Shown here: one piece after another, positions 1 to 64,000 of the stretch
Numbering within the stretch: the stretch's first letter is position 1
Layout: every line of letters begins with the position of its first letter
Source: an uncultured Actinomycetota bacterium
GTDB taxonomy: Bacteria > Actinomycetota > Actinomycetes > Propionibacteriales > Nocardioidaceae
Direction: 5' to 3'
Assembly: GCA_963781335.1 (NCBI GenBank)
Contig: CAWAFS010000031.1
Location: 54,059-118,058 of the forward strand
Length of the DNA stretch: 64,000 nt
The notes under the pieces: generated by a model
What the model was told of the DNA's origin: nothing
What the model saw: the letters and a program-made list of their open reading frames with translations, nothing else
The model's database searches: none
Position numbers and translations under genes: made by a program

Positions 1-455
1 GTCGAGCCGGAGATGCTCACGACCCCGTTGGCAGGGGCGTCCCCGAGCAGCAGGAGCCCCTCCACGTAGGCCACGAGGGCCACCATCAGCGTGGCGAGGG
101 CGACGAAGGCCACCACGCTGACCAGCTTGGCGACGAGCAGGCGAAGGCGGGAGACGGGACGGACCAGCAGGTAGCGCAGGGTGTCGGACTGCACCTCGCC
201 GGCGATGGCGTCACCACCGACCACGGCCACGGCGACCGGAAGGAACAGCGGCAGCACGATGCCGAGCGCTGCGAGCGGGAAGAGTGTCCCGTCGGTGAGC
301 ACCGCCGAGAGGAACGGCGGCCCGGTGCCCGGTCGCGGCCCGAGGTCCGTGAGGGCCAGCAGCACCGCCACCAGCGTGGGCAGGGCGTTCAGGGCGATGA
401 TCGTGACCCACGTCAGCGGTCGCCTCAGCATCTTGGCGAGCTCGACCCGGATCAC
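1..455 (-). CDS. ABC-2 type transporter permease (5' part; gene runs off left edge)
   Basis: Not in ORF track because truncated. Minus-strand frame from GTG at 455 (GTGA overlap with ATPase stop) reads VIRVELAKMLRRPLTWVTIIALNALPTLVAVLLAL...GEVQSDTLRYLLVRPVSRLRLLVAKLVSVVAFVAL. Hydrophobic helices, high GC3, operon position after an ABC ATPase. Confidence 0.75.
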   Translation of the reverse strand, partial: MIRVELAKMLRRPLTWVTIIALNALPTLVAVLLALTDLGPRPGTGPPFLSAVLTDGTLFPLAALGIVLPLFLPVAVAVVGGDAIAGEVQSDTLRYLLVRPVSRLRLLVAKLVSVVAFVALATLMVALVAYVEGLLLLGDAPANGVVSISGS

Positions 456-1357
456 GGTGCCCGACTCTCGGACGGCGCGGTCGCCTCCAGGACGATCTCC
501 TCCAGGCCCCGCACGACGGGAGCGATCTCGCTGACCCGGATCCCGGCGGCGACCAGGCGCTGGTTCAGAGCGGCAGGGTCGTCGGCGCGCACGTGGACCA
601 CGTCCTCCGCTCGGTGCTCCACCCGCCCGTCGAGCACGGCGACCGCGTTGTCGACGTCGGGGGTCCGGACTCGCACCAGCCCGGTCGTGGTCCTCAGTGC
701 CGACATGTCCTCCTGCAGCACCAGCCGACCGCGCTCGAGGACGCCCACCCGGGTGGACATCTGCTCGATCTCGGCGAGCAGGTGGCTGGAGAGGAAGATG
801 GTCGTGCCGGCCCGGTTGAGTCCGACGAGCAGCTCACGGATGTCGCGGATGCCCTGCGGGTCCAGTCCGTTCGTGGGCTCGTCGAGCACGAGCAGCGGCG
901 GGCGTCGCATCAGCGCCGCGGCGAGCCCGAGACGCTGGCGCATCCCGAGCGAGTAGGCCTTCGCCGGCCGCCCGTCGCCGGGGTCCAGCCCGACCTGCTC
1001 GAGCACCTCCTCGATGCGGGCCCGTCTCCGGCGACGAGCAACGCGGGGGCCCGAGGCGGCGTCGAAGACAGCCAGGTTGGCGTGGCCGGACAGATGGGGG
1101 TAGGCGCCGGGACCCTCGACCAGGGCCCCGACCCGCGGCAGGACGGAGGCCGCGGCCCGGGGCATCCGCTCGCCGAAGAGCTCCGCCTCGCCTCCCGTCG
1201 CCAGCACCAGGCCGAGCAGTATCCGCACGGTCGTGGTCTTTCCGGACCCGTTGGCGCCGAGGAAGCCGTAGATGTCGCCCTCGTTGACCGCGAGATCGAT
1301 GCCGTCGACGGCCCGGATGCTCCCGTAGGTCTTGGTGAGGTTGCTCGTCCTGATCAA
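452..1357 (-). CDS. ABC transporter ATP-binding protein
   Basis: Walker A GANGSGKTT, signature-like YSLGMRQRL, Walker B LLVLDEPT. Start codon is TTG at 1357, overlapping the upstream stop. Confidence 0.93.
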   Translation of the reverse strand: MIRTSNLTKTYGSIRAVDGIDLAVNEGDIYGFLGANGSGKTTTVRILLGLVLATGGEAELFGERMPRAAASVLPRVGALVEGPGAYPHLSGHANLAVFDAASGPRVARRRRRARIEEVLEQVGLDPGDGRPAKAYSLGMRQRLGLAAALMRRPPLLVLDEPTNGLDPQGIRDIRELLVGLNRAGTTIFLSSHLLAEIEQMSTRVGVLERGRLVLQEDMSALRTTTGLVRVRTPDVDNAVAVLDGRVEHRAEDVVHVRADDPAALNQRLVAAGIRVSEIAPVVRGLEEIVLEATAPSESRAP

Positions 1358-2481
1358 TCGGTCCGCCTCACGTCGCGCAGCAGGTCGACCGCCGCCTCGC
1401 TCAGCGTCACCGGTGTGACCGTGCCGGTGAGCAGGAAGCTGGCTTCGTCGCCCTGCACCAGCCGGACCGAGATCGGCCCGACCTCGAGGGAGACGCTCGA
1501 GCCGGACGCCACGGCATCGCGGCTCCGCGCGAGCTGGTCGTGCAGACGTCCGGCCAGGGACCGTCGCAGGGGCACGGCGAGGACGGCCGTGGGTCCCCGG
1601 CCGTAGACCCCCACGGCCCCGAAGTCCTCAGGACGTCCCAGTCGGGGAAGGTCCGCGATGCTGTCAGGCACCTCGAGGGGTGCGAACGCATTGGCGCCCG
1701 CCGCGTCGTCCAGGGCCACGCCGCGTGAGAAGTCGAGGGTGGGAGCCAGCTGTAGGTCCGTGCGGCTCGGCGCCGGCTCCCCGAGGCTGACCCGGGTGAC
1801 CCGCGTGTCCAGGATCGGCACGCCGCCCACCGTGGCGTCGTACACCTTGACCCGGAGGGGCAGGCCGGACTCGAGGTCTGCCCACACGTCGACGCGCGTG
1901 ATGGTGGAGCGTTCGTCATTCGGCGTCAGTCTCAGACCGGCGGCGTCACGCCCGGCCTCACGCCGCGAGGGCAGGCGGGAGAGCTCCTCGGGAGTGGCGC
2001 CGGCGAGCAGGCGTGCCGCGAGCTCGGACGGGACCACGTCCACGTCGTCAGGCAGCCTGATCGGGGAGTACGGCGTGAAGTTGACCCGGTTCTCCTCGTA
2101 GTTCCAGCGCACCGTCAGACCGCCGTTGCGCACGAGGTCGGACTCACCGGTGGTGCGCAGCCGGTCGATTCGCCAGTCGTCGCGGTCGCGCCACCACACG
2201 CGCAGCTGGGTCTCCTCGCCCAGCAGCCGCGAGACGCCGCCGAAGGTCGCGCCGCTGAGCGGGACCTGGAGCGACCCCTGCGAGCGGACCTCGCCGGACC
2301 ACCCCCCGTCGGCTGCGTCGATCCGTTCGGCCAGCCGTACGGCGCTGATGTTCGTCTCCTGGGCGGGCAGGGCACGAAGGACGAGCGGGGCCGAGGCCAC
2401 CCCTGCCGCGACCGTCGCCACCACCAGCCAGCGCGCCCCGGGGACCATGCCGCCACGGTACGACGCGACCGAAGCAGGCAT
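1354..2481 (-). CDS. exported/membrane-anchored hypothetical protein, first gene of the ABC operon
   Basis: 375-aa ORF with N-terminal hydrophobic helix ([18 protein letters not shown]). 4-nt overlap with the ATPase gene. No catalytic motif recognised. Confidence 0.6.
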
Positions 2482-2540
2482 CCTGTTCCGGCAGCGCTAG
2501 GGTCGGGCCCGGGCACGACGAGACCAGGAAGTTGTCGGAG

Positions 2541-5033
2541 ATGAGCGAGCAGGACCAGAGCGAGACCGTGGGCTACGACGTGCACGCCACCGAGGCCAAG
2601 TGGCTGCCGGTGTGGGATGAGCTCGACCCGTTCCGAGCCGACGACGACAGCCCGCGCGAGAAGCGCTACGCGCTGACGATGTTTCCCTACCCGAGCGGTG
2701 ACCTGCACATGGGTCACGCCGAGGTGACCGCGCTCCACGACGTGATCGCGCGCTACTGGTGGCAGCGCGGCTTCGAGGTGCTCAACCCGATCGGGTGGGA
2801 CTCCTTCGGCCTGCCGGCGGAGAACGCAGCGATCCAGCGCAACGAGCACCCGGCGACCTACACCTACGCCAACATCGAGACCCAGGCCGCGTCCTTCCGC
2901 AAGTACGGCATCAGCTTCGACTGGTCGCGTCGGCTGCACACCTCCGACCCGGAGTACTACCGCTGGACGCAGTGGCTGTTCCTGAAGCTGCGGGAGCGGG
3001 GCCTGGCCTACCGCAAGTCCAGCCCGGTGAACTGGTGTCCCAACGACCAGACGGTGCTGGCCAACGAGCAGGTCGTCGACGGTTTCTGCGAGCGATGCGG
3101 GGCCGAGGTGACCAAGCGCGAGCTGACGCAGTGGTACTTCAAGGTGACCGACTACGCCCAGCGGCTGCTCGACGACATGGACGACCTGAACTGGCCCGAG
3201 CGGGTGCTGACGCTGCAGCGCAACTGGATCGGTCGCTCGGAGGGTGCCCACGTCGACTTCGAGGTCACCACCGAAGGCACGGACCAGACCCGGACGATCA
3301 GTGTCTACACCACCCGCCCGGACACGCTGTTCGGCGCGACGTTCATGGTGGTGGCCGCCGACGCGAAGCTGGCCGAGGAGATCGTCTCCTCCGAGCAGCG
3401 GTCGGCCTACGACGACTACCTGAACCAGACCCGGATGGCCTCCGACATCGACCGGCTGACGACCGACCGCCCCAAGACCGGGGTGTTCCTCGGCGCGTGG
3501 GCGGTCAACCCCGTGAACGGGCAGAAGGTGCCGGTGTGGGCGGCGGACTACGTGCTGGCCGACTACGGCACCGGCGCGATCATGGCCGTCCCCGGGCAGG
3601 ACCAGCGCGACTGGGACTTCGCGGAGAAGTTCGAACTCCCGATCGTCCGCACCGTGCAACCGTCCGAGGCCTTCGAGGCCGGCGGCGGCAAGGCGTTCAC
3701 CGGCAACGGCCCGGCCATCAACTCCGCGAACGACACCGTCTCCCTCGACGGCCTGGACATCGACGACGCCAAGCAGACGATCATCGGCTACCTCGAGGAG
3801 CAGGGGAGCGGTCGCGGCGCGGTGAACTACCGGCTGCGTGACTGGCTGCTGTCCCGCCAGCGCTTCTGGGGCTGCCCCATCCCGATAGTGCACTGTCCGG
3901 AGTGCGGCGAGGTGGACGTGCCGGAGGACGAACTGCCGGTCGTACTGCCAGAGCTCAGGGGTGCCGACCTCAAACCGAAGGGTGTCTCACCCCTGGCAGC
4001 GGCCGAGGACTGGGTGAACGTGGACTGCCCGAGGTGTGGCGGACCCGCCAAGCGCGACTCCGACACGATGGACACCTTCGTGGACTCGTCGTGGTACTAC
4101 CTGCGCTACTGCTCACCCCACGACGACACCCAGGCGTTCGACCCCGACAAGGTGAACCTGTGGATGCCGGCCGAGCAGTACGTCGGTGGCGTCGAGCACG
4201 CGGTCCTGCACCTGCTCTACAGCCGGTTCTTCACCAAGGCACTGCACGACATGGGGCTGATCGACTTCGAGGAGCCCTTCTCGGCGCTGTTGAACCAGGG
4301 CGTCGTGATCAACCAGGGCAAGAAGATGAGCAAGTCGCTGGGCAACGGCGTCGACCTCGGTCAGCAGCTCGCGGAGTACGGCGTGGACGCGGTGCGGCTG
4401 ACCCTGGTGTTCGCCGGACCTCCCGAGGACAACATTGACTGGGCCGACATGTCACCCGCCGGCTCGCTGCGATTCCTGCAGCGTGCCTGGCGCCTCTCCG
4501 GCGACGTCACCTCGGCGCCGGGCACCTCGCCGGTCGACGGCGATGTCGCGCTGCGCAGGGTGACCCATCGGACGCTGCGCGAGACCGAGACGCTGCTCGA
4601 CTCGCACCGGTTCAACGTGATGGTCGCCCGGATGATGGAGCTCGTGAACGCCACCCGCAAGGCGATCGACTCAGGGCCAGGTCCCCAGGATCCGGCGGTG
4701 CGGGAGGCGACCGAGGCGGTGGCGATCCTGCTCTCGCTCGTCGCGCCGTACACCGCCGAGGAGATGTGGTTCCGGCTGGGTCACGAGCCCACCGTGGCCC
4801 GGGCGGGCTGGCCCGTGGTCGACGAAGCCCTGCTGGTCGAGGACTCCGTCACCGCGGTCGTGCAGGTGCAGGGGAAGCTTCGGGCCAGGCTGGAGGTCTC
4901 GCCCGACATCAGCGACGCCGACCTCGAGGCGGCGGCCCTGGCCGACGAGTCGGTGCAGCGTGCCCTGGAGGGCCAGCAGGTGCGCAAGGTGATCGTGCGG
5001 GCACCCAAGCTGGTCAACGTCGTCGTCGGCTGA
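2541..5033 (+). CDS. leuS: leucine--tRNA ligase
   Basis: Class I signatures HMGH (GDLHMGH) and KMSKS, CP1 editing region, about 830 aa. ATG at 2541 preferred over the TTG at 2532 used by the track. Confidence 0.97.
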
Positions 5034-5064
5034 TGAGTCGACTTCCCGGGATGCGGAGAATTCA

Positions 5065-5084
5065 TGCCGCGTTCCGCTCGGTCG
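5065..5084 (+). repeat. 20-bp direct repeat TGCCGCGTTCCGCTCGGTCG, left copy
   Basis: Identical 20-mer at 7839..7858. Sits about 30 nt after the leuS stop. Confidence 0.9.
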
Positions 5085-5104
5085 ATGTGCGGACGCGCCC
5101 CGAC

Positions 5105-5494
5105 CTACTCGGTTTCCTGCACGACGCCGGCCGCTACTTGCGCGGCAAGTCGATCCACCCTGACTCGGGCCTCGTCGGCGCCCACTACTTCTTCTTCGAC
5201 GAGAAGCGTCTCGCCGTCCTCGTCGCAACGCCAGACCTCGAGGTACCAGATCGGAGGACCAGAGTGCCGCCGTTCCCCGCGCTCATAGCCCTTCCTGAGT
5301 AAGCGGTTGGCACGCCAGAGCATGAGCCTGGCCAGCCGCCCATCGCCAGCATCAGGCCTGAGCATCGGCCAGTCTGGGGGACCTGGCACCTCTGCGCTGA
5401 TCTGGTTGACCCGTCCGGCAGGGTCGGTTGCCCATCGCACGATCTGCACGTCGTTGGTGAGGTCCTCGCCCTCCGGGAGATCGTCGATATCCAC
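5105..5494 (-). CDS. hypothetical protein (islet)
   Basis: 129-aa ORF. GC3 clearly lower than in core genes. No family recognised. Confidence 0.5.
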   Translation of the reverse strand: MDIDDLPEGEDLTNDVQIVRWATDPAGRVNQISAEVPGPPDWPMLRPDAGDGRLARLMLWRANRLLRKGYERGERRHSGPPIWYLEVWRCDEDGETLLVEEEVVGADEARVRVDRLAAQVAAGVVQETE

Positions 5495-5590
5495 GCAGTC
5501 GATGATGCAGTACCGAAGTTGCTCTTGGTCAGTAAAGCCCGAAGTCCAACGTCCGCTTCTGCCGCCGATCCGCGCTTCCAGTGGGTTTGT

Positions 5591-5938
5591 TCAGTCCGCT
5601 ATCGGCATCGACAGCAGGATCAGGAACAGGCCGCACCAGATCCCGGTCACGAGCCCAAGGGCCGCAACAACCCCCGCCGTTCCGTCCAGCGGGCCGTCCT
5701 CCGGTGCGGGACGCTGCCTAATGGACACAAATCCCAGAGCGCTCAACGCTACAAACGCGAAGGGCGCCACGAAGGTCGCCAAGAAGTCAGCAGCCTCACC
5801 GAGACTGGACCGTATCGGTCCGGCAAGGACGAAGTGGGACCAGAAGGCGAGCAGCAGCACGGCTTGCAAGCAGGTCACAAGAACAACGGCGCGCGCGGGC
5901 CAACCCGAGATAGTCCTCTTGCCGCTCGCTATCGACAC
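5591..5938 (-). CDS. hypothetical membrane protein (islet)
   Basis: 115 aa with three hydrophobic helices (VVLVTCLQAVLLLAFW, FVAPFAFVALSALGFV, AALGLVTGIWCGLFLILL). Confidence 0.5.
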   Translation of the reverse strand: MSIASGKRTISGWPARAVVLVTCLQAVLLLAFWSHFVLAGPIRSSLGEAADFLATFVAPFAFVALSALGFVSIRQRPAPEDGPLDGTAGVVAALGLVTGIWCGLFLILLSMPIAD

Positions 5939-6053
5939 TCTCGAACGATCCCACAGGACTGCGGTGGTCGCTGGCCTATTCGGGCTCGCTGGTGAGCCTC
6001 TTCACCACCCTTTCCCTAACGCACTGACATGCCGCATAGTGCGCGCCTGCGGG

Positions 6054-6371
6054 TCATTCGAGAAGGGGTAGCTCGAGGTCATAGGCCAAGACCACGGCGC
6101 GCCCCAGTTGGGCCTCTTGTTCGGCGCTGAGGTATCCGACGGTGCGACCGAGCTGGTTCACCGGGACGGTGATGACGTTGTCGAGGGCGACCACGCAGTC
6201 GTGATCCAGCCCGTTGCCGGGTCCGACCAGGACCTCGCTGGACAAGCCCTTGATGGTGGTGGTGATGGGAGCGACCGTCACCTTCGTCATCGCAGCCCGC
6301 GCCGCCTCACGGGTCAAGATCAATGCCGGCCGGGTCTCGTCGAGACGCACCACGCAGATCTCGCGCACCAA
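6054..6371 (-). CDS. mazF: type II toxin, MazF/PemK-family endoribonuclease
   Basis: VREICVVRLDETRPALILT...APITTTIKGLSSEV is the typical MazF/PemK layout. TTG (6371) or GTG (6368) start immediately after the antitoxin stop. Confidence 0.8.
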   Translation of the reverse strand: MVREICVVRLDETRPALILTREAARAAMTKVTVAPITTTIKGLSSEVLVGPGNGLDHDCVVALDNVITVPVNQLGRTVGYLSAEQEAQLGRAVVLAYDLELPLLE

Positions 6372-6605
6372 TCAGTCCTCGACCTCGAGGTGGGTGCTGC
6401 TCCAATTCACCAGATCGTCCAGGTCGTCGGCGGGGCCGTGCTCACGCAGGACTTGGGCGTCTTGCTCGGCGGCCTGTCGACGCATTTCCCGCTCCACCGC
6501 GGCCGCGACGAGCGCAGCCCGGCTGGGGGCCAGGCCGGTGGCCACGGTGCGGTCCAGGAAGGCCACCATCTCGTCGGGGAGGCGAACGGCGATCTGAGTG
6601 CTCAT
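6372..6605 (-). CDS. type II antitoxin (ribbon-helix-helix, MazE-like)
   Basis: MSTQIAVRLPDEMVAFLDRTV is an RHH N-terminus, with an acidic C-terminus. Abuts mazF. Start taken at ATG 6605; alternatives are 6614 and 6629. Confidence 0.75.
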   Translation of the reverse strand: MSTQIAVRLPDEMVAFLDRTVATGLAPSRAALVAAAVEREMRRQAAEQDAQVLREHGPADDLDDLVNWSSTHLEVED

Positions 6606-6625
6606 GGGACCCATTGTTACCCGAC

Positions 6626-6644
6626 GCATCCCACTTTGGGATGC
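6626..6644. promoter_or_regulatory. palindrome GCATCCCA-ctt-TGGGATGC upstream of the mazEF operon (candidate operator)
   Basis: Perfect 8-bp arms about 20 nt upstream of the antitoxin start. Confidence 0.4.
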
Positions 6645-6980
6645 GCACTCGCATGCCGCTGATGGTGCCCGGAACTGCCGAGATCCGGTAGACGCTCAGC
6701 GGGGCTATGCACGTGATCTTTCGGACATACCGTGGCCTGTCGTCGACCACGACGCCCGAAGGACGATCAGTTCGAGGTCGCACGCGCGGTGTCCCCGCGC
6801 GCGCGGAACCCTCGCGGCCCGACCTGATCGTCCTTGTGGCGCCGCCCGGCGTCCGCAGCGGCCTTGGAAGGAGGCAGTTCGGGGAAGTGACCCGTCGCTC
6901 AGGCGGGAACAGGCATATGGCTGCCGCGAACTGCCTCCCTCTGATGCGCGGAGCCACGAGAACGGTCGATCGCACGCTTC

Positions 6981-7000
6981 TGCCGCTGTCGGTGCGTAGC
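6981..7000 (+). repeat. 20-bp direct repeat TGCCGCTGTCGGTGCGTAGC, left copy
   Basis: Identical 20-mer at 7550..7569. The pair brackets only the GNAT gene. Confidence 0.9.
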
Positions 7001-7067
7001 TTGCCGATGAGCGGTCGTCGTGGGTGAGCCATTTCAAGACGCTGATGGCCATGGCAAGGTCGTTCGA

Positions 7068-7543
7068 ATGGACGTAGCGATCCGGCCAGTCGAGGCAACC
7101 GACCACGAGGACGTGATGCGCTTGGCACCGCGACTGCTCGTCGGGGTGGACCCTTCCAGGCCGACCGATCTGGTACGCACGGCCATCCAGGACTGGGTGG
7201 ATGAGTCAGTGAAGTCCGCGGGCAGCGACGGCCAGGCCGGATGGGTCGCCGACACGACGGCTCCGTCATCGGGTTCGTCTCTGTGTCAGCAGAGGATCAC
7301 TGGTGCGGAGTGACGGATGCCTGGGTCGGGGAGATGATGGTGGAGGAGCGGTTCGAGAGGAAGGGCGTCGCCCGGTCGCTGATCGGTAAGGCCGAGGAGT
7401 GGGCAGCTCAACGGGGTCTCCGACACATTCGTCTGACGACAGGGGCCGCCAACCACGGAGCACGAGCCTTCTACGAGCGGCTCGGCTACAGACTGAACGA
7501 GGTCACCCTGACAAAGGAACTCCTCACCCAGCCGAGCGCCTGA
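7068..7543 (+). pseudogene. GNAT family N-acetyltransferase, frameshifted
   Basis: N-terminal half in the frame of ORF 7020..7313 (MDVAIRPVEATDHEDV...GQAGWVA). C-terminal half with acetyl-CoA motif (ERFERKGVARSLIGKAEEWAAQRG...FYERLGY) in ORF 7241..7543. Frames join near 7250-7260 if one base is restored. Confidence 0.8.
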
Positions 7544-7549
7544 CGCTCA

Positions 7550-7569
7550 TGCCGCTGTCGGTGCGTAGC
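7550..7569 (+). repeat. 20-bp direct repeat TGCCGCTGTCGGTGCGTAGC, right copy
   Basis: Identical to 6981..7000. Starts 7 nt after the GNAT stop. Confidence 0.9.
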
Positions 7570-7643
7570 GTCCGTCCGCAGATCGCGCGCGGTCCTGCCG
7601 CGAAGAGCGTCGGAGGCGGCGCTCTGGATGTAGCGTCGCAAGC

Positions 7644-7814
7644 ATGACCGCTGGCTCCCTCTTCAATGGCTTTGCGTTGCTCCTCGTCCTACTGATCATC
7701 GCTGGAGTGGCCGGCGGCATTGGATCAGTCGAGTTGCTCATCTGGCTCGCGCTCGTCACAGCCTGGATCGCGTGGTGGATGGTGAGTCGACGCAGGAGCG
7801 ACCCTGCCCCCTGA
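7644..7814 (+). CDS. small membrane protein, 56 aa (below the ORF-track cutoff)
   Basis: Own translation: MTAGSLFNGFALLLVLLIIAGVAGGIGSVELLIWLALVTAWIAWWMVSRRRSDPAP. Two hydrophobic helices plus a basic tail. Confidence 0.35.
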   Translation: MTAGSLFNGFALLLVLLIIAGVAGGIGSVELLIWLALVTAWIAWWMVSRRRSDPAP

Positions 7815-7838
7815 CACGGGCTGGCGAACGTCCGCAAC

Positions 7839-7858
7839 TGCCGCGTTCCGCTCGGTCG
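7839..7858 (+). repeat. 20-bp direct repeat TGCCGCGTTCCGCTCGGTCG, right copy
   Basis: Identical to 5065..5084. Followed directly by TGCCGAGATC, which also occurs at 6676. Confidence 0.9.
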
Positions 7859-7882
7859 TGCCGAGATCAGTGCAGGGGTCTA

Positions 7883-8478
7883 TTACTTCGGGGGTGTTTC
7901 GAGGGCCTGCCTGACGAGGGCGTCGACCATCCATTGTTGGAGGGCGCTGACTTCTGCGGGGGCGAGGCCAGCGACGTCGCTCAGCCAGACGCGGGTCTCG
8001 ATGCCACATGCGGCGCGGAATGCCAGCGCAAGCCGGCGGACGCCCTCTTCGCCGATCGACTCGGCCATTGGCTCGAGCGCCTCGATGAACCACGGAATGG
8101 CGCGGCCCTGGCGGAGCGGCAGCTCGTGCGGCACTTCTCCCAGCGAGAGGCGCAGCATCGCACGTTGCTGCGGCTCATTCTCCTGCACGCGGCTGATGAC
8201 GAACCCGGCAACGGCGGCCACGCGTTCGTCCACGGCTTCCGGCGGCGGGTCGGGAAGGGCGGACGCGGCTCCTGTCTCCGGGTATGCCGCGGCGAGAAGT
8301 CGGCCTGTGAGGTGAAGTAGCGGTAGGCGGTGGGGCGAGAGATCCCGGCAGCCTCCGCGACCTGCTCGACACGGGGGGTGTCGCCCGCGGTGATCAGCTC
8401 GCGCGCCGCAGCGATCAGTTGGTCGCGGGTGCGTTGCTTCTGCCGCGTGCGACCCGACTCGATGTAGTCCGTTGACAT
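7883..8478 (-). pseudogene. TetR/AcrR family transcriptional regulator, frameshifted
   Basis: HTH half (RDQLIAAARELI...VEQVAEAAGISRPTAYRYFTSQ) in ORF 7981..8478. Ligand-domain half (LLAAAYPETG...WMVDALVRQALETPPK) in ORF 7883..8488. Frames join near 8300. Confidence 0.8.
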
Positions 8479-8531
8479 GGTCGTTCATGATATGCCATTC
8501 TCATTACAAGACTCAAGTCTCATGAATGACC
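8479..8531. promoter_or_regulatory. divergent TetR/cupin promoter region with 12-bp inverted repeat (candidate TetR operator)
   Basis: GGTCGTTCATGA (8479..8490) and TCATGAATGACC (8520..8531) match at 11 of 12 positions as an inverted repeat. AT-rich spacer. Confidence 0.45.
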
Positions 8532-8541
8532 GGAGTGTCAG

Positions 8542-9012
8542 ATGACTGAAAGGACGATGCTCGCGCCGGTGATCCGACGAGCAGGCGAGGGCGAGAAGCG
8601 ATGGTTCTTCGGCGGTGGCGTTTTCACCTGGAAGCTCAGCAGTGCTAACGAGGACATCGGCCTGTGGGAGGTCGACATGGTCGAGGGCAAGTGGACCCCG
8701 ATCCACACCCACCCGGTCTCGGAGTCCATGTGGGTGCTCGAGGGGCAAATCCAGTACCGCGTCAACGACGATGAACACGAACTCGGTGCCGGCGACTTCG
8801 TCATGGTGCCCGCAGGCGTACCCCACGCCTTCATCGTCAAGAGTTCCACGGCCAAGGTGCTCGGCATCCAGCCAACATGCGAGTTCGAACCCTTCTACCT
8901 CGGCGCCAGCGAGCCGTTCGAAGGGTCGGCCTGCATCGTCGACTTCGCCAGGATCGCGCAGAGCGCTCAAGAGAACGGCGGCATCGAGATCGTCGGACCC
9001 CCACCCTTCTAG
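8542..9012 (+). CDS. cupin domain protein
   Basis: Cupin motifs PIHTHPVSESMWVLEG and GDFVMVPAGVPHAF. Divergent from the TetR gene. Confidence 0.8.
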   Translation: MTERTMLAPVIRRAGEGEKRWFFGGGVFTWKLSSANEDIGLWEVDMVEGKWTPIHTHPVSESMWVLEGQIQYRVNDDEHELGAGDFVMVPAGVPHAFIVKSSTAKVLGIQPTCEFEPFYLGASEPFEGSACIVDFARIAQSAQENGGIEIVGPPPF

Positions 9013-9171
9013 AGGAGGGCGCACTCACCTGCCGCGTTGGGGACGGCTAAGCTCGCCGGGATCTGCCGCGGCCCACGCGCTCCAAGCAGGCATCGTCGTA
9101 CAACCTTCGACGCCATGACGAGCATTTTCGATGGCTACGTTGCCAGCGGTCGCTGATGGGACACTGCGCAG

Positions 9172-9804
9172 GTGCACCGAATGTCTCGCTCACATGCGCT
9201 CACCACCGTCGCATTCGGTACGCCGGCACTTGCCCTGGCCGTGGCCGGGTTGTTCCACCCGCACCGCCTCGGTTACGACTCGGCGCAGCGCTGGTTCCTT
9301 CTGCACATCGCCGGCCTGGTCGCCTTTCCTCTCGCCGGGGTGGCGCTGACCGCACTCATGGGCCGCCGGCGGGACGTCCTCGCGTGGGCGGCGCGGGTCG
9401 CGGCCTACCTCTATGCGACGTTCTACACCGCGCTGGACGTGGTCAGCGGGATCGCGGCGGGATACCTCACCCGCGAGCTCGGACCGGGCACACCTAGGCC
9501 CGACGAGGTCCGCCTGCTGTTCCGAATCGGCACCCCGCTCGGTGAGATCGGCTCGTGGGCGCTCCTTGTCTGCTGCGCACTCATCGCGGCCGACCAGTTG
9601 CATCGCCACGGGCTGGCCGCCCTTCCCGGGCTGCTGCTCGTGCCGGGTGCCTGGCTGGTGCACGTCGATCACATCTTCGCGCCCACGGGTGCAGCCGGCA
9701 TGGCCCTGATCGGCTTCGCAACGGCCTGGCTGGCTGCGCTCGCGACCAAGCCACCAGCGCGCCTGTCGCCGGACGAGACCACGTGGTCGGGAATCGCGTC
9801 ATAG
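9172..9804 (+). CDS. hypothetical integral membrane protein
   Basis: 210 aa with about six hydrophobic segments. GTG 9172 or ATG 9181 start. Confidence 0.55.
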   Translation: MHRMSRSHALTTVAFGTPALALAVAGLFHPHRLGYDSAQRWFLLHIAGLVAFPLAGVALTALMGRRRDVLAWAARVAAYLYATFYTALDVVSGIAAGYLTRELGPGTPRPDEVRLLFRIGTPLGEIGSWALLVCCALIAADQLHRHGLAALPGLLLVPGAWLVHVDHIFAPTGAAGMALIGFATAWLAALATKPPARLSPDETTWSGIAS

Positions 9805-9840
9805 CAGGGAAGTCGCGAGGCAGGGAAGTCGCGAGGCAGG
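9804..9840. repeat. 16-bp tandem duplication GCAGGGAAGTCGCGAG x2 plus a partial third unit
   Basis: Read directly. Begins at the last base of the stop codon of the 9172..9804 ORF. Confidence 0.85.
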
Positions 9841-9982
9841 CAAGCCTGCACGAACGGGTGACAGGTTGGGTCACGCAGCCTGAGTGGCTGTCCTCGCCGG
9901 TGCCGTGACAGCCCGCGAGTTCCTCCTCACCCACGTGGATCCTGAACTTCCCGAACACCTGCCATCGTGCAGCAAGGGGACG

Positions 9983-11290
9983 TTAGGCGGCGTCGTCGAG
10001 CAGTCGTCTGATCCGTTGCTCGATGCTCATGACGGGTGGGTCGCCAGGCTGTGGGGGAGGGCTGGATCGGTAGCGATGTCCCGTGGGCGTGGTGATCTCG
10101 ACGCGATGTCGGTCGGAGGTGACGAGGTCGGTGCGCCAGCCTGGGGTCTCCTTGATGTAGTTGCAGGATTCGCAGAGGCCCTGGCCGTTCGCGGCGGTCG
10201 TTGGTCCACCGTCGCTGGCTCGGCGGATGTGGTCGACGTGGGCGATGGGGGCGTCGCACCAAGGGGTGCGGCAGGTCTGGTCGCGGAGCACGAGCAGTCG
10301 GCGGAGCGTGCCGCGGAAGGTGCGGCGCTGGCTGTCCATTGCGACGAGCTCGCCAGTGGTGGGGGCGGTGAAGAGCCGGTGGATCCAGGCCCGGTCGGCG
10401 TCGCGGACGATCCGGCGGGCCAGGAACCCCGGGATGGTGCCGTAGCCCGAGACGTAGGCAGGTTCGTGGTCGCCACGGAGCAGCGTGCGCTCGTTCATCA
10501 CGAGCTGGACCTCGACGCCACCGACGGCGGACTGCTGCCCAGTGAGGCGGGTGTAGAAGCTGTCGGCCATGATCTGGCTGAGGGTGCGCGTGTCGCCCTC
10601 CGCGCGCAGAGTCTTGGCGTGCCGGCGCAAGGCGGCGTAGACGGCGACTCCTTGCGCGACTGGCAACAGGCCGGTGACGTTGGTCATCGTGTCGGGTGCA
10701 GGTCGGATGGTGACGCGTCGGTCGGTCTCGGCCTTCTGGTTGCGGCGCAGCGCTGCCCCGGGGTCGAGGCGGTAGGCGATCGTGCGTGCGAGGTCAGCGA
10801 CCCGTCGGTCTCCGGCGCCGACGAGCTGGGGCGCGAGCTCGGCGTCGACCTGCCTCCGGTCCTCGCGGGTCAGGGTCGCGGTCTCGCGAACGATCAGGGT
10901 CGCGCGCCACTCGGAGATCTTGCCGTGCGTCAGTCCCTCGAGGGTGTGCGGCAGGTCGCGGACCAGGCCGAGCGCGAGACCGAGGTGCTGCTGGCCTCGG
11001 GCCGGTGACTCGCGTCGAGCAAGTGCGACCTGGGCGGCGATGCCGCGCGAGACCTCACTTGTCGACTTCAAGGAGGGTGCTGCGTCGCGCTGGGAGCGGT
11101 CGAAGGCCTCGGTGATCCTGGCCTGCGCAGCGGCGGCAGCGGCCTTGAGCGACTCCAGCTCCCCGATCCGGTCGATGCGCTCGCGGTCGCTCAGATCATG
11201 CCCGTCGTGCCGCGCCAGCGACTCGATCCAGGCAGCCGGGTCCACCGGCAAGACGCCGGGGGAGTGGGGTTGCCGCAATGAATCGAACAT
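9983..11290 (-). CDS. DUF222 / HNH endonuclease (13E12-repeat-family-like protein)
   Basis: MFDSLRQ...IGELESLKAAAAAAQARITEAF is a DUF222-type N-terminus. C-terminal HNH region is RDQTCRTPWCDAPIAHVDHIRRASDGGPTTAANGQGLCESCNY. Start set at ATG 11290, because the track ORF extends upstream into ycaQ. Confidence 0.85.
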   Translation of the reverse strand: MFDSLRQPHSPGVLPVDPAAWIESLARHDGHDLSDRERIDRIGELESLKAAAAAAQARITEAFDRSQRDAAPSLKSTSEVSRGIAAQVALARRESPARGQQHLGLALGLVRDLPHTLEGLTHGKISEWRATLIVRETATLTREDRRQVDAELAPQLVGAGDRRVADLARTIAYRLDPGAALRRNQKAETDRRVTIRPAPDTMTNVTGLLPVAQGVAVYAALRRHAKTLRAEGDTRTLSQIMADSFYTRLTGQQSAVGGVEVQLVMNERTLLRGDHEPAYVSGYGTIPGFLARRIVRDADRAWIHRLFTAPTTGELVAMDSQRRTFRGTLRRLLVLRDQTCRTPWCDAPIAHVDHIRRASDGGPTTAANGQGLCESCNYIKETPGWRTDLVTSDRHRVEITTPTGHRYRSSPPPQPGDPPVMSIEQRIRRLLDDAA

Positions 11291-11401
11291 ACGTTCGAGT
11301 CTACCAAACCGGGAGAACACGTCAAGGGGAGGCGGGCAAATCTGTGGATCAATCCGACGAGCGACCTGCCGAGCGCATCGAGGGCCGTCTAACCTGCGTG
11401 G

Positions 11402-12445
11402 GTGCTCACCCTGCGCGACCGGAACCGCACGCTGCTGCGACGGCAACACCTGCTGGAGCGCACCACGATGTCGGCGCTGAGGATGGTCGAGCACCTCGTC
11501 GGCCTGCAGGCGCAGGAGAACCTGCCGCCCTACCTCTCGCTCGCGGCCCGGATCCAGGACTTCGACCCGCTCGAGCTGTCCGGGGCTCTCGAGAGCAAGG
11601 ACGCGGTTCGGTTCCTGACGATGCGAGGCACCATCCACGTGCTCGTACCTGACGATGCGTTGTCGTTGCGACCCTGGGTGCAGCACGCGCTCGACCAGCA
11701 GAGTGCCTCCAACCAGATGAGCCGCCCGGCGAAGTCCGTGCCGGTCGAAGACCTGGTCGCCGCGACCCGACGACTCCTCGAACCGGGTCCGCTGCCCGTC
11801 AAGGCGCTGGGTCAGCTGCTCGGGAAGGACTTCCCCGGCGTACCCGCCGGTGCGCTCGCGCACACGGCGCGTGAGCGGGTGCCGATGGTCCAGGTCCCGC
11901 CTCGAGGGCTGTGGAAGCGGTCTGGCGGCGTCGTCTACCAGACGGTCGAGAACTACCTCGGCCAGTCACAGAGCGAGGTCGACCTGCCCGAGCTCGTGCG
12001 CCGCTACCTGCGGGCGTTCGGACCTGGCACCGCTGCGGACATGACCGCGTGGTCTCGGGTGACCAGGCTCGGCCCGGTCTTCGAGTCGATGAGGGACGAG
12101 CTCGTGGTGGTGGAGTGCGAGGACGGCAGGCGGAGGTACGACGTGCCGGGTGCGCCGTACGCCGAGGGGGACACGCCCGCACCGGTCCGCCTGCTCGGCG
12201 CCTACGACAACGTGTGGCTCTCGCACTCAAGTCGTGAGCACATCGTCCCGCCCGACGTGGGCCCGCGGTGGATGGGCGCGAACGGTGGCGTCGGCAGCAC
12301 GATCTTCGTCGACGGCTTCATGGCCGGCCTGTGGTGGGTCCGCGACGGCCGCATCGTGACCGACGTCTTCAGAAGCCTGTCGACACGCGAGCAGGGCGAG
12401 CTGGACGCCGAGGTTGCCCGCGTCGACGCGCTGCTGTCCGGGTGA
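11402..12445 (+). CDS. winged-helix DNA-binding protein, YcaQ/DUF1006 family (DNA glycosylase-like)
   Basis: LRDRNRTLLRRQHLLERT...VEHLVGLQAQ...MRGTIHVL is the characteristic N-terminal pattern of this family. GTG start. Confidence 0.7.
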   Translation: MLTLRDRNRTLLRRQHLLERTTMSALRMVEHLVGLQAQENLPPYLSLAARIQDFDPLELSGALESKDAVRFLTMRGTIHVLVPDDALSLRPWVQHALDQQSASNQMSRPAKSVPVEDLVAATRRLLEPGPLPVKALGQLLGKDFPGVPAGALAHTARERVPMVQVPPRGLWKRSGGVVYQTVENYLGQSQSEVDLPELVRRYLRAFGPGTAADMTAWSRVTRLGPVFESMRDELVVVECEDGRRRYDVPGAPYAEGDTPAPVRLLGAYDNVWLSHSSREHIVPPDVGPRWMGANGGVGSTIFVDGFMAGLWWVRDGRIVTDVFRSLSTREQGELDAEVARVDALLSG

Positions 12446-12469
12446 ACAACGCGGGGCACCGAGCGACGC

Positions 12470-12506
12470 GTGACTAGTCCAGGAACACCGTTCATCCCCC
12501 CGAAAC
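12470..12506 (+). promoter_or_regulatory. candidate GlnR-type operator (two GTnnC/A-N7-GnAAC units)
   Basis: GTGAC-tagtcca-GGAAC-acc-GTTCA-tcccccc-GAAAC, read directly upstream of the glutamine synthetase gene. Confidence 0.35.
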
Positions 12507-12599
12507 ATGGCCGACATCCCCGGTGCGGAAGCCAATCTAGGTTGGGTGCGTCGATCCTCCACCGCCGCGACCAGCGGCTTCGTTCAAGGGACAACCAAC

Positions 12600-14774
12600 G
12601 TGAGTGGAAACAACGTTCGCCTGCAGGCGATCAAAGATGTCGAGGCCTATGTTCCGCCCGCTGTGAGCTTCGCGCTCACCGAGACGCCCGGCGAGATCTT
12701 CGGTGAGAACGTGTTCAGCAAGACCGTGATGCAGAAGCGGCTCCCGAAGTCGGTCTACAAGTCGGTGCTTGCGACCATCGAGCACGCAGCACCGCTCGAC
12801 CCGGCCATGGCCGATGCGGTCGCCTCGGCGATGAAGGACTGGGCGATGGAGAAGGGCGCCACCCACTACGCCCACGTCTTCTACCCGCTCACCGGCCTGA
12901 CCGCGGAGAAGCACGACAGCTTCCTGGAGCCCGCCGGTGACGGCTCCGCCCTCGCGGAGTTCTCCGGCAAGACCCTGGTCCAGGGTGAGCCCGACGCGTC
13001 CAGCTTCCCGAACGGTGGCCTGCGCAACACCTTCGAGGCCCGCGGCTACACCGGCTGGGACGCGACCAGCCCGGCGTACGTGCTGGAGAACCCGAACGGC
13101 AACACGCTGTGCATCCCCACGGTGTTCGTGTCGATGACCGGCGAGGCGCTGGACCACAAGACGCCGCTTCTGCGGGCCCAGCAGGCGATGGCCGACCACG
13201 CCGAGCGGATCCTGCGGCTGTTCGGGCACGAGCCCGAACGAGTCGTGTCCTACTGCGGTGCGGAGCAGGAGTACTTCCTGATCGACCGCCACTTCTTCCT
13301 CGCCCGGCCTGACCTGCTGAACTCCGGCCGCACGCTCTTCGGGACCAAGCCGCCCAAGGGGCAGGAGTTCGACGACCACTACTTCGGCGCCATTCCCGAG
13401 CGGGTCCTCGGCTTCATGATGGACACTGAGCGAGAGTTGTTCAAGCTGGGGATCCCGGCCAAGACGCGGCACAACGAGGTCGCTCCCGGCCAGTTCGAGA
13501 TCGCGCCGATGTTCGAGCGCGGCAACGTCGCGGCAGATCACCAGCAGCTGCTGATGACGACCTTCAAGACGGTCGCGAAGAAGCACGGCATGGAATGCCT
13601 GTTCCACGAGAAGCCGTTCGAGGGTGTCAACGGCTCGGGCAAGCACGTGAACTTCTCGCTGGGCAACGCCACGGAGGGCAACCTGCTGCTGCCGGGGGAC
13701 AACCCCCACGACAATGCGCAGTTCCTGGTGTTCTGCGCGGCCGTCATCCGAGCCGTGCACAAGTTCGGTGGCCTGCTGCGCGCCTCGGTCGCGTCTGCCT
13801 CCAACGACCACCGTCTCGGCGCCAACGAGGCTCCGCCGGCGATCATCTCGATCTTCCTCGGAGACCAGCTGACCGACGTCTTCGACCAGATCGCGAAGGG
13901 CGGTGCGACGTCCTCGAAGGACAACGGCACCCTGAAGGTCGGCGTGGACACCATTCCGGTCCTGCCGACCGACCCCGGCGACCGCAACCGCACCAGCCCG
14001 TTCGCGTTCACGGGGAACCGGTTCGAGTTCCGTGCGCCGGGCTCGATGCAGACGGTGGCCGGCCCGATGGTCATCCTGAACGCGATCATGGCGGAGGCGC
14101 TCGACCACATCGCCACCAGCCTGGAGACCGCCCGGGCCGACGGGGTCGAGTTCAACACCTCCGTGCAGAACGTCCTGGCGGAGATCATCGACAACCACGG
14201 TGCAGTCGTCTTCAACGGGGACGGGTACTCCGAGGAGTGGCAGCAGCAGGCCGCCTCACGTGGGCTGCCGAACCTCCGCACCACGCTGGACGCGCTGCCG
14301 GAGCTCGTCTCCGAGGAGTCCATGGAGCTGTTCGCGCGCTACCAGATCTTCAACCACCGCGAGATGCACAGCCGCTACGAGATCGGCCTGGAGCACTACA
14401 CCCTGAGCATCGGCGTCGAGGCGCGATCCACGCTCGAGATCGGCACGACCGCCGTGCTGCCGGCCGCGATGCGCTACCAGACCGAGGTAGCGCTCAACCT
14501 GGGTGCTCTCAAGGCCGCCGGGGTCGAGACCGACACGACGTCCCTCGAAGCAGTGTCGGCTCCGCTGGCCGATCTCCGGAGCGCGCTCACGACCCTGGGC
14601 CAGGCTCTGCAGGCCGATGTGGGGTCGACCCCGCTGGCGGAGGCCGAGCACGCGCGCGACGTGCTCCTTCCCGCGATGACCGAAGTGCGTTCCGCCGCTG
14701 ACCTGATCGAGGGAGTTGTGGCCGACGACCTGTGGCCGCTCCCGACCTACCAGGAGATGCTCTACATCCTGTGA
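12600..14774 (+). CDS. glnN: glutamine synthetase, type III
   Basis: About 724 aa from GTG 12600 ([11 protein letters not shown]...). The [24 protein letters not shown]-terminal domain and length fit GS-III. The ATG at 12507 used by the track abuts the putative operator and is less likely. Confidence 0.88.
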
Positions 14775-14776
14775 GG

Positions 14777-16309
14777 TCAGGCGCTGTTGCGCATGCTCCT
14801 GCGCCGCTCGGGGGCACCGTTAACGGAGGTTGAAGCATCGCCGTACCAGATGGCCAGGCGTCCGCCCTTGCCGATGGCGCGGAGTCGCCGCTCCGTAGCC
14901 GCGCGCACGTCGTCGGAGACCGCCAGCACCAGGTGGTCGCCGACGTGGAGCGAGGTGTGCGCGTCAGGCACGAAGATCTGGCCGTGGCGATGGACGAGCG
15001 CCAGGGCGGCGTTCGCTGGAAGGCGCAGGTCGGTCACGTAGACACCCGCCATCCGGGAGCCCTCGGGGACCTGGAACTGCAGGAGGCTCGCGTCCATCTC
15101 CTCGAGAGGCGCGGACTCGACCTGCAGCTCTCGAGGGACTCCTTCCAGGGCAACTCCCGTACGACGCGCCGCCCAGGGCAACAGCGGAGCCTGCAGCAAG
15201 GTGAACGAGGCCACGAGCAGGAACACGACATCGAAGATCCTGTCGGCCGAAGGCAGGCCACGCGCAACGGGGATCGTCGCCAGCACGATGGGCACCGCGC
15301 CGCGCAGCCCGGCCCACGACATGAAGAGCTGATGCCTGAGCGGCACCCTGAACCAGGACGCGCAGACGAACATCGAGATCGGGCGCGCGAAGAAGGTCAG
15401 CGCGATGCCCACCAGCGTCGCGGGCCAGATCGCGTCGACAAGACGCTCGGGGCTCGCGAGCAGACCGAGGAGGACGAACAGGCCGATCTGTGAGAGCCAG
15501 GCGAGGCCGTCGGCGAACCCGGCCGTGACCTGTCGGTGGGGCAGACGTGCGTTGCCCAGCCACACGCCCGCGACGTAGATGGCCATCAGCCCGCTCGCCT
15601 GGGCCAGACCCCCGACAGCGAACGCCAGGAACAGGATCGCGACGGTCGCCAACGGGTAGAGCCCTGCGGAGGGCAGGGCGCTGCGAGAGAGAAGCCACTG
15701 GCCCACCCGGGCCACCGCGATGCCGATCAGCACCCCGGCGGCCAGCTGGTAGAGGACCGTTCCCCCGATCTGCAAGGGGTCCGTGGAGTTCCAGGCGTCG
15801 CTCGCCACCACGGTGACCAGGATGATGACAGGGGGATCGTTGAACCCGGACTCCGCCTCGAGGGTGGCCCGAACACGTGGCACGATGGGCAGCCGCCGCA
15901 TGATCGAGAAGGTCGCAGCGGCGTCGGTGGAGCCCACCACGGCGCCGAGCAGCAACGCGGTGCGCACGTCCACCTCCAGCACCAAGTAGGTGATCGCGGC
16001 CGTGATGGCGACACTCACCGCGACCCCCAGAGTCGCGAGAAGCCCGGCCAGGCGGACAACTGGCCGGATCACCTCAGCCTTGGTGCTGAGTCCGCCTTCG
16101 GCCAGGATGAACGCGAGCGCCACTGTGCCGAGGAGCATGGTGAGGTCCACGTCGTCGAACTCGAAGCCCAGACCCCCCTCTCCGAGCAACAGGCCGAAGA
16201 CCAGGTAGATCAGCAGGCTGGGGAGCCCCGCACGAGCGGAGATCCGAACCGCCGCCACCCCTGCGAGAAGCACCAGTGTGCCGACCAGGATGGCGCCGTT
16301 CAGGTCCAT
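14777..16309 (-). CDS. potassium/proton antiporter (CPA1, NhaP2-like) with C-terminal TrkA-C domain
   Basis: About 12 TM segments, N-terminus MDLNGAILVGTLVLLAGVAAVRISARAGLPSLLIYL, soluble C-terminal regulatory domain. Confidence 0.85.
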   Translation of the reverse strand: MDLNGAILVGTLVLLAGVAAVRISARAGLPSLLIYLVFGLLLGEGGLGFEFDDVDLTMLLGTVALAFILAEGGLSTKAEVIRPVVRLAGLLATLGVAVSVAITAAITYLVLEVDVRTALLLGAVVGSTDAAATFSIMRRLPIVPRVRATLEAESGFNDPPVIILVTVVASDAWNSTDPLQIGGTVLYQLAAGVLIGIAVARVGQWLLSRSALPSAGLYPLATVAILFLAFAVGGLAQASGLMAIYVAGVWLGNARLPHRQVTAGFADGLAWLSQIGLFVLLGLLASPERLVDAIWPATLVGIALTFFARPISMFVCASWFRVPLRHQLFMSWAGLRGAVPIVLATIPVARGLPSADRIFDVVFLLVASFTLLQAPLLPWAARRTGVALEGVPRELQVESAPLEEMDASLLQFQVPEGSRMAGVYVTDLRLPANAALALVHRHGQIFVPDAHTSLHVGDHLVLAVSDDVRAATERRLRAIGKGGRLAIWYGDASTSVNGAPERRRSMRNSA

Positions 16310-16312
16310 CCG

Positions 16313-16450
16313 TCACGGCCCCGGAGGGTGCGTGACGAGTCGGCGCAGCTCGAAGGTCTCGCTCGTCGTCGTGGTGATCGCCCAGGGATGACGCGGGGAG
16401 GGCGGCGTACGCCGACGCCGCAGCTGGGACACCCTGGTCGCCATCGTCAT
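16313..16450 (-). CDS. possible 45-aa upstream ORF coupled to the antiporter gene
   Basis: GGAGGAGG Shine-Dalgarno, then ATGACGATG. High GC3. Stop TGA lies 3 nt before the antiporter ATG. Peptide: MTMATRVSQLRRRRTPPSPRHPWAITTTTSETFELRRLVTHPPGP. Confidence 0.3.
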   Translation of the reverse strand: MTMATRVSQLRRRRTPPSPRHPWAITTTTSETFELRRLVTHPPGP

Positions 16451-16616
16451 CGCCTCCTCCAAGCTGGCGCGGTAACCCCGACCAGATGGTGGGCGGGGTC
16501 CCGCACCACCAGTGTCCTGGTCCGCGACCCGCATCCACATGGGGTCTGCTCCCCACTTCGGGCCAGGAGTGTGGACGGATGGACACCGGCGTCCGCGGTG
16601 GACGAGGGTGGCCGGC

Positions 16617-17576
16617 ATGATCTCCATGCACGGGTTCTCGCTCACCTCACGAGTGGTCCTGATCAACGGGCTGCTCTTCGGCCTGGGCACGGCCCTGTTG
16701 GCGCTCTCGCCGGCCACGGTGTCCCAGCGACCGCTGCAGTCCGAGATGGCCGTGCTCGTCGTCGGGCTGGGTGTGATGATCCTGGCCAACTCGCTCCTGG
16801 TGGGGGCGACCCTGCGCCCCCTGGACCGGCTGGTGGGGCACCTCGACCGGGCGCGCACCACCGATCCGATCGAACGCGTGCCGGTGCCGTCGGCCGGGAT
16901 GGCGCGTCAGCTGGCAGCGGCGGTCAATGATCTCCTCGCCCGGATCGAGACCGGGCAGCGGCAGAGCAACGTCGCGGCGCTCGCGGCGCAGGAGTCGGAG
17001 CGGGCCCGGATCGCGCAAGAGCTCCACGACGGCGTCGGTCAGTCGTTGACGGCGCTCCTGCTCGAGATCGGCACGCTCGCGGAGACCCGGCCGACGGCCG
17101 AGGCGATGCATCGGCTGCGCGAGGGGACCCGGTCCAGCCTGGACGAGGTCCGGGAGGTCGCGCGACGGCTGCGGCCCCACGTCCTCGAGGATCTCGGTCT
17201 CCGCAGCGCTCTGGCCGCCTTGACGACCGACCTCTTCACCCACGTCGACACCCATGTCCGACGGGGGATCATGCCCGGTCTTCCGGCGCTCGACGACGCG
17301 GTCGAGCTCGTGGTGTTCCGGGTGGCGCAGGAGGCACTCACCAACGTCGCACGCCACGCGCAGGCACAGACCGTGGAACTGTCCCTGGGCATGCGGGGCG
17401 CCAACCTGGTGCTGACGATCGGCGACGACGGGGTCGGCATCGCCCGCGACGCCGATGGGACCGGACTTCGGGGGATGCGCGAGCGTGCACTGCTCGTCGA
17501 CGCGGACCTCGTCGTAGGCCGGAGGGACGGCGGCGGCACGACGGTGACGCTCACCGTCCCGGTGACGCCACGATGA
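16617..17576 (+). CDS. sensor histidine kinase (HisKA_3 / NarX-like)
   Basis: Two N-terminal TM helices, H-box ERARIAQELHDGVGQSL, HATPase_c region (GDDGVGI...GLRGMRERA). Start at ATG 16617 preferred over 16512. Confidence 0.88.
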   Translation: MISMHGFSLTSRVVLINGLLFGLGTALLALSPATVSQRPLQSEMAVLVVGLGVMILANSLLVGATLRPLDRLVGHLDRARTTDPIERVPVPSAGMARQLAAAVNDLLARIETGQRQSNVAALAAQESERARIAQELHDGVGQSLTALLLEIGTLAETRPTAEAMHRLREGTRSSLDEVREVARRLRPHVLEDLGLRSALAALTTDLFTHVDTHVRRGIMPGLPALDDAVELVVFRVAQEALTNVARHAQAQTVELSLGMRGANLVLTIGDDGVGIARDADGTGLRGMRERALLVDADLVVGRRDGGGTTVTLTVPVTPR

Positions 17577-18223
17577 GAGCCGCGCGCATCCTGCTCGCCG
17601 ACGACCACGCGCTCGTACGCCGCGGCGTGCGGACCATCCTGGACAACCAGCCGGACCTGACCGTCGTGGCGGAGGCGGCCGACGGAGCCGAGGCGGTGGA
17701 GCGGCTCCGCGACACGGAGGTGGACCTTGCCATTCTGGACGTGGCGATGCCCCGCCTCACCGGCCTGCAGGCAGCCCGCGAGATCTCCCGGCGGAAGGAC
17801 CCGCCCAAGATCCTGATGCTGTCGATGCACGACAACGAGCAGTACTTCTTCGAGTCGCTGCGCGTCGGCGCTTGCGGCTACGTCCTCAAGTCGGTGGCCG
17901 ACCGGGACCTTGTCGACGCCTGCCGGGCGGCTCTGCGCGGGGAGTCGTTCCTCTATCCGGGCGCCGAGAGCGCGCTGGTCAAGGACTACCTCGAACGGAT
18001 GCGGCGGGGTGAACGGCTCCCGCGCGCAGTCCTCACTCCGCGCGAGGACGAGGTGGTGAAGCTCATTGCGGAGGGGCACTCCTCACGCGAGATCGCCCAG
18101 GTGCTGACCATCAGTGTGAAGACCGTCGAACGCCACCGCGAGAACGTCTTGCAGAAGCTCGGGATGCGGGACCGGACCGAGCTCACCCGCTACGCGATCC
18201 GGGCAGGCCTGATCGAACCCTGA
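17573..18223 (+). CDS. response regulator, NarL/LuxR family
   Basis: REC domain (ILLADDH...DLAILDVAMP) plus LuxR HTH (LTPREDEVVKLIAEGHSSREIAQVLTISVKTVERHR). ATGA overlap with the kinase gene. Confidence 0.93.
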   Translation: MRAARILLADDHALVRRGVRTILDNQPDLTVVAEAADGAEAVERLRDTEVDLAILDVAMPRLTGLQAAREISRRKDPPKILMLSMHDNEQYFFESLRVGACGYVLKSVADRDLVDACRAALRGESFLYPGAESALVKDYLERMRRGERLPRAVLTPREDEVVKLIAEGHSSREIAQVLTISVKTVERHRENVLQKLGMRDRTELTRYAIRAGLIEP

Positions 18224-18225
18224 CG

Positions 18226-18243
18226 GGGCAGCCCGGGCTGCCC
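18226..18243. terminator. perfect 18-bp palindrome GGGCAGCCCGGGCTGCCC between convergent genes (bidirectional terminator candidate)
   Basis: Read directly. GC-rich hairpin without a U-tract. Confidence 0.45.
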
Positions 18244-18252
18244 GGCCCCAGC

Positions 18253-18897
18253 TCAGAGCTCGGAGACTGCCCTCCTGATCGGCGTCTCGCCGTTCAGCAC
18301 GTCGAAGGTGGTGCCGATCGTGTTGTCGGCCTCGAGCGCCTCGGCGAGCACATGGGCCACGTCTCCTCGGGTCACCGAACCGCGGTCCAGCGTGCCGAGC
18401 TGGACCCGACCGGTCGGGACGTCGTCGGTGAGCCGTCCCGGCCTGACCACCGTCCAGTCGAGGTCCCGTGCGCGCAGGTCGTCGTCGGCGGCCTGCTTGG
18501 CTCGCAGGTAGACCTGGAAGACGTCATCGGAGTCGGGGTCGGCGGCCTCGGTACCCATCGCGGAGACCATCAGGTAGCGGCGTACTCCGGCGGCCTCCGC
18601 GGCGTCGGCGAGCATGATCGCTGCATCCCTGTCGACGGTCTTCTTGCGCGCAGCGTTGCCGTCCGGGCCGCCCCCGGCGGCGAACACGACCGCGTCGGCG
18701 CCGCGCACGATCTCCGTCATCGCCTCGAGGTCGGTGTTCTCGAGGTCGATCATGGCGGCCTCCGCCCCGTCCCCCTCGAGGTCGGTGACGTGCTCGGGCT
18801 TGCGGATCATGCCGACCGGCTGGTGCCCGGCCGCGCTGACCAGCCTGCTCAGCTGGCGTGCGATCTGGCCATGGCCGCCCGCGATGACGATGCGCAT
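18253..18897 (-). CDS. NAD(P)H-binding protein (NmrA/SDR-like)
   Basis: Rossmann N-terminus MRIVIAGGHGQIARQL, 214 aa. Confidence 0.8.
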   Translation of the reverse strand: MRIVIAGGHGQIARQLSRLVSAAGHQPVGMIRKPEHVTDLEGDGAEAAMIDLENTDLEAMTEIVRGADAVVFAAGGGPDGNAARKKTVDRDAAIMLADAAEAAGVRRYLMVSAMGTEAADPDSDDVFQVYLRAKQAADDDLRARDLDWTVVRPGRLTDDVPTGRVQLGTLDRGSVTRGDVAHVLAEALEADNTIGTTFDVLNGETPIRRAVSEL

Positions 18898-18962
18898 CTG
18901 TTCTCCTGCTGGTGGGGGGGTGAGTCACCTCGACCGTAGCGACTGCTGGGTAGCCTTCGCTC

Positions 18963-19824
18963 ATGTCCGTTGCCCTGGTCACCGACTCGACCGCCTCGCT
19001 CTCCGCCCAGTCGGTCGCCGAGCACCGCATCACGGTGGTGCCCCTGCAGGTGGTCATCGGGGCGACGTCGTACGACGAGAGCGGTGGCGCGGACGCGGTC
19101 ACGCCGCAGATGCTCGCCGACGCCCTCAAGGAGTGGACCCCGGTCAGCACGTCGCGACCCAACCCGGAGGCCATCCTCGAGACCTACGAGAAGCTCGCGG
19201 CACAAGGGGCCCGAGCCATCGTCTCGGTGCACATCTCCGGCGAGCTGAGCGGAACCTTCGAGTCGGCGCAGCTTGCCGCGCGCAGGTGCTCGCTGCCGGT
19301 GACGTTGGTTGACTCCAGGCAGGTCGGCATGGGGACGGGGTATGCCGTCCTGGCCGCGGCCGAGGCTCTCGCGGAGGGAGCCGACGCGGAGACAGCCGGG
19401 GCCGCCGCCAGGACCCGCGCTGCCAACACCACCTCGCTGTTCTACGTCGACACCCTGGAGTACCTCCGCCGTGGTGGGCGCATGGGTGCTGCCGCGGCCC
19501 TGCTCGGCTCCGCGCTCGCGGTCAAGCCCATCCTGCGGGTGGAGGACGGGCGGGTCTGCCCGTTCGAGAAGGTCCGCACCTCGGCCAAGGCGCTCTCGCG
19601 CCTGGAGGAGCTGGCCGTCGAGGCCGCTCTGGACGGACAGGTCGACGTCGCGGTCGCCCACCTGGCGAGCCCCGACCGGGCCTCCGACCTGGCCGAACCG
19701 CCTCGCGGAGAGGCTCGAGGCAGGGCTGGGGGAGCGAGAAGTGTCCCTGGGCGAGATCGGGGCAGTCCTGGGGGCCCATGTCGGGCCGGGGATGGTGGCT
19801 GTCGCGGTGTCGCGACGCAGCTGA
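18963..19824 (+). pseudogene. DegV family fatty-acid-binding protein, frameshifted near 19698
   Basis: MSVALVTDSTASL...VSVHISGELSGTF...YVDTLEYLRRGGR is typical DegV. The conserved C-terminus RLAERLEAGLGEREVSLGEIGAVLGAHVGPGMVAVAVSRRS is in the +1 frame (ORF 19309..19824). The join implies one extra C in GAACCGCC. Confidence 0.8.
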
Positions 19825-19912
19825 GCGTGCACACGCCCGGGCTCCCGCTGGTTGTCCACAGGCCAACGATTCGTGCTTTCGCCCGACCGCCCCACTTCCT
19901 AGCGTCGGGGGC

Positions 19913-20854
19913 ATGCACAGGCAGGCACAGCAGGAGGTCGCGGCCGCGGCCCGGCGTCGACTCGAGCTGTTGGGCCGCGAGCTCGACCAGGCAGGGCTGA
20001 GACGGGTCGACGAGCTCGACCATGAGCCGAGCCACCGACCCGACCCGGACGGTCCGGACACGCGCCTGCCGGACCCTGCCACCGTCGCTCCGGTCGGCCG
20101 GCACCTGCGCGAGGCACGACCTGGACCTGCGCGCCGTCTGGGTGGCCGTCTGGGTGGCTGGCTGGGTGATCGGGTGCCGGAGACCTTGCGGGGCCGCGCC
20201 GGGCTCGACCCCGGACCGGTGCTGCTGGTCGTGGCGCTGGTGGCGTTGGCTGTGACCGCGACCGCATTCGTGGTGCTGCGGATGGGGGGTGACGCCGAGA
20301 CTGTTCCCCGGAGCCCCGCGCTGCAGACCCGCTCCGGCTCCCCGTCCCCGCTGGTCCCGTCCCCGCTGGTCCCGTCGGCAGCGACAACGGCTGCCTCGGC
20401 AGCCGTCCCGGGGAGCGCTCAGGGGAGCGTCACCGTCGACGTCGCGGGGAAGGTACGCCGGCCCGGTGTTGCCACCCTGCCGGCCGGGTCCCGGGTCGTC
20501 GACGCCCTGAAGCGGGCCGGTGGTGCTCGAGGGCGAGTGGACCTCAGCACGCTGAACCTGGCACGCGTCCTGGTCGACGGTGAACAGATCCTGGTCGGCC
20601 GACCAGCCGCACCAGGCGGCCTGGCCGCCAGCGCGAGCACCGCCGCTCCCGACGCGACAGGAGCCTTGGTCAACCTCAACACCGCCACGTCCGACCAGCT
20701 CGACACCCTGCCGGGGGTGGGGCCGGTCACTGCCCAGAAGATCCTCGACTGGCGCACCGCCAACGGCGCCTTCTCCTCGGTCGACGAGCTGCTGGAGGTC
20801 GACGGCATCGGGGAGAAGACGCTTGCGGAGCTGGCGCCGCACGTCACGCTGTGA
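19913..20854 (+). CDS. comEA: ComEA family DNA-binding protein
   Basis: SLBB-like region (VTVDVAGKVRRPGVATLPAGSRVVDAL) and helix-hairpin-helix (LNTATSDQLDTLPGVGPVTAQKILDWR). Start at ATG 19913. Confidence 0.88.
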   Translation: MHRQAQQEVAAAARRRLELLGRELDQAGLRRVDELDHEPSHRPDPDGPDTRLPDPATVAPVGRHLREARPGPARRLGGRLGGWLGDRVPETLRGRAGLDPGPVLLVVALVALAVTATAFVVLRMGGDAETVPRSPALQTRSGSPSPLVPSPLVPSAATTAASAAVPGSAQGSVTVDVAGKVRRPGVATLPAGSRVVDALKRAGGARGRVDLSTLNLARVLVDGEQILVGRPAAPGGLAASASTAAPDATGALVNLNTATSDQLDTLPGVGPVTAQKILDWRTANGAFSSVDELLEVDGIGEKTLAELAPHVTL

Positions 20855-23154
20855 CCGCTCCGGCGGGCTCGGGTGTCGACCTGAGGGCGCCCGTTCTCGG
20901 GGCAGTGGCGTGGGGTGCCGCGCTGGTCGCCCTGCTCACTCCCCTGTGGGTCGGACTCGTGCTGCTGGGCATCGCCTGCGTGAACCTCGTCCACCGGCAC
21001 CGCCGCGGGCGGGCGACCCTGACCGGGCTGGCCTGGGTGGTGGCCGGCTGTGGCGTGGCGCTCTCGGCCTCCCTGCGCGCCGAGGGTGTGCACAACAACG
21101 CCGTCGACACCCTCGCGCGATCGCAGGCAACCGTCGACGCACAGGTGGTGGTGACCTCCGACGCGGTGCTCCGCCGTGGGCGCTTCGAGGACTACGTCGT
21201 CCTCCGGGCGCGCACCGTCAGCGTCGCGGGGAGGGGAGTGCGACACCGGGTGCGCGCGCCGGTGCTGGTGCTCGCCGACCCGAGATGGCAACGGCTGACC
21301 CCCGGCAGCAGGTTGCAGGTCTCCGGCCGGCTCCAGCAGTCGAGCACCCGCGACCTCGCCGGGGTGCTCAGCACCCGCGGACCTCCGGTCGTCCTCGAAC
21401 GACCCGGTTCCATGCTGCGTGGCGCCGACCGGTTGCGCGCTTCCATCCGCAGCTCCGTGGATGACCGGGCACCCGGGCCGCGAGCGCTGGTGCCCGCCCT
21501 CGTCGACGGGGACGACGCAGCCATGCCCGACGAGCTGAGCGACGCCTTTCGCACCGCCGGGCTCACGCACCTGCTGGCCGTCTCCGGGACCAACCTGACG
21601 CTCGTGGTCGGGAGCCTGCTGCTTCTGGCGCGATGGGTAGGAGTCCGGGCCCGCGGGCTGGTTCTCGTCGGGGCCCTGGGAGTCGTGGGCTTCGTGCTCC
21701 TGGCGCGGACCGAGCCGAGCGTCGTCCGAGCAGCGGCGATGGGGACGGTCGGGCTGATCGGCATGGGTCATCACGGGCGACGCCGCGGCACCCGTGCCCT
21801 GGGTGCCGCCGTCTTCCTGCTCCTCCTGCTCGACCCCTGGCTGGCTCTCTCGATGGGCTTTGCCCTGTCCTGTCTGGCCACGGCCGGGATCCTGTGGCTG
21901 GCTCCCGGTTGGCGCGACCGGCTGATGCGCTGGCTGCCACGCTGGGTCGCCGAGGCGGTCTCGATCCCGCTAGCCGCCCAGATCGCGTGTACGCCGCTCG
22001 TGGCGGCCATCTCCGGCCAGGTGAGCCTGGTGGCCGTCGTGGCCAACCTGCTGGCCGCGCCGGCCGTCGGTCCGGCCACGGTCCTCGGGTTGGCCGGTGG
22101 ACTCGTCGGCCTCGTCTCCGCCGCGCTCGGCACGGTGGTGGCCACCCCGGGAGCCTGGTCTGCGCAGTGGATCATCGCCGTGGCGGTTCGTTGCGCGGAT
22201 CTGCCGGTGGCAGCTGTGGGCTGGTCTGCAGGTCCGATCGGCGTCGCGATCCTCAGCGCGCTCTGTCTGGCGCTGTCGCTCGTCCTCGGTGCCCTTCTGG
22301 CGAGACGCACCACGACGCTGTTCCTCGGGTCGCTGATGGTCTGCGTGCTGCTCGTCCCGCTGCCGACTCCCGGCTGGCCGCCGGACGGGTGGGTGATGGT
22401 CGCGTGCGACGTGGGGCAGGGCGACGGGCTGGTGCTCAACGCCGGGCAGGGGACCGCGCTGGTCGTGGACGCCGGCCCCGACCCCTCGGCCGTGCACCGC
22501 TGCCTGGCGCGGTTGGGGATCCAGCGGGTGCCACTGGTGGTGCTCACGCACTTCCACGCCGACCATGTCGACGGTCTGGAAGGGGTCCTGGAGAGCCGGA
22601 CGGTGGGCGCCGTCGAGGTCACCTCGCTGGCAGACCCGTTGTCCGGTGTCCGGCTGGTCCAGGCGGTGGCTGCCCGTGCGGGCGTTCCGGTGCAGCGGGC
22701 GGCGTACGGCGAGACGAGGCGTCTGGGTCCGCTCAGCTGGCAGGTGGTTGCGCCGTCCAGCCCACCGTCGCGCGGCTCCGAGTCGCCACCCAACGACGCC
22801 AGCGTCGTGCTGCTCGTCGAGACTCACGGCATCCGGATCCTGCTCATGGGCGACCAGGAGGACGGGTCCCAGGCACAGCTGCGGCGCGAGACCGGGGGAC
22901 TGCGGGCCGACGTGCTCAAGGTGGCCCATCACGGCAGCGCGAGCCAGGATCCGCAGCTCGTCCGGGGCCTGGGGGCCAGGATGGCGCTGATCTCGGTCGG
23001 CGTCGACAACGACTACGGCCACCCAGCTCCATCGCTGATGGCTCTCCTGCGCGAGGCGGGCATGAGCATCGCCCGCACCGACAGGGAGGGCGACGTGGCG
23101 GTCGTCGTGGACGGTGGCCTACGGGTCGCCCACCGGGGCAGGGTCATTCCCTGA
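20851..23154 (+). CDS. comEC: ComEC/Rec2 family competence protein with C-terminal MBL domain
   Basis: Polytopic membrane core plus metallo-beta-lactamase motif LTHFHADHVDG. GTGA overlap with comEA. Confidence 0.9.
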   Translation: MTAPAGSGVDLRAPVLGAVAWGAALVALLTPLWVGLVLLGIACVNLVHRHRRGRATLTGLAWVVAGCGVALSASLRAEGVHNNAVDTLARSQATVDAQVVVTSDAVLRRGRFEDYVVLRARTVSVAGRGVRHRVRAPVLVLADPRWQRLTPGSRLQVSGRLQQSSTRDLAGVLSTRGPPVVLERPGSMLRGADRLRASIRSSVDDRAPGPRALVPALVDGDDAAMPDELSDAFRTAGLTHLLAVSGTNLTLVVGSLLLLARWVGVRARGLVLVGALGVVGFVLLARTEPSVVRAAAMGTVGLIGMGHHGRRRGTRALGAAVFLLLLLDPWLALSMGFALSCLATAGILWLAPGWRDRLMRWLPRWVAEAVSIPLAAQIACTPLVAAISGQVSLVAVVANLLAAPAVGPATVLGLAGGLVGLVSAALGTVVATPGAWSAQWIIAVAVRCADLPVAAVGWSAGPIGVAILSALCLALSLVLGALLARRTTTLFLGSLMVCVLLVPLPTPGWPPDGWVMVACDVGQGDGLVLNAGQGTALVVDAGPDPSAVHRCLARLGIQRVPLVVLTHFHADHVDGLEGVLESRTVGAVEVTSLADPLSGVRLVQAVAARAGVPVQRAAYGETRRLGPLSWQVVAPSSPPSRGSESPPNDASVVLLVETHGIRILLMGDQEDGSQAQLRRETGGLRADVLKVAHHGSASQDPQLVRGLGARMALISVGVDNDYGHPAPSLMALLREAGMSIARTDREGDVAVVVDGGLRVAHRGRVIP

Positions 23155-23187
23155 GGGGGCAGCGTCATTGCCTGATGCGGGGCGTTC

Positions 23188-24609
23188 TCACTGGGCGGCG
23201 ACATCGGTGTCGAGCAGGTAGCCCCCGTCGCTGCCCGTCACCAGGCCCTCGCGCTTGCGCTCGGTGCTCACCTTGCCGTCCGTCGAGCGGTAGGTGAGCG
23301 TCACCTCGACGACGTCACTGTCCTCACTCGCCTCTGCGGAGCTCACGTCCACCGACTCGATGGTGCGCCAGAAGGCGTCGTAGGAGCCACGCCCCTGCTC
23401 CTGCAGGCTGGGGCCGAGCATCTCCCATGCCTCGTCGGTCCCGCCGGGCGCCTGGGCGTAGTAGTCGCGCACGAACGCTTCCTTGGCCTGTGCCTCCGAT
23501 TCCGGGCTCTCCTGTGCGGGCTCCTCCTGCTGCTGCTCCTTCTGGGCGGGGGTGTTCGTGTCCTGGGCAGTGCCGGGTTGCTCCCGGTCACCGAGCTGGA
23601 CGACGGCCCATCCCAGTCCCGCGAGGACCAGTAGTGCGGCTGCCGCCAGCCGAGCTGTGCGGCGGCCAGGACGGCGCCGGCCGGGGTTCCCCGATCGTGG
23701 CGAGGCGACTGCTGGCGGCGGAGCCGCAGTGGCTCGCGGCGGGCTGGGAGCCTGGGCCGCGACCATGACGGATTCGCGCGTGTGCCTCATGGTTGCGTCC
23801 GGACGATGTGAGTCCGCGATCTTGCGGAGCACGTGTGCGGCGTCCTCCATCGACCACCGTGATTCCGGTTCCCGGTCGAGCATCCTCTGCAAGGCAGGTT
23901 CCAGGAACTCCGCACGTCGCGGACGCCGCAGTGGAGTCGAGACGATGTCATGCAGCACCGCGAGCGGGTTGCTGCGTTTCTCGTACGGCGAGCGCCCCTC
24001 GACTGCGGCGTAGAGGGTGGCACCGAGTGCCCAGACGTCGTCCTTGGGGCTCGGCGCGTCACCGTGCGCGAGCGCGGGAGAGAAGTAGCTCGGCGTGCCC
24101 GTGACGTACCCGGCGCCGGTCAGGGTCTGGTCGCCGGCTGTTCGTGCGATCCCGAAGTCGCTGATCTTCGCGATGTCGTCGTCCCTGATGAGCACGTTGC
24201 CGGGTTTGACGTCACGGTGCATCGTCCCGGCCGCGTGCAGTGCGGCGAGTCCGTCGGCAACCTGTGCTCCGATCTCGGCGACCGTGGCCGGGTCGAGTGC
24301 GCCGTCCTGCTTGATGATCTGGGACAACGACCGACCGGGAACATGCTCCATGACCAGCCAGATGTGGCCGGCGTCCTCCACCACGTCGAAGACGGTGACC
24401 ACGTGGGGATGACTCAGGCCGGCGGAGGAACGCGCCTCACGGAGGGCTCGTGCGGAGTCGGTCACGGACTCGCCCGGCAGCAGGCCGACCTGTTTGACGG
24501 CCACGACACGGTGCAGCGTCTCGTCGCGGCACAGCCAGACGGTCCCCATGGCGCCCCGACCGATCGCGGACTCCACGCGGTACCTGCCGCCGATGATCTC
24601 CGGCTGCAT
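23188..24609 (-). CDS. serine/threonine protein kinase with TM helix and extracellular C-terminal domain
   Basis: GRGAMGTVW...VAVK, HRDVKPGN, DFG, SPA motifs. Start at ATG 24609 (MQPEIIGGRYRV); the track ORF has an 83-aa upstream extension. Confidence 0.92.
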   Translation of the reverse strand: MQPEIIGGRYRVESAIGRGAMGTVWLCRDETLHRVVAVKQVGLLPGESVTDSARALREARSSAGLSHPHVVTVFDVVEDAGHIWLVMEHVPGRSLSQIIKQDGALDPATVAEIGAQVADGLAALHAAGTMHRDVKPGNVLIRDDDIAKISDFGIARTAGDQTLTGAGYVTGTPSYFSPALAHGDAPSPKDDVWALGATLYAAVEGRSPYEKRSNPLAVLHDIVSTPLRRPRRAEFLEPALQRMLDREPESRWSMEDAAHVLRKIADSHRPDATMRHTRESVMVAAQAPSPPRATAAPPPAVASPRSGNPGRRRPGRRTARLAAAALLVLAGLGWAVVQLGDREQPGTAQDTNTPAQKEQQQEEPAQESPESEAQAKEAFVRDYYAQAPGGTDEAWEMLGPSLQEQGRGSYDAFWRTIESVDVSSAEASEDSDVVEVTLTYRSTDGKVSTERKREGLVTGSDGGYLLDTDVAAQ

Positions 24610-24727
24610 GTGTCCTCTCAGTGAGTGGGATGGGCAATTCCTGTGGGAGTACCCACCTCCGGTTCGTCCATTCCTGTGCGTGACTCCGGCCAGCGAGCAC
24701 GCGGCCGATCGGTGACAGGCTGGTGCC

Positions 24728-25579
24728 GTGACGACGTACTCCTTCTCCCAGGTCGACGTGTTCGCCCCTGTGCCCCTGACCGGCAACCCGGTGGCGGTGG
24801 TGCACGATGCCGTCGGACTGGGCGACGCGCAGATGGCCGCGTTCGCCCGGTGGACCAACCTGTCCGAGACGACCTTCCTGCTGCCACCGACGGATCCGTC
24901 GGCGGACTACCGGCTGCGGATCTTCACCCCGTTGAGCGAGCTGCCCTTTGCGGGGCACCCGACGCTCGGAAGCGCGCATGCCTGGCTCGGAGGTGGGGGT
25001 GTTCCGGCGCACGAGGGTCGCATCGTGCAGGAATGCGGCGTCGGCCTGGTCGAGCTCCGCCGTGAGGACCGGACGCTTGCCTTCCGGGCTCCTGACCTGC
25101 TCCGAGCCGGTGAGGTGGACCAGGAGACCGCCGCCCGCGCGATCGCAGCCCTGGGGATCGCGTCCGAGCGAGTGCTCCGCATCAACTGGGTCGACAACGG
25201 ACCCGGCTGGCTCGGTGTCCAGCTGGCGAGCGCCGACGACGTGCTGGGCCTGACTCCGGACTTCGTCGCGATGCGTGGCCTCGAGATCGGTGTCATCGGA
25301 GCCCACCAGGAACACGTCGCTCGGGAGCTCGGCGTCGGCTACGAGGTCCGCGCGTTCTGTCCGGGGTACGCCGTGCCGGAGGACCCGGTCACCGGCAGCC
25401 TCAATGCGGGCCTCGCCCTGTGGTTGACCCGCGAAGGACACCTCCCCTCCGACTACGTGGCCCGACAGGGCACGGCGATGGGCCGGGACGGACGGGTGCG
25501 GATCCGGACCGACGAGAGCGGCGACATCTGGATCGGCGGGAGCTGTCGCACGCTGGTCGAGGGCTCCCTGACGCTCTGA
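24728..25579 (+). CDS. PhzF family isomerase
   Basis: FSQVDVFAPVPLTGNPVAVV...SETTFL...RIFTP..ELPFAGHPTLG are PhzF hallmarks. Confidence 0.88.
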   Translation: MTTYSFSQVDVFAPVPLTGNPVAVVHDAVGLGDAQMAAFARWTNLSETTFLLPPTDPSADYRLRIFTPLSELPFAGHPTLGSAHAWLGGGGVPAHEGRIVQECGVGLVELRREDRTLAFRAPDLLRAGEVDQETAARAIAALGIASERVLRINWVDNGPGWLGVQLASADDVLGLTPDFVAMRGLEIGVIGAHQEHVARELGVGYEVRAFCPGYAVPEDPVTGSLNAGLALWLTREGHLPSDYVARQGTAMGRDGRVRIRTDESGDIWIGGSCRTLVEGSLTL

Positions 25580-25628
25580 GGCCGCCCTCTGGCCCTGGGC
25601 TGTCTGCATCACATGAGAAGGTGCGCTC

Positions 25629-26612
25629 ATGGTCAACCCGCAGCCGCAGGACGTCCTGGGACGGATCACCCTGGTGAGCGGGCCCGAGGAGTTCCTGGGG
25701 GAGCGTGCCATCGCCGACGTCCGCACGGCGGTGCGTGCCCACGACGGGGAGGCGGAGTTCTCCGAGACCTCGGCTGCCTCGCTCACGATGGCCACGTTGG
25801 GTGACCTGGCCGCACCCTCGCTGTTCTCCACCACTCGTTGCGTCGTCGTACGTCGCCTCGAGGACCTGCCCGAGGAGTCCCACCCCGGTCTGCTGGACTA
25901 CGCGGCGGAGCCGGCCGAGGACGTCGCGCTGGTGCTCGCCCATGGCGGCGGCTCCAAGGGCAGCGGGTTGCTGACCAAGCTGCGCAAGCTCCCGGCCGTC
26001 ACCGAGGTGAAGTCCGCGCCGTTGACCGCGCGGGAGTTCCCCGGGTTCGTGGTCAACCAGCTGCGGGCGCGCAAGGTGCGCATCGATCCCGATGCCGCGG
26101 ACTTCCTGATCCAGGCCGTCGGTCAGGACCTGCGGTCGCTCTCGGCCGCTGCCGGCCAGCTCGCCGACGACTTCGAGGGCCAGCCGCTCACCGTCGCGAT
26201 GGTGAAGAAGTACTTCGGTGGCCGGGCCGAGGCCAAGTCCTTCGCGGTGGCCGACCACACCATCTACGGCCAGACCGCGAAGGCGCTCGAGGAGCTGCGC
26301 TGGGCGCTCGAGGGCGGGATGTCCCCGGTCCTGGCCACCAGCGCCATGGCAGCCGGTCTGCGCAGCCTGGCCAGGTTCATGTCCGCGCCCCGCGGCATGC
26401 GCAACAACGACCTGATGCGTGAGGTCGGGGTGCCTGCGTGGAAGCTGGACACGTTGCGCCGGCAGTCACACGGTTGGGACGACGACGGTGTGGGCCGGGC
26501 GATCCGGACGGTTGCGCGGGCCGACGCCGACATCAAGGGGCAGGCCAGCGACCCGGCCTACGCACTGGAGAAGATGGTGCTCGACGTCGTCGGTTCGCGA
26601 CCCAGCCGCTAG
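25629..26612 (+). CDS. holA: DNA polymerase III subunit delta
   Basis: Length, N-terminal clamp-loader fold pattern, and conserved position after comEC and before rpsT. Confidence 0.85.
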   Translation: MVNPQPQDVLGRITLVSGPEEFLGERAIADVRTAVRAHDGEAEFSETSAASLTMATLGDLAAPSLFSTTRCVVVRRLEDLPEESHPGLLDYAAEPAEDVALVLAHGGGSKGSGLLTKLRKLPAVTEVKSAPLTAREFPGFVVNQLRARKVRIDPDAADFLIQAVGQDLRSLSAAAGQLADDFEGQPLTVAMVKKYFGGRAEAKSFAVADHTIYGQTAKALEELRWALEGGMSPVLATSAMAAGLRSLARFMSAPRGMRNNDLMREVGVPAWKLDTLRRQSHGWDDDGVGRAIRTVARADADIKGQASDPAYALEKMVLDVVGSRPSR

Positions 26613-26685
26613 TCAGGGCAGCACAAAGGCGCCGGCCCGAGGGCACGACGCCTGGTGCGGTGGGCTGGTCAGCCCTGAAAGGTCC

Positions 26686-26946
26686 TCAGAGCGACGAGGC
26701 CTGCTTGTTGATCGCCGACTTGCGGTTGGCGGCCTGGTTCTTGTGGATGACGCCCTTGGAGGCGGCCTTGTCGAGGCGCTTCGCGGCGTCGAGGGCAGCG
26801 GCCTTCGCCTCGTCGGAGTTGCCGGCCTCGGCGGCAGCGCGGAACTTGCGCACGGAGGTCTTCAGCGCGGACTTCACAGCCTTGTTGCGCTCGTGGGCAG
26901 CGTCGTTCTGCCGGTTGCGCTTGATCTGGGACTTGATGTTCGCCAC
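26686..26946 (-). CDS. rpsT: 30S ribosomal protein S20
   Basis: [14 protein letters not shown]... 86 aa, basic. Confidence 0.97.
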
Positions 26947-27167
26947 TGCAGGCTCGCCTCGTTTGTTGAGAATCAGATTCGGGGGTGTCTGATCATGCTC
27001 CAGACACGAAGGGAAACGATATCAGCGGGCGGCAGTCGTCCCAAATCGACGACCTGCCGGTTCGATGCCTGTGCTCTCGTGCCAGTCGAGATCCACGGCC
27101 GTCACAGTGGGCGGGCCCGCCCGCTACCCAGGTGCGTGCCCACCCGGCGGGTCGTTAGGTTGGCCGG

Positions 27168-29183
27168 ATGCTTGCCAAGGATCTCGACCTGTTGCACTCC
27201 TGCGGACGCCCGAGTCTCACTCCCGACGGAGCCCTGGCGGTCGTCTCGGTGGTCGGTCCCGACCTGGAATCCGACAGCTACCGCGGCGGGCTGTGGGCGG
27301 TCCCGACCTCCGGCGGCTCGCCCGTCCGGCTGACCAACGGTGAGCGCGACCAGGCCCCGGCCGTGAGCCCCGACGGTCGGCTGGTGGCCTTCCTGCGCGC
27401 CGGGGAGGGCACGCCGCCGCAGGTGCACGTCACCGGCGTCGCCGGGGGAGAGCCGATGCGGCTCACCGACCACCCGCTCGGCGCGGGCGCACCGGTGTGG
27501 AGCCCCGACGGCACCCGCCTCGCCTACAGCGCCAGAGTGCCCGAGCCCGGTCGCTACGGCACCGAGGACGAGGACGGGAAGAAACCCGCTGCCGAGGCCG
27601 AGCCGGCGCGTCTGGTCACCGAGCTCGCCTACCGCCAGGACAACCTCGGCTTCACCCGGGACCGGCGCCAGCACGTGTTCGTGCTGGACCTGACGGAGCT
27701 CGATCTCGCGCCCGGAACCGACCTTCCCGACCTGCCGTTCACCCCACGCCAGCTCACCGCGGGTGACCACGACGACACCGAACCGACCTGGAGCCCCGAC
27801 GGGTCGACGATCGCCTTCGTCTCGGCGCGGCACGACGACCACGAGCGCGACCTGCGCTCGGCGGTGCACCTGGTCGCGGCCGATGCGACTGAGCCGGTGG
27901 CCGCGCCTCGGGCCGCCACGTCCGGTGACCTCTCCGTCAGCGGGGTGCACTGGCTGCCGGACGGTCGGTTGACGCTCGCCGCCGCGGACGTCGGGCCGGA
28001 GGGTCGTGACTTCGTGGGTCGGCCGGGTCAGCTGTGGGTCACGACCGCACCCGTCACGTCGCAAGTCGGTCCTCTCGAGGTCCGCGCGCTGACCGACGAG
28101 CAGGACACCCACGTCGAGGCCGGCTCGTCCGACCTGGTGGTGCTCGGCGACAGGGTGGTCGTGCGCGATGTGCACCGGGGCGCCGTACGCCTGCTGGCGC
28201 TGGATCCTGACGCCGCCGACCCGAGACCGGAGGTGCTGCTCGACGGGCACCTCGTGGTCTCCTCCCACGCCGTGTCGGCCGACGGATCCACGCTGGTCGC
28301 GGTTGCCGCCGACCAGGAGCGCGCCGGTGACCTGGCAGTGGTCCGCGACGGCGCTCCGCACTGGCTCACCGACGTCAGCGCCCGGCTCCGCGCCGCCGGC
28401 GTGTGCCCACTCCACGAGGTGGAGGCCCGCTCCGGCGACGGTCACCCGGTGCACGGCTGGGTGGTCCTGCCCGACCCGGAGGTCCATGGCCCCGGGCCGC
28501 ACCCGGTGCTGCTGAACATCCACGGTGGACCGTTCTCGTCCTACGACTGGGCGCTCTTCGACGAGGCGCAGCTGTACGCCGGGGCGGGCTATGCCGTCGC
28601 GATGTGCAACCCGCGTGGCTCCGCCGGCTACGGCCTCGATCACGGTCGTGCGATCCGGCACGCGATGGGCAGCCTCGACGCCGACGACGTGGTGGCGTTC
28701 CTCGACCAGGTGCTCGCGCAGGACGAGCTGCCGGTGGATCGCGACCGGGTCGGCGTGATGGGCGGGTCCTACGGCGGCTACCTGACCGCGCTGCTGACCA
28801 CCCGCACCAAGCGTTTCGCTGCCGCCGTGGTCGAGCGCGGCTACCTCGACGCGACCTCGTTCGTCGGGTCCTCCGACATCGGCTGGTTCTTCCCCGAGGA
28901 GTACCACGGTGCCGCCGAGGCGATGGTCGAGCAGAGCCCGATGACCCATGTCGCGGACGTGACCACGCCGACCCTGGTGATCCACTCCGAGACCGACTGG
29001 CGCACCCCTGTCGAGCAGGGGCAGCGCTGGTTCACCGCGCTGAAGTCGCGCGGCGTGCAAGCCGAACTACTGCTGTTCCCGGCCGAGAGCCACGAGCTCA
29101 GCCGTAGCGGACGCCCGCGCCATCGCCAGCAGCGCTTCGAGCACATCCTGCGCTGGTGGGCCGAGCACCTGCCGGTGGGCTGA
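27168..29183 (+). CDS. S9 family serine peptidase (beta-propeller plus alpha/beta hydrolase)
   Basis: TolB-like WD repeats (SPDG...) in the N-terminal half. Nucleophile motif GGSYGGY, and acid/His region HSETDWR...HEL. Confidence 0.88.
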   Translation: MLAKDLDLLHSCGRPSLTPDGALAVVSVVGPDLESDSYRGGLWAVPTSGGSPVRLTNGERDQAPAVSPDGRLVAFLRAGEGTPPQVHVTGVAGGEPMRLTDHPLGAGAPVWSPDGTRLAYSARVPEPGRYGTEDEDGKKPAAEAEPARLVTELAYRQDNLGFTRDRRQHVFVLDLTELDLAPGTDLPDLPFTPRQLTAGDHDDTEPTWSPDGSTIAFVSARHDDHERDLRSAVHLVAADATEPVAAPRAATSGDLSVSGVHWLPDGRLTLAAADVGPEGRDFVGRPGQLWVTTAPVTSQVGPLEVRALTDEQDTHVEAGSSDLVVLGDRVVVRDVHRGAVRLLALDPDAADPRPEVLLDGHLVVSSHAVSADGSTLVAVAADQERAGDLAVVRDGAPHWLTDVSARLRAAGVCPLHEVEARSGDGHPVHGWVVLPDPEVHGPGPHPVLLNIHGGPFSSYDWALFDEAQLYAGAGYAVAMCNPRGSAGYGLDHGRAIRHAMGSLDADDVVAFLDQVLAQDELPVDRDRVGVMGGSYGGYLTALLTTRTKRFAAAVVERGYLDATSFVGSSDIGWFFPEEYHGAAEAMVEQSPMTHVADVTTPTLVIHSETDWRTPVEQGQRWFTALKSRGVQAELLLFPAESHELSRSGRPRHRQQRFEHILRWWAEHLPVG

Positions 29184-29520
29184 GCCGTGCCGCAGCTCGC
29201 CTAGCCCGACGCCCGGTTCCGGGAGTCCTTCCGCGATGCCAGGGAGGAGTTCCGTGCCGCGTGATCGAGGTCAACGGGGGAGTGCTCGAGGACCAGCGCG
29301 GCGCAAAGCTGCGCTTCTGGATCCCCACCACGCCGACCTGAGGCGACGCTGGGAACCTGCCGGCGCCCTGTGCCGATGAAGCTCCGGTGATCGGGTGAAA
29401 CCGGCCCGTTGTCGCCACCAGCTCGGCCGCCTCCGCCTCGGTTCGGTGCAGCGTCCGCACGCGTGGGAAGATGGGGTTTCGCCCGAACCGAGGGCGTGTC
29501 ACCCCGATCGAGAGCAGTCC

Positions 29521-31401
<1,881 letters not shown>

Positions 31402-31409
31402 TTCCTCCC

Positions 31410-32336
31410 ATGGTTCAGCCCTTGCCTGACGGCGTCCTGGGGATGGCCCGACGAGGCTCGGCCTGGGCCGACTGGGTCGACCGGTTGCCGGCCGTCCTCG
31501 CAGAGCTGCTCGAGGAGTGGCAGCTGAGCCCCGACGGCTGGATGATGCACGGCTTCGTCGCCCTCGTCGTCCCCGTCCGCACCGCCGGCGGGCGTGGCGC
31601 GGTGCTGAAGATCAGCTTCCCGGACCAGGAGAGCGAGCACGAGCACCTCGCCCTGCAGCACTGGGGAGGTCACGGGGCGGTCCGGCTGCTACGAGCCGAT
31701 CCACATCGGTCGGCGTTGCTGCTGGAGCGTCTGCGCGAGCAGCGCCTCGACGACATCCCGGACCTCGAGGCATGCGAGATCGTCGCCGGGCTCTACGGGC
31801 TGCTCCATGTCCCCGCGTTGCCACAGCTGCGCCTCCTCACGTCGTACGTCGACACGTGGTCCGCCGAGCTGGCGGCGCTGCCCCGCAACGCGCCGCTCCC
31901 CAGACGACTGGTCGAGCAGGCGATCTCTCTCTCGCGTGACTTCGTGACCGACCCGGGCAGCAGCGGGACGATGATCCATGGTGACCTGCACTACGAGAAC
32001 GTGATGGCGGCGGATCGATCGCCCTGGCTGGCGATCGACCCCAAGCCGATGAACGGCGACCCGCACTACGAGCCGGCGCCGATGCTCTGGAGCCGGTTCG
32101 ACGAGCTGGCCGCAGCCCACAGCGGCCAGAGTGTTCGTGACGGTGTCAGGCGGCGTTTCCACGCCCTGGTCGACCACGCGGGTCTCGACGAGCACCGCGC
32201 CCGTGACTGGGTCGTCGTACGCATGCTGAACAACGCGTGCTGGCGGCTGCAGGATCCCCCCGAGGTGCAGCGGCTGACCCCCACCGAGGACCACCTGACG
32301 ATGTGCATCGCCGTGGCCAAGGCGGTGCAGGACTAA
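31410..32336 (+). CDS. aminoglycoside phosphotransferase family protein (APH(6)/streptomycin-kinase-like)
   Basis: Kinase catalytic loop IHGDLHYENV and IDPKP. N-terminal pattern WADWVDRLP...LLEEWQL is typical of APH(6)-like proteins. Confidence 0.75.
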   Translation: MVQPLPDGVLGMARRGSAWADWVDRLPAVLAELLEEWQLSPDGWMMHGFVALVVPVRTAGGRGAVLKISFPDQESEHEHLALQHWGGHGAVRLLRADPHRSALLLERLREQRLDDIPDLEACEIVAGLYGLLHVPALPQLRLLTSYVDTWSAELAALPRNAPLPRRLVEQAISLSRDFVTDPGSSGTMIHGDLHYENVMAADRSPWLAIDPKPMNGDPHYEPAPMLWSRFDELAAAHSGQSVRDGVRRRFHALVDHAGLDEHRARDWVVVRMLNNACWRLQDPPEVQRLTPTEDHLTMCIAVAKAVQD

Positions 32337-33598
32337 CGCAGCCGGTCGCGACGGCCTCGCAGGAACTGCCGCTCAGCCTCGTTGCCTGCGAGCTCGATCG
32401 ACCTGTCGTAGGCGAGCCGCGCCTCGTCCTCGCGCCCCAGCCTGCGCAGCAGGTCGGCCCGGGTCGCGTGCCAGGCGTGGTAGCGCTCCAGCACGAGCGG
32501 CTCCACCAGGGCGAGGGCACGCTCAGGACCGTCGAGCTCGGCCACGGCCACGGCGCGGTTCAGGGCGACCACCGGGTTGGGCGTGACCGCCAGGAGCTGG
32601 TCGAAGAGCTGGAGCACCTGGGACCAGTCCGTCATCGACGCCTCGAGCGCGTCGGTGTGCACCGCGTTGATCGCAGCCTGCAGCTGGTAGGGCCCCGGCC
32701 GGTTCAGGGCCAGACAACCGCGCACCAGGCGGTGCCCCTCGTCGATCTTCGCAGCGTCCCAGAGGGTCCGGTCCTGCTCGTCTAGCGGGACCAGGGTGCC
32801 GTCCCGGACACGGGCCGGGGCGCGGCAGTCGACCAGCAACATCAGCGCGAGCAGTCCCTCGACCTCTGGCACAGGACCCAGGGACGGTGTCGCGCGGACC
32901 ATGTCGCGCAGCTGCCGGGCGAGCCGGATCGCCTCAGTCGTCAGGTCGGTGCGCAGGGCCTGGCCCGAGGAGCCCAGATATCCCTCGTTGAACACCAGGT
33001 AGAGCACGGCGAGCACCCCGGCGAGCCGTTCGGGCAGGTCCTCGGGGCCAGGGATCCGATAGGGGATGTGCGCGGCCCTGATCTTCTGCTTCGACCGGGT
33101 GACCCGCTGCGCCATCGTGGTCTCCGGCACCAGAAAGGCCGCGGCGATCTCGGCGACCGTGAGCCCGCCCAGCATGCGCAGCGTGAGCGCGACCCGGTTC
33201 TCGGGTGCGAGCGCAGGGTGGCAGCAGGTGAACACCAGGCGCAGTCGATCGTCCTCGACCGGACCGGTCGGTTCGGGGGGCTGATCGGGGATGCGGTCGT
33301 TCATGCGTGCGACCTCGGCGTACTTGTCCTGGCGGCGCTTCTCCCGGCGAAGACGGTCGAGCACCTTGTTGCCCGCCACGGTGGTCAGCCACCCGCCGGG
33401 GTTCGGCGGAACCCCCTCGGCCGGCCAGCGCTCAGCGGCCACGAGCAGCGCCTCGCCCGTGGCGTCCTCGGCAAGGTCGAGATCGCCGAACCGACGAGTC
33501 AGGCTGGCCACGACCCGGCCGTGCTCGGCACGGAAGACGGACGCGAGCTCGATGCCGTTGTCGTCTGCCGCGCCGGCTGGCGCCATCGGAGTGCTCAC
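32333..33598 (-). CDS. ECF-type RNA polymerase sigma factor with long C-terminal (TPR-like) extension
   Basis: Sigma region 2 (DLAEDATGEALLVAAERW) and region 4 (GGLTVAEIAAAFLVPETTMAQRVTRSK), plus about 230 aa C-terminal domain. Overlaps the upstream YCII gene. Confidence 0.85.
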   Translation of the reverse strand: MSTPMAPAGAADDNGIELASVFRAEHGRVVASLTRRFGDLDLAEDATGEALLVAAERWPAEGVPPNPGGWLTTVAGNKVLDRLRREKRRQDKYAEVARMNDRIPDQPPEPTGPVEDDRLRLVFTCCHPALAPENRVALTLRMLGGLTVAEIAAAFLVPETTMAQRVTRSKQKIRAAHIPYRIPGPEDLPERLAGVLAVLYLVFNEGYLGSSGQALRTDLTTEAIRLARQLRDMVRATPSLGPVPEVEGLLALMLLVDCRAPARVRDGTLVPLDEQDRTLWDAAKIDEGHRLVRGCLALNRPGPYQLQAAINAVHTDALEASMTDWSQVLQLFDQLLAVTPNPVVALNRAVAVAELDGPERALALVEPLVLERYHAWHATRADLLRRLGREDEARLAYDRSIELAGNEAERQFLRGRRDRLR

Positions 33599-33948
33599 TC
33601 GGCCTGGAACGGGCGCACCTCCACGGCGCCCATGCAGGCGGCCGACCCCTTCGTCGCGATGGCCAGGGCTGCGTCCAGGTCGGTGGCCTCGATGACCCAG
33701 AAGCCACCGAGCTGCTCCTTCGTCTCGGCGTAGGGGCCGTCGCTGACCAGGACGTCCGTGCCGGTGGCGTCGACGACGGTTGCCCGGGACGGCGGCTCGA
33801 GGCCTCCTGCGAAGACCCAGCTGCCGCTGTCCTGCAGCTCCTGGTTGAACGCGTCGACCTTGGCGAAGACCTCCTGCATGTCGACGCCCTCCGCAACCCA
33901 GTCCGGGCCCTCTTCGGCGTGGATGACGGAAATCATGTACTGCGTCAT
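33595..33948 (-). CDS. YCII-related domain protein
   Basis: MTQYMISVIH...DGPYAETKEQLGGFWVIEA. Start at ATG 33948 with GAGGAG upstream. The usual partner of this sigma-factor type. Confidence 0.85.
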   Translation of the reverse strand: MTQYMISVIHAEEGPDWVAEGVDMQEVFAKVDAFNQELQDSGSWVFAGGLEPPSRATVVDATGTDVLVSDGPYAETKEQLGGFWVIEATDLDAALAIATKGSAACMGAVEVRPFQAE

Positions 33949-34148
33949 GTCGTGCTCCTCAAGTGTTGCCTGCGGTCGAGGCGGTACGTCGTACCGACCC
34001 ATCATGTCGACTACTCCACGAACGGGGTCCGGCGGATACGACACCTCGAACGAAGCACTGTGTCCAGGCCGACGGCCCGCTGTGGACTCCGACCTGACAA
34101 TTAGTTCGATTCCACCCAGGAGGCGCCGATGTTGTCCATACTTTTCTG

Positions 34149-34841
34149 GTGAGTTACCCCAGGACACGGTCGGACGTCGAGGCGTGGCAGCCCGAGGCGC
34201 GCAAACCGCTGGGAGCCTCGTTCGCCCGGCTCGCGGACTGGCTGGGCCGAGCTCTGTGGCTGTGTTGCGCGATCAGTGCCGTCTCGCTCGTCGTCGAGCT
34301 GTGGGGGAGCTCTGCGCCGGAGTCCGGGATGGGCGCGGGGCAGGTCCTGGGCACGACGATCCCGGACTTCGACGCGGTCTCCGCGATGGTGTCGCTCGTG
34401 GGCCTGGTGGCCCTCATCGTCACCGGGGTGATCTGGCTCGCATGGCAACACCTCGCGGCGAGCGCGGCAGGGGGGGAGCTGCGGCGCTCGCCCGGGGCAC
34501 ACGTCGGCTCGTGGTTCGTTCCGGTCGCGAACCTGTGGCTGGTGCCCCAGAACCTGGCAGACCTGTGGCGGACCTATCGCGCTCCGCGGCGCCGGTCCGA
34601 GGTGCCACCCGGACCACCGGTGCTCGTCTACGTCTGGTGGTTGACCTGGATCGCAGCATCTGTTGCGAACGTGGGGGCGGCGGTGGTCGAGGTCCAGGCA
34701 ACCACGCCGGCCGACCTCCAGCTGGCGGGGCTGCTCCGCAGCGTCGGCGCGCTGGTGACGGCGCTGGCAGCCGGGATCGCGGCGAAACTGGTGCGACTGC
34801 TGAGCTGGTATGCACTGCTTGTGCACGCTGACGCGGCCTGA
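34149..34841 (+). CDS. DUF4328 domain membrane protein
   Basis: Conserved GSWFVPVANLWLVPQNLADLW core and four TM helices. Confidence 0.7.
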   Translation: MSYPRTRSDVEAWQPEARKPLGASFARLADWLGRALWLCCAISAVSLVVELWGSSAPESGMGAGQVLGTTIPDFDAVSAMVSLVGLVALIVTGVIWLAWQHLAASAAGGELRRSPGAHVGSWFVPVANLWLVPQNLADLWRTYRAPRRRSEVPPGPPVLVYVWWLTWIAASVANVGAAVVEVQATTPADLQLAGLLRSVGALVTALAAGIAAKLVRLLSWYALLVHADAA

Positions 34842-34952
34842 CACGGGGCTGGATCAGAGACCTGCGACAAATCCGGCATTCACCGTTTGCCCATTGCCGC
34901 TGACCTGCCCTCGCAAGTACCTTCCGGACAGGTAGCCGTCCACGGGGGGGTC

Positions 34953-37676
34953 ATGACGTTGTCACAGGCGCACCCGCGCCGTCTCACAGCCGCACTGATC
35001 GGATGGCTGTTGCTGACTGCCCTGGTCACGGTTCTCACGTCCTCCTCGTCGCACGCAGCCGAGTCGCCCGTGCTGGTCCCGTCCAACGCCGAGACCGCGC
35101 CGGTCCTCCACTCCGGTGACGCCATGGACGACCCGGCGATCTGGGTGCACCCCACGGATCCGTCCCGTTCGCTGCTGATGGGCAATGACAAGGCCGGCGG
35201 CTTCGAGACCTACGACCTCGACGGCACGCTGGTCCAGCGGCTCGCGATCGGCTCGCAGTTCTGGGGCAACGTCGACGTGCGTCAGGGCGTCACCATCGGC
35301 GGCCACAGCAGGGACGTCGTCGGCGTCATCCAGAGGGGTGTGCGCTTCTACGACGTGGACCCGACCACCCGACTGCTCTCGTCCGCGACCGAGGACTCGG
35401 CCCCGATCGGGGTCAGCGGGGAGGGCTTCTGCCTCTACGAGAGCCCGACCACCGAGAAGGTCTACGGCATCTCGATCACGATCGGGGGCGTGGTCAACCA
35501 GTTCGAGCTGCTCGACGCGGACGAGGACGGCTTGCTGGAGAGCAACACGGTGCGGACCTTCTCGGTGGGGTCCGAGGCCGAGGGCTGCGTCGCCGACGAC
35601 GACACCGGCGCCCTCTACATCAGCGAGGAGAACGAGGCACTCTGGCGCTACTCCGCAGAGCCCGATGCCGGCACCGCACGAGTGGCGGTCGACGTGCTGC
35701 AGGAGGCGGGCGGTCACCTGGTCAACGACATCGAGGGGGTGACGATCGTCGACCAGGGCGAGGGCGCCGGTTTCGTGATCGTCTCGGTGCAGAACTCGCC
35801 GGACCCGCACGCGTCGTACTTCAGTGTCTACCGGCGCGAAGCCGGCAACGCGTTCGTGAGCACCTTTCGGGTCGCGGACGGCGCCGAGTCGGACGACTGT
35901 GACCGCACCGACGGCATCACCGCGGTCACCGCCGATCTCGGGCCGGCCTTCCCGCGAGGCATGTTCGTGTGCCAGGACAACAACAACAACCTGCCTGGCA
36001 CGAGCGGCAACCAGAACCTGAAGATGGTGCGCCTGGAGAACGTCGTCAACCTCGACGGGGGCCCACCGCCACCGCCTCCGCCGCCACCGCCTCCGCCACC
36101 GCCCACCGGCGAGATCTCCTTCATCGGGAGGTCCACGAGCAACACCAACGCAGGCAACTTCACCGTCCAGGTGCCGCCTGCCGCGCGGACCGGTGACGCA
36201 CTGCTGCTGTTCGTCTCGCAGGGGACCGCGACGAACCTCGGCAACCCCGGCGCCGGCTGGGCCCAGGCCGGCCGGGTCGTCGATGGCACACATGTCACGA
36301 CGATCTGGCGCAAGGTGGCCACCGCCAGCGACCCGGGCGCCGCGGTCAACCTCAGCAGCGGCACCACCTATACCAAGGTGGGGCTGACCCTCGCGGCCTA
36401 TCGCGGCACCGACCCCACGAACCCGGTGGGTTCGATCCTGGGTGCCCCGGAGCCTGGAAGCACCGCGTCGCACAGCAGTCCGGTCGTGAGCAACGACGTC
36501 GCCGGAGCCTGGCGGGTGTCATTCTGGTCGGACCGGAACAGCTCGACCACGAGCTGGACCGGACCTGCCTCCGACACCGTCCGCGGGACCTCGTTCGGCA
36601 GCGGCGGTGGCCGGGTCGGGATGCTGCTGACCGACTCGGCGGCGGCCCTGACCGCTGGAACACCGGCCTCGACGGGCGGGCTGGTCGCCCGGGCCAACGC
36701 GGCTGCCAGCACCGCGACTGCGTGGACCGTGCTGCTGAGGCCCGCAGCGCCACCCCCACCACCCCCGCCACTTGGCAACGAACCGCCCGTTGCCCGGTTC
36801 ACCTGGGACTGTGAGGACCTGGTGTGCTCCTTCGACGGCAGCACCTCCAGCGACGTGGAGGACAGCATCGCGTCCTACGCCTGGTCCTTCGCCGACGGGA
36901 ACACCGAGGTCGGAGCCACTCCGGTGCACACGTTCGCCGAGCCCGGCAGCTATCGGGTCGACCTGACGGTCGAAGACGACGACGATGCGACCGACACGGT
37001 CACCCACACCGTCGTGGTCGGGGACCAGCCGGCGATCCCGATCGCGTTCGTGGGCCAGGCGACCCGCAACGCGAACAACACCGCGTTCGCGGTGCAGGTG
37101 CCGTCCTCCGTGGAGACCGGCGACGCGCTGCTGCTGTTCGCCTCGCAGGCGGGCACCGCCACGTTGACCGGTCCGGGGGCTGGATGGACGCAGGAGGGTC
37201 GCGTGGTCGACGGCGCGCACACCACCACCGCATGGAGCCGGGTGGCCACGGCCGGAGACGCAGGCAGCACCGTCCGGCTGACCAGTGCTGCCTACACCAA
37301 GGTCGCCCTGACCCTGGCCGCCTACCGGGGCGTCCACCCGACCAACCCGATTCTCAGCGTCACTGGCTTCGGCGAGCCTGGAAGCGCGGGCGCGCACACC
37401 ACCCCGACGGTTGCCAACAGCACGACTGGCGCGTGGCGGGTCTCCTACTGGTCGGACCGGAACAGCGCCACCACCGGCTGGACGAACCCGGCGGGTGAGA
37501 CGCGGCGCGCGTTCACCGCTGGCGACGGCGGGGGGCGGATCGGCAGCCTGCTGACCGATCCAGGTTCGGCCCTCGCGGCCGGTGCTCCGGCGACCACAGG
37601 TGGAATCACTGCGACCGCGAATGCGGCCAGCAGCACCGCGACTGCGTGGACGGTCCTGCTGCGTCCTGCCGGCTGA
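34953..37676 (+). CDS. secreted multidomain protein: beta-propeller phytase, poly-Pro linker, unknown domain, PKD, unknown domain
   Basis: Signal peptide from ATG 34953. Phytase motifs DDPAIWVHP and EGCVADDDTGALYISEENEALWRYSAEPD are close to Bacillus PhyC-type motifs. 14-Pro run at 36063..36104. PKD (YAWSFADGN...HTFAEPGSYRVDLTVEDDD). Two ~215-aa paralogous domains at about 36105..36749 and 37020..37673. Confidence 0.85.
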   Translation: MTLSQAHPRRLTAALIGWLLLTALVTVLTSSSSHAAESPVLVPSNAETAPVLHSGDAMDDPAIWVHPTDPSRSLLMGNDKAGGFETYDLDGTLVQRLAIGSQFWGNVDVRQGVTIGGHSRDVVGVIQRGVRFYDVDPTTRLLSSATEDSAPIGVSGEGFCLYESPTTEKVYGISITIGGVVNQFELLDADEDGLLESNTVRTFSVGSEAEGCVADDDTGALYISEENEALWRYSAEPDAGTARVAVDVLQEAGGHLVNDIEGVTIVDQGEGAGFVIVSVQNSPDPHASYFSVYRREAGNAFVSTFRVADGAESDDCDRTDGITAVTADLGPAFPRGMFVCQDNNNNLPGTSGNQNLKMVRLENVVNLDGGPPPPPPPPPPPPPPTGEISFIGRSTSNTNAGNFTVQVPPAARTGDALLLFVSQGTATNLGNPGAGWAQAGRVVDGTHVTTIWRKVATASDPGAAVNLSSGTTYTKVGLTLAAYRGTDPTNPVGSILGAPEPGSTASHSSPVVSNDVAGAWRVSFWSDRNSSTTSWTGPASDTVRGTSFGSGGGRVGMLLTDSAAALTAGTPASTGGLVARANAAASTATAWTVLLRPAAPPPPPPPLGNEPPVARFTWDCEDLVCSFDGSTSSDVEDSIASYAWSFADGNTEVGATPVHTFAEPGSYRVDLTVEDDDDATDTVTHTVVVGDQPAIPIAFVGQATRNANNTAFAVQVPSSVETGDALLLFASQAGTATLTGPGAGWTQEGRVVDGAHTTTAWSRVATAGDAGSTVRLTSAAYTKVALTLAAYRGVHPTNPILSVTGFGEPGSAGAHTTPTVANSTTGAWRVSYWSDRNSATTGWTNPAGETRRAFTAGDGGGRIGSLLTDPGSALAAGAPATTGGITATANAASSTATAWTVLLRPAG

Positions 37677-37720
37677 CGGCTGCTCCCACACCGGGCTCGG
37701 GGACCTGAGAGGATCGCGGC

Positions 37721-38398
37721 ATGGCTGAGGTGCTCTCGATCAACGTCGGCACGCCGCGCGAGGTCAACTGGGCCGGCATCGGGAGGACGTCCATCGACAA
37801 GCACTCCCTGACCGGCCGCGTCCAGGTCGCTCGTCACGGTCTCGCGGGTGATCAGGTCTCCGACACGGCGCACCACGGTGGCATCGACCAGGCCGTCTAC
37901 GCGTTCGCCCGAGAGGATCTCGACTGGTGGGAGCGCGAGCTCGGCGGCGGGATCCGCGATGGCCAGTTCGGGGAGAACCTGACGACGCGAGGGATCGACG
38001 TGAACGAGTCCGAGGTGGGGGAGCGGTGGAGCGTCGGTTCGGCCACCTTCGAGGTCGCGATGGTCCGGACTCCGTGCAACGACTTCAAGAACTGGCAGCG
38101 CCTCAACGGGTACGACGACCGCGCCTGGGTGAAGCGGTTCGCGCAGGTCGGCCGTCCGGGCGCCTACCTGCGGGTCATTCAGGCGGGTGAGATCCAGGCA
38201 GGTGATGACCTGGTCGTCGTACACCAGCCCGGGCACGGGGTCACCGTGTCCAGGATGTTCCGGGCCCTGCTGCTCGACCGCTCCTTGCTGCCTGAGCTGC
38301 TCAAGGTCGACAATTTGGCCGATGTCGCCCGCCGCAGGGTCGAGGCATTCGTGGCTCAGCGCGAGGGCGGGGGTGTCACGAGGCCACCTGTGATCTAG
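37721..38398 (+). CDS. MOSC domain-containing protein
   Basis: SINVG.P......SID K pattern, HGGIDQAVYAF, RTPCNDF Cys motif. Confidence 0.85.
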   Translation: MAEVLSINVGTPREVNWAGIGRTSIDKHSLTGRVQVARHGLAGDQVSDTAHHGGIDQAVYAFAREDLDWWERELGGGIRDGQFGENLTTRGIDVNESEVGERWSVGSATFEVAMVRTPCNDFKNWQRLNGYDDRAWVKRFAQVGRPGAYLRVIQAGEIQAGDDLVVVHQPGHGVTVSRMFRALLLDRSLLPELLKVDNLADVARRRVEAFVAQREGGGVTRPPVI

Positions 38399-38464
38399 GT
38401 TACGTACCAGTAATCCACTAGCGATCCGTCGAACCGGACAGAGAAGCCCACCCAGGAGCATCAC

Positions 38465-40294
38465 ATGTCGCCCGTCAACACCGACACCTCGTTCATCGAG
38501 AACCGCCCGCCCAACGTGGCCGTGCAGTTCCGCGACCGCGTCGCCAAGAGCCCGGCCGGCGAGGCATACCGCTACCCGACCGACGATGGCCAGCCCTGGG
38601 CGTCGGTGACCTGGAAGGAGACGGGGGAGAAGGTCCAGAAGCTCGCGGCCGGTCTGCTCGCGCTGGGAATCGGGTCCGAGCAGCGTGTGGGCATCGCGTC
38701 CGGCACCCGGGTGGAGTGGATCTTCGCCGACCTGGCGATCATGTGCGCGGGTGGTGCGACCACGACGGTCTACCCCTCGACCATGGCCGAGGACGTCGCC
38801 TACATCCTGGCGGACTCGGAGTGCCACGTCGTCTTCGCCGAGGACGACGAGCAGGTCGCGAAGCTCCGACAGCACAAGTCCGAGCTGCCGCACCTGGAGA
38901 AGGTGGTGGTCTTCGACGGCGCCGCCGATGGTGACTGGGTGATCGGCCTGGACGACCTGATCGGGCTCGGTGAGAAGCACCTCGCGAACGACGCCGAGGC
39001 GGTCAACCAGGCGATCGACTCGGTCCAGCCCGACCACCTGGCGACGCTGATCTACACCTCCGGGACCACCGGTCGCCCCAAGGGCGTGCGGCTGCGTCAC
39101 TCCTCATGGACCTACGAGGGTGCAGCGATCCAGGCCCAGCAGATCCTCACCGAGGACGACCTGCAGTTCCTCTGGCTGCCGATGGCGCACTCGTTCGGCA
39201 AGGTGCTGCTCTCCACGCAGCTGGCCTGCGGCTTCGCAACGGCCGTCGACGGCCGGGTGGACAAGATCATCGAGAACCTCGCGATCGTGAAGCCGACCTT
39301 CATGGGCGCGGCACCGCGCATCTTCGAGAAGGCCCACGCCCGCATCGTGACGATGCAGGCCGCCGAGGGAGGCCTGAAGGAGAAGATCTTCCTCACCGCT
39401 TTCAAGGTCGGTCGTCAGGTCGACGCCCTCAAGCGAGAGGGCAAGTCGGTCCCGATGTCGCTGAAGGTCCAGCACGCACTGTTCGACCGGCTGGTCTTCT
39501 CCAAGATCCGCGACCGCTTCGGCGGACGCGTGCGATTCTTCATCTCCGGTGCCGCCGCGCTGAACCGCGACATCGCCGAGTGGTTCCACGCAGCCGGGAT
39601 CCTGATCCTCGAGGGCTACGGACTGACCGAGTCCTCGGCCGGTTCGTTCGTGAACCACCCCGACAACTACAAGTTCGGCACCGTCGGACCTGTCGTCCCC
39701 GGCAGCCGGGTGCGTCTGGGCGAGGACGACGAGATCCAGATCGCCGGCCCCGGCATCATGGACGGCTACCACAACATGCCCGAGGAGACCGCGAAGACCC
39801 TCACCGATGATGGCTGGCTGCGCACCGGCGACAAGGGTGCGCTCGACTCCGAGGGCTTCCTGAGCATCACCGGTCGGATCAAGGAGCTGTTCAAGACCTC
39901 CGGTGGCAAGTACATCGCGCCGCCTGCGATCGAGGCCAAGTTCAAGGCCGTGTGCCCCTACGCCAGCCAGTTCATGGTCTTCGGCAGCGAGCGCAACTAC
40001 GTGGTCGCACTCGTCACCCTCGACCCCGACGCCATCGCGGGATGGGCCGAGGACAACGGCCTGGGCGGCAAGCCCTACGAGGAGATCGTCGCCGACGACA
40101 AGACCCGCCAGCTCGTGCAGGGGTACGTCGACCAGCTGAACGCCCAGCTCAACCGGTGGGAGACCATCAAGAAGTTCGAGCTGCTCGACCACGACCTCTC
40201 CGTCGAGTCCGGCGAGCTCACCCCGTCGATGAAGGTCAAGCGCAACGTCGTGGAGAACAAGTACTCCGGCATGATCGACGAGCTCTACGCCTAG
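38465..40294 (+). CDS. long-chain fatty acid--CoA ligase (AMP-dependent synthetase)
   Basis: AMP-binding motif LIYTSGTTGRPKG, GYGLTE, TGD...G.L.I.GR.KE. Confidence 0.9.
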   Translation: MSPVNTDTSFIENRPPNVAVQFRDRVAKSPAGEAYRYPTDDGQPWASVTWKETGEKVQKLAAGLLALGIGSEQRVGIASGTRVEWIFADLAIMCAGGATTTVYPSTMAEDVAYILADSECHVVFAEDDEQVAKLRQHKSELPHLEKVVVFDGAADGDWVIGLDDLIGLGEKHLANDAEAVNQAIDSVQPDHLATLIYTSGTTGRPKGVRLRHSSWTYEGAAIQAQQILTEDDLQFLWLPMAHSFGKVLLSTQLACGFATAVDGRVDKIIENLAIVKPTFMGAAPRIFEKAHARIVTMQAAEGGLKEKIFLTAFKVGRQVDALKREGKSVPMSLKVQHALFDRLVFSKIRDRFGGRVRFFISGAAALNRDIAEWFHAAGILILEGYGLTESSAGSFVNHPDNYKFGTVGPVVPGSRVRLGEDDEIQIAGPGIMDGYHNMPEETAKTLTDDGWLRTGDKGALDSEGFLSITGRIKELFKTSGGKYIAPPAIEAKFKAVCPYASQFMVFGSERNYVVALVTLDPDAIAGWAEDNGLGGKPYEEIVADDKTRQLVQGYVDQLNAQLNRWETIKKFELLDHDLSVESGELTPSMKVKRNVVENKYSGMIDELYA

Positions 40295-40449
40295 AGCCTC
40301 CACAGGAAGCAGGAGCTCGTGCCCGGTCCCAGCCAGCGTCGGCAACGCGTCGCAGACCTCGCTCGACTCCGACATCGTCTTCAGCGACGGCTACTCGCTC
40401 CAGCCGGCGCAGGTCACCGGCAGCAACGACAAGGGCTGTCTCGCCACCC

Positions 40450-41412
40450 TCAACGTGCCAGTCTGACGCGGGTGATCCAGTAGTCGGCGGTCTCGGGCGT
40501 GGGGGTAGCGGTGCCGAATCGCGCGTTCGGCAGGTAGAGCCTGGACCGGTGCCTCGCGATCGTGGTCGGCACGTCGAAGCCCGGTGACCTCAGGGTGCGC
40601 ACGAGGCGGCCGAAGGTGCCGTGCCGGTTCAACCGCAACACGGCCACCTTGTTGTCCCGGTTCTGGGCGACGTAGAGGGTGCGGCCCTGGCGCAGCATTC
40701 CGTCACCGTTGGTCAACGCGTAGCCGCGGAGTCCGACAAGGGTGGCGCGACCGTTGTGGGGATTGACTCGGAAGAGCTTGCCGGTGTTCGACTGCACGAC
40801 GAGCAGCGCGCGTCCGTCCGGGGTGGTGCTGATCCCGTTGGCGTTGAACTCCATGGGCACCTGGTTCCATGCGCCCGTGAGCGGCACGGTCCGGACCCTG
40901 GCCCGAGCAGCCCGGCCCTTCGCCGGCGACACCTTGTAGAGCACTGCGCGCTGGGAGTCGGTGAACCAGGCCGCGCGCCTGCGCAGCACGACGTCGTTGA
41001 CGAAGGAGGGGTCGGTCGAGGCGCCGACGAAGTCGTAGGTGGCCAGCACCCGTCCCGTGCGGCTGTTCACGACCTTGGCGTCGCCGTCGGCGCCGCCGGC
41101 CACCCACAACCGGCCCCTGCCGTCGAGCTTCATCCCGACTGACGGGGTCCCGTCGCCCTGGCTGATCACCCGCCCTCGCCCGGTGTGCAGGTTGGCACGA
41201 TAGATGTCGCCGTCGGCGAGCGAGCCGACGTAGGCGACCGGGCGCCGGCCGATCGCGATGCCCTCGGGTCGGAAGCCGTCGGGGAGGTTGATCCGCGACG
41301 GGCCCGGGGTGCGGGACGCGGTAGCGGTAGCGGCCGGGGGAGCGGCCGCGGTCAGTCCGGCGACGAGCAGGACGGTGAGCAGGCTTCGGGTCGAGCGTCT
41401 GGCGATTGACAT
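40450..41412 (-). CDS. secreted beta-propeller protein (SMP-30/gluconolactonase/LRE-like, tentative)
   Basis: Signal peptide MSIARRSTRSLLTVLLVAGLTAAAPPAATA. Repeated blade-like segments (PEGIA, NGIS..DGR). Start at ATG 41412 with GGAGGA upstream. Confidence 0.65.
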   Translation of the reverse strand: MSIARRSTRSLLTVLLVAGLTAAAPPAATATASRTPGPSRINLPDGFRPEGIAIGRRPVAYVGSLADGDIYRANLHTGRGRVISQGDGTPSVGMKLDGRGRLWVAGGADGDAKVVNSRTGRVLATYDFVGASTDPSFVNDVVLRRRAAWFTDSQRAVLYKVSPAKGRAARARVRTVPLTGAWNQVPMEFNANGISTTPDGRALLVVQSNTGKLFRVNPHNGRATLVGLRGYALTNGDGMLRQGRTLYVAQNRDNKVAVLRLNRHGTFGRLVRTLRSPGFDVPTTIARHRSRLYLPNARFGTATPTPETADYWITRVRLAR

Positions 41413-41495
41413 GAGTCCTCCTGTTCCCTCCCAGAAATATCCTCGCATCCTGGCTTCCGGGCAACCCCTCAGCGCCTCGGTGTGACACTGGTGCT

Positions 41496-42650
41496 GTGCC
41501 TGCCACCTCGGCCGGAGTTCCCTTCGGCGTCTACGTGCACGTCCCTTTCTGTGCGGTCCGGTGCGGCTACTGCGACTTCAACACCTACACCGCGACCGAG
41601 CTCGGTGGCGGTGGCTCGCAGGCGGCGTACGCCGGTCACGCGGTGGCTGAGGTGGAGTACGCCGCCGCCACGCTCGGCCCCGACCTGCCCCGGGTGGCGA
41701 CCGTGTTCTTCGGCGGTGGCACCCCGACCCTGCTCCCGGCGGGCGACCTGACCCGGATCCTCGCCGCGATCGGCTCGACCTTCGGGCTGGCGCCTGACGC
41801 CGAGGTGACCACCGAGGCGAATCCCGACAGCGTCACCCCGGAGAGCCTCGCCGCACTGCGCGCGGGAGGCTTCAACCGGGTCTCGTTCGGGATGCAGTCG
41901 GCGGTGCCCCACGTGCTGCAGGTCCTCGAACGCACCCACGACCCCGCGAACGTGGCCCGGGCAGTCGCGTGGGCCCGCGAGGCCGGCTTCGAGCAGGTGA
42001 GCCTGGACCTCATCTACGGCACTCCGGGGGAGTCGGTCGCCGACTGGCGGCTCTCGGTGGAGTCGGCGCTCAGCTGCGAGCCGGACCACGTCTCGGCGTA
42101 CTCCCTGATCGTGGAGGCAGGCACCCGCCTGGCTCGGCAGGTGCGCACCGGAGTGATCCCGGCGCCGGACGAGGACGACCTGGCCGAGAAGTACGTCGTC
42201 GCTGACGACGCCTTCGCCGAGGCCGGACTGCACTGGTATGAGGTGTCCAACTGGGCCCGCGGCCCAGCAGGAACCGGGGCCGCGCGCTGCCGTCACAACG
42301 AGCTCTACTGGACCAGTGCGAACTGGTGGGGTGTCGGCCCGGGTGCGCACTCGCACGTCTCGGGGGAGAGGTGGTGGAACGTGAAGCACCCCAGCGCCTA
42401 CGCCGCCCGGATCGGTGCGGGAGAGTCCCCGGCCCAGGAGGGCGAGGTCCTGGACCAGGAGACCCGGACCTTGGAACGGGTGCTGCTCGAGACCCGCCTC
42501 CGCGACGGCCTCCCCCTCGACCTGGTGGATCGCCCACGCGTCGACCAGGTCGTCGCCCGGGATCTCGGGGTCCTCGAGCACGACCGGCTGGTGCTCACCC
42601 GGCGGGGGCGGCTGCTCGCTGACGCGGTGGTGCGGGACCTGGTCGGGTAG
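41496..42650 (+). CDS. hemW: radical SAM heme chaperone HemW (HemN-like)
   Basis: CxxxCxxC cluster motif (CAVRCGYCDF), GGGTP, and a HemN_C domain. Conserved position between lepA and hrcA. Confidence 0.9.
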   Translation: MPATSAGVPFGVYVHVPFCAVRCGYCDFNTYTATELGGGGSQAAYAGHAVAEVEYAAATLGPDLPRVATVFFGGGTPTLLPAGDLTRILAAIGSTFGLAPDAEVTTEANPDSVTPESLAALRAGGFNRVSFGMQSAVPHVLQVLERTHDPANVARAVAWAREAGFEQVSLDLIYGTPGESVADWRLSVESALSCEPDHVSAYSLIVEAGTRLARQVRTGVIPAPDEDDLAEKYVVADDAFAEAGLHWYEVSNWARGPAGTGAARCRHNELYWTSANWWGVGPGAHSHVSGERWWNVKHPSAYAARIGAGESPAQEGEVLDQETRTLERVLLETRLRDGLPLDLVDRPRVDQVVARDLGVLEHDRLVLTRRGRLLADAVVRDLVG

Positions 42651-42765
42651 GGGCTGCAGGTTTCCCCGGCCGACCGGGGACACCGGACGTTGTCGGCCGA
42701 TGCTTCACCCCACGACGACATGGATCGGTGGACCACCCCATCCGTCATGTCCGCTCCGTCAACAG

Positions 42766-42793
42766 GGGTTGACACCACGCAGAGTGTCAACCC
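42766..42793. promoter_or_regulatory. 10-bp perfect inverted repeat GGGTTGACAC-N8-GTGTCAACCC overlapping TTGACA boxes
   Basis: Read directly. 13 nt upstream of the small HTH gene. Confidence 0.45.
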
Positions 42794-42805
42794 AAATTGA
42801 CATCC

Positions 42806-43015
42806 ATGACCACGGAGTCGGATCTCGCCACCGCGGCCGGCGCGTCGGACCCCCAGGTCGGCCTGCGTGCCGTCCGGGCGCTGCGTCGGCTCCTCGAGGA
42901 GCTCGAGCGCACGCAGGTACGCCGGGCTCGGGAGCACGGCTGGTCGTGGCAGGAGATCGGCGCGGCCCTCGAGGTGAGCCGCCAGGCCGTGCACAAGAAG
43001 CACCGCCGAGTCTGA
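42806..43015 (+). CDS. small helix-turn-helix DNA-binding protein
   Basis: C-terminal HTH GWSWQEIGAALEVSRQAVHKKH. ATG 42806 preferred over the TTG 42797 of the track. Confidence 0.7.
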   Translation: MTTESDLATAAGASDPQVGLRAVRALRRLLEELERTQVRRAREHGWSWQEIGAALEVSRQAVHKKHRRV

Positions 43016-43025
43016 GGAGCACGCC

Positions 43026-43475
43026 GTGTTCGAACGATTCACCAAGCCGGCCCGGAACGTGGTCAGGCAGGCGATGGACGTCGCCACCGAGACTGGTGCC
43101 AGCCAGGTCAGGCCCGAACACCTGCTCGTCGCGCTGGTGCAGGACGAGGACAACCTGGCCGTCCGGGTGCTGGGCGACCTGGGTGCAGGAGGTGGTCCGA
43201 CGCGTCGGCCGCGGCTCCGGTGAGGCGAGCACGCGTGGGCGGCCGAGGTTCTCGCGCGGGTCGAAGAAGGCGCTGGAGCTCTCGCTGCGCGAGGCGATCG
43301 AGCTTCGACACCACCACATCGGCACCGAGCACCTCCTGCTGGGCCTGGTGCGCGGGGGAGCTCCGCTGGTCCGAGACACGCTCGAGGCCGTCGGCGTGGT
43401 GCCCGGCGCCCTGCGGTCAGCGCTGGTCGACGCCCTGCGCAAGGTCAGCCGACCAGTCCGGTCACTCCTGGGTGA
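43026..43475 (+). pseudogene. Clp amino-terminal (Clp_N) domain protein, frameshifted; 3' end uncertain
   Basis: Repeat 1 MFERFTKPARNVVRQAMDVATETGASQVRPEHLLVALV ends at TGA 43221. Repeat 2 KKALELSLREAIELRHHHIGTEHLLLGLV is in the +1 frame, which has no stop until 45171. The original frame reopens and stops at 43473..43475. Confidence 0.6.
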
Positions 43476-44322
43476 CGAAGTCGATCAGCTGCTCGACCCG
43501 GCCGAGCAGTGCGGGGTCGAGGTCCTGGAAGCCGCGAACGCCACCGAGGATGTGCTTCCAGGCGCGGGCGATGTCGGCCTGGTCGCGGTGCGGCCAGCCA
43601 AAGCTCTGGCAGACGCCGTGCTTCCACTCGATGTTGCGGGGGATCTGCGGCCACGCCTTCTGGCCGAGGCGCTCGGGCTTCACCGCAGCCCAGATGTCCA
43701 CGAACGGGTGGCCGACGATCAGCACGTGCCTGCCGACCTCCGATTTCGCCACCGAATGGGCGATCCGGCTCTCCTTCGACCCGGGCACGAGGTGGTCGAC
43801 GAGTACGCCGACCCGGCGCTCGGGCCCGGGGCCGAAGTCCCGGAGGTGCTCCGCGAGGTCGTCCACACCTTCGAGGTACTCCACGACCACGCCCTCGATC
43901 CTGAGGTCGTCGCCCCACACCTTCTCGACGAGCTCGGCGTCGTGACGTCCTTCGACGAAGATTCGGCTGGCCCGGGCGACCCGTGCCTTGACTCCCTGGA
44001 CGGCGACCGATCCCGACGCCGTACGCGTCGGCGCGACCGGTCCCTGGCGGGTCGGGGCGACCAGCACCACGGGGCGGCCCTCGAGCATGAACCCCGGGCC
44101 GAGCGGGAACGTACGTCGCTTGTTGCGCCGGTCCTCCAGGGTCAGCGTGCCGAGGTCGCGCTCGACCTTGACGATCTCGCCGCACCAGTCGGTGGTGACC
44201 TCCTCGACCACCAGGCCGAGGTCGGCGTCGATCTCGACCGCGCGGCCGTTCTCCGGCACCCGCCAGTCGGCGGCGAGGACGTCAGAGCCGTAACGGTCGT
44301 TCGGGGCGGGTGGGGGAGTCAC
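43462..44322 (-). CDS. DUF3097 domain-containing protein
   Basis: 286 aa. The conserved actinobacterial protein found between hemW and hrcA (FVEGRHDAELVEKVWGDDLR...VGHPFVDIW). Confidence 0.75.
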   Translation of the reverse strand: MTPPPAPNDRYGSDVLAADWRVPENGRAVEIDADLGLVVEEVTTDWCGEIVKVERDLGTLTLEDRRNKRRTFPLGPGFMLEGRPVVLVAPTRQGPVAPTRTASGSVAVQGVKARVARASRIFVEGRHDAELVEKVWGDDLRIEGVVVEYLEGVDDLAEHLRDFGPGPERRVGVLVDHLVPGSKESRIAHSVAKSEVGRHVLIVGHPFVDIWAAVKPERLGQKAWPQIPRNIEWKHGVCQSFGWPHRDQADIARAWKHILGGVRGFQDLDPALLGRVEQLIDFVTQE

Positions 44323-44399
44323 CGGGCCAACGCTAGGGCGAGCGGGCAGCAGCAGTCGGTTGGCGCGCCGGAGATTGTCTCTTGCCTTGCGAACGGTCG

Positions 44400-44409
44400 C
44401 GATATATCG
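44400..44409. promoter_or_regulatory. AT-rich palindrome CGATATATCG in the padR upstream region (candidate operator or -10 region)
   Basis: Read directly. Followed by CATATCGAG. The only AT-rich patch in this intergenic region. Confidence 0.3.
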
Positions 44410-44484
44410 TCAACATATCGAGACTGTGTCGGCGAGACCCCAACAAGCGGAGGCCCCGACACCAGCATGAAGGGAGGTCTCGAC

Positions 44485-45171
44485 ATGGGACACGCGATGT
44501 GGACACCAGATTCTGAACCGAACCGCCGTCAGCGCGGTGGTCGTGGACGCCGCGGCGGCCATGGACACGGCCCGTGGGGCGGCCCCTGGGGCGGCCCGAT
44601 GGGCGGTCCGCCGCCGTGGGTCGCGCAGATGTTCGGCCCCGAGTTCGCCGGTGCTGCCGGCGGCCGAGGTGGCGGCCGCCGTCCCCGGGTCCGCCGGGGC
44701 GACGTCCGCTCGGCCATCCTCGACATCCTGCACACCTCCGAGGGGGCGGTGAACGGCTACCAGATGATCCAGCAGATCGCCGAGAAGACCGATGGTGTCT
44801 GGAAGCCGAGCCCCGGCTCGGTCTACCCGACCATCTCGCAGCTGGAGGACGAGGGCCTGGTCGAGGACGCACCCACCGGCCGCAAGGCCGTCCAGCTCAC
44901 CGAGGCGGGCACGACCTACGTCCAGCAGCACCCCGAGGAGATGGCGGCCGTGTGGGCGCCCTTCGCGGAGGAGCAGGACGACGACGAGGTCGTGAACTTC
45001 AAGCAGGTCATCGGCCAGACCGTCGGCGCGATCATCCAGGTCGCGACGACCGGGACACCGGACCAGCGCGAGAAGGCGATCGAGATCCTCGGGGACACCC
45101 GGCGGCGGCTCTACAGCCTCCTCGCCGAAGGGCCGGACGACTCCGACCCTGAATCGTTCGAGGAGGAGTGA
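44485..45171 (+). CDS. PadR family transcriptional regulator with Gly/Pro-rich N-terminal tail
   Basis: Winged helix ILDILHTSEGAVNGYQMIQQIAEKTDGVWKPSPGSVYPTISQLEDEGLV. GGGAGG upstream of ATG 44485; alternative start at 44467. Confidence 0.85.
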   Translation: MGHAMWTPDSEPNRRQRGGRGRRGGHGHGPWGGPWGGPMGGPPPWVAQMFGPEFAGAAGGRGGGRRPRVRRGDVRSAILDILHTSEGAVNGYQMIQQIAEKTDGVWKPSPGSVYPTISQLEDEGLVEDAPTGRKAVQLTEAGTTYVQQHPEEMAAVWAPFAEEQDDDEVVNFKQVIGQTVGAIIQVATTGTPDQREKAIEILGDTRRRLYSLLAEGPDDSDPESFEEE

Positions 45172-45578
45172 TGGACTCGCTGCGCCTCAGCGACGCGGAC
45201 CGTGAAGCGGCGGTGGCACTGCTCGGCGACCAGTACGCCGTGGGCCGGCTCACCAAGGACGAGTTCGACGAGCGCAGCGACGCGGTGTGGTCGGCGAGGA
45301 CCGAGGGCGATCTCGTTCCGGTCTTCGCCGACCTACCTGCGCGCTCGGCGGCACCGGCCGTCCGGAACCGACGGCGAACCTCGTCACGGTGGATGATCCC
45401 GTTCGTGCCGGTGCTGATCGCGGTGATCGCCATCTCCGTCGTCGCGCACCTGCCGTTCGTCCTGCTCGGGCTCCTCGCCTGGTTCGTGCTGTCTCGTCGG
45501 TGCCGCACCGCGAGCCCGTGGTCCGATCGGCCTCAGAGCAGCGGCAGCCGCTTCGCGGTGCGGGGCAGCTGCTCGTAG
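45168..45578 (+). CDS. DUF1707 domain membrane protein
   Basis: LRLSDADREAAVALLGDQYAVGRLTKDEFDERSDAV is the DUF1707 signature. C-terminal TM helices. Overlaps the padR stop. Confidence 0.8.
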   Translation: MMDSLRLSDADREAAVALLGDQYAVGRLTKDEFDERSDAVWSARTEGDLVPVFADLPARSAAPAVRNRRRTSSRWMIPFVPVLIAVIAISVVAHLPFVLLGLLAWFVLSRRCRTASPWSDRPQSSGSRFAVRGSCS

Positions 45579-46381
45579 GCGCGGCGTACGGCCTCGCCCA
45601 GCGCTTCGGCCGGATAGGGCCACTGCGTCGCCTCGAGGGCCTGCCCGAGCGGCACCCCGCGGCCGGCGAGGTCGCGGATGGTCTCGGCGACCACGCCGAT
45701 CGAGGAGCGCTGCTCCTGCACGAAGTCGCGGGCCACGGGGACGCCGTGCCCCGGGACGACCACCGTGCCCGGACCGATCAGCTGGAGCACCAGGTCGAGC
45801 GAAGTGGGCCATTCCATCGGGAAGCAGTCCATCCCGTACGACGGCACGCCCGACTCCTCGACGAGGTCACCGGCCAGGACGACATCCGCGTCATCGATAC
45901 GTACGACGAGATCGCCCTCGCTGTGGCCACGCCCTGGGTGCACCAGCTCGACGGTCCGGTCGCCGAGGTCGATCGCCGTCACGGAGGAGAAGGTGTGGTC
46001 GGCCGGCACGATCGGCGTCTGCGCCATCTCTTCGGCGCGGTGGTCGCCGCGTGCCAGGGAGGCCGCCCGCGTCTCCTCGCCGTGGGAGACGGTGTTGGCC
46101 GCGGCTGCTTCGTGGGCCGTGATCGGCACCGGGCCGTAGGCGTCGCGGAACGCAGCGTTGCCGAAGACGTGGTCGACGTGCTCGTGGGTGTTGACCAGCC
46201 CCACCAGCGGACGTGAGGAGAGCCGGCGCAGGTCGGAGATCACCTCCAGCGCCGCCTTCGTCGAGGCGTGGGTGTCGACCACGATCAACCCCGCGTCGCC
46301 CTCGATCACGGAGACGTTGACGTCGTACCACTCATAGCGCGCCACCCAGACGCGCGACCCGACCTCCGTGAACTTCGACAC
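45533..46381 (-). CDS. MBL-fold metallo-hydrolase
   Basis: THEHVDH motif and later GHS...D. GTG start at 46381 ([13 protein letters not shown]). Confidence 0.82.
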
Positions 46382-46409
46382 GCCCGCGAGCCTACGTCGC
46401 CTAGTACCC

Positions 46410-46436
46410 TTGGCACTCGGATCGAGTGAGTGCCAG
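46410..46436. promoter_or_regulatory. CIRCE operator (HrcA binding site)
   Basis: TTGGCACTC-N9-GAGTGCCAG versus consensus TTAGCACTC-N9-GAGTGCTAA. 15 nt upstream of the hrcA start. Confidence 0.85.
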
Positions 46437-46451
46437 AAGACGGGAGGCGAG

Positions 46452-47474
46452 ATGCAGGAGGACCGCAAGCTCGCCGTCCTGCGCGCCATCGTCGAGGACT
46501 ACGTGTCGACGCGCGAGCCGGTCGGCAGCAAGGCACTCGTCGAACGGCACCGGCTCGGCGTCTCACCCGCGACCGTCCGCAACGACATGGCCGCGCTGGA
46601 GGAGGAGGGGCTGATCGCCCAGCCGCACACCAGTGCGGGCAGGATCCCCACCGACAAGGGCTACCGCTTCTTCGTGGACCGGCTCACCCAGATCAAGCCG
46701 ATGTCGGCAGCCGAGCGCCGCGCGATCTCGACCTTCCTCGAGGGCGCGCACGACCTGGACGACGTGATCCAGCGCTCCGTGCGGGTGCTCGCGCAGCTGA
46801 CCCAGCAGGTCGCGATCGTGCAGTACCCCTCGCTGGCGCGCTCCACCGTGCGGCACATCGAGCTGGTCTCGCTCTCCCCGTCCCGGCTGCTCGTGGTGCT
46901 GATCCTGTCCACGGGTCGCGTCGAGCAGCGAGTGGTCGAGCTGCCGGTCGAGCTCGACGTCGAGGCGCTCGCCGACCTGCGCTCGCGGGTCCTTCGCGCG
47001 GCCGTGGGTGAGCCGATCACCGCGGCGGCCAACGCGTTGGGCTCACTGGCCGAGCAGTCCGACCACATCGAGCGCACCCACGTGGCGGTGATCACGACCG
47101 CGCTGGTCGAGGCGATGTCCAACGAGCGCTACGACGAGCGCGTCGTGGTGGGCGGCACGGCGAACCTCGCCCGCTTCGGCGACGGGTTCGACCTGTCGAT
47201 CAAGCCGATGCTCGAGGCGCTCGAGGAGCACGTCGTACTCCTCAAGCTGCTCGGCGAGGCCACCTCGCCGGACTCGATCACCGTGCGCATCGGCCACGAG
47301 GGCCCCTACCAGGAGCTGGCCACGACCTCCGTGGTCGCGACCGGCTACGGCCCGGGTACGCAGGCCGTGGGCTCACTTGGCATCGTGGGACCCACGCGCA
47401 TGGACTACCCGGGTTCGATGGCGGCCGTCCGCGCAGTCGCCCGCTATGTCTCCACGATCCTCGACGAATCCTGA
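46452..47474 (+). CDS. hrcA: heat-inducible transcription repressor HrcA
   Basis: [29 protein letters not shown]...[27 protein letters not shown] before ATG 46452. Confidence 0.95.
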
Positions 47475-47525
47475 TCCCGCAGCACCCAGCCAGACCCCCC
47501 GAACCCCATCCGAAAGACAGAAAAC

Positions 47526-48695
47526 GTGAGCCAGGACCCCTACGAGATCCTCGGTGTCTCCCGGGACGCCGAGACCGACGAGATCAAGAAGGCCTACCGC
47601 CGTCTCGCTCGTCAGCTGCACCCCGACGTCAACCCCGACCCGGCGACGCATGAGCGGTTCAAGGAGGTCTCTGCGGCCTACGAGGTGCTCTCGGACCCCG
47701 AGAAGCGCCGCATGTTCGACCTCGGCGGCGACCCGTTCGGGCGCGGCGGCGGTGCAGGTCAGGGTGCGGGTTTCTCGTTCACCGACATCATGGACGCCTT
47801 CTTCGGCGGCCAGCCGGGCGGTGGCCAGGCGGGCCGCGGGCCGCGTCCGCGCAGCCGTCGTGGGCAGGACGCGCTGGTCCGGCTCGAGATCGAGCTCGCC
47901 GAGGCGGCCTTCGGGGTCACCCACGAGCTCAAGGTCGACACCGCAGTGCTCTGCACCGTCTGCGAGGGCAGTGGCGCAGCGGCCGGGTCGCGGCCGGTGA
48001 CCTGCGAGACCTGCCACGGACGGGGCGAGGTGCAGCAGGTCCAGCGCTCGTTCCTCGGCGAGATCCGCACCCTGCGTCCGTGCGCGGCCTGCCGTGGCTA
48101 CGGCGAGATCATCCCCGAACCGTGCCGTGAGTGCTCCGGCGACGGGCGGGTGCGCTCACGCCGCAACATCACGGTCAAGATCCCGCCCGGTGTGGACACC
48201 GGCACGCGGGTCCAGCTCGCCCATGAGGGGGAGGTCGGTCCCGGTGGTGGCCCCGCCGGCGACCTCTACGTCGAGATCCACGTCGCCACCCACCCGGTGT
48301 TCACCCGCGACGGCACCGACCTGCGTTGCCACGTGACCGTGCCGATGACCGCCGCCGCCCTCGGTACGACGATCCAGCTGCCCCTGCTCGAGGCCGACGT
48401 GGCCGAGGCCGACTCCGACATGGAGCTCTGGGTCGACCTCGAGATCCGCCCCGGCACGCAGTCCGGGACGGAGACGGTCCTGCGAGGTCGCGGGGTGCCG
48501 CATCTTCGATCGCAGGTCCGCGGGGACACCGTTGTCACGGTCGACGTCGAGACCCCGGGTCGGCTCGACGACCAGCAGCAGGACCTGCTCCGGGAGCTGG
48601 CCAGGCTGCGCCACGAGGAGTCGCCGGACGGCCGGATCAGCTCGCCGCAGAAGTCGGTCTTCGGGCGGCTCAAGGACGCCTTCAACCCCCGGTGA
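47526..48695 (+). CDS. dnaJ: molecular chaperone DnaJ
   Basis: J domain with HPD, G/F region, four CxxCxGxG zinc-finger repeats. GTG start. Confidence 0.95.
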
Positions 48696-48699
48696 CACC

Positions 48700-49431
48700 G
48701 TGACGCTGCCGGTCTTTCTCGGGCCGGTCACGAACGTCTCCGTCGGGGACGCCGTGAGGGTCGAGGGCGACGAGGCGCGGCACGCAGTGGTGGTCCGCCG
48801 GATCCAGGACGGCGAGGAGATCGTGCTCGTCGACGGAGCCGGCGCCGCTGCGCAGTGCGTGGTCACGGCGACCTCCAAGACCTCGCTCACGGCCGTGGTG
48901 TCGTCGCTGTCGGTGACCCCTGCCCCCCTGCCGCACGTCACAGTCGTCCAGGCGATCCCGAAGGGAGAGCGCGCCGAGCTGGCGGTCGAGGTGCTCACCG
49001 AGATCGGCGCCGACCGGATCGTGCCGTGGGCTGCCGCCAGGTCGGTCGGTGTCTGGCGCGGGGACCGGGCGGCGAAGTCGTTGGCCAAGTGGCGCACGAC
49101 TGCGCGCGAGGCCGGCAAGCAGTCGAGGCGGTCCTGGCTTCCGGAGGTGACGGCGATGGCATCGTTGGCCGACGTGGTCGCGCTGGTGGAGCAGTCCGAC
49201 CTGGCCGTCGTACTACATGAGGAGGCGGCCGTGTCCCTGTCCGCGCTCTCCCTCGACCAGGTTGGATCGATCCTCGTCGTGGTCGGGCCCGAGGGCGGGA
49301 TCACCGACGAGGAGCTGGCAGCCCTGGGTGCCGCGCACGTCGTGCGGATGGGGGACCCGGTGCTGCGCACGTCGACCGCAGGGGTCGCCGCCGTGGCCGC
49401 GTTGCTTTCCCGGACCACGCGCTGGGGCTGA
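48700..49431 (+). CDS. rsmE: 16S rRNA (uracil1498-N3)-methyltransferase
   Basis: PUA-like N-terminus (EARHAVVVRR), SPOUT C-terminus (VVGPEGGITDEE...LRTSTA). Position after dnaJ. GTG 48700. Confidence 0.88.
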   Translation: MTLPVFLGPVTNVSVGDAVRVEGDEARHAVVVRRIQDGEEIVLVDGAGAAAQCVVTATSKTSLTAVVSSLSVTPAPLPHVTVVQAIPKGERAELAVEVLTEIGADRIVPWAAARSVGVWRGDRAAKSLAKWRTTAREAGKQSRRSWLPEVTAMASLADVVALVEQSDLAVVLHEEAAVSLSALSLDQVGSILVVVGPEGGITDEELAALGAAHVVRMGDPVLRTSTAGVAAVAALLSRTTRWG

Positions 49432-49439
49432 GAGCCTGC

Positions 49440-50432
49440 CTACTCCACGGTGATCTGCTTGGTGTCCTCGCTCGTCCCGACGCCCTCGCCATCGGACTCG
49501 TCGGTGTCGTGGACCACGAGGGTGTAGGTGCCCGGTGGAGCCGTCACGGAGAAGGAGTACGGCGAGAGGGTGCAGCACGCCGCGGCGGTGGTGAAGCCGT
49601 TGCGGACGACCTGGCCGCCCTGCTTGAGCTCCCAGACCACGTTGGCCTCGAAGGTGGCCGCCACGCCTTCCACCTCGAACTCGGTGCTGACGACCTCCCC
49701 CTCGGCGGGGCGGTTGACGATGACCGGCGATGCGATCGAGTCGAAGCTGGCAGCTGGGACCGGGTCGCTGGTGTCGACGCCGAGCAGCGTCGGCACGGGC
49801 GAACCCTCCACGGTGAACTGCACGGGCCCGTCGGTCTCGCTGGCCCTCTGCGCTGTCACGACAAGCGCCTGCAGCATCATCGTGGCCACCTTCGGGGTCA
49901 TCCCCGCAGGACGGCGAAGCGCTTCGGAGACGTCGATCACGAGTCGGCCGCCGATCAGCTCTGCCTGCGCAGTCAGGTCGTCGGACTGGGTCCAGGCCTG
50001 GTAGTCCGGATCACGCGGAGGACTGCTGATCGCTGCCTGCACGGCGATCTCGAGGTCGGTGCCACGGACCTCCGTGAAGGTGCGCGTCTCCGGGAAGAGT
50101 CGCGGGCCCACTGCGGTCTCGCCCACGTAGAAGACGGACAGCGTCTCGCTGCGACCGGGTGCGAGCGACGTCTGACCGTCCGGGGTCTGCGAGGGGGAGC
50201 CCGGCTCGGCGGCCGGCGTACCCGACGGCTCTCGCTGACCCAGCCACCCGGCTCCGGCGATCACGATCACGGTCGCCACTGCCGCAGCCAGGACAATCGG
50301 CACCCAGCGGGTGGACGTCGGGCGGTCGGCGCGGGCACGGATGTCCGAGGTCCCGCCCTGTGGGTGCACGTCGGAGACAGCGTCGTCGAGCAGTCGGCGC
50401 AGCTCGGAGTCGTCGTTCGATGGGCCGGTCAT
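49440..50432 (-). CDS. membrane-anchored GerMN / Gmad2 immunoglobulin-like domain protein (possible anti-sigma partner)
   Basis: ATGA overlap with the upstream sigma gene. Cytoplasmic N-terminus, one TM (WVPIVLAAAVATVIVIAGAGWL), extracytoplasmic GerMN-like and Ig-like parts. Confidence 0.7.
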   Translation of the reverse strand: MTGPSNDDSELRRLLDDAVSDVHPQGGTSDIRARADRPTSTRWVPIVLAAAVATVIVIAGAGWLGQREPSGTPAAEPGSPSQTPDGQTSLAPGRSETLSVFYVGETAVGPRLFPETRTFTEVRGTDLEIAVQAAISSPPRDPDYQAWTQSDDLTAQAELIGGRLVIDVSEALRRPAGMTPKVATMMLQALVVTAQRASETDGPVQFTVEGSPVPTLLGVDTSDPVPAASFDSIASPVIVNRPAEGEVVSTEFEVEGVAATFEANVVWELKQGGQVVRNGFTTAAACCTLSPYSFSVTAPPGTYTLVVHDTDESDGEGVGTSEDTKQITVE

Positions 50433-50995
50433 GAGGTCTCCTCGAGCAGCGTGGACAGATGGGTGCGCAGGGCAACGGCCGCACGCGACGCATGGCTCTT
50501 CACGGCGCCCTGGCTGATCCGCAAAGTCTCGGCGATCTCTCGTTCGGAGAGGTCGAGGTAGTAGCGGAGCGCGAGCACCTCGCGCTGTCGCCGCGGCAGC
50601 CTGGCCAGCGCGTCGATCACCGCCTGTCGTCGTACGCCGAGCAGCAGGTCGTGGTCGGCGCCAGGCTCGTCGGGGGGGATCTCGGAGGGATGTCGCGAGA
50701 CGACCTTGAGGTGCCGGAGCACCGAGCGTGACCGGTTGACCACCGTCTGCCGCAGGTACGCCGGGACATCCGCGTCTCCCAACCGGTCCCAGCGCTGGTA
50801 GATCGCCACGAAGGAGTCCTGCACGACCTCCTCGGCGCGCCCGGCGTCGCCGAGGAGCAGCACGCCGAGCCGGACCAGCCGGACGTAGTGCTCGTCGTAG
50901 AGCTGCTCGAGGGCCGCCTCGGCTCCCGGGTCGCCGTCGATGCACACCCCCTGGGTGATGAAGCCGGTGTCGTCTTCGGACAGGACGTTGGTCAC
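50429..50995 (-). CDS. ECF RNA polymerase sigma factor (SigE-like)
   Basis: Region 2 (AEEVVQDSFVAIYQRW) and region 4 (LPRRQREVLALRYYLDLSEREIAETLRISQGAVKSHASRA). Confidence 0.9.
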   Translation of the reverse strand: MTNVLSEDDTGFITQGVCIDGDPGAEAALEQLYDEHYVRLVRLGVLLLGDAGRAEEVVQDSFVAIYQRWDRLGDADVPAYLRQTVVNRSRSVLRHLKVVSRHPSEIPPDEPGADHDLLLGVRRQAVIDALARLPRRQREVLALRYYLDLSEREIAETLRISQGAVKSHASRAAVALRTHLSTLLEETS

Positions 50996-51063
50996 GTTAG
51001 TTGGACGCCTGGGTCGCCTCGTTGGTTTACACGCCGTGAGGGCCGATCAGGCATGCTGTCCTC

Positions 51064-51423
51064 ATGGGTGACGGACAGGGAGCCGAGGACTGCCTCTTCT
51101 GCAAGATCGTCGCCGGCGACATCGATGCCGACGTGGTCCACGAGTCATCGACCACGGTCGCCTTCCGCGACCTGAACCCGCAGGCGCCCACCCACGTCCT
51201 GGTCATCCCGCGCAGCCACTACGCCAACGCGGCCGACCTGGCCGACGGCGAGCCCGAGGCCCTGGTGGGTCTGTTCGACGCCGCGCGGGCGATCGCCGAC
51301 AGCGAGGGTCTCGGAGAGGGCTACCGCCTCGTCCTCAACACCGGCGCCGCTGCGCACCAGACCGTCTTCCACGCCCACCTGCACGTCCTCGGGGGCCGGT
51401 CCATGACCTGGCCGCCCGGGTGA
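51064..51423 (+). CDS. histidine triad (HIT) nucleotide-binding protein
   Basis: CLFCKIV...FRDLNPQAPTHVLVIP...HAHLHVLGG. Confidence 0.92.
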   Translation: MGDGQGAEDCLFCKIVAGDIDADVVHESSTTVAFRDLNPQAPTHVLVIPRSHYANAADLADGEPEALVGLFDAARAIADSEGLGEGYRLVLNTGAAAHQTVFHAHLHVLGGRSMTWPPG

Positions 51424-52631
51424 GCACCCGGACCGCCACCCGGCGTACGACAGGACTCGCGGCCGCCGCGGCCCTGGCCCTGGTGCTCTCCGCCTGCGGC
51501 GCCAGCGACGACGAGCCCGCCAAGGCCGGGAGCGCGCCGACCCCGGCCTCCTCGGCGAGCCCGGAGCCGGACCACAGTGGCCACGAGCCGGCCGCCGCCG
51601 CGCCCGTCAAGCGCAAACCGCTGCGCAAGGGCGAGCGCCGGGTCACCGTGCAGATGCCGGAGGACTACACCCCGTCGGCGCCGACCGGCGTGGGTACCGA
51701 CGACTACCGGTGCTTCCTGCTCGACCCCAAGGTGCCGAGCGACCAGTTCATCACCGGGTTCAACGTGCTGCCGGGCAACCCCGACGTCGTGCACCACGTG
51801 ATCCTGTTCCGAGTCCCGACCGACCTGGTCGACGAGGCCGAGCAGAAGGACGCCTCCACACCCGGCCAGGGCTGGACCTGCTTCGGCAACTCGGGACTGG
51901 GAGGTGGAGTCGAGATCGACGACGCGCCGTGGCTGGGTGCGTGGGCACCGGGAGGCAGCGAGCAGCTCTACAGCTCGGGCTTCGGTGAACGCCTCGACAA
52001 GGGCTCGCGCGTCGTCATGCAGGTGCACTACAACCTGCTGGCGGGAAAGAAGCCGGACCGAAGCTCCGCCGAGCTTCGTCTGGCCCCGGTTTCGGACAAG
52101 ATCCGTGCGCTCGAGACCCGGTTGTTGCCGGCCCCGGTCGAGCTCCCCTGCCGCCCCGAGCATGCCGAGGGGCCGCTGTGCGCGCGACCCGCAGCGCTGG
52201 CCGACGTCAAGGAGCGGTTCGGTCAGGGACCGGGCGCGACGGCGGACCTGCTGCACTTCCTCTGCGGCGAGATCAAGGCCGGTCCCGTCCAGTCGTGCTC
52301 CCGGATGATCATGAAGCCCGAGACCGTACGCGGCGTCGCGGGGCACATGCACCTGCTCGGCAGGTCCATCAAGATCGAGGTCAACCCCGGCACCGCGAAA
52401 GCCCGGACCCTGCTGAACGTCCCGGTCTGGAACTTCGACGACCAGGGGAGCAAGCCGATCAAGCCAGCCGTGCTCACGCCGGGTGACACCGTCAAGGTGA
52501 CCTGTCGTCATTCGCAGCGGCTCCGTGACCAGCTGCCGTCCTTCGAGGGGCAGCCCGACAAGTACGTCGTGTGGGGCGAGGGCACCACCGACGAGATGTG
52601 CCTGGCCCTGCTGCTGGTCACCCGCCCCTGA
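51420..52631 (+). CDS. lipoprotein with copper type II ascorbate-dependent monooxygenase-like (PHM/DBH-like) domains
   Basis: Lipobox LVLSAC. N-domain His pair VVHHVILF and MQVHYN. C-domain HMHLLG and DEMC (Met ligand), with conserved Cys pairs. Confidence 0.65.
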   Translation: MSTRTATRRTTGLAAAAALALVLSACGASDDEPAKAGSAPTPASSASPEPDHSGHEPAAAAPVKRKPLRKGERRVTVQMPEDYTPSAPTGVGTDDYRCFLLDPKVPSDQFITGFNVLPGNPDVVHHVILFRVPTDLVDEAEQKDASTPGQGWTCFGNSGLGGGVEIDDAPWLGAWAPGGSEQLYSSGFGERLDKGSRVVMQVHYNLLAGKKPDRSSAELRLAPVSDKIRALETRLLPAPVELPCRPEHAEGPLCARPAALADVKERFGQGPGATADLLHFLCGEIKAGPVQSCSRMIMKPETVRGVAGHMHLLGRSIKIEVNPGTAKARTLLNVPVWNFDDQGSKPIKPAVLTPGDTVKVTCRHSQRLRDQLPSFEGQPDKYVVWGEGTTDEMCLALLLVTRP

Positions 52632-52739
52632 GGCCGTGGAATGCGTTCAGCGAACCCGGATGCGCCGTGACGGGCGCCTGCGTAGCATTGACCTGCCAGC
52701 ACACCCCCCAACGAAGGGCCGCCCCGCACCGGGGCATCC

Positions 52740-54878
52740 ATGACTGAGACCAGCAAGGCCGGCGCCGTCGGCAACAGCACCCGATCCAACGACGGGACCG
52801 CCCGGCAGACCCAGCACACGGTGGTCGTGCCCAGCAGCATCAACATGGTCTCCCTGCTCGGCCCTGGCGACGAGCACCTGACCCTCCTGGAGAGGGCCTT
52901 CGACGCGGACCTGCACGTCCGGGGGAACCAGATCACCCTGCGCGGTGAACCCGCCGAGATCGCCCTGGCGGAGCGCATGCTCGACGAGCTCGTGACGATC
53001 ATCCGCACCGGTCAGGGGATGACCGCCGAGACCGTGGAGCGCGTGATCACGATGCTGCGCGCGGAGACCACCGAGCGTCCCGCCGACGTGCTGTCGCTGA
53101 ACATCCTGTCCAACCGTGGCCGCACGATCCGGCCCAAGACGCTGAACCAGAAGCGTTACGTGGACGCCATCGACAAGCACACGGTGGTGTTCGGCATCGG
53201 TCCCGCAGGCACCGGCAAGACCTATCTCGCGATGGCCAAGGCGGTGCAGGCGCTGCAGGCGAAGAAGGTCAACCGGATCATCCTGACCCGTCCCGCCGTC
53301 GAGGCGGGCGAGCGCCTCGGGTTCCTCCCGGGGACGCTGAGCGAGAAGATCGACCCCTACCTGCGGCCGCTCTACGACGCCCTGCACGACATGCTCGACC
53401 CGGAGACCGTGCCGAAGCTGCTCGCGGCCGGGACGATCGAGGTGGCGCCGCTGGCCTACATGCGGGGCCGCGCCCAGCCCTACGACGCGCAGGTCCTCAC
53501 CCCTGCGGGCTTCCGACCCATCGGCTCCCTCGAGATCGGTGACCTGGTCATCGGGAGTGATGGCGGGCCCACACCTGTGCTTGGGGTCTACCCGCAGGGA
53601 GAGCGGGAGGTCTACCGCGTCACGACCACCGACGGCGGATCCACGCTGTGCTGTGGTGAGCACCTCTGGCAGGTTTCGACCCCCGAGGACAAGCGCCGCC
53701 TCCGGACCAGGGTGGTCGAGACCCGCGAGATGATCGGTAACCTACGGCGAGGGAACATCCACCGCTACGAGCTGCCGGTGATGTCCGGCACCAACCCCGA
53801 CCAGCAGCCAGTCCCGCTGGACCCCTACGCCTTGGGCCTGCTCCTCGGTGATGGCTGCATCACCACATCGACCACACCGGCGTTCTCGACAGCCGATCCC
53901 GAGCTCGTCGGACGCTTGGGGGTCGCGCTCGACGACCTCGGGGTGGACGTCACCCACAGCGCGGGCTACGACTACGTACTTCGAAGGCGCGGCGGTGGTC
54001 GTGGCGGGGTGATCGTCGCGAACCCGGTCACTGAGGTGCTTCGTGCGCTTCGGCTGGCCGGCACTCGGTCCGCCACCAAGTTCATCCCGGAGATCTACCT
54101 CGAGAACTCCTTCGAGGTGCGGCTCGCCCTGCTCCAGGGCCTGCTCGACACCGACGGTGGACCGGTCACGCAAGCAGGCCGCACGTGCCGCGTGCAATAC
54201 GTCACCACGTCACCGCGGTTGCGCGACGACGTGAGGTTCCTGACCCGCTCACTGGGCGGGATCGCGACCACCCGCACCCGGAAGGCCGAGGGCCGCACGC
54301 CGGGGAGGGCGAACGGGCGACCCGTCGGCTACGTCCACGACGCATACGTGCTGGACATTCGGCTACCCCCCGGCGTGCAGCCCTTCCGGCTGACGCGCAA
54401 GCGAGACAAGTACGAGGCCCTCACCGGGGGCCGCCCGATGCGCTATGTCGAGAGCATCGAGCCCGCTGGAGTCCAGGACACGATGTGCATCCAGGTTGCC
54501 GCCGAGGACTCGCTGTACGTGACCGACGACTTCCTGGTCACGCACAACACCCTCAACGACGCGTTCATCATCCTCGACGAGGCACAGAACACCTCGCCCG
54601 AACAGATGAAGATGTTCCTGACCCGCCTGGGCTTCGGCTCCAAGATCGTGGTCACCGGTGACGTGACCCAGGTGGACCTGCCGTCGGGGATCAAGAGTGG
54701 ACTGCGCGTGGTCGAGGGGATCCTCGGCGGCATCCAGGACGTCTCGTTCAACCGGCTCACCGCTCACGACGTGGTGCGGCACCGGTTGGTCGGCGAGATC
54801 GTCGCGGCATACGAGGCACACGACGCGGAGAACCACGACCCGCGACGCGAAGCGCGTTCCGATCGCGACCGCCGATGA
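52740..54878 (+). CDS. phoH: PhoH-like ATPase interrupted by an intein
   Basis: Walker A GPAGTGKT. The conserved segment ...APLAYMRGR / [15 protein letters not shown] is split by 359 aa. Exteins sum to 353 aa, the normal PhoH size. Confidence 0.92.
53472..54548 (+). mobile_element. intein (Ala1, Trp/Cys/Thr class-3 signature) with LAGLIDADG homing endonuclease domain
   Basis: Block [21 protein letters not shown]. Block [19 protein letters not shown] motifs [10 protein letters not shown] and [11 protein letters not shown]. Block F/G DTMCIQV...FLVTHN followed by +1 Thr. Confidence 0.85.
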
Positions 54879-54885
54879 GCATCCG

Positions 54886-55365
54886 ATGACCATCGAGATC
54901 CAGAACGAGTCCGGGGTCGAGCTCGACGAGGGCCGTACCCAACGCCTCGCCCGCTACGTCATGGACCGCATGCGCGTGCACCCACAGGCGGAGCTCTGTG
55001 TGACCGCCGTGGACGAGGCGACCATCGCCGAGCTGAACGCCAAGTGGATGGAGAAGGACGGGCCCACGGACGTGCTCGCCTTCCCGATGGACGAGCTGCG
55101 CCCGGGCATGGTCAACGAGGAGCCCGAGGAGGGTGTCCTGGGAGATCTTGTGCTCTGCCCGGCCGTGGCCGCGGAGCAGGCGAAGACCGCGGGTCACTCG
55201 GCCGCCGACGAGCTCGACATGCTCACGGTGCACGGGATCCTGCACCTTCTGGGCTACGACCACGCGGAGCCCGAGGAGCACCAGGAGATGTTCGGCCTCC
55301 AGGCGAGACTGCTCGCCGAGTGGCTCGGCCACGAGGCCGACCGACCGCTCACCGACCAGCTGTGA
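54886..55365 (+). CDS. ybeY: rRNA maturation RNase YbeY
   Basis: [11 protein letters not shown] zinc motif. Position after phoH. Confidence 0.95.
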
Positions 55366-55372
55366 TCCCCCG

Positions 55373-56725
55373 ATGAGCGGTGGCAGTCCGGGCCTGGTCA
55401 TGCTCGCCGTGGCGTTGGTCGCGCTCGCCGCCACTCTGACGACCGTCGAGGCCGCACTCTCCGCGTTCTCCCGGGCACGCGCCCTGGAGCTCGCCCACGA
55501 GCAACGGCCCGGCGCGATCCGGCTGCTGCGCCTCCTCGACGACGCCGCCCACCACCTCAACGCCCTGCTGGTCGTGCGACTGCTGACCGAGACCTCCGCT
55601 GTCGTGCTGGGCACGGCGATGGTGCTCGACCTGCTGGGTCCGGACGAGTGGACCTCGGTGCTGGCCGCGATCGGCCTGATGTTCCTCGTGCTGTTCGTCC
55701 TCGTCGGAGTCGGCCCGCGCACCATCGGCCGCCAGCGCAGCGAAGCGATCTCACTGGCCACCGCCGGACTCGTCATCGGCCTGGGTCGGGTCCTGGGACC
55801 GCTGCCCCGGCTGCTGATCATGATCGGCAACGCCCTCACCCCCGGCAAGGGCTTCTCCGAGGGGCCGTTCTCCTCGGAGGCCGAGCTGCGCGAGATGGTG
55901 GACCTCGCCGAGGCGTCCAGCCTGATCGAGTCCGGCGAGAGCAAGATGATCCACTCGGTCTTCGAGCTCGGCGACACCTTCGCCCGTGAGGTGATGGTTC
56001 CCCGCACCGACGTCGTCTACATCGAGCGGACCAAGACCCTGCGCCAGGCCATGTCACTGTTCCTGCGCAGCGGGTTCTCCCGGATCCCGGTGGTGGGGGA
56101 CGACCTCGACGACATCGTCGGCTTCGCCTACCTCAAGGACGTGGCCAAGCGGGTCTTCGACCGCCAGGCCGCCCAGACGACCGAGCGGGTCGACTCGATG
56201 ATGCGGCCTGTCTTCCACGTGCCGGACTCCAAGCCGGTCGACGACCTGCTGCGCGAGATGCAGGCTGATCGCCGCCACATCGCCGTCGTCGTGGACGAAT
56301 ACGGCGGGACCGCGGGCATCGTGACCATCGAGGACATCCTCGAGGAGATCGTCGGCGAGATCACCGACGAGTTCGATGCCGAGGAGGAGTCGGTGGAGGA
56401 GCTCGAGGAGGGCGCGCGCCGTGTCCCCGCGAGATTCCCCGTCGACGACCTCGACGAGATCCTCGGTGTCTCGATCGAGGACGACGAGGTCGACTCGGTG
56501 GGCGGCCTGATGGCGAAGTACCTCGGCAAGGTGCCGATCCCGGGCTCCACCGTCGAGGTCGCCGGGCTGCGCTTCATGGCAGAGGAGGCCAAGGGGCGCC
56601 GCAACCGGGTCGGCACCGTGCTGATCACTCCCGTGGTCAAGCCGGAGGCCTGGACCGTCCCGGAGAAGCGTGAGGCGGACCGTTCCCACGACAGGCGTGC
56701 CCAGCGCGCCCAGCACCAGGGCTGA
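55373..56725 (+). CDS. hemolysin-family protein (CNNM/DUF21, CBS pair, CorC_HlyC)
   Basis: N-terminal 4-TM DUF21, CBS region (VMVPRTDVVYI...), C-terminal transporter-associated domain. Start at ATG 55373. Confidence 0.9.
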   Translation: MSGGSPGLVMLAVALVALAATLTTVEAALSAFSRARALELAHEQRPGAIRLLRLLDDAAHHLNALLVVRLLTETSAVVLGTAMVLDLLGPDEWTSVLAAIGLMFLVLFVLVGVGPRTIGRQRSEAISLATAGLVIGLGRVLGPLPRLLIMIGNALTPGKGFSEGPFSSEAELREMVDLAEASSLIESGESKMIHSVFELGDTFAREVMVPRTDVVYIERTKTLRQAMSLFLRSGFSRIPVVGDDLDDIVGFAYLKDVAKRVFDRQAAQTTERVDSMMRPVFHVPDSKPVDDLLREMQADRRHIAVVVDEYGGTAGIVTIEDILEEIVGEITDEFDAEEESVEELEEGARRVPARFPVDDLDEILGVSIEDDEVDSVGGLMAKYLGKVPIPGSTVEVAGLRFMAEEAKGRRNRVGTVLITPVVKPEAWTVPEKREADRSHDRRAQRAQHQG

Positions 56726-56726
56726 G

Positions 56727-56996
56727 GTGTTCCAGGGTTTCGAGGACTCCATGGTCGACGTGGGTCCGGTCAGGCTCCGGGTGCGCCGCGGTGGCAGCGA
56801 GCCCGCCGTGGCGCCGAGACTGGTGGAGGCCGGTTACCCGGTCGTGGTCCCGGACCTGCGCGGCTACGGCCAGTCCGGAAAGGTCGAGGTCACCGACGCA
56901 CGCCACGAGAGGGAAGACCGGGCAACGGGCCGCAGGGTCACCTGTCGCTGGCCTCGGCGCTCACCACCTTCCTCGATCACTAGACTTCCGACGTGA
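56727..56996 (+). pseudogene. remnant of an alpha/beta-hydrolase gene (N-terminal fragment with internal deletion)
   Basis: VFQGFEDSMVDVGPVRLRVRRGGSEPAV/APRLVEAGYPVVVPDLRGYGQSGK matches the start of epoxide-hydrolase/dehalogenase-like proteins. It lacks the LLLHG..W segment and everything from the nucleophile elbow onward. Confidence 0.45.
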
Positions 56997-57331
56997 CTGC
57001 GCTGCCTGCCGAGGACAACAAGCTCGTCGTGCTCGCCAGGGCCACCCGGGCGCGCACCGGGGGGGACGAGGGTGCCGCGCTGCGGGACCTCGACGGGCGC
57101 ACCTACGCCGCCGCGACGGTGAACCTCCCCTCGCTCCAGGTCTCCGCGGTCGGCGTCGCCGTATCCATGGCCGTGGCAAGCGGGGCCAAGGGAGCAGAGG
57201 CCGTGGTGGTTCTCACCGCAGGCGACCTCGCTGGGACAGATCTGGACATCGTTCGCGAGTTCGCCGGCCCCGGCGTACCGGTGCACCGGGGGACACCCAG
57301 TGGTCTCCTCCAGGACACCACGCCCACATGA
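56993..57331 (+). CDS. cytidine-deaminase-fold protein lacking the zinc/catalytic motifs
   Basis: 112 aa. LVVLARATRAR...YAAATVNLPSLQVSAVGVAVSMAVASG aligns to the CDA core, but CAE and PCxxC are replaced. GTG start overlapping the upstream stop. Confidence 0.65.
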   Translation: MTALPAEDNKLVVLARATRARTGGDEGAALRDLDGRTYAAATVNLPSLQVSAVGVAVSMAVASGAKGAEAVVVLTAGDLAGTDLDIVREFAGPGVPVHRGTPSGLLQDTTPT

Positions 57332-57378
57332 CATGGATCTCGCCCCCTGACAGGATCTTGAGTGCGCGATCTGGAAGG

Positions 57379-58788
57379 ATGGTTGTGGTGGGCAACCTAG
57401 GACCGGAGGTGGGCACCGAGTTGAGTGGCACGGCGCAGCACCAGGAAGCCGTACGCCGCCTGAAGGCGTCGTACGACGCGCTGGCGCCCGGGTCATCGGT
57501 GCGGCTGGCCAAACGGACCTCGAACCTGTTCCGCCCACGCGACCCGCTCTCGACGGCAGGGCTCGACGTCTCCGGCCTCAGTGCCGTGATCGCGGTGGAC
57601 CCGGAGGCCCGGACCGCGGACGTGCAGGGGATGTGCACCTATGAGGACCTCGTCGATGCGACCCTGCCGCACGGACTGATCCCGCTCGTCGTGCCGCAGC
57701 TGCGCACGATCACGCTGGGCGGCGCCGTGACCGGACTCGGCATCGAGTCGACGTCGTTCCGCAACGGTCTCCCGCACGAGTCGGTGCTGGAGATGGACAT
57801 CTTCACCGGTGGCGGCGAGATCGTGACCGCCCGCCGGGACAACGAGCACGCGGACCTCTTCGCCACCTTCCCCAACTCCTATGGCTCGCTCGGCTACGCC
57901 ACCCGGCTGCGCATCGAGCTCGAGCCGGTCCGCTCACACGTCGCCCTGCGGCACGTGCACTTCACCGACGCAGGGACGCTGCAGCAGGCGATCGCGACCG
58001 TCACCGACACCGGCCTGTGGCACGGCGAGCACGTCGATGCGATGGACGGCACGGCCTTCGAGCCCGACGAGTACTACCTGACCCTGGCGCGCTGGGTCGA
58101 CGCCTCCCCGGGGGACGGCTCGGACTACGTCGGCCAGCAGATCTACTGGCGTTCGATCCAGCAGCGGGAGATCGACCTGCTCACGACCTACGACTACCTC
58201 TGGCGCTGGGACACCGACTGGTTCTGGTGCTCGCGCGCGTTCGGGGCACAGCACCCCGTCGTACGCCGGATCTGGCCGCGTCGCCTGCGTCGCTCGGACA
58301 CCTACCACCGACTCGTGGGGCTCGACCGTCGATTCTCGATCATGGACCGCCTCGACCGTCGGGTCGGCCGGCCCCAGCGGGAGCGCGTGGTGCAGGACAT
58401 CGAGATCCCCGTCGAGCGGCTCGGCGAGTTCCTCGACTGGTTCGACCGGGACGTGGGGATGCGTCCTGTCTGGCTCTGCCCCCTGCGACTGCGGGACGAC
58501 GCCGTGTGGCCGTCGTACCCGTTGCGTCCCGGCCGGACCTACGTGAACGTCGGTTTCTGGGGCGCGGTGTCCGTCGGCGAGGACGCCCCGAACAGTCCGC
58601 TGAACCGCGCGATCGAGGACAAGGTCTCCGAGCTCGAGGGACACAAGTCGCTCTACTCCGAGTCCTTCTACGACCCAGCGACCTTCGAACGGCTCTACGA
58701 CGGCGCGAACCTTGCATCGGTGAAGAAGCGCTACGACCCGGACGACCGACTCACGAGCCTCTACGACAAGGCGGTGCGACGCAGATGA
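57379..58788 (+). CDS. FAD-binding oxidoreductase (BfaA-like, 10-methylene fatty-acyl reductase candidate)
   Basis: FAD_binding_4 pattern (VVPQLRTITLGGAVTGLGIESTSFRNGLPHE). ATGA-coupled to a CFA-synthase-family methyltransferase. Start at ATG 57379 after GGAAGG. Confidence 0.75.
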   Translation: MVVVGNLGPEVGTELSGTAQHQEAVRRLKASYDALAPGSSVRLAKRTSNLFRPRDPLSTAGLDVSGLSAVIAVDPEARTADVQGMCTYEDLVDATLPHGLIPLVVPQLRTITLGGAVTGLGIESTSFRNGLPHESVLEMDIFTGGGEIVTARRDNEHADLFATFPNSYGSLGYATRLRIELEPVRSHVALRHVHFTDAGTLQQAIATVTDTGLWHGEHVDAMDGTAFEPDEYYLTLARWVDASPGDGSDYVGQQIYWRSIQQREIDLLTTYDYLWRWDTDWFWCSRAFGAQHPVVRRIWPRRLRRSDTYHRLVGLDRRFSIMDRLDRRVGRPQRERVVQDIEIPVERLGEFLDWFDRDVGMRPVWLCPLRLRDDAVWPSYPLRPGRTYVNVGFWGAVSVGEDAPNSPLNRAIEDKVSELEGHKSLYSESFYDPATFERLYDGANLASVKKRYDPDDRLTSLYDKAVRRR

Positions 58789-60095
58789 CGCAGACGAACA
58801 ACGTGAATCCCAGCCTGGCTGGGACCCGGCTGACCCTCGCGCAGGTCTTCGAGACCCTGCTGGCGGGTCCTGCCCCGATCCGGTTCACGGCCTACGACGG
58901 CAGCGTCTACGGGCCGGAGGACGCCCGGGTGGGGCTCCACCTGAAGAACGAGCGGGGGCTGGCCTACCTGGTCACGGCGCCCGGAGACCTGGGGATGGCG
59001 CGGGCCTACGTCTCCGGCGACCTCGACGTGGTCGGGGTGCACCCGGGCGACCCCTACGAAGCGATGGTGCTGCTGCTGCGCGCCATGCGTTTTCGCCGTC
59101 CGTCCCCGACCCAGGTGGTGAGCCTGCTCCGCTCGATCGGGCTGAGCCAGATGGTGCCACCGGCACCCCCACCGCAGGAGCACCTGCCGCGGTGGCGCCG
59201 CCTGGTGGAGGGCTTCCGGCACAGTCCCGAACGTGACGGCCGCGTCATCCAGCACCACTACGACGTCTCCAACCGGTTCTACGAGCTGGTGCTCGGCCCG
59301 TCGATGACCTACACGTGCGCGCTCTACGCGACCGGCTCGGAGACCCTCGAGGTCGCGCAGCACGCGAAGTACGACCTCGTCGCCCGCAAGCTCGACCTCC
59401 AGCCCGGGCAGCGGCTGCTGGACGTCGGGTGCGGCTGGGGCGGCATGGTGCGGCACGCCGCCCGGGAGTACGGCGTCCGCGGGCTCGGAGTGACCCTGTC
59501 CCGCGAGCAGGCGGAGTGGGCCACCGCGAAGATCAACGAGGAGGGGCTCGACCACCTCGCGGAGGTCCGACACCTCGACTACCGCGACGTCGTCGAGACC
59601 GGGTTCGACGCGGTCAGCTCCATCGGCCTGACCGAGCACATCGGCGTCGACCAGTACCCGTCGTACTTCGCCTTCCTGCGCGACAGGCTCGTCCCCGGCG
59701 GGCGGTTGCTGAACCACTGCATCACCCGTCCCGACAACAAGCCGACCCAGACGGGCGCGTTCATCGACCGCTACGTCTTCCCGGACGGTGAGCTGATCGG
59801 CTCCGGGAAGATCATCACCGAGGCCCAGGACGCCGGCCTGGAAGTGCAGCACGAGGAGAACCTCCGCCAGCACTACGCGTTGACGCTGGGCGGCTGGGGG
59901 GCGAACCTCGAGGAGCACTGGGACGAGTGCGTCGCCGAGGTGGGCGAGGGGACGGCCCGGGTGTGGGGCCTCTACATGGCCGGTTCCCGGATGAGCTTCG
60001 AGCGCAACGAGATCCAGCTGCACCAGGTGCTGGCGACCCGGACCGACGAGAACGGCGTGAGCCGCTTCCCGCTGCGCCCCGACTGGATCCCCTGA
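58785..60095 (+). CDS. cyclopropane-fatty-acyl-phospholipid synthase family methyltransferase (BfaB/UfaA1-like)
   Basis: HYDVSNRFYELVLGPSMTYTCALY, SAM motif LLDVGCGWGG, and IGLTEHIG. Confidence 0.85.
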   Translation: MTQTNNVNPSLAGTRLTLAQVFETLLAGPAPIRFTAYDGSVYGPEDARVGLHLKNERGLAYLVTAPGDLGMARAYVSGDLDVVGVHPGDPYEAMVLLLRAMRFRRPSPTQVVSLLRSIGLSQMVPPAPPPQEHLPRWRRLVEGFRHSPERDGRVIQHHYDVSNRFYELVLGPSMTYTCALYATGSETLEVAQHAKYDLVARKLDLQPGQRLLDVGCGWGGMVRHAAREYGVRGLGVTLSREQAEWATAKINEEGLDHLAEVRHLDYRDVVETGFDAVSSIGLTEHIGVDQYPSYFAFLRDRLVPGGRLLNHCITRPDNKPTQTGAFIDRYVFPDGELIGSGKIITEAQDAGLEVQHEENLRQHYALTLGGWGANLEEHWDECVAEVGEGTARVWGLYMAGSRMSFERNEIQLHQVLATRTDENGVSRFPLRPDWIP

Positions 60096-60177
60096 GACGT
60101 TTGACGGTTCGCGGTGCGGAAGGGCGCACGGCGGGAGATAGTGCCGGAACGTCTCACCACCCTTCGGGAGCCACGAC

Positions 60178-61251
60178 ATGTCCGCTGCACGTGCACGCGT
60201 CCTGCTCGGGTTCGTGCTCGGCACTGCACTCCTGCTCTCGTCGTTCGGGGCCGTGGACACCGCGTCGGCGCAGACGGCAAGGGCAACCCCGGTCGGCAGC
60301 GACAAGTTCGTCACGGGCGGCTACTACCGCGGTGACTTCCCCGACCCGGCGATCGTCCGCTCGGGGAACACCTACTTCGCCTACTCGACGACGATCTCTT
60401 CGCTGAACCTTCCGGTGATCAAGTCGACCGACCTGAGGAACTGGCGGGTGGTCGGCGAGGGTCTGAAGCGGCCAGCGGCCTGGGCGCTGTCCCGCCAGGT
60501 CGGGAAGCGCCGTGTCGCACGGACGTGGGCCCCGACCGTGGCCAGGTTCGGCAACCGGTTCGTGCACGCCTACGCGACGCCCGCACGCGGGGCCAGGGAC
60601 CACCGGATGTGCATCTCGATCTCCACCTCGCGCAAGCACTGGGGTGGCTTCGTGGACCGGACCCGGCGCCCGTTCATCTGCCCGGCCAACCGCGGGGCGA
60701 TCGACCCGGAGTTCTTCCGGGGTCCCGACGGCGCGCGTTACCTGCTCTGGAAGAGCGAGCAGACGGCGTCGTACCCCAGCCAGCTCTGGAGCCACCGCAT
60801 CTCCGGCACCGGGACCAGGCTCTACTCGACCCACGGACTGCTCCTCCAGACACGTGAGGCCTGGGAGGGCCGCGTGATCGAGAATCCGTCGATGATCGCC
60901 TATGCGGGGCGCTACTACCTGTTCTACTCAGGTGGCTCCTACGCCAACTCGTCCTATGCCACGGGCTATGCCGTCTGCCGTACGCCACTCGGTCCCTGCA
61001 CCCGTGCCTCGAACCAGCCCCTGCTGGCGACCGGGGGCCAGGTCGCGGGCCCGGGCGGAGCGACGGCCTTTCTGGGTGCGTCCGGTCGGCTGCACCTGGC
61101 CTACGCGGCCTGGGACTACGGCAACACCGGCTACCCGACGTCCACCGCGTGCCTGCGCACGGCCAAGGGCTGCGCCCAGCGTCGACTGCACGTGGCCACG
61201 CTGAGCGCCACTCCCGGAACCGGGGCACTGGTGGTGACCTCGCGTGGCTAG
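60178..61251 (+). CDS. secreted glycoside hydrolase family 43-like protein (copy 1)
   Basis: Signal peptide. Candidate catalytic triad contexts FPDP, IDPEFF, ENPSM. Five-bladed propeller size. Confidence 0.65.
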   Translation: MSAARARVLLGFVLGTALLLSSFGAVDTASAQTARATPVGSDKFVTGGYYRGDFPDPAIVRSGNTYFAYSTTISSLNLPVIKSTDLRNWRVVGEGLKRPAAWALSRQVGKRRVARTWAPTVARFGNRFVHAYATPARGARDHRMCISISTSRKHWGGFVDRTRRPFICPANRGAIDPEFFRGPDGARYLLWKSEQTASYPSQLWSHRISGTGTRLYSTHGLLLQTREAWEGRVIENPSMIAYAGRYYLFYSGGSYANSSYATGYAVCRTPLGPCTRASNQPLLATGGQVAGPGGATAFLGASGRLHLAYAAWDYGNTGYPTSTACLRTAKGCAQRRLHVATLSATPGTGALVVTSRG

Positions 61252-62320
61252 CAGGAGGGCATTCGCCACGGCTGCCGGCCTGCTCGTCCTCGCCCTCCTG
61301 GCCACGACCCAGACCGTTGCGAGTGCCCGTCCCGAGCGCCCGGCGCCGGTCGGGAGCGACCCCTTCCGCGCCGGACAGCCCTATCGGGGGGACTTCCCGG
61401 ATCCCACCGTGTGGCGGGTGGGTGGTCGCTTCTACGCGGCCTCCACGACCGTGTCCGCGCTGAGCCTGCCGACGATGACCTCGACGGACCTGCGCACGTG
61501 GACCGCCAGACCTGCGAGTGACCCCGCCAGACCGGCGCTCAACGACGCGATGCCCGACCCCCCGACGTGGGCGAGGACGCAGGCGACAGCGGGTGGACGC
61601 CACTGGGCCGCCACGTGGGCGCCGTCGGTGACGCGGATCGGCACCGGCACGTTCGTGCTGGCCTACTCCGTGCCTCGGGCGAGCGACGGTCGTCGCTGCA
61701 TCTCGCTGGCTCGGAGTGCCTCGCCCCTCGGCCCGTACGTCGACTCCAGCGGCGGTCCGATCACCTGCGGAACCTATGGAGTGATCGACCCGCAGCTGTT
61801 CATCGACCGTGGCGCGATCTGGATGTACTACAAGATGGAAGGCGCTCCCGACCGGATCCTGGCACGGCGGATGAACACCTACGCGACCGGCTTCTCCGTC
61901 GGCAGCCGCAACTACACGGTGCTGACTCCGCAGCGGGCCTGGGAGGGATCGGTGGTCGAGAACCCGGCCATGTTCCGCTACCGCAACCGGCTCTACCTCT
62001 TCTACTCAGGCAACGGCTACGGGTCCTCGGCCTACGCCACCGGCTACGCCGTGTGCAGGACGGTGGTCGGACCGTGCAAGAGGATGAGCAGGCTGCTGTT
62101 CACCGGGCGCTATCTGGCCGGGCCCGGTGGCGCCACGCCGTTCCTCGACGCCGGAGGTCAGCTACGACTGGCCTACCACGCCTGGAAGGTGGGCAACGTG
62201 GGCTACCCCCGCAGCGCCTCGTGCGCCGGCACTGCGAAGGGGTGCGCGCAGCGGCGGATGTACGTCGCCACGCTGGGTCCCGCCAGGCGCGGACGGCTCG
62301 TCGTACGCCGCTGGTTCTGA
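61244..62320 (+). CDS. secreted glycoside hydrolase family 43-like protein (copy 2, tandem paralog)
   Basis: Same architecture and motifs (FPDP, IDPQLF, ENPAM, YLFYSGNGY, KGCAQRRMYVATL). GTG start overlaps the copy 1 stop. Confidence 0.65.
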   Translation: MASRRAFATAAGLLVLALLATTQTVASARPERPAPVGSDPFRAGQPYRGDFPDPTVWRVGGRFYAASTTVSALSLPTMTSTDLRTWTARPASDPARPALNDAMPDPPTWARTQATAGGRHWAATWAPSVTRIGTGTFVLAYSVPRASDGRRCISLARSASPLGPYVDSSGGPITCGTYGVIDPQLFIDRGAIWMYYKMEGAPDRILARRMNTYATGFSVGSRNYTVLTPQRAWEGSVVENPAMFRYRNRLYLFYSGNGYGSSAYATGYAVCRTVVGPCKRMSRLLFTGRYLAGPGGATPFLDAGGQLRLAYHAWKVGNVGYPRSASCAGTAKGCAQRRMYVATLGPARRGRLVVRRWF

Positions 62321-62350
62321 GCACTCCTCCAGGCAGTTAGCCTTGGTCGG

Positions 62351-63112
62351 GTGACCTCCCGGACCCCCTTCGCAGCGCTGGTGCGCGCGCGCACCGTGCT
62401 CGGCGAGCACCTGGTGCGCCTCGTGCTCGAGGTGCCCGAGGGATTCGGCTCGACCGGGGTTCCCGACGAGTGGGTGGCCCTGACCGTGCCGGGGCAGTTC
62501 CAGACGCGTTACTACACCGTTCGCTCCCTGGTCGAGAGACTGTTGACCTTGGACGTCGTGGTGCACGACCACGGGCTCGTGACCGAGTGGGCCCAGACCG
62601 ACTGCGTGGGGGACGTCGTCAGGCTCTCGGCGCCGAAGGGCTCGTTCGTGCTCGCTGCCGACGCCGGCTGGGTGGTGCTCGCCGGTGACCTCACCGGTCT
62701 GCCGGCGATGGCGCGCATCGCGGAGAGCCTGGGACCGGTGCCCGTGCAGATCCATGCCGAGGTCCCGGACGGGCCGATGCCGGACTACGTCGCGGCCCCT
62801 GTCACCTGGCACGACGCGGCACCCGGGACCAGCGAGCTCGCGGCGACGGTCCGGGCCATCAGGTGGCCAGAAGGCCCTGGCTACTTCTGGATGGCCGGTG
62901 AGTCCGCGCAGATGCGCGAGATCCGCCGCCATGCGCGGCACGACCTCGGCTGGGACACTCGCCACTACGACGTGATGGGCTACTGGAGCGGCAGTCGCGG
63001 CCGACAGGTTCGCCAGGTCGACCCCGGCCCTATCTACGCCCGCGGCAAGGCCCTGGGACGCTCGGACGACCAGATCTGGGCCGACTACGACGCTGAGCGG
63101 GAGCGCGCGTGA
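62351..63112 (+). CDS. siderophore-interacting protein (FAD-binding reductase)
   Basis: RYYTVRS, GP...W...L..GD.V....P.G.F, and C-terminal YFWMAGES..MR.IRRH....G are the SIP family pattern. Confidence 0.8.
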   Translation: MTSRTPFAALVRARTVLGEHLVRLVLEVPEGFGSTGVPDEWVALTVPGQFQTRYYTVRSLVERLLTLDVVVHDHGLVTEWAQTDCVGDVVRLSAPKGSFVLAADAGWVVLAGDLTGLPAMARIAESLGPVPVQIHAEVPDGPMPDYVAAPVTWHDAAPGTSELAATVRAIRWPEGPGYFWMAGESAQMREIRRHARHDLGWDTRHYDVMGYWSGSRGRQVRQVDPGPIYARGKALGRSDDQIWADYDAERERA

Positions 63113-64000
63113 GCCCCCAGGCGCACCGTTCCGGGTTCGCCTGCTTCGTCGGGCGTCCCAACGCCGGCAAGTCGACGCTGACCAATGCGCTCGTGGGCAG
63201 CAAGGTGGTGATCACCAGCTCCAAGCCGCAGACCACGCGCACCGTCGTACGCGGCATCGTGCACCGCCCCGACGCCCAGCTGATCCTGGTGGACACTCCT
63301 GGCCTGCACCGTCCGCGGACCTTGCTCGGCGAGCGCCTCAACGACCTCGTCACCAGCACGTGGTCAGAGGTGGACGTCGTCGGGGTCTGCTTCCCGGCCA
63401 ACGAGAAGATCGGGCCGGGGGACCGGTTCATCGTCACCGAGCTCGCCAAGGTCCGTCGCACCATCAAGGTCGCCATCGCCACCAAGACCGACCTCGCCAC
63501 CCCCGACCAGATCGGCCAGCACCTGCTCGACATCGCAGCGCTCGGCCACGAGACCGGCACCGAGTGGGCGGAGATCGTGCCGGTCTCGGCGGTGGCCGGT
63601 GACCAGGTGGAGCTCCTCGAGCGCCTGCTGATCGGGTTGCTGCCCGACGGACCACAGCTCTACCCGGACGGCGAGCTCAGCGACTCCCCGGAGGAGGTGA
63701 TCGTCGCGGAGCTGATCCGCGAAGCTGCCCTCGAGGGCGTCCACGACGAGCTGCCGCACTCGATCGCCGTGCTCGTGGAGGAGATGGCGCTCAAGGAGGA
63801 CCGTCCGGCGGACAAGCCGTTGCTGCTCATCCACGCGAGCCTGTTCGTCGAGCGCGACTCGCAGAAGGGGATCGTGATCGGGCACAAGGGGTCTCGACTT
63901 CGCGCGGTCGGCACCGAAGCGCGCAAGCAGATCGAGGCGATGCTCGGCACCCCGGTCTACCTCGACCTGCACGTGAAGATCGCCAAGGAGTGGCAGCGCG
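63109..64000 (+). CDS. era: GTPase Era (3' end beyond the window)
   Basis: Not in the track because truncated. Own translation from GTG 63109: G1 GRPNAGKST, G3 DTPG, G4 TKTD, KH domain IVIGHKGSRLRAVG. GTGA overlap with the upstream gene. Confidence 0.93.
   Translation, partial: MSPQAHRSGFACFVGRPNAGKSTLTNALVGSKVVITSSKPQTTRTVVRGIVHRPDAQLILVDTPGLHRPRTLLGERLNDLVTSTWSEVDVVGVCFPANEKIGPGDRFIVTELAKVRRTIKVAIATKTDLATPDQIGQHLLDIAALGHETGTEWAEIVPVSAVAGDQVELLERLLIGLLPDGPQLYPDGELSDSPEEVIVAELIREAALEGVHDELPHSIAVLVEEMALKEDRPADKPLLLIHASLFVERDSQKGIVIGHKGSRLRAVGTEARKQIEAMLGTPVYLDLHVKIAKEWQR

Follow-up and report, generated by a model that had tools for sequence, protein, structure and literature searches.

The 64-kb stretch of DNA analyzed here (the window) carries, between leuS and a ycaQ/AlkZ-like gene, a series of short genes of mixed orientation interspersed with copies of the hexamer TGCCGC on the + strand. 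This arrangement raises the question of whether the hexamer marks sites at which gene cassettes were joined and, if so, by what kind of enzyme. We consider it probable that positions 5065 to ~9805 represent about eight mobile gene cassettes (Table 1). Their joining would be the work of conservative site-specific recombination, likely through a Xer-like enzyme of ~308 aa, at a short double-stranded site whose core is TGCCGC.

The islet and its flanks

The islet is foreign DNA. leuS had matches of 73 to 91% at the amino acid level in 80 Nocardioidaceae-type genomes, and islet genes were found within 10 kb of leuS in none of the 80 related species; in L006, L007 and L072, the ycaQ/AlkZ-like gene lay directly 3' of leuS. 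Moreover, GC3 was low in the islet (0.75 to 0.84, versus 0.88 to 0.94 in the flanking genes), confirming that it is less GC-rich than its surroundings, as had been proposed. The comparison of the leuS-to-ycaQ interval among relatives, suggested earlier as a way to see individual genes come and go, showed the cassettes to be absent there and yielded no breakpoints; the evidence on breakpoints came from metagenomic contigs. Two genes had been suspected to be frameshifted. The GNAT gene is indeed split across two frames, and the TetR gene has a TetR_N domain in its 5' piece alone, which fits the frameshift call. In another locus (L014), a DUF222/HNH gene was also located beside ycaQ, without TGCCGC sites.

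Table 1. Junctions, cassettes and flanking features of the array (window positions)
Feature	Position	Strand	Description
leuS	2532..5033	+	Conserved left flank; 833-aa ORF
Junction 1	5065..5084	+	TGCCGC core + right arm of cassette 1; to the left, leuS-proximal chromosomal DNA without canonical left arm
Cassette 1 (hyp1)	5085..5559	-	129-aa hypothetical gene, 5105-5494
Junction 2	5546..5565	+	Left arm ccAACGTCCGCttc + core; left-arm score 16.8, above all 100 controls
Cassette 2	5591..5938	-	115-aa membrane-like hypothetical; no Pfam match
Junction 3	6018..6046	+	Canonical full site AACGCACTGACA-TGCCGC-ATAGTGCGCG; 35.5 bits, top match of the window
Cassette 3	6054..6629	-	mazF-like toxin, 6054-6371 (PemK_toxin, 3.9e-11) + small upstream gene, 6372-6629 (no Pfam match), presumed antitoxin
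Junction 4	6642..6685	+	Core 6654 + second box TGCCGAGATC at 6676
Cassette 4	6686..6968	.	No convincing ORF; includes unsupported TGCCGC 6922
Junction 5	6969..7015	+	CGCACgcttc-TGCCGC-tgtcGGTGCG + second box TGCCGATGAGCGG; 16.1 bits
Cassette 5	7068..7543	+	Frameshifted GNAT acetyltransferase; Acetyltransf_1 1.1e-18, 3' piece alone
Junction 6	7538..7601	+	Two cores, 7550 and 7596
Cassette 6	7644..7814	+	56-aa ORF
Junction 7	7827..7868	+	GAACGTCCGCAAC-TGCCGC + second box TGCCGAGATC; 23.3 bits; left arm 16.1
Cassette 7	7883..9012	.	Disrupted TetR-family gene (-; TetR_N 2.7e-07 on 7981-8478 alone) + divergent cupin gene, 8542-9012 (+; Cupin_2 2e-15)
Junction 8	9018..9069	+	Core 9030, 10.1 bits; second core-like box 9064 is part of the right-hand cassette
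Cassette 8	9172..9804	+	210-aa membrane protein; right end of array beyond recognition
Right-edge debris	9804..9890	.	16-nt x2.6 tandem repeat; solo IS3-family element end, 9846-9890
DUF222/HNH gene	9983..11290	-	Adjoins array; membership in array not demonstrated
ycaQ/AlkZ-like gene	11402..12445	+	Conserved right flank; AlkZ-like 1.9e-65

A site conserved in sequence

All 11 + strand copies of TGCCGC described earlier were found (5065, 5560, 6030, 6654, 6922, 6981, 7550, 7596, 7839, 9030 and 9064), and the intergenic gaps contained no reverse copy, again as described. Five reverse copies (5142, 7714, 8116, 8128 and 8978) and four more + strand copies (5265, 5920, 8285 and 8441) in the interval all lay within ORFs. 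Eleven copies in ~1.2 kb of noncoding DNA compare with ~1 expected by our own arithmetic from the window-wide TGCCGC frequency, and the copies share flanks besides: an exact 20-mer is common to 5065 and 7839, and the 27-mers that start at 6974 and 7543 are 93% identical.

The hexamer is the nonpalindromic 6-bp core within an extended site, gAACG[T/C][C/A]C[G/T][C/G]nn[C/A]-TGCCGC-nnnGTGCGCGg, with a left arm of ~12 bp, (g)AACG[T/C][C/A]C[G/T][C/G]nn[C/A], and a right arm, nnnGTGCGCGg. A second TGCCG[A/C] box is frequent 20 to 45 nt downstream of the core. The copies had been described as phased; that pattern reflects this second box, which resembles the core and lies within the right arm.

A position-weight model and its two halves were built from metagenomic sites alone. 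In the window, the model recognized the + strand sites at 6030, 7839, 6981 and 9030 (scores in Table 1), and no other match above 5 bits was found on either strand of the 64 kb; the relatives' leuS loci (1.56 Mb) gave five matches of at least 8 bits. When the arms were scored against the window's 100 other TGCCGC occurrences, the left arm of seven copies out of 11 surpassed all 100 controls (5560, 6030, 6654, 6981, 7839, 9030 and 9064), and those of 7596 (1/100) and 7550 (5/100) nearly did so. The copy at 5065 has the right arm alone, as expected at the edge of an array. The junction copies at 6654, 7550, 7596 and 9064 fit the model poorly. The copy at 6922 showed no fit and, being unsupported by the arm model, is probably not a site; the TGCCAT variant proposed at 9960 was likewise unsupported and is probably not one either.

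Folding of the sites, which had been considered, was not borne out. Fold z-scores of individual sites were mostly not significant, no stable hairpin was shared, and the consensus structure of 58 aligned sites had an energy of -0.65 kcal/mol and zero covariation. The site is conserved in sequence, not in structure.

Cassette boundaries in metagenomic arrays

The same site was present in dozens of soil metagenome contigs, contig L084 included, and a pattern scan yielded 103 metagenomic stretches with it. Extra copies in these loci lay on the same strand in 29 cases and on the opposite strand in 1. One locus (L143) carried seven co-oriented sites, with modules of one to four genes between them, one of which was a HigBA-like pair.

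Homology between these arrays switches at the core. A 175-aa cassette occurred in four contexts with breakpoints at the core, and a 3.9-kb cassette block of L133 was missing from L092, its edge falling exactly at a site. The 40 nt inside the core were 82 to 100% identical, versus 45 to 58% outside it (random 40-mers averaged 56%). The only window cassette found in another array was hyp1, whose homolog on L084 (82% nucleotide identity) has cores at both ends in a different array. Homology between the two copies begins right after the core of junction 1 and is bounded by cores; flank identities at both ends (65 to 68% versus 45 to 52%) are modest because the copies are 18% diverged. Homology to L195 starts approximately at the 9030 core and continues through 9064, and the second box of junction 5 matches the box in L100, L105 and L138. 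The claim that co-oriented recombination sites lie at cassette junctions thus held, since other arrays contain related cassettes whose breakpoints fall at the hexamer. Some metagenomic homology ends off the core, at ~+56 to +61 or -40 (L088/L127, L122/L144 and L097/L148), and IS110-family transposases adjoin sites in four loci.

A Xer-like recombinase beside the sites

A search for recombinases next to similar arrays had been suggested, and a Xer-like tyrosine recombinase of ~308 aa did recur beside the metagenomic sites (site-derived loci L095, L102 and L154). The reverse test covered six loci reached via four recombinase proteins: all six had a core ~60 nt upstream of the recombinase gene and TGCCGA ~50 nt downstream of it. 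In the recombinase-derived loci, all 14 model matches lay on the strand of the recombinase gene. Enzyme and site are linked by adjacency only. The recombinase gene forms a 1,034-bp unit between cores, with several copies per sample; between L192 and L193, 1,042 nt are 100% identical, beginning exactly where the upstream core begins and ending just past the downstream core. The protein scored 41 bits against the integron-integrase model (cut-off, 265) and 102 bits against XerC/XerD (cut-offs, 330 to 335). Judged by these scores, it is neither XerC/D nor IntI, and its catalytic motifs GLRIFE, HMLRHTF, RHAD and MRYDR appear intact. As originally noted, the window has no recombinase: neither a member of this family nor a remnant was found in the 64 kb.

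Alternative explanations

There is next to no probability that a GC-rich hexamer concentrated by chance in noncoding DNA. The raw count of 15, versus 3.9 expected in 5 kb (p ~1e-5), is unexceptional, since the best hexamers of other 5-kb bins attain an equal p. The exact 20-mer and the repeated 27-mer speak against chance, and the scores of the independently derived model, together with the many unrelated contigs that share the site, refute it. It is also quite improbable that the repeat itself is mobile or amplifying (REP-, MITE- or IS-target-like) and occupies the intergenic spaces of an ordinary island gained by horizontal transfer, whose genes are not cassettes. The elements are short (~35 to 60 nt) and intergenic, and the IS110-family transposases found next to some of them belong to a family that targets repeated sites. 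However, an inserted repeat should leave continuous flanking homology, contrary to the observed switch exactly at the core, and the arms co-vary with the adjoining gene module. Moreover, the other 59 kb of the window hold zero copies of the site, co-orientation is strict (29:1 and 14:0), and palindromic structure is absent.

Shuffling of the modules by host XerC/XerD, as for pdif/IMEX, or by RecA acting on conserved 30-bp repeats, with the recombinase cassette as a mere passenger, appears unlikely. A 6-bp core between conserved arms of ~11 to 12 bp matches the layout of Xer sites, the enzyme found beside the sites is itself Xer-like, and orphan arrays such as that of the window would then need no dedicated enzyme. 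Yet the sites are all direct repeats, unlike the inverted pairs of pdif modules, and presumably differ from the dif consensus, while a recombinase gene that is precisely core-bounded and multicopy has the look of an autonomous element with its own site. Exchange driven by RecA would call for less divergent arms and would leave less sharp breakpoints. A remnant of a classical integron (CALIN), whose attC repeats are recombined as folded single strands by IntI, would account for small, mostly single-gene, co-oriented cassettes (a toxin-antitoxin pair, GNAT, hypotheticals) and for the absence of an integrase nearby. However, the sites share no stable hairpin, show no covariation and do not fold, and the array is therefore neither integron nor CALIN; it is the sequence of the sites that is conserved. 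The R''/R' box pair (RYYYAAC / GTTRRRY) was not seen on reading the sites, the associated recombinase falls far below the integron-integrase cut-off, and gene orientation is mixed. In addition, complete integrons were present in none of the Actinobacteria genomes of a 2016 census (PMC4889954). A CALIN is thus very improbable: the array behaves as the integron/CALIN-like label of the original prediction implied and lies outside that family.

Proposed mechanism

If the cassettes were joined by site-specific recombination, as we favor, strand exchange would take place within the TGCCGC core or next to it. Each junction would take its left arm from the left-hand cassette and its right arm from the right-hand one, so that a circularized cassette would contain a single, complete site. 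The asymmetry of the core would give all insertions the same polarity, which would place all copies on one strand whatever the gene direction. The likely enzyme is the ~308-aa Xer-like "simple" tyrosine recombinase, elsewhere itself a cassette between cores. The site family, its co-orientation, the breakpoints at the core and the link of the recombinase to the sites are observed, whereas we infer that this enzyme catalyzes the reaction, that the intermediate is circular and where exactly the strands are cleaved. Since the window has no recombinase gene, the array would be an orphan that could be mobilized only in trans. It is partly decayed: two of its genes are disrupted, one unit lacks an ORF, arms have degenerated, and remains of an IS lie at its right-hand end.

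Relation to known systems

As in integrons and CALINs, co-oriented arrays hold small, mostly single-gene cassettes, many of unknown function and some encoding toxin-antitoxin pairs, with one recombination site per cassette; arrays share cassettes with breakpoints at the site, and recombinase-less orphan arrays occur. As in integrons, the arrays have an associated tyrosine recombinase, from which most of the genes immediately upstream face away. The hosts differ, being Actinomycetota, in which the 2016 census (PMC4889954) found no complete integrons. Furthermore, the folded attC site with R/L boxes is replaced here by a sequence-conserved double-stranded site with a 6-bp core, the recombinase is not IntI, its gene is itself a core-bounded cassette, and cassette genes face both ways.

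Acinetobacter pdif modules/IMEX are small modules, often with toxin-antitoxin or resistance genes, at short Xer-type sites whose central region is 6 bp; the pdif sites form inverted pairs on plasmids and are used by host XerC/XerD. The present arrays likewise consist of small gene modules at short Xer-type sites with a Xer-type recombinase, whereas their sites are all direct and chromosomal, and a dedicated Xer-like enzyme travels with them. Eukaryotic Cryptons are simple mobile elements encoding a tyrosine recombinase alone. The 1,034-bp unit, with its recombinase gene alone and no inverted ends, is similar, and it appears to insert by recombining its own short core with an identical one in the target. 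In contrast to Cryptons, it is prokaryotic, and its site is common to many recombinase-less cargo cassettes piled in arrays. In additive genomic islands (tRNA-linked islands, tycheposons), co-oriented site copies also separate successive insertions beside a conserved gene. Those units, however, are multi-kb elements with their own integrases, whereas the units here are single genes; no tRNA or tmRNA gene was found in the 64-kb window, and the repeat copies neither the end of leuS nor the start of ycaQ. No description of a TGCCGC-core cassette system was found in the literature searched. The arrays would represent a cassette system distinct from integrons and common among the Actinobacteria of soil.

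The leuS-ycaQ interval

The LeuS protein encoded in the window is 73-91% identical to LeuS of Marmoricola and Nocardioides-type genomes. In three of the relatives' leuS loci (L006, L007 and L072), a ycaQ/AlkZ-like gene follows leuS after 15-40 nt, but in the window the two genes lie far apart, and about 6.4 kb has thus been added between these core genes. In 80 related species, not one of the nine islet genes was found within 10 kb of leuS, and the leuS spacers of these 80 relatives contained neither comparable repeats nor such sites. The islet has a lower GC content, with a GC3 of 0.75-0.84 versus 0.88-0.94 in the flanking genes, and the GNAT and TetR genes both appear disrupted; the original prediction had read two islet genes as frameshifted. 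In L006 and L007, the 40-nt leuS-ycaQ spacer contains a lone TGCCGC in the same orientation, whose right flank resembles the right arm of the sites described here only if a 2-nt deletion is allowed. This slight resemblance would be compatible with an ancestral secondary site or with a solo one.

On the ycaQ side, a 626-aa "HNH ORF" (9983-11863, -) proved to be an artefact, its first ~160 codons being an open antisense frame of the ycaQ/AlkZ-like gene. The shorter, real DUF222/HNH gene was rejected both as an array member and as an array enzyme, and was not counted in the array, since its homolog in the relative's locus L014 also adjoins ycaQ without these sites. Its start codon is overlapped by a perfect palindrome, TCGAACATACGTTCGA, which we take to match the actinobacterial LexA/SOS-box type (TCGAAC-N4-GTTCGA). 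This putative LexA/SOS-type element suggests that the gene is induced by DNA damage.

Features of the window and of other loci (window coordinates unless a locus is named)
Feature	Position	Strand	Description
Eight junctions	5065, 5560, 6030, 6654, 6981, 7550/7596, 7839, 9030/9064	+	site cores
Unit 1			129-aa hypothetical
Unit 2			115-aa membrane-like protein
Unit 3			mazF-like toxin and small upstream gene
Unit 4			no ORF
Unit 5			GNAT, frameshifted
Unit 6			56-aa ORF
Unit 7			TetR (disrupted) and divergent cupin
Unit 8			210-aa membrane protein
Tandem repeat	9804-9844		16-nt x2.6 (GCAGGGAAGTCGCGAG), ahead of solo IS end
Solo IS end	9846-9890		45 nt
DUF222/HNH gene, real extent	9983-11290	-	435 codons
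Palindrome	11283-11298		putative LexA/SOS type
ycaQ/AlkZ-like gene	11402-12445	+	
Contigs L082, L083	5031-6080, 5083-6070		match cassettes 1-2
Lone TGCCGC	L006:12501, L007:12500		leuS-ycaQ spacer
Recombinase copy with six small genes upstream	L193:8459-9385, upstream to ~2785		small genes on strand opposite to recombinase copy
IS110-family (DEDD) transposase genes	L135:1667-2623, L165 (flipped) 2028-3320	both orientations	~60-160 nt from site
IS110-family transposase fragment	L137:1036-1671		~470 nt from site
IS110-family transposase gene	L162:3-734		~4.7 kb from site

A site family defined by its flanks

The original prediction had drawn attention to 11 TGCCGC copies on the + strand of the gaps between the islet genes, without any reverse copy. 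All 11 were found exactly where it placed them, and the non-coding gaps indeed hold 11 + copies and 0 reverse copies. Within positions 5001-10000 there are 15 + and 5 - copies, all five of the latter and 4 of the former lying inside ORFs. As evidence, the enrichment of the hexamer alone (15 observed versus 3.9 expected in this 5-kb bin, p ~1e-5) is unexceptional, the top hexamers of other 5-kb bins being equally significant. Since such counts were unconvincing, flank-aware models were used. The real signal is intergenic placement together with common flanks, and not the hexamer count: an exact 20-mer at 5065 recurs at 7839, and the 27-mers at 6974 and 7543 are 93% identical. A model trained on the 11 window sites alone matched nothing in the leuS loci of the relatives or in the rest of the window, and it remained uninformative until external copies turned up.

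Such copies came to light through the 129-aa protein of cassette 1, of which a 2.2-kb assembly contig (L084) encodes an 81% homolog. This contig carries the same motif at gene boundaries and on the same relative strand, with other neighbouring genes. The search pattern AACGYMCKSNNMTGCCGCNNNGTG(0-2)CGCG, written from the L084 motif copies, matched 103 metagenomic stretches, a few of which were coding coincidences in apparent ddl genes, as judged by the encoded peptide. Most of the matches share the consensus gAACG[T/C][C/A]C[G/T][C/G]nn[C/A]-TGCCGC-nnnGTGCGCGg, and weak dyad symmetry of the arms was seen on reading the aligned sites.

A weight matrix trained only on the external, metagenomic sites scored 35.5 bits at 6030, 23.3 at 7839, 16.1 at 6981 and 10.1 at 9030, all on the + strand, and no other match above 5 bits was found on either strand of the whole 64 kb. 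In 1.56 Mb of relatives' loci it gave five matches of at least 8 bits. For 7 of the 11 copies, the left arm outscores every one of the 100 TGCCGC occurrences elsewhere in the window, with copies 7596 and 7550 close behind. Copy 5065 has a right arm only, as expected of a first junction, and leuS-side DNA stands where its left arm would be. Arm scoring lent no support to 6922, which had been listed among the copies. A second TGCCG[A/C] box was present 14-65 nt downstream of the core in 13 of 57 sites, versus 3-4 in controls. This second box accounts for the phasing of the copies described in the original prediction. Several copies read M/L-P-x-S-A/V-R-S in one frame, as a repeated 5' gene fragment might. 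This coding origin was dropped, as the distance to the second box does not come in multiples of three and real genes run antisense to the frame.

In four metagenomic loci (L154, L135, L122 and L110), sites with two GGATCTGCCGC boxes were seen, in which a GC hairpin (GCGCG-TCAG-CGCGC) sits between cores 34-46 nt apart. Such sites have the look of an "empty" cassette, with the right arm joined straight to the left arm. The window pair 7550/7596 resembles them.

Exchange of cassettes between arrays

Extra site copies in metagenomic loci were on the same strand in 29 cases and on the opposite strand in 1. In the 13.5-kb locus L143, seven co-oriented sites separate modules of one to four genes, genes in the metagenomic loci having been called with a crude GC3-based caller. 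Among the modules are a HigBA-like pair, an alpha/beta hydrolase and numerous hypotheticals.

Window cassette 1 and L084 align from ~+20 relative to the 5065 core up to -5 relative to the 5560 core, and outside this stretch the DNA is unrelated on both sides. Cassette 1 is the only window cassette that was traced to another array. A 175-aa cassette common to L090, L092, L133/L152 and L119 (89-93%) is core-bounded in each, the sequences agreeing to the left of the right-hand core and being unrelated directly after TGCCGC. Moreover, two segments joined at a site in L092 are 3.9 kb apart in L133, with further cassettes between them. Over the 40 nt beside the core, identity was 82-100% on the inner side and 45-58% on the outer side, random 40-mers averaging 56%. 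From these alignments, the left arm travels with the left cassette and the right arm with the right cassette, which is the signature of conservative site-specific recombination within or beside the hexamer. A minority of homologies end at ~+56 to +61, or at -40, instead of at the core; these ends may be due to the second box or to other events.

The window itself contains no tyrosine recombinase or remnant of one in 64 kb, in line with the lack of an integrase noticed at the outset. Its array is the functional counterpart of a CALIN: orphan, partly decayed and able to move only with a recombinase in trans. The last unit of the array has a 92% homolog in L195, with homology from about the 9030 core and the 9064 box included. 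To the right of this unit lies a tandem repeat, followed by a solo IS end, which matches the terminus of IS3-family elements from Rhodococcus plasmids at 93% identity. Together, these mark a rearranged right edge, in which the end of the array is lost. Searching a plasmid collection with the islet gave only a distant mazEF match and the IS3 end, and exact-protein look-ups of the cupin and mazF products returned no record. The ~1-kb contigs L082 and L083, each from a different public sequencing run, match cassettes 1-2 at 99.6-99.9% identity, and both terminate near junctions 1 and 3. Such ends could reflect assembly-graph branching at sites, that is, different neighbours in the population, or, just as well, low coverage.

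A candidate recombinase carried as a cassette

A Pfam run on 144 large ORFs from site loci revealed two recurrent recombinase types, namely IS110-family transposases and three tyrosine recombinases with 68-74% mutual identity. The tyrosine recombinase has thousands of close metagenomic relatives (80-88% identity) and is Xer-like, its best solved relative being XerD (1a0p, E 1.7e-18). In the plasmid collection, a relative was found on one Pseudonocardia plasmid only (43%). The enzyme scored 101.6-102.5 bits against the XerC/XerD models, which have cut-offs of 330-335, and it is encoded in mobile-element-rich regions, with several copies per sample; the small genes upstream of it vary and lie for the most part on the opposite strand. 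A housekeeping XerD was ruled out by these model scores and the genomic context.

As an independent test, six loci were fetched via four recombinase proteins. All six have a core ~60 nt upstream of the gene, in the form [variable left arm]-TGCCGC-GCCTGGCACGTTCC, and GAGACGTCCGGCAT-TGCCGA ~50 nt past the stop codon. Homology among the loci starts and ends at the upstream core and the downstream TGCCGA, and 14 of 14 site-model matches lie on the gene strand. In two loci from one sample, L192 and L193, a stretch of 1,042 nt is 100% identical while the surroundings differ, and this stretch opens with the first base of the upstream core. By these boundaries and this identity, the recombinase gene is itself a cassette of ~1,034 bp and presumably the system's autonomous member. 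What ties the enzyme to the site is solely adjacency; its catalytic role is inferred.

The six-gene run beside the recombinase copy in L193 comprises PNPOx, DinB_2, adenylate-kinase-like and TIR domain genes and two hypotheticals, and large TIR/NACHT-WD40 genes adjoin the copies in L191 and L194. These arrays may commonly carry cargo of the defence type. IS110-family transposase genes occur at varying distances from sites in four loci, and the L165 sequence departs from related sites directly after GTGCGCGCG. IS1111-attC elements target attC, and the IS110-family elements may, by analogy, be insertion sequences targeting the present site.

Comparison with known systems

The original prediction had suggested an integron/CALIN-like array of recombination sites. 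Of three integron features tested, that of co-oriented, site-bounded cassettes exchanged between arrays at sites was found, whereas attC structure and an IntI integrase were not. An attC site, an imperfect palindrome with R''/L''/L'/R' boxes, folds as a single strand and is conserved in structure rather than in sequence. When each site was folded, a check proposed at the outset, no common stable hairpin emerged and z-scores were mostly non-significant. The consensus structure of 58 aligned sites reached -0.65 kcal/mol without covariation, and no Rfam family matched the site. Hairpin or attC-like folding was ruled out by the single-site folds and the 58-site consensus. Unlike attC, the site is conserved by sequence, which is what one expects if a core-type site acts as double-stranded DNA. 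Integron integrases are of the IntI type, with an IntI-specific insertion; the recombinase described here scored 41 bits against the integron integrase model TIGR02249 (cut-off 265), over residues 224-283 only. REP, BIME and MITE elements are palindromic, dispersed genome-wide in both orientations and inserted in otherwise continuous DNA. In contrast, the present site is without structure or a copy elsewhere in the window, has one orientation, and its flanks switch at the core.

The format of the site (a 6-bp core with conserved 11-12-bp flanks) and the enzyme type are close to those of Xer systems, in which two ~11-bp arms around a 6-bp central region are bound by XerC/XerD. However, the associated enzyme is not a housekeeping XerC/XerD. 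pdif modules have inversely oriented site pairs and IMEX show a single integration at the chromosomal dif, whereas the array sites are all direct (29 to 1, 14 to 0) and the array lies after leuS, not at a terminus dif. As an att duplication from the ycaQ start or the leuS end, the repeats show no convincing similarity, and no tRNA or tmRNA gene, as serial integration at such an att site would involve, was found in the 64-kb window.

Proposed mechanism and significance

We propose a mechanism around the observed site family, its co-orientation, the breakpoints and the adjacent recombinase, with a circular intermediate and cleavage positions that we infer. A circular cassette would carry one site, made of left arm, core and right arm. 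The recombinase would pair it with a resident site and exchange strands in the core, leaving two hybrid sites and an array one unit longer; recombination of two direct sites would excise the units between them. The asymmetric core would set polarity, and for this reason all sites would lie on one strand whatever the gene direction.

We give equal weight for and against the view that soil Actinomycetota possess an integron-analogous yet independent system, in which an autonomous 1-kb Xer-like recombinase cassette mobilises a large recombinase-less cargo pool in trans, via a double-stranded TGCCGC-core site, into co-oriented arrays at many places in the chromosome; the leuS islet would be one orphan array. 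The proposed cargo comprises toxin-antitoxins, small enzymes, regulators and possibly defence genes. Cassette arrays built by a tyrosine recombinase are of an already known kind, and the chance that a distinct, so far undescribed system is at work here is about even. Our literature search, which was not exhaustive, found no described equivalent, and a prior description is possible.

In textbooks, bacteria gather and reshuffle single-gene cassettes by means of integrons. If a different recombinase and site do this job in Actinobacteria, cassette-array genetics would have evolved more than once. The Actinobacteria genomes of a 2016 census all lacked complete integrons, for a reason that is unknown (PMC4889954). 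If the present reading is true, the compact 1-kb recombinase and its short site would be a candidate tool for high-GC Gram-positive hosts, and site and recombinase together would provide a sequence handle for mining a large accessory-gene pool in soil metagenomes. It would also explain the small, "gene-by-gene" variable islets beside core genes of actinobacterial genomes.

Follow-up and report, generated by a model that had tools for sequence, protein, structure and literature searches.

Short direct sites at the boundaries of a strain-variable cassette array between leuS and alkZ in an uncultured actinobacterium

What moves, and by which ends, in the DNA that follows the leucyl-tRNA synthetase gene of an uncultured actinobacterium? 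The question is raised by a perfect 20-bp direct repeat, TGCCGCGTTCCGCTCGGTCG, in a stretch of 64,000 nucleotides (CAWAFS010000031.1:54059-118058 of GCA_963781335.1; hereafter the window), which the first-pass annotation took for the attL/attR pair, or the duplicated insertion target, of one 2.75-kb block placed behind leuS. The repeat itself is as described. Its two exact copies, at 5065-5084 and 7839-7858, lie on the + strand in direct orientation and are the sole two matches in the window, also when up to three mismatches are allowed (expected 0.09 from 100 shuffles, none of which reached two). Exact direct repeats of at least 20 nt number five in the window and none in 30 first-order Markov shuffles, so that the match is indeed beyond chance. 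The first copy begins 31 nt after the stop codon of leuS (5031-5033), where about 30 nt had been noted, and the gene content had also been read correctly: two hypothetical proteins of 129 and 115 aa, a PemK/MazF toxin with an RHH antitoxin, about 330 nt of non-coding DNA, a GNAT acetyltransferase and a 56-aa ORF. What had escaped attention were a second perfect pair, six further sites of the same family, and frameshifts in the GNAT gene and the neighbouring TetR gene; the GNAT frameshift is also present, with 0 gaps, in an Illumina-based contig from X1.

The second pair, TGCCGCTGTCGGTGCGTAGC, starts at 6981 and 7550, lies around the GNAT gene and is nested inside the first. Both pairs fall within a family of eight sites (5065, 5560, 6030, 6654, 6981, 7550, 7839 and 9030) with the core TGCCGC. 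The core is preceded by a conserved left arm of about 12 nt, ACGYMCGCNYM; the right part of the junction is variable, frequently with GTGYGCG, and a second core, TGCCGA, often follows 14-16 nt further on. All eight sites lie on the + strand and mark every boundary between cassettes from 5065 to 9030; the genes have no common direction, the first three cassettes being antisense to leuS and to the later cassettes. The stretches of 14-29 nt between two close cores make up a set of mini-units, A (GTTCCGCTCGGTCG), B (TGTCGGTGCGTAGC...) and C (ATAGTGTGCGCG...). The 20-mer at which the inquiry began is the core plus the 14-nt mini-unit A, and it precedes the h129 cassette and again the TetR-cupin cassette (Table 1).

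Table 1. Features from leuS to alkZ, left to right, in window coordinates.
Feature	Coordinates	Strand	Description
leuS (leucyl-tRNA synthetase)	2532..5033	+	Conserved left anchor; 833-aa ORF, 73-91% identical to LeuS of 80 Nocardioidaceae species
Site s1	5061..5084	+	Core TGCCGC 5065-5070 and mini-unit A; left arm is the chromosomal leuS flank
h129 cassette	5085..5574	-	Gene 5105-5494; ends in s2 (left arm 5548-5559, core 5560-5565)
tm115 cassette	5575..6035	-	115-aa membrane protein 5591-5938 (ORF, hydrophobic sequence); ends in s3 (core 6030-6035)
mazEF cassette	6036..6659	-	PemK/MazF toxin 6054-6371, RHH antitoxin 6372-6629; ends in s4 (core 6654-6659)
Non-coding structured cassette	6676..6986	.	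Opens with second core TGCCGA 6676-6681, closes with s5 core 6981-6986
Site s5	6981..7000	+	Core and mini-unit B (TGCCGCTGTCGGTGCGTAGC), then TGCCGA 7002-7007; perfect pair with 7550-7569
GNAT cassette	7002..7555	+	Frameshifted acetyltransferase 7020-7313 and 7241-7543; ends in s6 (core 7550-7555)
tm56 cassette	7556..7844	+	56-aa membrane peptide 7644-7814 (ORF); ends in s7 left arm and core
Site s7	7827..7864	+	Left arm AACGTCCGCAAC, core 7839-7844, mini-unit A 7845-7858, second core TGCCGA 7859-7864
TetR-cupin cassette	7859..9035	.	TetR 7883-8478 (-, frameshifted), cupin 8542-9012 (+), by Pfam; ends in s8 (left arm 9018-9029, core 9030-9035)
tm210	9172..9804	+	210-aa membrane protein; within island, outside sited array
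DUF222 and HNH endonuclease gene (REP13E12 type)	9983..11329	-	PF02720 and PF01844; own promoter 11325-11298
alkZ-like DNA glycosylase	11402..12445	+	Conserved right anchor; PF06224, E=2e-65

Could such a family be a product of base composition or of assembly? The only point in favour is that, owing to the high G+C content, TGCCGC is a common hexamer, with 111 copies in the window. A matrix trained solely on 15 sites of other metagenomic contigs (L101, L104, L086 and L096), however, returns as its best seven matches in the 64-kb window seven island sites, six of which score at least 15.6 bits within 4 kb (s3 reaches 17.5 bits and s7 18.7 bits); s1 alone among the island sites fails the left-arm matrix. 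Across 80 related species (1.56 Mb), matches of at least 15 bits number 16 and form no clusters, from which, by our own arithmetic, about 0.04 would be predicted per 4 kb. With the shuffle controls, and with the same arrangement in the independent Illumina-based contigs L081 and L082, chance similarity or artefact is refuted and its probability negligible. Within the window the family is confined to the array: about 55 other intergenic regions hold zero sites, and no repeat array of a similar kind was found 3' of leuS in relatives. Two degenerate site patterns (15-17 nt) gave chance single matches only, and zero clusters, in a scan of IMG/VR, where a search with both 20-mers gave 0 matches; a PLSDB search with the site sequences gave nothing meaningful.

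What the sites delimit is best seen where the same DNA occurs in other surroundings. The h129 cassette is present in the window, L101, L102 and L104, each time with different neighbours, and the homology starts from 5083/5085, the first base past the 20-mer; it covers 5085-5555 in L101 (82%) and 5083-5574 in L102 (77%). The TetR-cupin cassette matches 9318-10490 of L342 (93.5%) and 9320-10495 of L341 (91.7%), with a match that runs from TGCCGA to the last base of TGCCGC and flanks that differ in all three; diverged copies in X2 and X4 also close with the arm and TGCCGC. Diverged copies of mazEF in X1, X2 and X3 all start at 6041, behind different ...TGCCG(C/A)N4-5 sites, and the sole PLSDB match of the island is a mazEF-like stretch in Rhodococcus. 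A unitig from X1 matches the window over exactly 6676-6986, the 19 letters to its left being different. Sites are also found by themselves. A 37-nt module holding TGCCGCGTTCCGCTCGGTCG (7828-7864) lies in metagenome X4 with unrelated sequence on both sides, and a site-only module (7543-7574) occurs alone in another context in X2. The breakpoints are not all alike, some falling at the core and others 14-20 nt past it, and the exact crossover point is ambiguous. The block between the two 20-mer copies is not one unit; it is six separate cassettes.

The same boundaries appear among strains. In one soil metagenome, two or more variants of the array lie between leuS and tm210 flanks that are the same, and the 5' flank of tm210 is common to both variants in X1/X2. 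In a variant from the soil metagenomes X1 and X2, a mazE-like cassette is followed by one unit B and then directly by the core at 9030 with the identical tm210 flank; an X1 strain has a single additional unit of 34 nt, placed exactly at the s5 core, and an X1 unitig whose sequence equals that of the leuS 3' end forks at 5060/5061. Among co-occurring strains the polymorphism runs from 5060/5061 to the core at 9030 and is not bounded by the two 20-mers. Among species, the DNA homology with relatives ends at the leuS stop codon, 5033, and in L006, L007, L072 and L013 alkZ comes immediately after leuS, where there is neither a 20-mer nor a site, so that the whole island can be set at 5034-11385. 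The empty site foreseen earlier, with a single copy of the 20-mer after leuS, is not what these species carry (they are other species, at about 86% LeuS identity). A TGCCGC before alkZ in L006, L007 and L009 was considered as a single-core empty site and rejected; it lies inside a conserved TANNNT -10 box with a leaderless GTG start. No homologue of tm210 was found 3' of leuS in 80 relatives.

We can now return to the single integrative element. That a perfect repeat has its first copy so near a housekeeping gene is what made it attractive, and part of it stands: there is a recombination-type boundary site beside leuS, and the enclosed DNA is foreign and strain-variable. The 20-mers are not, however, the ends, or the duplicated target, of one 2.75-kb element. 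Instead of exactly two att copies there are six more family sites inside and beyond the block, with the nested second pair; no integrase or transposase lies inside; the h129 and TetR-cupin cassettes, which flank the 20-mers, move independently; and the variable region is 5061-9035 in strains and 5034-11385 in species. The joint from 5084 to 7859 that excision would leave was not seen in the contigs of four metagenomes, from which assembly drops rare variants, and the site module is found elsewhere too, in X4. The single element is thus already contradicted and extremely unlikely. We think it rather probable that the 20-mer is part of a family of recombination sites bounding the small cassettes of an array (5061-9035) that has been inserted between leuS and alkZ and varies among strains.

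How would such an array work? A cassette extends from core to core, with its own left arm and core at its right end, and the mini-units A, B and C act like empty cassettes. A site-specific recombinase, presumably encoded elsewhere in the genome, would swap strands in or beside the TGCCG core, and exchange at the cores could excise, insert and reshuffle cassettes in an integron-like manner, through putative circular intermediates and at cut positions that we infer. Pfam scans of about 50 ORFs, distributed over the 64-kb window, revealed no recombinase or transposase (PF00589 or other), none adjoins the arrays in the short metagenomic contigs, and no circular cassette or excision joint was seen in assembled contigs. 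Single-stranded folding of the eight sites (z from -1.3 to +2.2) gave no stable hairpin and no attC-like signal, and an alignment of 22 sites gave no convincing dyad and no inverted core boxes; the sites therefore do not match the usual core-site layout of tyrosine and serine recombinases. The sole integrase seen beside a core is the tyrosine integrase module of L342 (13119-14240). Its far end has no second core, IMG/VR holds no relatives of it and its plasmid homologues have no sites, and we would call it no more than a weak lead. The same contig has a toxin-antitoxin array organised by a second, unrelated site family, GCCGGCGGAGTCGGATGATCGAACTGACGG, which hints that such systems are perhaps diverse in Actinomycetota, a phylum thought to be integron-free.

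With no recombinase nearby, one may ask whether a dedicated enzyme is needed at all. The sites could be a dispersed intergenic repeat (REP/BIME- or MITE-like), the strains differing by homologous or slipped recombination between copies; the perfect 20-mers, the 37-nt module and shared arms of 18-37 nt could permit such short-homology exchange. The TGCCGCTGTCGGTGCGTAGC 20-mer is present in 17 metagenome contigs, of which at least two (the low-GC L084 and L088) resemble chance matches. In ten contigs this unit B sequence lies where a LuxR-type gene and an EamA gene converge, an ordinary intergenic region, and L093 has a tandem of a 29-nt unit that includes it. The LuxR/EamA case is the behaviour of a plain dispersed repeat and counts against the cassette-site reading. 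Against a dispersed repeat, the other intergenic regions of the window have no sites, and the 1.56 Mb from 80 species have no cluster. Within arrays the sites share one direction, independent of gene direction; the breakpoints keep to a 5-6-nt core, also where the arms are not alike; the hairpin typical of REPs is absent; and how every cassette acquired a site is left unexplained. We judge a dispersed repeat unlikely.

Another gene of the island has to be considered here, the DUF222-HNH endonuclease gene, which is an older insertion beside alkZ. This nuclease, or a relative, might cut TGCCG sites, so that cassettes would be re-ligated or copied in by break repair, in a homing-like process. Its place inside the island speaks for this, as does an orthologue in the leuS-alkZ gap, at the same place in L014 only (81% DNA identity). 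Reading by eye adds a promoter-like stretch in L001 and an HNH-like coding sequence in L012, in the leuS-alkZ gap, and a DUF222-like C-terminus, missed by tblastn, adjoining the h129 homologue of L103. L014, however, has the orthologous nuclease and no sited array, the arrays of L086, L096, L101 and L104 show no such gene, and there is no experimental knowledge of the target of DUF222-HNH proteins. The family is multi-copy in actinobacteria, so that co-occurrence with arrays is expected by chance. Capture driven by the endonuclease is very unlikely.

The cargo is what cassette arrays typically carry: toxin-antitoxin, GNAT, small membrane proteins and a regulator-enzyme pair. The toxin of the mazEF cassette matches PF02452 (E=3.9e-11), beside a YlcI/YnfO-type N-terminus, and the C-terminal frame of the GNAT gene matches PF00583 (E=1e-18). 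The h129 protein has no match in Pfam, NCBIfam or PADLOC and 12 homologues among 5.8 billion proteins, and its AlphaFold model, of good quality (pLDDT 85), found no fold match in the PDB at E<0.1. In L100, which has an h129 homologue of 52% identity, and in L103 the surroundings are ordinary and without sites. Exact-protein look-ups of the cupin, AlkZ and MazF returned no record. The non-coding stretch 6676-6986 has an RNA fold of z = -3.3 on both strands, and an Rfam search of 4900-12000 at E<=1, which included it, found no match. A promoter scan of 4900-11500 gave two consensus-like sites, both on the - strand (8516-8487 and 11325-11298), neither of them upstream of the array.

Taken one step further, the array suggests, if only tentatively, that soil Nocardioidaceae may carry an independently evolved cassette system analogous to integrons, with sequence-defined sites of about 35-45 nt, a TGCCG(C/A) core, cassettes in either orientation, empty mini-cassettes and a putative trans-acting recombinase. 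If this is true, cassette capture would have been solved a second time, independently of integrons, by an array whose sites differ and are defined by sequence. Its phylum has many antibiotic producers and resistance genes, and the sister array in L104 carries an aminoglycoside nucleotidyltransferase. The site matrix would be a search key for more arrays and, via co-occurrence, for the recombinase, an enzyme that might then serve as a new tool in hosts of high G+C content. If the sites are a dispersed repeat under general recombination, the gap between leuS and alkZ is still a clean strain-variable hotspot.

It is worth comparing the array with the systems it resembles. REP/BIME repeats, which are linked to RAYT transposases, are palindromic, occur in hundreds per genome and have no association with variable cassettes. 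The present sites share with them a restriction to intergenic DNA and an occasional tandem arrangement; unlike them, they form no hairpins, keep one direction and do not occur elsewhere in the window. The pdif sites of Acinetobacter plasmids, recognised by XerC/XerD, are 28-bp palindromic sites (11-6-11) that flank modules in inverted orientation, and the recombinase is a host enzyme encoded elsewhere. Small gene modules, toxin-antitoxin systems among them, with short recombination sites and varying contexts are common to both, whereas the leuS-side sites are direct and G+C-rich and have no dyad symmetry.

SCCmec-type islands are composite, sit at the 3' end of rlmH and are moved by Ccr serine recombinases; their elements are 3-60 kb long, and many units have no recombinase of their own and are served in trans. 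There too, elements accumulate in tandem just 3' of a housekeeping gene, each bounded by short direct repeats, and the start of the present array 28-31 nt past the leuS stop codon, with direct sites throughout, resembles SCC-like or CIME accretion. The units here are, in contrast, single-gene cassettes of 0.3-1.2 kb, with no ccr-like gene and an unrelated repeat sequence. In the streptococcal CIME/ICE tandems and the tycheposon-derived cargo arrays of Prochlorococcus islands, the att repeats duplicate the 3' end of a target gene or a tRNA. Direct att-like repeats that split cargo modules, a hypervariable island anchored to a conserved gene and satellites without an integrase are found in these as in the leuS-side array, but here leuS does not contain the core, no copy is present in relatives whose site is empty, and the modules are far smaller.

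The closing comparison is with integrons, the textbook system for the capture and shuffling of single-gene cassettes. Their attC sites are imperfect palindromes with R''-L''...L'-R' boxes (RYYYAAC / GTTRRRY) that fold as single-stranded hairpins. The sites here are instead sequence-defined, 30-45 nt long, with no attC hairpin and no inverted RYYYAAC/GTTRRRY cores; no IntI, attI or Pc is present, and the genes point both ways. The host also differs, being an actinobacterium, and complete integrons were not found in Actinomycetota (PMC4889954). What the array has in common with integrons and CALINs is its architecture: small, mostly single-gene cassettes, each with its own site at one end, with a short common core, the remainder being variable; a single orientation for all sites; and the same cassette in different arrays with changed neighbours. 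CALINs, which are clusters of attC sites without an integrase (PMC4889954), need none beside them, and the leuS-side array is like them in this respect as well.

The 20-mer TGCCGCGTTCCGCTCGGTCG, which the first-pass annotation had described as a perfect direct repeat bracketing a multi-gene block behind leuS, occurs at 5065-5084 and 7839-7858, both times on the + strand, and these are its only matches in the window even when 3 mismatches are allowed. Shuffled sequences are expected to yield 0.09 such matches, and the whole window holds five exact direct repeats of at least 20 nt where Markov shuffles hold none, which makes chance a negligible explanation, as had been claimed. The first copy starts 31 nt past the leuS stop codon (5031-5033), and the gene content that had been read into the block is present: two hypotheticals (h129 and tm115), mazEF, non-coding DNA, a GNAT gene and a 56-aa ORF (tm56). 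The observation is therefore confirmed.

Features of the island between leuS and alkZ, and insertion sequences (IS) near related sites in other contigs
Feature	Position	Strand	Remarks
Sited array	5061-9035		island part
Cores TGCCGC, s1-s8	5065, 5560, 6030, 6654, 6981, 7550, 7839, 9030	+	
h129	5105-5494	-	129 aa, no known family
tm115	5591-5938	-	115-aa membrane protein
mazEF	6054-6629	-	PemK/MazF toxin and RHH antitoxin
Non-coding DNA	between mazEF and GNAT genes		about 330 nt
GNAT	7020-7543	+	acetyltransferase, frameshifted
tm56	7644-7814	+	56-aa membrane peptide
tm210	9172-9804		210-aa membrane protein gene, island part
DUF222-HNH gene	9983-11329		REP13E12-type, island part, adjoins alkZ
IS near site	L102		IS3-family
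IS remnant near site	L341 8879-9304		looks like an IS30-type transposase, by reading the sequence
IS near site	L342 7712-9082		DDE_Tnp_1

Comparison of LeuS places the window within Marmoricola/Nocardioidaceae. In four relatives (L006, L007, L072 and L013) the alkZ-like glycosylase gene comes directly after leuS; in the window it begins at 11402. Since DNA homology to the relatives ends at 5033 and restarts at about 11385, the stretch 5034-11385 is an island, made up of a sited array of lower G+C and lower third-codon-position G+C, the tm210 gene and a DUF222-HNH gene, whose DNA (9984-11246) is shared, among the relatives, with L014 only. A model resting on this HNH nuclease is regarded as highly improbable. 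The TGCCGC upstream of alkZ in L006, L007 and L009 was considered as an empty att site and rejected, because it belongs to a conserved -10 box, TANNNT, with a leaderless GTG start behind it.

There are several other observations on this gap. The DUF222-HNH gene, an insertion also present in L014, has a near-consensus promoter at 11298-11325 (TTGACG-16-TAGACT), and by reading the sequences a similar promoter-like stretch was seen in L001 and an HNH-like coding sequence in L012; if that reading holds, the gap would be a recurrent landing place for the family. In the relative L009 a single gene, putatively isochorismatase-like by reading only, lies between leuS and alkZ (12490-13160, flanks CCTAGGCTG and CCAGGCTG) and is another small insertion at this hotspot, apparently with the alkZ promoter region used. 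Short perfect tandem repeats occur right after the tm210 stop codon (16-nt unit, 9804-9840) and, farther off, at 20341-20376 (15-nt unit). Elsewhere in the window (52692-54878), the PhoH part of a 728-aa PhoH-like ATPase is in two stretches, with a LAGLIDADG_3 homing-endonuclease domain at aa 475-535 lying between them, which probably marks an intein.

Within the array, a second perfect 20-mer pair, TGCCGCTGTCGGTGCGTAGC at 6981 and 7550, flanks the GNAT gene, and the two pairs are part of an eight-member site family, s1-s8, with the core TGCCGC. There is one site per cassette boundary and all point the same way, although transcription goes to the left in three cassettes and to the right in the rest. 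When 22 sites, taken from the window and from other contigs, were aligned, the consensus was a.CG.cCGCttc-TGCCGC-tGac.G.GcG, with a conserved left arm of about 12 nt, a variable right part that often contains GTGYGCG, and no clear dyad symmetry. Three sites (s4, s5 and s7) have a second core, TGCCGA, 14-16 nt past the first; s1 has the degenerate TGTGCGGA in its place.

With a matrix derived from all eight sites of the window, the 64 kb gave no further match, and the leuS surroundings of 80 related species (1.56 Mb) gave only six weak, scattered ones. A window-independent matrix (left arm and core), whose sole training set was 15 sites of four metagenomic contigs, returned seven of the island sites as the window's seven best matches, all on the + strand; six of the seven score at least 15.6 bits within 4 kb, and the 16 matches of at least 15 bits in the 1.56 Mb of the relatives predict about 0.04 per 4 kb. 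Only s1 fails this matrix; it has the leuS flank for a left arm, as is expected at the first junction of an array. The array is real and strain-variable, and its site family is new. As a side observation, three independent contigs have IS elements or their remnants within about 25-235 nt of boundary sites, whether by coincidence or because the sites attract such elements.

The cassettes also occur as units in other settings, with breakpoints at the cores. Only 12 homologues of h129, all metagenomic, were found among 5.8 billion proteins. The one in contig L101 (81% amino-acid identity) sits in an array of the same kind, where sites alternate with, in order, h129, a 171-aa gene, a Cys-rich CPCC protein and a 99-aa membrane protein, and where a site stands at either end and the one between h129 and the 171-aa gene is decayed; another, in L104, stands beside an aminoglycoside nucleotidyltransferase cassette. 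By blastn, homology covers window positions 5085-5555 in L101 and 5083-5574 in L102, and therefore begins at the first base past the 20-mer and takes in the left arm and core of s2. The TetR-cupin cassette (7859-9035) is shared with two contigs, L342 (9318-10490, 93.5%) and L341 (9320-10495, 91.7%), starting with the TGCCGA behind 20-mer copy two and ending where the s8 core ends, with unrelated flanks in all three; more diverged copies in the metagenomes X2 and X4 end in arm and TGCCGC, each followed by different DNA. L341, L342 and the window have the look of one kind of long-read assembly from soil. Diverged mazEF copies in X1, X2 and X3 all start at 6041 behind different sites, which end in TGCCGATGTCG, GGCCGCTGTCG or TGCCGCTGCCG. 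For the non-coding cassette, the match to an X1 unitig covers 6676-6986 exactly and so has the TGCCGA of s4 at one end and the TGCCGC of s5 at the other; to the left of it the unitig has 19 differing letters. Two site-only modules, s6 (7543-7574) in X2 and s7 with the 20-mer (7828-7864) in X4, have unrelated sequence on both sides.

Some features of individual cassettes are worth recording. The GNAT and TetR (7883-8478) genes are each split by one frameshift; that of GNAT recurs in an Illumina-based X1 contig, and diverged TetR copies in X1 and X2 have one additional base after 8299, so that TetR may be either a true pseudogene or misread in the long-read assembly. The non-coding 6676-6975 (300 nt) has two long hairpins (6750-6844 and 6867-6941; fold z about -3.3 on both strands) and no match in Rfam, and its stretch 6743-6780 recurs in several other X3 contexts; the cassette may be MITE-like or encode a small RNA.

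The 20-mer at 6981 and 7550, which contains unit B, has matches in 17 metagenome contigs, of which no fewer than two (low-GC L084 and L088) look like chance. It lies within small-gene arrays in L086 and L096, and in L093 a 29-nt unit containing it is in tandem. The presence of unit B in an ordinary LuxR/EamA intergenic region speaks for the main rival explanation, a dispersed intergenic repeat that general recombination uses for exchange; however, neither the remainder of the window nor the relatives have the sites, all of which run in one direction, and we consider this explanation unlikely.

The soil metagenome X1, which holds 72% of the words of 4900-9300, shows the array varying between strains. 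There, a unitig of depth 10.8 that agrees fully with the leuS 3' end stops at 5060 and branches into the window's array (depth 6.0) and a path beginning CCTGGGGAGATCTCGG. The tm210 flank (depth 10.4) is likewise entered by two routes, one from the cupin cassette and the other from a contig of depth 5.5, present in X2 as well, where a single unit B connects a mazE cassette of 90% identity to the core at 9030. There are therefore at least two array variants with identical flanks in one soil. The X1 strain also has an additional 34-nt unit at the s5 core, TGCCGC plus ATAGTGTGCGCGGGAGCGCGAGCGGATC. The earlier reading of the 20-mers as an attL/attR pair or target duplication is partly supported: a strain-variable array with real boundary sites is there, but it is not a single element ending at the two copies. 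Variation extends from 5061 as far as the core at 9030, and no contig joining the two copies, as a deletion variant would, was found, which leaves the single element very improbable.

A short common core, cassette-specific arms, one orientation, and portable cassettes together with empty units would be the product of serial site-specific recombination, with the 20-mer as the core plus a 14-nt mini-unit A in front of two different cassettes. On this four-element anatomy we favour an integron-like array, probably serviced by a putative recombinase encoded elsewhere in the genome; the 64-kb window has no recombinase or transposase gene. The cut position is narrowed to within about 20 nt. One lead, and only a lead, to the recombinase comes from L342, where a module of tyrosine integrase, HTH, a 153-aa protein and a 591-aa Cys-rich protein (10491-14417) starts 1 nt past the core that closes the TetR-cupin cassette. 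No matching core was found at its far end, and its integrase-HTH-large-protein core, at 50-55% identity in the integrase, is often met on plasmids of Streptomyces, Rhodococcus and Arthrobacter, where the homologues are without sites. This 30-kb soil contig also has a second, unrelated site family, ttGCCGGCGGAGTCGGATGATCGAACTGACGG, absent from the window. Its sites (438, 1676, 2448, 3142, 3988 and 7532, + strand) separate PemK, FitA/PIN, ParE/RHH and PIN cassettes in an array whose start lies directly at a RibD_C stop codon.

Several known systems resemble the array, among them SCCmec composite islands, CIME/ICE or tycheposon accretion arrays and pdif modules, but their site architecture or unit size differs. 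The arrangement was not found described in the literature on integron-like arrays in Actinobacteria and on DUF222-HNH, and a survey found no complete integrons in Actinobacteria (PMC4889954). The array is not itself a member of the integron/CALIN group, as attC structure and boxes (the sites gave no attC-like folding on the fold test), IntI and attI/Pc were all looked for and are lacking; functionally, however, the closest system is the CALIN, an integron cassette array without an integrase.

What the first reader, a model, noticed from the sequence alone, without database searches (positions are those of the whole stretch)
6981..7569. Second perfect 20-bp direct repeat pair, nested inside the first, brackets exactly one gene (GNAT)
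TGCCGCTGTCGGTGCGTAGC occurs at 6981..7000 and 7550..7569. The 569-bp unit between repeat starts contains only the (frameshifted) GNAT acetyltransferase plus its about 65-bp leader. The right copy starts 7 nt after the stop codon.

This pair shares the TGCCGC core with the outer pair, so the structure is cassette-within-cassette. A single promoterless-sized gene delimited by its own repeat is the defining geometry of a mobile gene cassette.
Basis: seen in the sequence. Interest (0 to 1): 0.65.

Follow-up and report, generated by a model that had tools for sequence, protein, structure and literature searches.

The report
Actinobacterial gene-cassette recombination sites flanking GNAT
The 20-base repeat on each side of the broken acetyltransferase gene is two copies of a short recombination-type site that separates small accessory genes in many actinobacterial genomes, always near one Xer-like recombinase, so it looks like an integron-like gene-cassette system in a phylum thought to lack one.

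Summary
TGCCGCTGTCGGTGCGTAGC occurs exactly twice (6981, 7550), far beyond chance, and brackets only a GNAT pseudogene plus a conserved 66-nt leader.

The 20-mer is not the gene's own repeat. It is the 6-bp centre (TGCCGC) plus right arm of a 28-bp site with dif-like layout: 11-bp imperfect inverted arms around TGCCG(C/A).

At least 11 such sites, all on the + strand, lie between gene modules across window 5.0-9.1 kb. This region lies within a 6.4-kb stretch between leuS and alkZ, which are adjacent in relatives.

The same site family flanks a roughly 300-aa Xer-like tyrosine recombinase in 80 loci from many actinobacterial genera. There it forms co-oriented arrays spaced 0.3-2 kb, mostly one gene per interval.

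An arm-only weight matrix trained on those foreign sites ranks nine island sites as the top nine of 369 TGCCG cores in the window (P about 9e-11).

GNAT and mazEF modules recur elsewhere in unrelated contexts, and their homology ends at these sites. No recombinase lies in the window.

Best reading: an integrase-less cassette array of an undescribed integron-like or dif-module-like system. Recombination itself is inferred, not shown.

The parts
5054..5081 (+). First site of the array (centre TGCCGC 5065-5070), 31 nt after the leuS stop. Left copy of the 'outer' 20-nt repeat. The left arm is non-consensus chromosomal flank; the right arm GTTCCGCTCGG is identical to that of site 7839.
   Evidence: D12; arm score -3.0
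5105..5494 (-). ORF of 129 aa with no Pfam match and GC3 0.74. Forms a two-gene module with the 115-aa ORF.
5549..5576 (+). Weak site (centre 5560) between the 129-aa and 115-aa ORFs. Left arm ACGTCCGCTTC fits the consensus.
   Evidence: D2; score 2.8
5591..5938 (-). ORF of 115 aa, hydrophobic, no Pfam match.
6019..6046 (+). Site (centre 6030), the best-scoring in the window. It bounds the mazEF module on the left.
   Evidence: score 15.4
6054..6629 (-). mazF/pemK toxin (6054-6371) and an 85-aa upstream ORF taken as its antitoxin from position alone, no Pfam match (6372-6629). A portable module that sits next to the Xer-like recombinase in other genomes.
6643..6692 (+). Site doublet: centre TGCCGC at 6654 and centre TGCCGA at 6676. 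It bounds mazEF on the right.
   Evidence: scores 5.9, 7.1
6970..6997 (+). Site L (centre 6981-6986). The left copy of the reported 20-mer equals centre + right arm TGTCGGTGCGT + AGC.
   Evidence: score 12.8
7002..7018 (+). Half-site TGCCGA-TGAGCGGTCGT. Homology with GNAT loci of other genomes starts exactly here.
7002..7067 (+). 66-nt GNAT leader, conserved in L090, L092 and L094. No consensus promoter and no Rfam match.
7068..7543 (+). GNAT N-acetyltransferase pseudogene with a 1-nt deletion after 7252.
7539..7566 (+). Site R (centre 7550-7555), holding the right copy of the 20-mer. Positions 7548-7576 match the 29-nt tandem unit of other genomes at 28/29.
   Evidence: score 7.6
7585..7612 (+). 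Site (centre 7596) upstream of the 56-aa ORF.
   Evidence: score 5.4
7644..7814 (+). ORF of 56 aa, hydrophobic.
7828..7875 (+). Site doublet: centre TGCCGC at 7839 (right copy of the 'outer' repeat) and centre TGCCGA at 7859. The stretch CCGCTCGGTCG-TGCCGA matches the sequence found just after recombinase stop codons elsewhere (L144, L131).
   Evidence: scores 14.0, 5.0
7883..8478 (-). TetR-family regulator, frameshifted.
8542..9012 (+). Cupin_2 protein.
9019..9080 (+). Site doublet (centres 9030 and 9064, 28-nt spacer). 84-90% identical to doublets next to recombinases in L175, L156, L152 and L105. Last recognisable site of the array.
   Evidence: scores 12.7, 3.0

Best explanation
The two 20-mers are the centre-plus-right-arm halves of two nearly identical 28-bp recombination sites. 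Each site has 11-bp imperfect inverted arms around the asymmetric centre TGCCG(C/A). They belong to a site family used by a Xer-like tyrosine recombinase that is widespread in Actinomycetes. In the window they are two members of an array of at least 11 co-oriented sites (5065-9064). The array lies within the 6.4-kb variable stretch between leuS and alkZ and now lacks its recombinase.

Inferred mechanism: recombinase dimers bind the arms of two sites, exchange strands across the shared centre, and so excise the DNA between two direct sites as a circle carrying one site, or insert such a circle at any other site. For GNAT this would give a 569-bp circle. Its reconstructed junction, CTGACGCTCA-TGCCGA-TGAGCGGTCGT, is a good palindrome.

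The 20-nt identity exists because both flanking sites carry the same common right arm, the 'U' type also found in tandem arrays elsewhere.

Shown: site family membership, array structure, physical link to the recombinase, portability of the GNAT and mazEF modules, and one cassette presence/absence difference exactly at a site.

Inferred: catalysis by that recombinase, the crossover position, and any current activity in this genome.
For: (1) The 20-mer recurs in 7 other genome assemblies. In one MAG it is the core of a 29-bp tandem unit, which equals one 28-bp site plus 1 nt.

(2) A frameshifted Xer-like recombinase in L088 is flanked by these sites, and the same gene lies at the edges of L086 and L081.

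(3) In 80 loci holding relatives of that recombinase (72-86% aa identity, many genera), the most enriched 7-mers in its flanks are TGCCGA[AT] and ATGAGCG downstream (10-13x) and CATGCCG, TCTGCCG, TGCCGCG and CGCTCAT upstream (5-8x).

(4) An arm-only PWM from those foreign sites ranks island sites as the top 9 of 369 TGCCG cores in the window, all on the + strand; hypergeometric P = 9e-11.

(5) Site density is 472 per 1.26 Mb in recombinase loci against 9 per 1.56 Mb in leuS control loci, some from the same MAGs.

(6) Recombinase loci carry arrays, for example 20 sites in L104. 92% of adjacent pairs are co-oriented. Median spacing is 913 bp, with a second mode at 20-34 bp. 126 of 240 intervals hold a single ORF.

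(7) The consensus of 99 TGCCGA sites is ACGCCCGGTCA-TGCCGA-TGAGCGGGCGT, an 11-6-11 palindrome.

(8) GNAT homology with L090 spans 7002-7561. mazEF homology spans 6048-6661 (L081) and 6020-6645 (L148), and that module sits directly beside the recombinase in L148 and L175.

(9) L152 and L156 differ by a 665-bp segment exactly at a duplicated site.

(10) Relatives have leuS directly followed by alkZ.

(11) Cassette cargo is diverse: 95 Pfam families in 141 ORFs, including GNATs, RHH and HicB antitoxins, and immunity proteins.

(12) Read from the L104 sequence, the recombinase shows the stretches LGLRIFE, HMLRHT and TTMRYD. I take these to hold the catalytic Arg, the His-x-x-Arg motif and the Tyr of tyrosine recombinases; this is my reading by eye, not a motif alignment.
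Against: - No recombinase of this family lies in the 64-kb window (tblastn), and I could not examine the rest of the genome.
- No circular or empty-site form of the GNAT unit was found in the collections searched.
- Homology boundaries of the mazEF module fall several nt outside the centre rather than exactly in it. The crossover point is therefore unresolved, and arms may be exchanged as part of the sites.
- The left junction of GNAT carries an extra 21 nt (a mini-unit between TGCCGC and TGCCGA) that a single simple integration does not predict.
- Sites 5065, 5560 and 9064 score weakly.
- GNAT loci in L090, L092 and L094 have no site scoring 5 or more.
- The PWM-based array statistics partly reuse the training sites: about 66 of the 472.
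Confidence: 0.72

Rival explanations
1. The sites are REP-like intergenic palindromes with a structural, termination or regulatory role. They are merely favoured insertion targets for the recombinase-bearing element and for IS110-family elements. GNAT is an ordinary gene lying between two such palindromes and is not itself mobilised by them.
For: Intact palindromes of the CGCTCATGCCGATGAGCG type exist (L083, L088). The recombinase gene looks like an insertion into such a palindrome, with conserved arms on its outer sides. IS110-family transposases sit at sites. Perfect tandem arrays look like minisatellites.
Against: Sites are about 65-fold concentrated near recombinase genes and nearly absent from 1.56 Mb of leuS neighbourhoods, including those of MAGs that have arrays. 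In the window they occur only in the inserted island. The genes between them are accessory, lower in GC3 and recur in different contexts. Single-strand folding of most sites is no better than shuffles, and no terminator-like T tracts were found.
Confidence: 0.15
2. An IS110-family (bridge-RNA-guided) recombinase, rather than the Xer-like enzyme, recognises these sequences and created the repeats.
For: In L086 an IS110-family transposase follows a 13-unit array and is flanked by 13-bp direct repeats TGCCGCTGTCCGG. Further copies occur in L160 and L101.
Against: Only 3 of about 90 site-rich loci have such a gene, whereas the Xer-like gene was itself the query that retrieved those 80 loci, so its presence there is by construction; what tells against IS110 is how rare it is, together with the enriched site k-mers in the Xer-like gene's flanks and its appearance at 3 of the 9 loci found by the 20-mer alone. 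The 11-6-11 palindromic layout is typical of tyrosine-recombinase sites. IS that target recombination sites are a known side phenomenon: ISAjo2-type IS at pdif sites (PMC10132070), and IS1111 elements at attC sites (from my own knowledge).
Confidence: 0.05
3. The 20-mers are a target-site duplication or a local duplication made when GNAT was inserted by a transposase or by illegitimate recombination.
For: The repeats are perfect, directly flank a single gene, and share no further flank similarity.
Against: The same 20-mer, and the longer 28-29-nt unit, occurs in other genomes without GNAT. GNAT in L090 and L094 is flanked by related but different sites. No transposase is present. 20 bp is outside usual duplication sizes (my own knowledge).
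Confidence: 0.03
4. A genuine integron cassette array (attC sites with IntI) or a cluster of attC sites lacking an integrase.
For: Co-oriented sites, mostly single-gene units, and cargo typical of chromosomal integrons such as GNATs and toxin-antitoxins.
Against: The recombinase scores 50.7 bits against the integron-integrase model, whose cutoff is 265, and it is closest to XerD and XerC. The sites are 28 bp with a TGCCGM centre, not 57-141-bp bulged hairpins with RYYYAAC/GTTRRRY. ORF orientation is mixed, 166 same against 118 opposite. The recombinase sits inside the array and is co-oriented with it.
Confidence: 0.01

Closest known systems
Integrons (IntI, attC cassette arrays, and integrase-less attC clusters called CALINs)
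   Same: Arrays of co-oriented short recombination sites separate mostly single, small, functionally diverse accessory genes, including GNATs and toxin-antitoxin modules. A dedicated tyrosine recombinase is associated with them. Integrase-less arrays exist, as in this window. IS that target the sites also occur.
   Different: The recombinase is Xer-like and fails the IntI models. Sites are 28-bp double-strand-type 11-6-11 palindromes with centre TGCCG(C/A), not folded attC hairpins. There is no attI/Pc platform: the recombinase gene is itself bounded by sites inside the array. ORFs lie in both orientations and appear to keep their own leaders.
Acinetobacter dif modules (pdif sites, XerC/XerD)
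   Same: 28-bp sites with two 11-bp arms and a 6-bp centre bound discrete modules of one to a few genes. Those modules, often toxin-antitoxin or resistance genes, recur in different contexts (PMC6449649, PMC13141974). IS target the sites (PMC10132070).
   Different: pdif sites alternate in orientation, resemble the chromosomal dif, rely on the host XerC/XerD and sit on Rep_3 plasmids. Here 92% of neighbouring sites are co-oriented, the sequence is GC-rich and unlike the dif consensus as I recall it, a dedicated multi-copy Xer-like gene is linked to the sites, and the arrays are chromosomal.
rAID-1 and polyimmunity loci with an adjacent XerD-like recombinase (Bacteroidales; also noted for Actinobacteria)
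   Same: A XerD-family recombinase lies next to arrays of small acquired genes, with repetitive intergenic sequences 'reminiscent of integrons' and skewed GC content (bioRxiv 10.1101/471110). Zhang et al. 2012 (PMC3482391) noted XerC/D genes beside polyimmunity loci, including in actinobacteria. The L104 array contains Imm26 and CdiI_2 immunity genes.
   Different: rAID-1 genes are co-directional downstream of the recombinase and are mostly immunity genes. Here the cargo is broad (95 Pfam families in 141 ORFs), orientation is mixed, and arrays extend on both sides of the recombinase. Sequence relatedness of the recombinases and sites was not tested.
REP/BIME elements and MIRU-type minisatellites
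   Same: Short imperfect palindromes lie in intergenic DNA, sometimes in tandem arrays of variable copy number, and act as targets for IS.
   Different: The sites here are not dispersed genome-wide. They cluster with one recombinase family and with accessory genes. No RAYT-type transposase was seen.

Membership tests
Integron | IntI-type integrase (tyrosine recombinase with the integron-specific insertion) | tested here: not met
   For the L104 recombinase, TIGR02249 integron integrase scores 50.7 bits against a cutoff of 265, and NF011946 scores 34.5 against 435. The best NCBIfam hits are generic Xer, XerD and XerC. The best PDB match is XerD 1a0p. No such gene lies in the window.
Integron | attC sites: 57-141 bp, R''/L''-L'/R' boxes (RYYYAAC...GTTRRRY), recombined as folded single strands | tested here: not met
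   The sites are 28 bp with centre TGCCG(C/A). Single-strand folding z-scores run from +1.3 to -1.6 for the genomic sites. No Rfam hit was found. The IntegronFinder attC model was not available.
Integron | Array of co-oriented sites separating mostly single-ORF cassettes | tested here: met
   92% of adjacent pairs are co-oriented, 126 of 240 intervals hold one ORF, and median spacing is 913 bp. In the window all 9 sites scoring 5 or more are on the + strand; the two weaker recognisable sites (9064, 5560) are too.
Integron | attI plus Pc platform next to a divergently oriented intI; promoterless, co-oriented ORFs | tested here: not met
   The recombinase lies inside arrays, co-oriented with the sites and bounded by sites on both sides. 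ORF orientation is 166 same against 118 opposite. GNAT keeps a conserved 66-nt leader.
dif modules (pdif) | 28-bp site: two 11-bp arms around a 6-bp centre | tested here: met
   Consensus ACGCCCGGTCA-TGCCGA-TGAGCGGGCGT (n=99) and aaCGtCCGcatc-TGCCGC-g..g.G.GCG (n=354).
dif modules (pdif) | Modules flanked by inversely oriented sites (alternating C/D and D/C) | tested here: not met
   319 ++ and 40 -- pairs against 32 mixed pairs.
dif modules (pdif) | Sites resemble the host dif and are acted on by housekeeping XerC/XerD | not testable with these tools
   The host dif was not identified here. The linked recombinase is multi-copy and falls below the XerC/XerD cutoffs.
rAID-1 / polyimmunity locus | XerD-like recombinase followed by co-directional orphan immunity genes with repetitive intergenic sequence | tested here: inconclusive
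   A XerD-like enzyme and repeats are present. Immunity genes are present in L104 but are a minority of the cargo. Orientation is mixed. Homology to the Bacteroides recombinase was not tested.
REP/BIME | Hundreds of copies dispersed in intergenic regions genome-wide; RAYT transposase | tested here: not met
   9 sites in 1.56 Mb of leuS neighbourhoods against 472 in 1.26 Mb around recombinases. In the window there are none outside the island among the top 9 hits. Whole genomes were not scanned.
Transposon target-site duplication | The repeat is a duplicated piece of the local target and is unique to the insertion | tested here: not met
   The same 20-mer occurs in 9 genome stretches and 17 metagenome contigs, including tandem arrays.

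The most novel reading that the evidence does not exclude
Actinomycetes possess a previously unrecognised, phylum-wide gene-cassette platform. It consists of a dedicated Xer-like tyrosine recombinase and 28-bp TGCCG(C/A)-centred sites that capture, stockpile and shuffle single-gene modules in chromosomal arrays. It would be functionally equivalent to integrons but independently evolved, and would use double-strand dif-type sites. The GNAT unit in this window would be one such cassette in an orphan array.
Probability: 0.55. Interest if true: 0.9.

Novelty: new variant of a known kind. Interest (0 to 1): 0.8.

Why it matters

A recombinase-plus-site system that builds cassette arrays in Nocardioides, Terrabacter, Intrasporangium, Micromonospora, Amycolatopsis and relatives would do three things:
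- It would give a mechanism for hypervariable islands carrying toxin-antitoxins, acetyltransferases, immunity genes and an aminoglycoside nucleotidyltransferase-like gene.
- It would provide a computable signature, the 28-bp site model, for finding mobile cassettes in soil metagenomes.
- It would offer a simple, arm-less recombinase with a short defined site for genome engineering in high-GC bacteria.

It would also link integrons, dif modules and rAID loci as convergent solutions to the same problem.

Tried and rejected
- **Palindromicity scoring.** Scoring every TGCCG(A/C) core in the window for palindromic arms did not separate island sites from background. This is presumably because junction sites are hybrids of arms from different modules. 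I replaced it with the PWM.
- **Single-strand folding.** Folding of the sites was not better than shuffles, except for the reconstructed GNAT circle junction (z = -3.1). An attC-like folded substrate is therefore not supported.
- **Known RNAs and signals.** The Rfam scan of 4900-9300 gave nothing. The promoter and terminator consensus scan of 6600-7700 gave nothing.
- **Exact-protein look-ups.** mazF is not on record. The 129-aa ORF returned only near-identical short contigs of the same arrangement.
- **Plasmids.** A plasmid search for the recombinase gave one distant hit at 41% identity.
- **Literature.** Searches for the site sequences and for actinobacterial integron-like systems found no description.
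- **Empty GNAT site.** I looked for one in genome and metagenome hits of the 20-mer and found none.
- **A primary attachment site.** A TGCCGC in the leuS-alkZ spacer of L006, L007 and L009 looked like a primary attachment site, but its arms score -13. I treat it as only a weak hint.
- **Site 6922.** The TGCCGC at 6922 is not a site (score -11).
- **Other indels.** The 286-bp and 206-bp indels among metagenome contigs L179-L193 are not bounded by sites.
Full report
**1. The observation**

TGCCGCTGTCGGTGCGTAGC is present exactly twice in the window, at 6981-7000 and 7550-7569. Both copies are on the + strand, and no further copy exists at up to 3 mismatches. None of 100 dinucleotide-preserving shuffles gave two matches.

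The identity extends to 27 nt with two mismatches (6974-7000 against 7543-7569) and then stops. The pair is therefore not the edge of a larger duplication.

Only five exact direct repeats of 20 nt or more exist in the 64-kb window. Two of them are this pair and the 'outer' pair TGCCGCGTTCCGCTCGGTCG at 5065 and 7839.

Between the inner copies lies only a GNAT acetyltransferase split over two frames.
- By homology with intact 158-aa relatives, the gene starts at 7068 and stops at 7543.
- It carries a 1-nt deletion after 7252.
- The same deletion is in an independently assembled metagenome contig (L194), which argues against an error confined to this assembly.

**2. Genomic setting**

The window is a chromosome piece of a Marmoricola/Nocardioidaceae bacterium. 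Its leuS is up to 91% identical to soil MAGs.

In relatives L006, L007, L013 and L072, leuS is followed directly by the alkZ-like gene that sits at 11402 in the window. Other relatives carry different short inserts there.

Window 5034-11401 is therefore a 6.4-kb variable insertion. It holds these genes, with lower GC3 than the flanking core genes:
- a 129-aa and a 115-aa ORF
- mazEF
- the GNAT pseudogene
- a 56-aa ORF
- a frameshifted TetR
- a cupin
- a membrane protein
- a DUF222/HNH gene

**3. The 20-mer is a generic element, not the gene's own repeat**

An exact search of species-representative genomes found the 20-mer in 9 stretches from 7 other genome assemblies (three named Nocardioidaceae in their records or sharing a MAG with a leuS locus, the rest labelled only uncultured Actinomycetota).

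In one MAG it is the core of a perfect 29-bp tandem unit, CATGCCGCTGTCGGTGCGTAGCGTCCGAC. That unit is repeated 12-15 times at three loci.

Elsewhere it occurs once, always followed by GTCCGACCATGCCGC, which is the start of a further unit. Soil metagenomes hold more examples.

The right copy in the window (7548-7576) matches the 29-nt unit at 28 of 29 positions.

**4. A linked recombinase**

Next to a unit in L088 lies a frameshifted gene for a tyrosine recombinase of about 290 aa. It is bounded by TGCCGC cores on both sides. The same gene lies at the edges of L086 and L081.

An intact relative (L104, 306 aa) has these properties:
- It has a Phage_integrase catalytic domain (Pfam PF00589).
- It is closest to XerD and XerC but far below their cutoffs.
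- It is far below the integron-integrase models.
- Read by eye from the sequence, it shows LGLRIFE, HMLRHT and TTMRYD, which I take to hold the catalytic Arg, His-x-x-Arg and Tyr; no motif alignment was run.

A search with the L088 recombinase sequence matched more than 494 places. The best 80 come from many genera: Nocardioides, Terrabacter, Intrasporangium, Ornithinimicrobium, Micropruina, Kribbella, Micromonospora, Amycolatopsis, Kutzneria and Lentzea. Identity is 72-86% aa, and there are often several copies per genome.

The window itself has no copy.

**5. The sites**

Unbiased 7-mer enrichment in the recombinase flanks, measured against the rest of the loci, puts TGCCG-centred words on top:
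- Downstream of the stop codon: TGCCGAA, TGCCGAT and ATGAGCG, at 10-13x.
- Upstream of the start: ATCTGCC, CATGCCG, TGCCGCG, AACGCAC and CGCTCAT, at 5-8x.

I collected 453 distinct sites. Their consensus is:
- aaCGtCCGcatc-TGCCGC-g..g.G.GCG (n=354)
- ACGCCCGGTCA-TGCCGA-TGAGCGGGCGT (n=99)

This is an asymmetric 6-bp centre between 11-bp imperfect inverted arms, 28 bp in all. That is the layout of Xer/dif-type sites.

The reported 20-mer is centre + right arm (TGTCGGTGCGT) + 3 nt. The 29-bp tandem unit is one whole site plus 1 nt.

**6. Independent test on the window**

I built a weight matrix from arm positions only; the centre was not scored. It was trained on 66 TGCCGC sites upstream of recombinase genes in other genomes. 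I then applied it to all 369 TGCCG cores on both strands of the window.

The nine best hits are 6030, 7839, 6981, 9030, 7550, 6676, 6654, 7596 and 7859. All lie in 5034-9170, all are on the + strand, and all fall between gene modules. With 32 of the 369 cores in that interval, the probability is 9e-11.

Weaker members are 9064 and 5560. Site 5065 has a chromosomal, non-consensus left arm but the same right arm as 7839, which is what makes the 'outer' repeat.

The island is thus a linear array of at least 11 co-oriented sites, including three TGCCGC/TGCCGA doublets. It is not a nest of cassettes.

**7. Arrays elsewhere**

| Measure | Result |
|---|---|
| Sites scoring 5 or more, recombinase loci | 472 in 1.26 Mb |
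| Sites scoring 5 or more, leuS control loci (some from the same MAGs) | 9 in 1.56 Mb |
| Adjacent site pairs that are co-oriented | 92% |
| Spacing between sites | bimodal: 20-34 bp doublets, and 0.3-2 kb with median 913 bp |
| Intervals of 150-2500 bp holding one ORF / two ORFs | 126 / 47 of 240 |
| Median ORF length | 165 aa |
| ORF orientation relative to the site | 166 same, 118 opposite |
| Mean GC3, cassette ORFs against other genes | 0.79 against 0.83 |
| Pfam families among 141 cassette ORFs | 95 |

Individual loci show the arrays directly. In the isolate genome of Intrasporangium zincisolvens (L104), 14 co-oriented sites precede the recombinase and 6 follow it, with ORFs of 86-170 aa in most intervals (a few are larger, up to about 420 aa). 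Terrabacter LjRoot27 (L112) has a 15-copy array with a 34-bp period plus 11 spaced sites.

The cargo includes alpha/beta hydrolases, methyltransferases, ECF sigma factors, GNATs, RHH and HicB antitoxins, glyoxalases, an ANT(2'')-like protein and the immunity proteins Imm26 and CdiI_2.

**8. Portability of the modules**

GNAT homologues of 86%, 83% and 73% aa identity lie in three unrelated chromosomal contexts.

Nucleotide homology with L090 (88%) runs from 7002, the half-site TGCCGA-TGAGCGG, to 7561, just inside site R. In L090 and L094 the gene is again bracketed by related sites or palindromes.

The two ends of the GNAT unit are inverted complements (TGAGCGG... and ...CGCTCA). A circle would therefore rebuild the palindrome CGCTCA-TGCCGA-TGAGCG. 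That palindrome occurs intact in L083 and L088, and as a single strand it folds better than shuffles (z = -3.1).

The mazEF module (6048-6661 against L081, 6020-6645 against L148) is 84-89% identical to copies in L081 and L148, and 66-77% identical to copies in L133, L170 and L175. In L148 and L175 it sits directly after the recombinase.

The doublet at 9019-9080 is 84-90% identical to doublets in four recombinase loci.

Two Nocardioides species with 95-98% identical flanks differ by a 665-bp segment whose ends coincide with a duplicated site (L152 against L156).

**9. Mechanism proposed**

This section is inference. Recombinase dimers bind the arms of two sites and exchange strands across the shared centre. 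Direct sites give excision of a circle carrying one site. A circle can then insert at any site.

For GNAT the circle would be 569 bp. The 20-nt identity reflects that both flanking sites carry the common 'U' right arm.

Several points remain unresolved:
- The exact cleavage positions.
- The role of the C or A at centre position 6.
- The origin of the 20-34-bp doublets, including the extra 21 nt at the left GNAT junction.
- The origin of the perfect tandem arrays.
- Whether the system is still active in this genome, which has pseudogenised GNAT and TetR and no recombinase within 64 kb.

**10. Rivals**

- **REP-like palindrome that is only a target.** This fits the intact palindromes and the IS110-family insertions. 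It does not fit the 65-fold clustering with one recombinase, the restriction to the inserted island, or the portability of the intervening genes.
- **IS110-family agency.** This is unlikely because such genes are rare at these loci.
- **Target-site duplication.** This is excluded by the recurrence of the same sequence elsewhere.
- **A true integron.** This is excluded by the recombinase family and the site structure.

**11. Comparison with known systems**

The system works like an integron in having co-oriented sites, single-gene cassettes, diverse cargo and orphan arrays. Its site layout matches Acinetobacter dif modules (28 bp, 11-6-11; PMC6449649, PMC13141974).

It fails the defining features of both. 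There is no IntI, attC or attI/Pc. Site orientation does not alternate, and the arrays are chromosomal, not on Acinetobacter plasmids; whether the housekeeping XerC/XerD act on the sites could not be tested here.

The nearest described relatives in spirit are the Bacteroidales rAID-1 clusters, which combine a XerD-like recombinase, orphan immunity genes and integron-like intergenic repeats (bioRxiv 10.1101/471110). A related remark is that polyimmunity loci, including actinobacterial ones, often adjoin XerC/D genes (PMC3482391).

I found no paper that defines these actinobacterial sites or arrays. The literature available to me is incomplete, so 'undescribed' is provisional.

**12. Verdict**

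The finding opens onto what appears to be a new variant of the cassette-platform kind in Actinomycetes. All evidence is comparative and computational; recombination has not been shown.

Noticed in passing
L083 6432-6866; L086 5036-5420; L088 1874-2200; L187; L112 92-568: Perfect tandem arrays of whole 28-bp sites with nothing between them. The period is 29 bp with 12-15 copies in one MAG and in a soil contig, and 34 bp with 15 copies in Terrabacter LjRoot27. Their origin (slippage, or repeated recombination) and any function are unknown.
   Followed up: partly
L086 5940-7289 (direct repeats at 5415 and 7304); L160 4385-5677; L101 160-1450 and 3562-4866: IS110-family (DEDD_Tnp_IS110) transposase genes sit at or next to sites. 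In L086 the element is flanked by 13-bp direct repeats TGCCGCTGTCCGG. This parallels IS that target attC or pdif sites.
   Followed up: partly
window 6979-8221 vs L194: An independent metagenome contig differs from the window by 1 SNP over 6979-7951 (GNAT and the 56-aa ORF) but by about 35 SNPs over 7952-8221 (TetR). This sharp mosaic boundary lies about 100 nt beyond the 7839/7859 sites. It could be recombination between strains or a chimeric assembly.
   Followed up: no
window 7002-7067: The 66-nt GNAT leader (GGTGAGCCATTTCAAGA...ATGGCAAGGTCGTTCG) is conserved in four genomes. It has no Rfam match and no sigma-70 consensus promoter. It may be a regulatory element.
   Followed up: partly
window 7883-8488: The TetR-family gene is also split over two frames (7981-8478 and 7883-8488), so two neighbouring accessory genes are pseudogenes.
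   Followed up: no
window 9804-9835: A perfect 16-bp tandem duplication, GCAGGGAAGTCGCGAG x2, starts at the last base of the stop codon of ORF 9172-9804.
   Followed up: no
window 9983-11863; L014 16023-17363; L012 about 12700-13300: A DUF222/HNH-type ORF lies next to alkZ. It is also present in L014, and what reads by eye as a fragment of one lies in L012. It is a second kind of recurrent insert in the leuS-alkZ spacer.
   Followed up: no
L009 12475-13160; L006/L007 about 12500: The leuS-alkZ spacer of relatives contains a TGCCGC just before the alkZ start. L009 carries what reads by eye from the DNA as an isochorismatase-like gene (no protein search was run), inserted just upstream of it with a short repeat of AGGCTG.C.G. 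The arms score poorly, so this is only a hint of a pseudo-attachment site.
   Followed up: partly
L152 7545-8210 vs L156 8202-8232: Two Nocardioides species differ by a 665-bp segment plus a 34-nt unit, exactly at a duplicated site. This is a natural cassette presence/absence difference.
   Followed up: yes
L148 2535-4102; L175 10001-11427; L081 3-1367: A mazEF module homologous to window 6048-6661 lies directly downstream of the Xer-like recombinase gene in several genomes. It may act as an addiction module for the recombinase unit or the array.
   Followed up: partly
window 36524-37651: Exact repeats of 19 and 21 nt share the same 924-nt offset (36524/37448 and 36707/37631), which indicates a duplicated segment or tandem paralogues.
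   Followed up: no
window 20341-20376: A 21-nt exact repeat at a 15-nt offset (CCCGTCCCCGCTGGTCCCGTC), a short tandem repeat; whether it lies inside a gene was not checked.
   Followed up: no
L179 5437-5643 vs L192: A 206-bp insertion polymorphism among near-identical soil contigs carries a perfect consensus site (ACGTCCGGATC-TGCCGA-TGAGCGAGC) inside it, but it is not bounded by sites. It may be a miniature element.
   Followed up: no

Follow-up and report, generated by a model that had tools for sequence, protein, structure and literature searches.

Class 3 inteins are defined by the absence of an N-terminal nucleophile together with Trp at position B:12, Cys at F:4 and Thr at G:5 (the WCT triplet), with Cys F:4 acting as the nucleophile and as the branch point of the class-specific intermediate (PMC3196547). 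They form one clade for which a phage origin has been proposed, and efficient splicing is known for the MP-Be DnaB, Dra Snf2 and MP-Catera Gp206 inteins (PMC3196547). The MP-Catera Gp206 intein is cited in PMC3196547 as biochemically validated class 3 (Tori & Perler 2011). Thr at B:7 is generally absent from class 3 inteins (PMC6195587).

PhoH, a P-loop ATPase described as inducible by phosphate starvation (Kelley et al. 2018, PMC6195587; PMC7360933), is among the top 15 bacterial intein hosts, with 21 inteins in Actinobacteria and Deinococcus-Thermus (Novikova 2016, Table 1, PMC4760082). Class 3 PhoH inteins of M. fortuitum (OBK00716) and M. xenopi (EID13626) are aligned with DnaB inteins in Fig. 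6a of Kelley et al. 2018 (PMC6195587), and a PhoH intein is also attributed to M. smegmatis (PMC7360933). According to a 2026 paper, no study of PhoH intein splicing has been reported (PMC13347336).

The stretch of DNA analysed here (64,000 nt, hereafter the window) very probably carries, in the chromosomal phoH of a soil bacterium of the Nocardioidaceae, a mobile class 3 intein that contains a LAGLIDADG homing endonuclease. The intein belongs, as an ordinary member, to the class 3 PhoH inteins with an endonuclease, a large family that had been noted before. An earlier note on this DNA had tentatively considered PhoH a new host for class 3; the listing of PhoH in PMC4760082 and the mycobacterial alignment in Fig. 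6a of PMC6195587 contradict this. As described in that paper, the Mycobacterium PhoH inteins have the same host family, phylum and WCT signature as the window intein, whereas the host of the window intein belongs to the Nocardioidaceae.

Host gene and genomic context

The 712-codon phoH reading frame is open throughout, and the exteins of the precursor amount to 353 aa (Table 1). The PhoH domain (PF02562, E 2.6e-89) was matched by Pfam in two stretches, the first of which stops at aa 245, profile position 117. The gene has the PhoH domain, both Walker motifs and an adjoining ybeY, the features of PhoH/YbeZ, and the ATG of ybeY lies 8 nt past the phoH stop. The gene order hrcA, dnaJ, rsmE, phoH, ybeY and a CNNM/CBS corC-type gene is that of a chromosomal housekeeping neighbourhood, in which phoH-ybeY-corC forms a conserved cluster. 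No prophage signs were seen around phoH, no second phoH copy was seen in the 64,000 nt of the window, and an Rfam scan of the whole window gave zero matches.

Table 1. Coordinates of the phoH locus and of the elements of its intein (positions in the window)
Feature	Position	Strand	Details	Basis
phoH (ybeZ-type) precursor CDS	52740..54878	+	712 aa plus stop	ORF list, Pfam PF02562
N-extein	52740..53471	+	aa 1-244, ends in APLAYMRGR	ortholog alignment
Walker A	53199-53222	+	GPAGTGKT	within N-extein
Homing site (inferred), left half	53436..53471	+	with 54549-54590, the reconstructed empty allele	empty alleles of relatives
Intein	53472..54548	+	359 aa (protein aa 245-603), Ala1 to Asn359	ortholog gap, synteny break, family HMM
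Block A	53472..53513	+	residue 1 is Ala, codon 53472-53474	motif position
Block B	53634..53675	+	LCCGEHLW; Cys61 (B:7), His64 (B:10), Trp66 (B:12, codon 53667-53669)	alignment with class 3 DnaB1 inteins
LAGLIDADG homing endonuclease domain	53787..54401	+	about intein residues 106-310, limits approximate	Pfam LAGLIDADG_3 and Hom_end, PI-SceI match
LAGLIDADG motif 1	53832..53861	+	acidic Asp127	conservation
LAGLIDADG motif 2	54129..54161	+	Asp226 and Asp228	conservation
Block F	54477..54524	+	DTMCIQV; Cys339 (F:4, codon 54486-54488), predicted branch-point nucleophile	conservation, Catera Gp206 alignment
Block G and position +1	54531..54551	+	FLVTHN; Thr357 (G:5), His358, Asn359, Thr+1 (codon 54549-54551)	conservation
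C-extein	54549..54875	+	aa 604-712	ortholog alignment
Walker B	54567-54590	+	IILDEAQN	within C-extein
ybeY endoribonuclease gene	54886..55365	+	operon partner of phoH	Pfam YbeY, E 1.2e-38

Limits of the insertion

The insert begins with AQPYDAQ at aa 245 (nt 53472) and finishes with FLVTHN at aa 603 (nt 54548), so placed between Arg244 and Thr604. When seven intein-less orthologs were aligned, the gap corresponded exactly to aa 245-603 of the window protein, and their sequence over the junction reads APLAYMRGR followed directly by T or S. The earlier note had described a 712-aa PhoH split by 359 aa just upstream of Walker B; both the ORF and the ortholog alignment reproduce this exactly, the distance to Walker B is eight residues, and all the motifs quoted there were found in the insert where it had placed them. 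The comparison with intein-less orthologs that it had proposed for the boundaries thus came out in its favour.

In a scan with one genome per species, 582 loci with a relative were obtained (600 pattern-matched stretches), of which the best 80 were kept. Among these best 80 of 582, the closest extein relatives were Marmoricola and Nocardioides genomes and MAGs (Nocardioidaceae), with a PhoH core identity of 88-96.5%, all of them without the insert. Between about 47.2 and 60.1 kb of the window (about 12 kb), three loci that lack the intein (L037, L038 and L040) align collinearly with it at roughly 80% nucleotide identity, and the sole interruption of synteny is a break at 53,467-53,489 with resumption at 54,548-54,552. 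The empty sites of the relatives differ from the fused flanks of the window at 2-12 of 78 nt. The exact protein gap, the synteny break and the near-identical empty sites exclude a continuous ortholog alignment through the 359 aa. The element is a precise, in-frame insertion into a conserved host protein, absent from orthologs.

Splicing blocks and class assignment

Blocks A, B, F and G were all located in the insert, which ends in His-Asn and is followed by Thr+1. Residue 1 is Ala, not Ser, Thr or Cys, and the intein therefore has no N-terminal nucleophile. The WCT triplet is formed by W66 (B:12), C339 (F:4) and T357 (G:5). As a check on the block numbering, the intein was compared with Msm and Mch DnaB1 (6bs8, 6rix), with whose His65 and Trp67 H64 and W66 align, and with MP-Catera Gp206, where C339 and T357-H358-N359 align with the corresponding Cys and Thr-His-Asn. 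In this register the combination of Ala1, Trp B:12, Cys F:4, Thr G:5 and Thr+1 named in the earlier note is the published class 3 signature (PMC3196547). Position B:7 is occupied by Cys (CGEH, i.e. CxxH) as opposed to the Thr of the usual TxxH motif. Assignment to class 2 was rejected, as the WCT triplet is present and the host is PhoH rather than KlbA; KlbA genes are the only ones in which class 2 inteins have been found to date (PMC3196547).

Among phage-borne inteins, MP-Catera Gp206 gave a BLASTP match over the whole length, including the LAGLIDADG domain (32% identity, E 4e-36), and shares EHLW in block B, Cys F:4 and THN followed by Thr+1 (Catera reads RCITV, and PTHN followed by T). It differs in its phage host, in being inserted in a protein of unknown function and in another insertion context, whereas the window intein is chromosomal and located in PhoH. 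The inteins of mycobacteriophages Alice (gp175) and Phrappuccino (gp2) are 38-41% identical to the window intein. The Alice gp175 intein was considered as identical to that of Catera Gp206, which was rejected: it occurred in only 11 megablast records, Catera not being among them.

The class 3 DnaB1 mini-inteins of M. smegmatis and M. chimaera (6bs8, 6rix, 6riy) have the same HINT fold and the same WCT geometry class, but lack an endonuclease, have Asp at B:7 (DxxH) instead of the Cys (CxxH) of the window intein, reside in DnaB and show weak sequence similarity (E about 1e-4). The class 1 intein gp41-1 (cyanophage-like, 6qaz) is similar to the N-terminal 67 residues of the window intein (E 5.5e-11), and both have Thr G:5 and a C-terminal THN; gp41-1 differs by Cys1, Phe B:12 and Asp F:4 and is a naturally split mini-intein. 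Grafting of WCT onto gp41-1 did not result in splicing (PMC7664689), so that the triplet alone is no guarantee of activity.

Endonuclease domain and structure prediction

Pfam placed LAGLIDADG_3 at aa 459-519 (E 2.2e-12), and weak Hint and Hom_end matches were likewise located between the two PhoH stretches. Intein residues 119-272 matched residues 210-368 of PI-SceI in sequence. Two LAGLIDADG helices are present, each with a catalytic acidic residue. The dN/dS of the endonuclease domain against seven alleles was 0.20-0.38, similar to the splicing domains, these values being rough because dS is near saturation.

The AlphaFold2 model of the full precursor had a mean pLDDT of 80.5, with most of the insert at 80-97. 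The top Foldseek matches were PI-SceI and other endonuclease-bearing VMA inteins (E 5.8e-18), followed by PhoH 3b85 (TM 0.87 on the target, aligned across the insertion), gp41-1, MchDnaB1 and MsmDnaB1. The confident model and its matches to many solved inteins and to a Hedgehog autoprocessing domain identify the HINT fold, and the alignment with PI-SceI (about 457 columns) shows the HINT domain divided in two by the endonuclease fold. PI-SceI (yeast VMA1) and the Tli and Pho VMA inteins, the best structural matches (TM 0.62 on the target), thus have the same architecture of HINT with an inserted double-motif LAGLIDADG endonuclease, but are class 1 inteins with Cys1 and without a Cys nucleophile at F:4, are only 15-17% identical and belong to eukaryotic or archaeal hosts. 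The embedded double-motif endonuclease of the earlier note is borne out by Pfam, the PI-SceI match and the AlphaFold2/Foldseek results.

Family conservation and distribution

When the intein alone was used as the query, 1285 proteins were obtained at E<=1e-5. The best 120 of the 1285 were all PhoH proteins with inteins 62-82% identical to the query, and all but one of these 120 had both PhoH and LAGLIDADG_3 as precomputed Pfam domains. They were mostly from Actinomycetota, with some MAGs labelled Chloroflexota, Planctomycetaceae, Omnitrophica and Blastocatellia. The family HMM matched the insert with E 1e-188, which together with the 1285 relatives excludes a chance match; compared with a six-frame translation of the window, it detected the phoH insert and no second intein of the PhoH family.

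In the alignment of the PhoH intein family (best 120 of 1285 plus the window), Trp B:12 and His B:10 were each conserved in 121/121 sequences, and Cys F:4 as well as Thr G:5, His and Asn in 120/120. The +1 residue was Thr in 115 and Ser in 5 sequences. Residue 1 was Ala in 95 and Ser in 16, and the WCT triplet is complete in the Ser1 members also. Block B Cys60 and Cys61 are conserved in the family, and the acidic residues of the LAGLIDADG motifs are nearly invariant (Asp127 120/121, Asp226 121/121, Asp228 120/121).

Among the best 80 of the 582 loci, an intein at the identical phoH site was found in a Nocardioides MAG, Kribbella, Phycicoccus, Isoptericola, Streptomyces, Kitasatospora, Amycolatopsis, Nocardiopsis, Nonomuraea, Actinomadura, Solirubrobacterales and Gaiellaceae; Mycobacterium loci were not among these 80. 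For full-length alleles the intein identity to the window was flat at about 61-69%, while the extein core identity ranged from 68% to 94%, and the nearest exteins (96% core identity) lack the intein. To judge from these sequences, the scattered occurrence of the intein and the independence of its identity from that of the exteins fit repeated horizontal acquisition and loss; together with the conserved empty sites they lend indirect support to homing. Some relatives carry shortened endonuclease domains (inteins of 276-336 aa), so endonuclease decay does occur in the PhoH intein family. The GC content of the intein (0.68) is close to that of its flanks (0.69 and 0.65), and the intein is thus not a very recent arrival from a compositionally different genome; a strong compositional mark of foreign origin was not found, GC3 being only modestly lower (0.86 vs 0.95 and 0.88).

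Phages are rich in distant relatives (27-44% identity), which interrupt helicases, terminase-like proteins and others. Of the 80 viral loci from a scan of IMG/VR, Trp B:12 was present in 77/77, and Cys F:4 and Thr G:5 in 80/80 each. The occurrence of WCT in all alignable viral relatives agrees with the published single class 3 clade of proposed phage origin, to which the window intein is also related by its whole-length match to MP-Catera Gp206. In the IMG/VR scan the PhoH allele had no close viral counterpart; the relatives found there, at 27-44% identity, lie in other host proteins. A 'PhoH family protein' of Eggerthella phage LE2-3 was considered as a phage vector and rejected because its exteins have neither a PhoH domain nor Walker motifs; for the same reason its annotation seems to be derived from the intein. 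Cys B:7 was likewise rejected as a PhoH-specific trait, being shared by 46/77 viral relatives.

Alternative explanations

The alternative that deserves most attention, although we regard it as unlikely, is that of a resident, domesticated intein which retains class 3 splicing and whose endonuclease is no longer active. Such an intein might be kept because its imprecise removal would kill PhoH, or as a redox- or zinc-sensitive post-translational switch, a rationale to which we likewise give little credence. The catalytic Cys of the class 3 intein DnaBi1 is reversibly inactivated by oxidation (as a disulfide) and by zinc (PMC6195587, PMC7360933), the conserved Cys60 and Cys61 of block B lie beside the active site, the GC content is close to that of the flanks, and relatives with shortened endonuclease domains exist. 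Set against this, the two LAGLIDADG motifs are undamaged and, like their acidic residues, vary hardly at all, and dN/dS is as low in the endonuclease domain as in the splicing domain. The patchy occurrence among close relatives and the uncoupling of intein from extein identities point to continued transfer, and Cys B:7 in 46/77 viral relatives argues against a PhoH-specific adaptation.

That the insert is a splicing-dead relic, no longer excised, with this phoH copy encoding an inactive ATPase, is highly improbable. Ala1 would block class 1 splicing, a class 3-like intein of Arthrobacter was shown to be a pseudogene (PMC3196547), and WCT-grafted gp41-1 fails to splice (PMC7664689); yet the 712-codon frame is open, the catalytic positions are all intact and invariant across 120 relatives, and dN/dS is well below 1. 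Moreover, the Arthrobacter pseudogene is without His B:10 and Cys F:4 (PMC3196547), both of which the window intein has, and phoH lies in the conserved phoH-ybeY-corC cluster with no second phoH seen in the window. Splicing that bypasses Cys F:4, for example with the +1 residue attacking the N-terminal junction directly as in class 2, is hardly credible: Ala1 is common to class 2 inteins, and the Ser1 of 16/111 family members could in principle start class 1 splicing, but the restriction of class 2 to KlbA genes so far (PMC3196547), Thr as the +1 residue in the window, the invariance of WCT even in Ser1 members and the whole-length homology to Catera Gp206, which PMC3196547 cites as validated class 3, all speak for the class 3 route.

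Proposed mechanism

The splicing chemistry and the endonuclease activity of the mobile class 3 intein are predicted here from sequence features, and the steps follow the published class 3 pathway (PMC3196547, PMC7664689). The thiol of Cys339 (F:4) would attack the Arg244-Ala245 peptide bond and form the block F branched thioester, with His64 (B:10) and Thr357 (G:5) assisting the attack and Trp66 (B:12) packing the core. The N-extein would then move to the side-chain oxygen of Thr+1 (Thr604), giving the standard block G branched intermediate. Cyclisation of Asn359 (protein Asn603) would release the intein, and an O-to-N acyl shift would produce the native Arg-Thr bond of the 353-aa PhoH. The unspliced precursor is presumably not an active ATPase, because the insertion interrupts the protein eight residues ahead of Walker B. 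Once released, the intein or its endonuclease domain is predicted to cut intein-less phoH at the conserved site where ...ATGCGGGGCCGC adjoins ACCCTCAACGAC... (coding for RGR and TLND on the two sides of the junction), and the cleaved empty allele would allow spread by gene conversion.

Implications

For annotation, the 712-aa ORF is to be read as a precursor, with a predicted true PhoH product of 353 aa. Little is added to intein biology in general, since inteins are known from PhoH, and mycobacterial PhoH inteins of class 3 had been noted before. A further proposal, which we consider very doubtful, is that the locus represents a conditional-switch PhoH intein, in which Cys339 together with Cys60/Cys61 would be blocked by oxidation or zinc, and/or natural evidence for the divergence of class 3 from class 1. 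If the switch were real, stress would delay the maturation of PhoH/YbeZ, the ATPase encoded in one operon with the YbeY rRNA endonuclease. Divergence from class 1, as opposed to convergence on the same fold, would be suggested by WCT combined with the clear sequence similarity to gp41-1 and the Ser1 variants. The near-identical empty alleles in sister taxa are convenient material for homing assays, and the locus, a ybeZ-ybeY operon whose full-length class 3 intein has an apparently intact endonuclease, would make a reasonable model in which to look for conditional regulation of class 3 splicing outside DnaB.

Genomic neighbourhood

Between rsmE and phoH there are two genes (window 49440-52631). 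Several related loci align with parts of this segment only, with gaps at about 49.7-50.5 kb, which makes it a variable spot amid otherwise conserved synteny. The FAD_binding_4 ORF and the CMAS-type methyltransferase ORF, as listed, overlap by about 770 nt, and the true start of the latter is probably located much further downstream.

Features of the window and of the phage loci with distant relatives of the window intein (L081, L082)
Feature	Location	Strand	Description
501-aa protein	within window 49440-52631	minus	Gmad2 Ig-like domain
403-aa putative secreted protein	within window 49440-52631		sub-threshold Cu2_monooxygen match only
FAD_binding_4 ORF	window 56791-58788		
CMAS-type methyltransferase ORF	window 58017-60095		domain only at aa 403-671
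Cys60-Cys61	window 53649-53654	+	block B positions 6-7; motif CxxH
LE23_82	L081 2219-3838		Eggerthella phage LE2-3, MW679026.1; annotated 'PhoH family protein'
Alice gp175	L082 1501-2577		Mycobacterium phage; helicase intein

Variation among PhoH inteins

Shortened inteins of 328, 336 and 276 aa were found in some PhoH alleles (genome loci L002, L027 and L034), an indication that their endonuclease domain is decaying. The match in Streptomyces lilacinus (L031) was unusually long (2354 nt). Regarding base composition (window 52740-54875), the overall GC content is alike in the intein and the exteins, whereas GC at the third position was 0.95 in the N-extein, 0.86 in the intein and 0.88 in the C-extein, a weak compositional difference.

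In the alignment of the best listed relatives, residue 1 is Ser instead of Ala in 16 of 111 members of the PhoH intein family, all of which keep the complete Trp-Cys-Thr triplet; these Ser1 inteins are natural variants inside a class 3 lineage. Block B of the window intein reads CxxH, instead of TxxH or DxxH. The Cys at B:7 is present in 119 of the 121 PhoH inteins (alignment of the best listed relatives) and in 46 of 77 viral relatives; it could serve a structural purpose, bind metal or form a disulfide with the catalytic Cys.

Phage and viral relatives

The only Pfam match of LE23_82 was LAGLIDADG_3, and Walker motifs are absent from its exteins (about 94 and 88 aa). Its intein carries the marks of class 3 (A1, EHLW, C at F:4 and THN|T), and the name of the protein seems to have been carried over from PhoH proteins via the common class 3 intein. 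In the viral locus IMGVR_UViG_3300037117_000083, the ORF starting at nt 2057 contains two tandem inteins (aa 244-597 and 649-1016), each with A1, W, C and T, and both belong to the class 3 clade of the window intein. Of the phage records in the collection, only 11 carry the Alice gp175 intein, at an identity of 99.9-100%, and its distribution is patchy. Annotations of its host gene vary (DNA helicase, terminase, 'DarB-like antirestriction').

Relationship to the class 1 gp41-1 intein

Residues 6-72 of the intein (window 53487-53687) show clear similarity to gp41-1, a class 1 intein (6qaz), with an E-value of 5.5e-11. This places the N-terminal half of the window intein nearer to gp41-1 than to the class 3 DnaB1 inteins of solved structure (E-value about 1e-4). 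It has been claimed that the HINT fold of class 3 inteins may be a product of convergence and not of divergence from class 1 (PMC7664689); the resemblance of the N-terminal half to gp41-1 bears on this claim.
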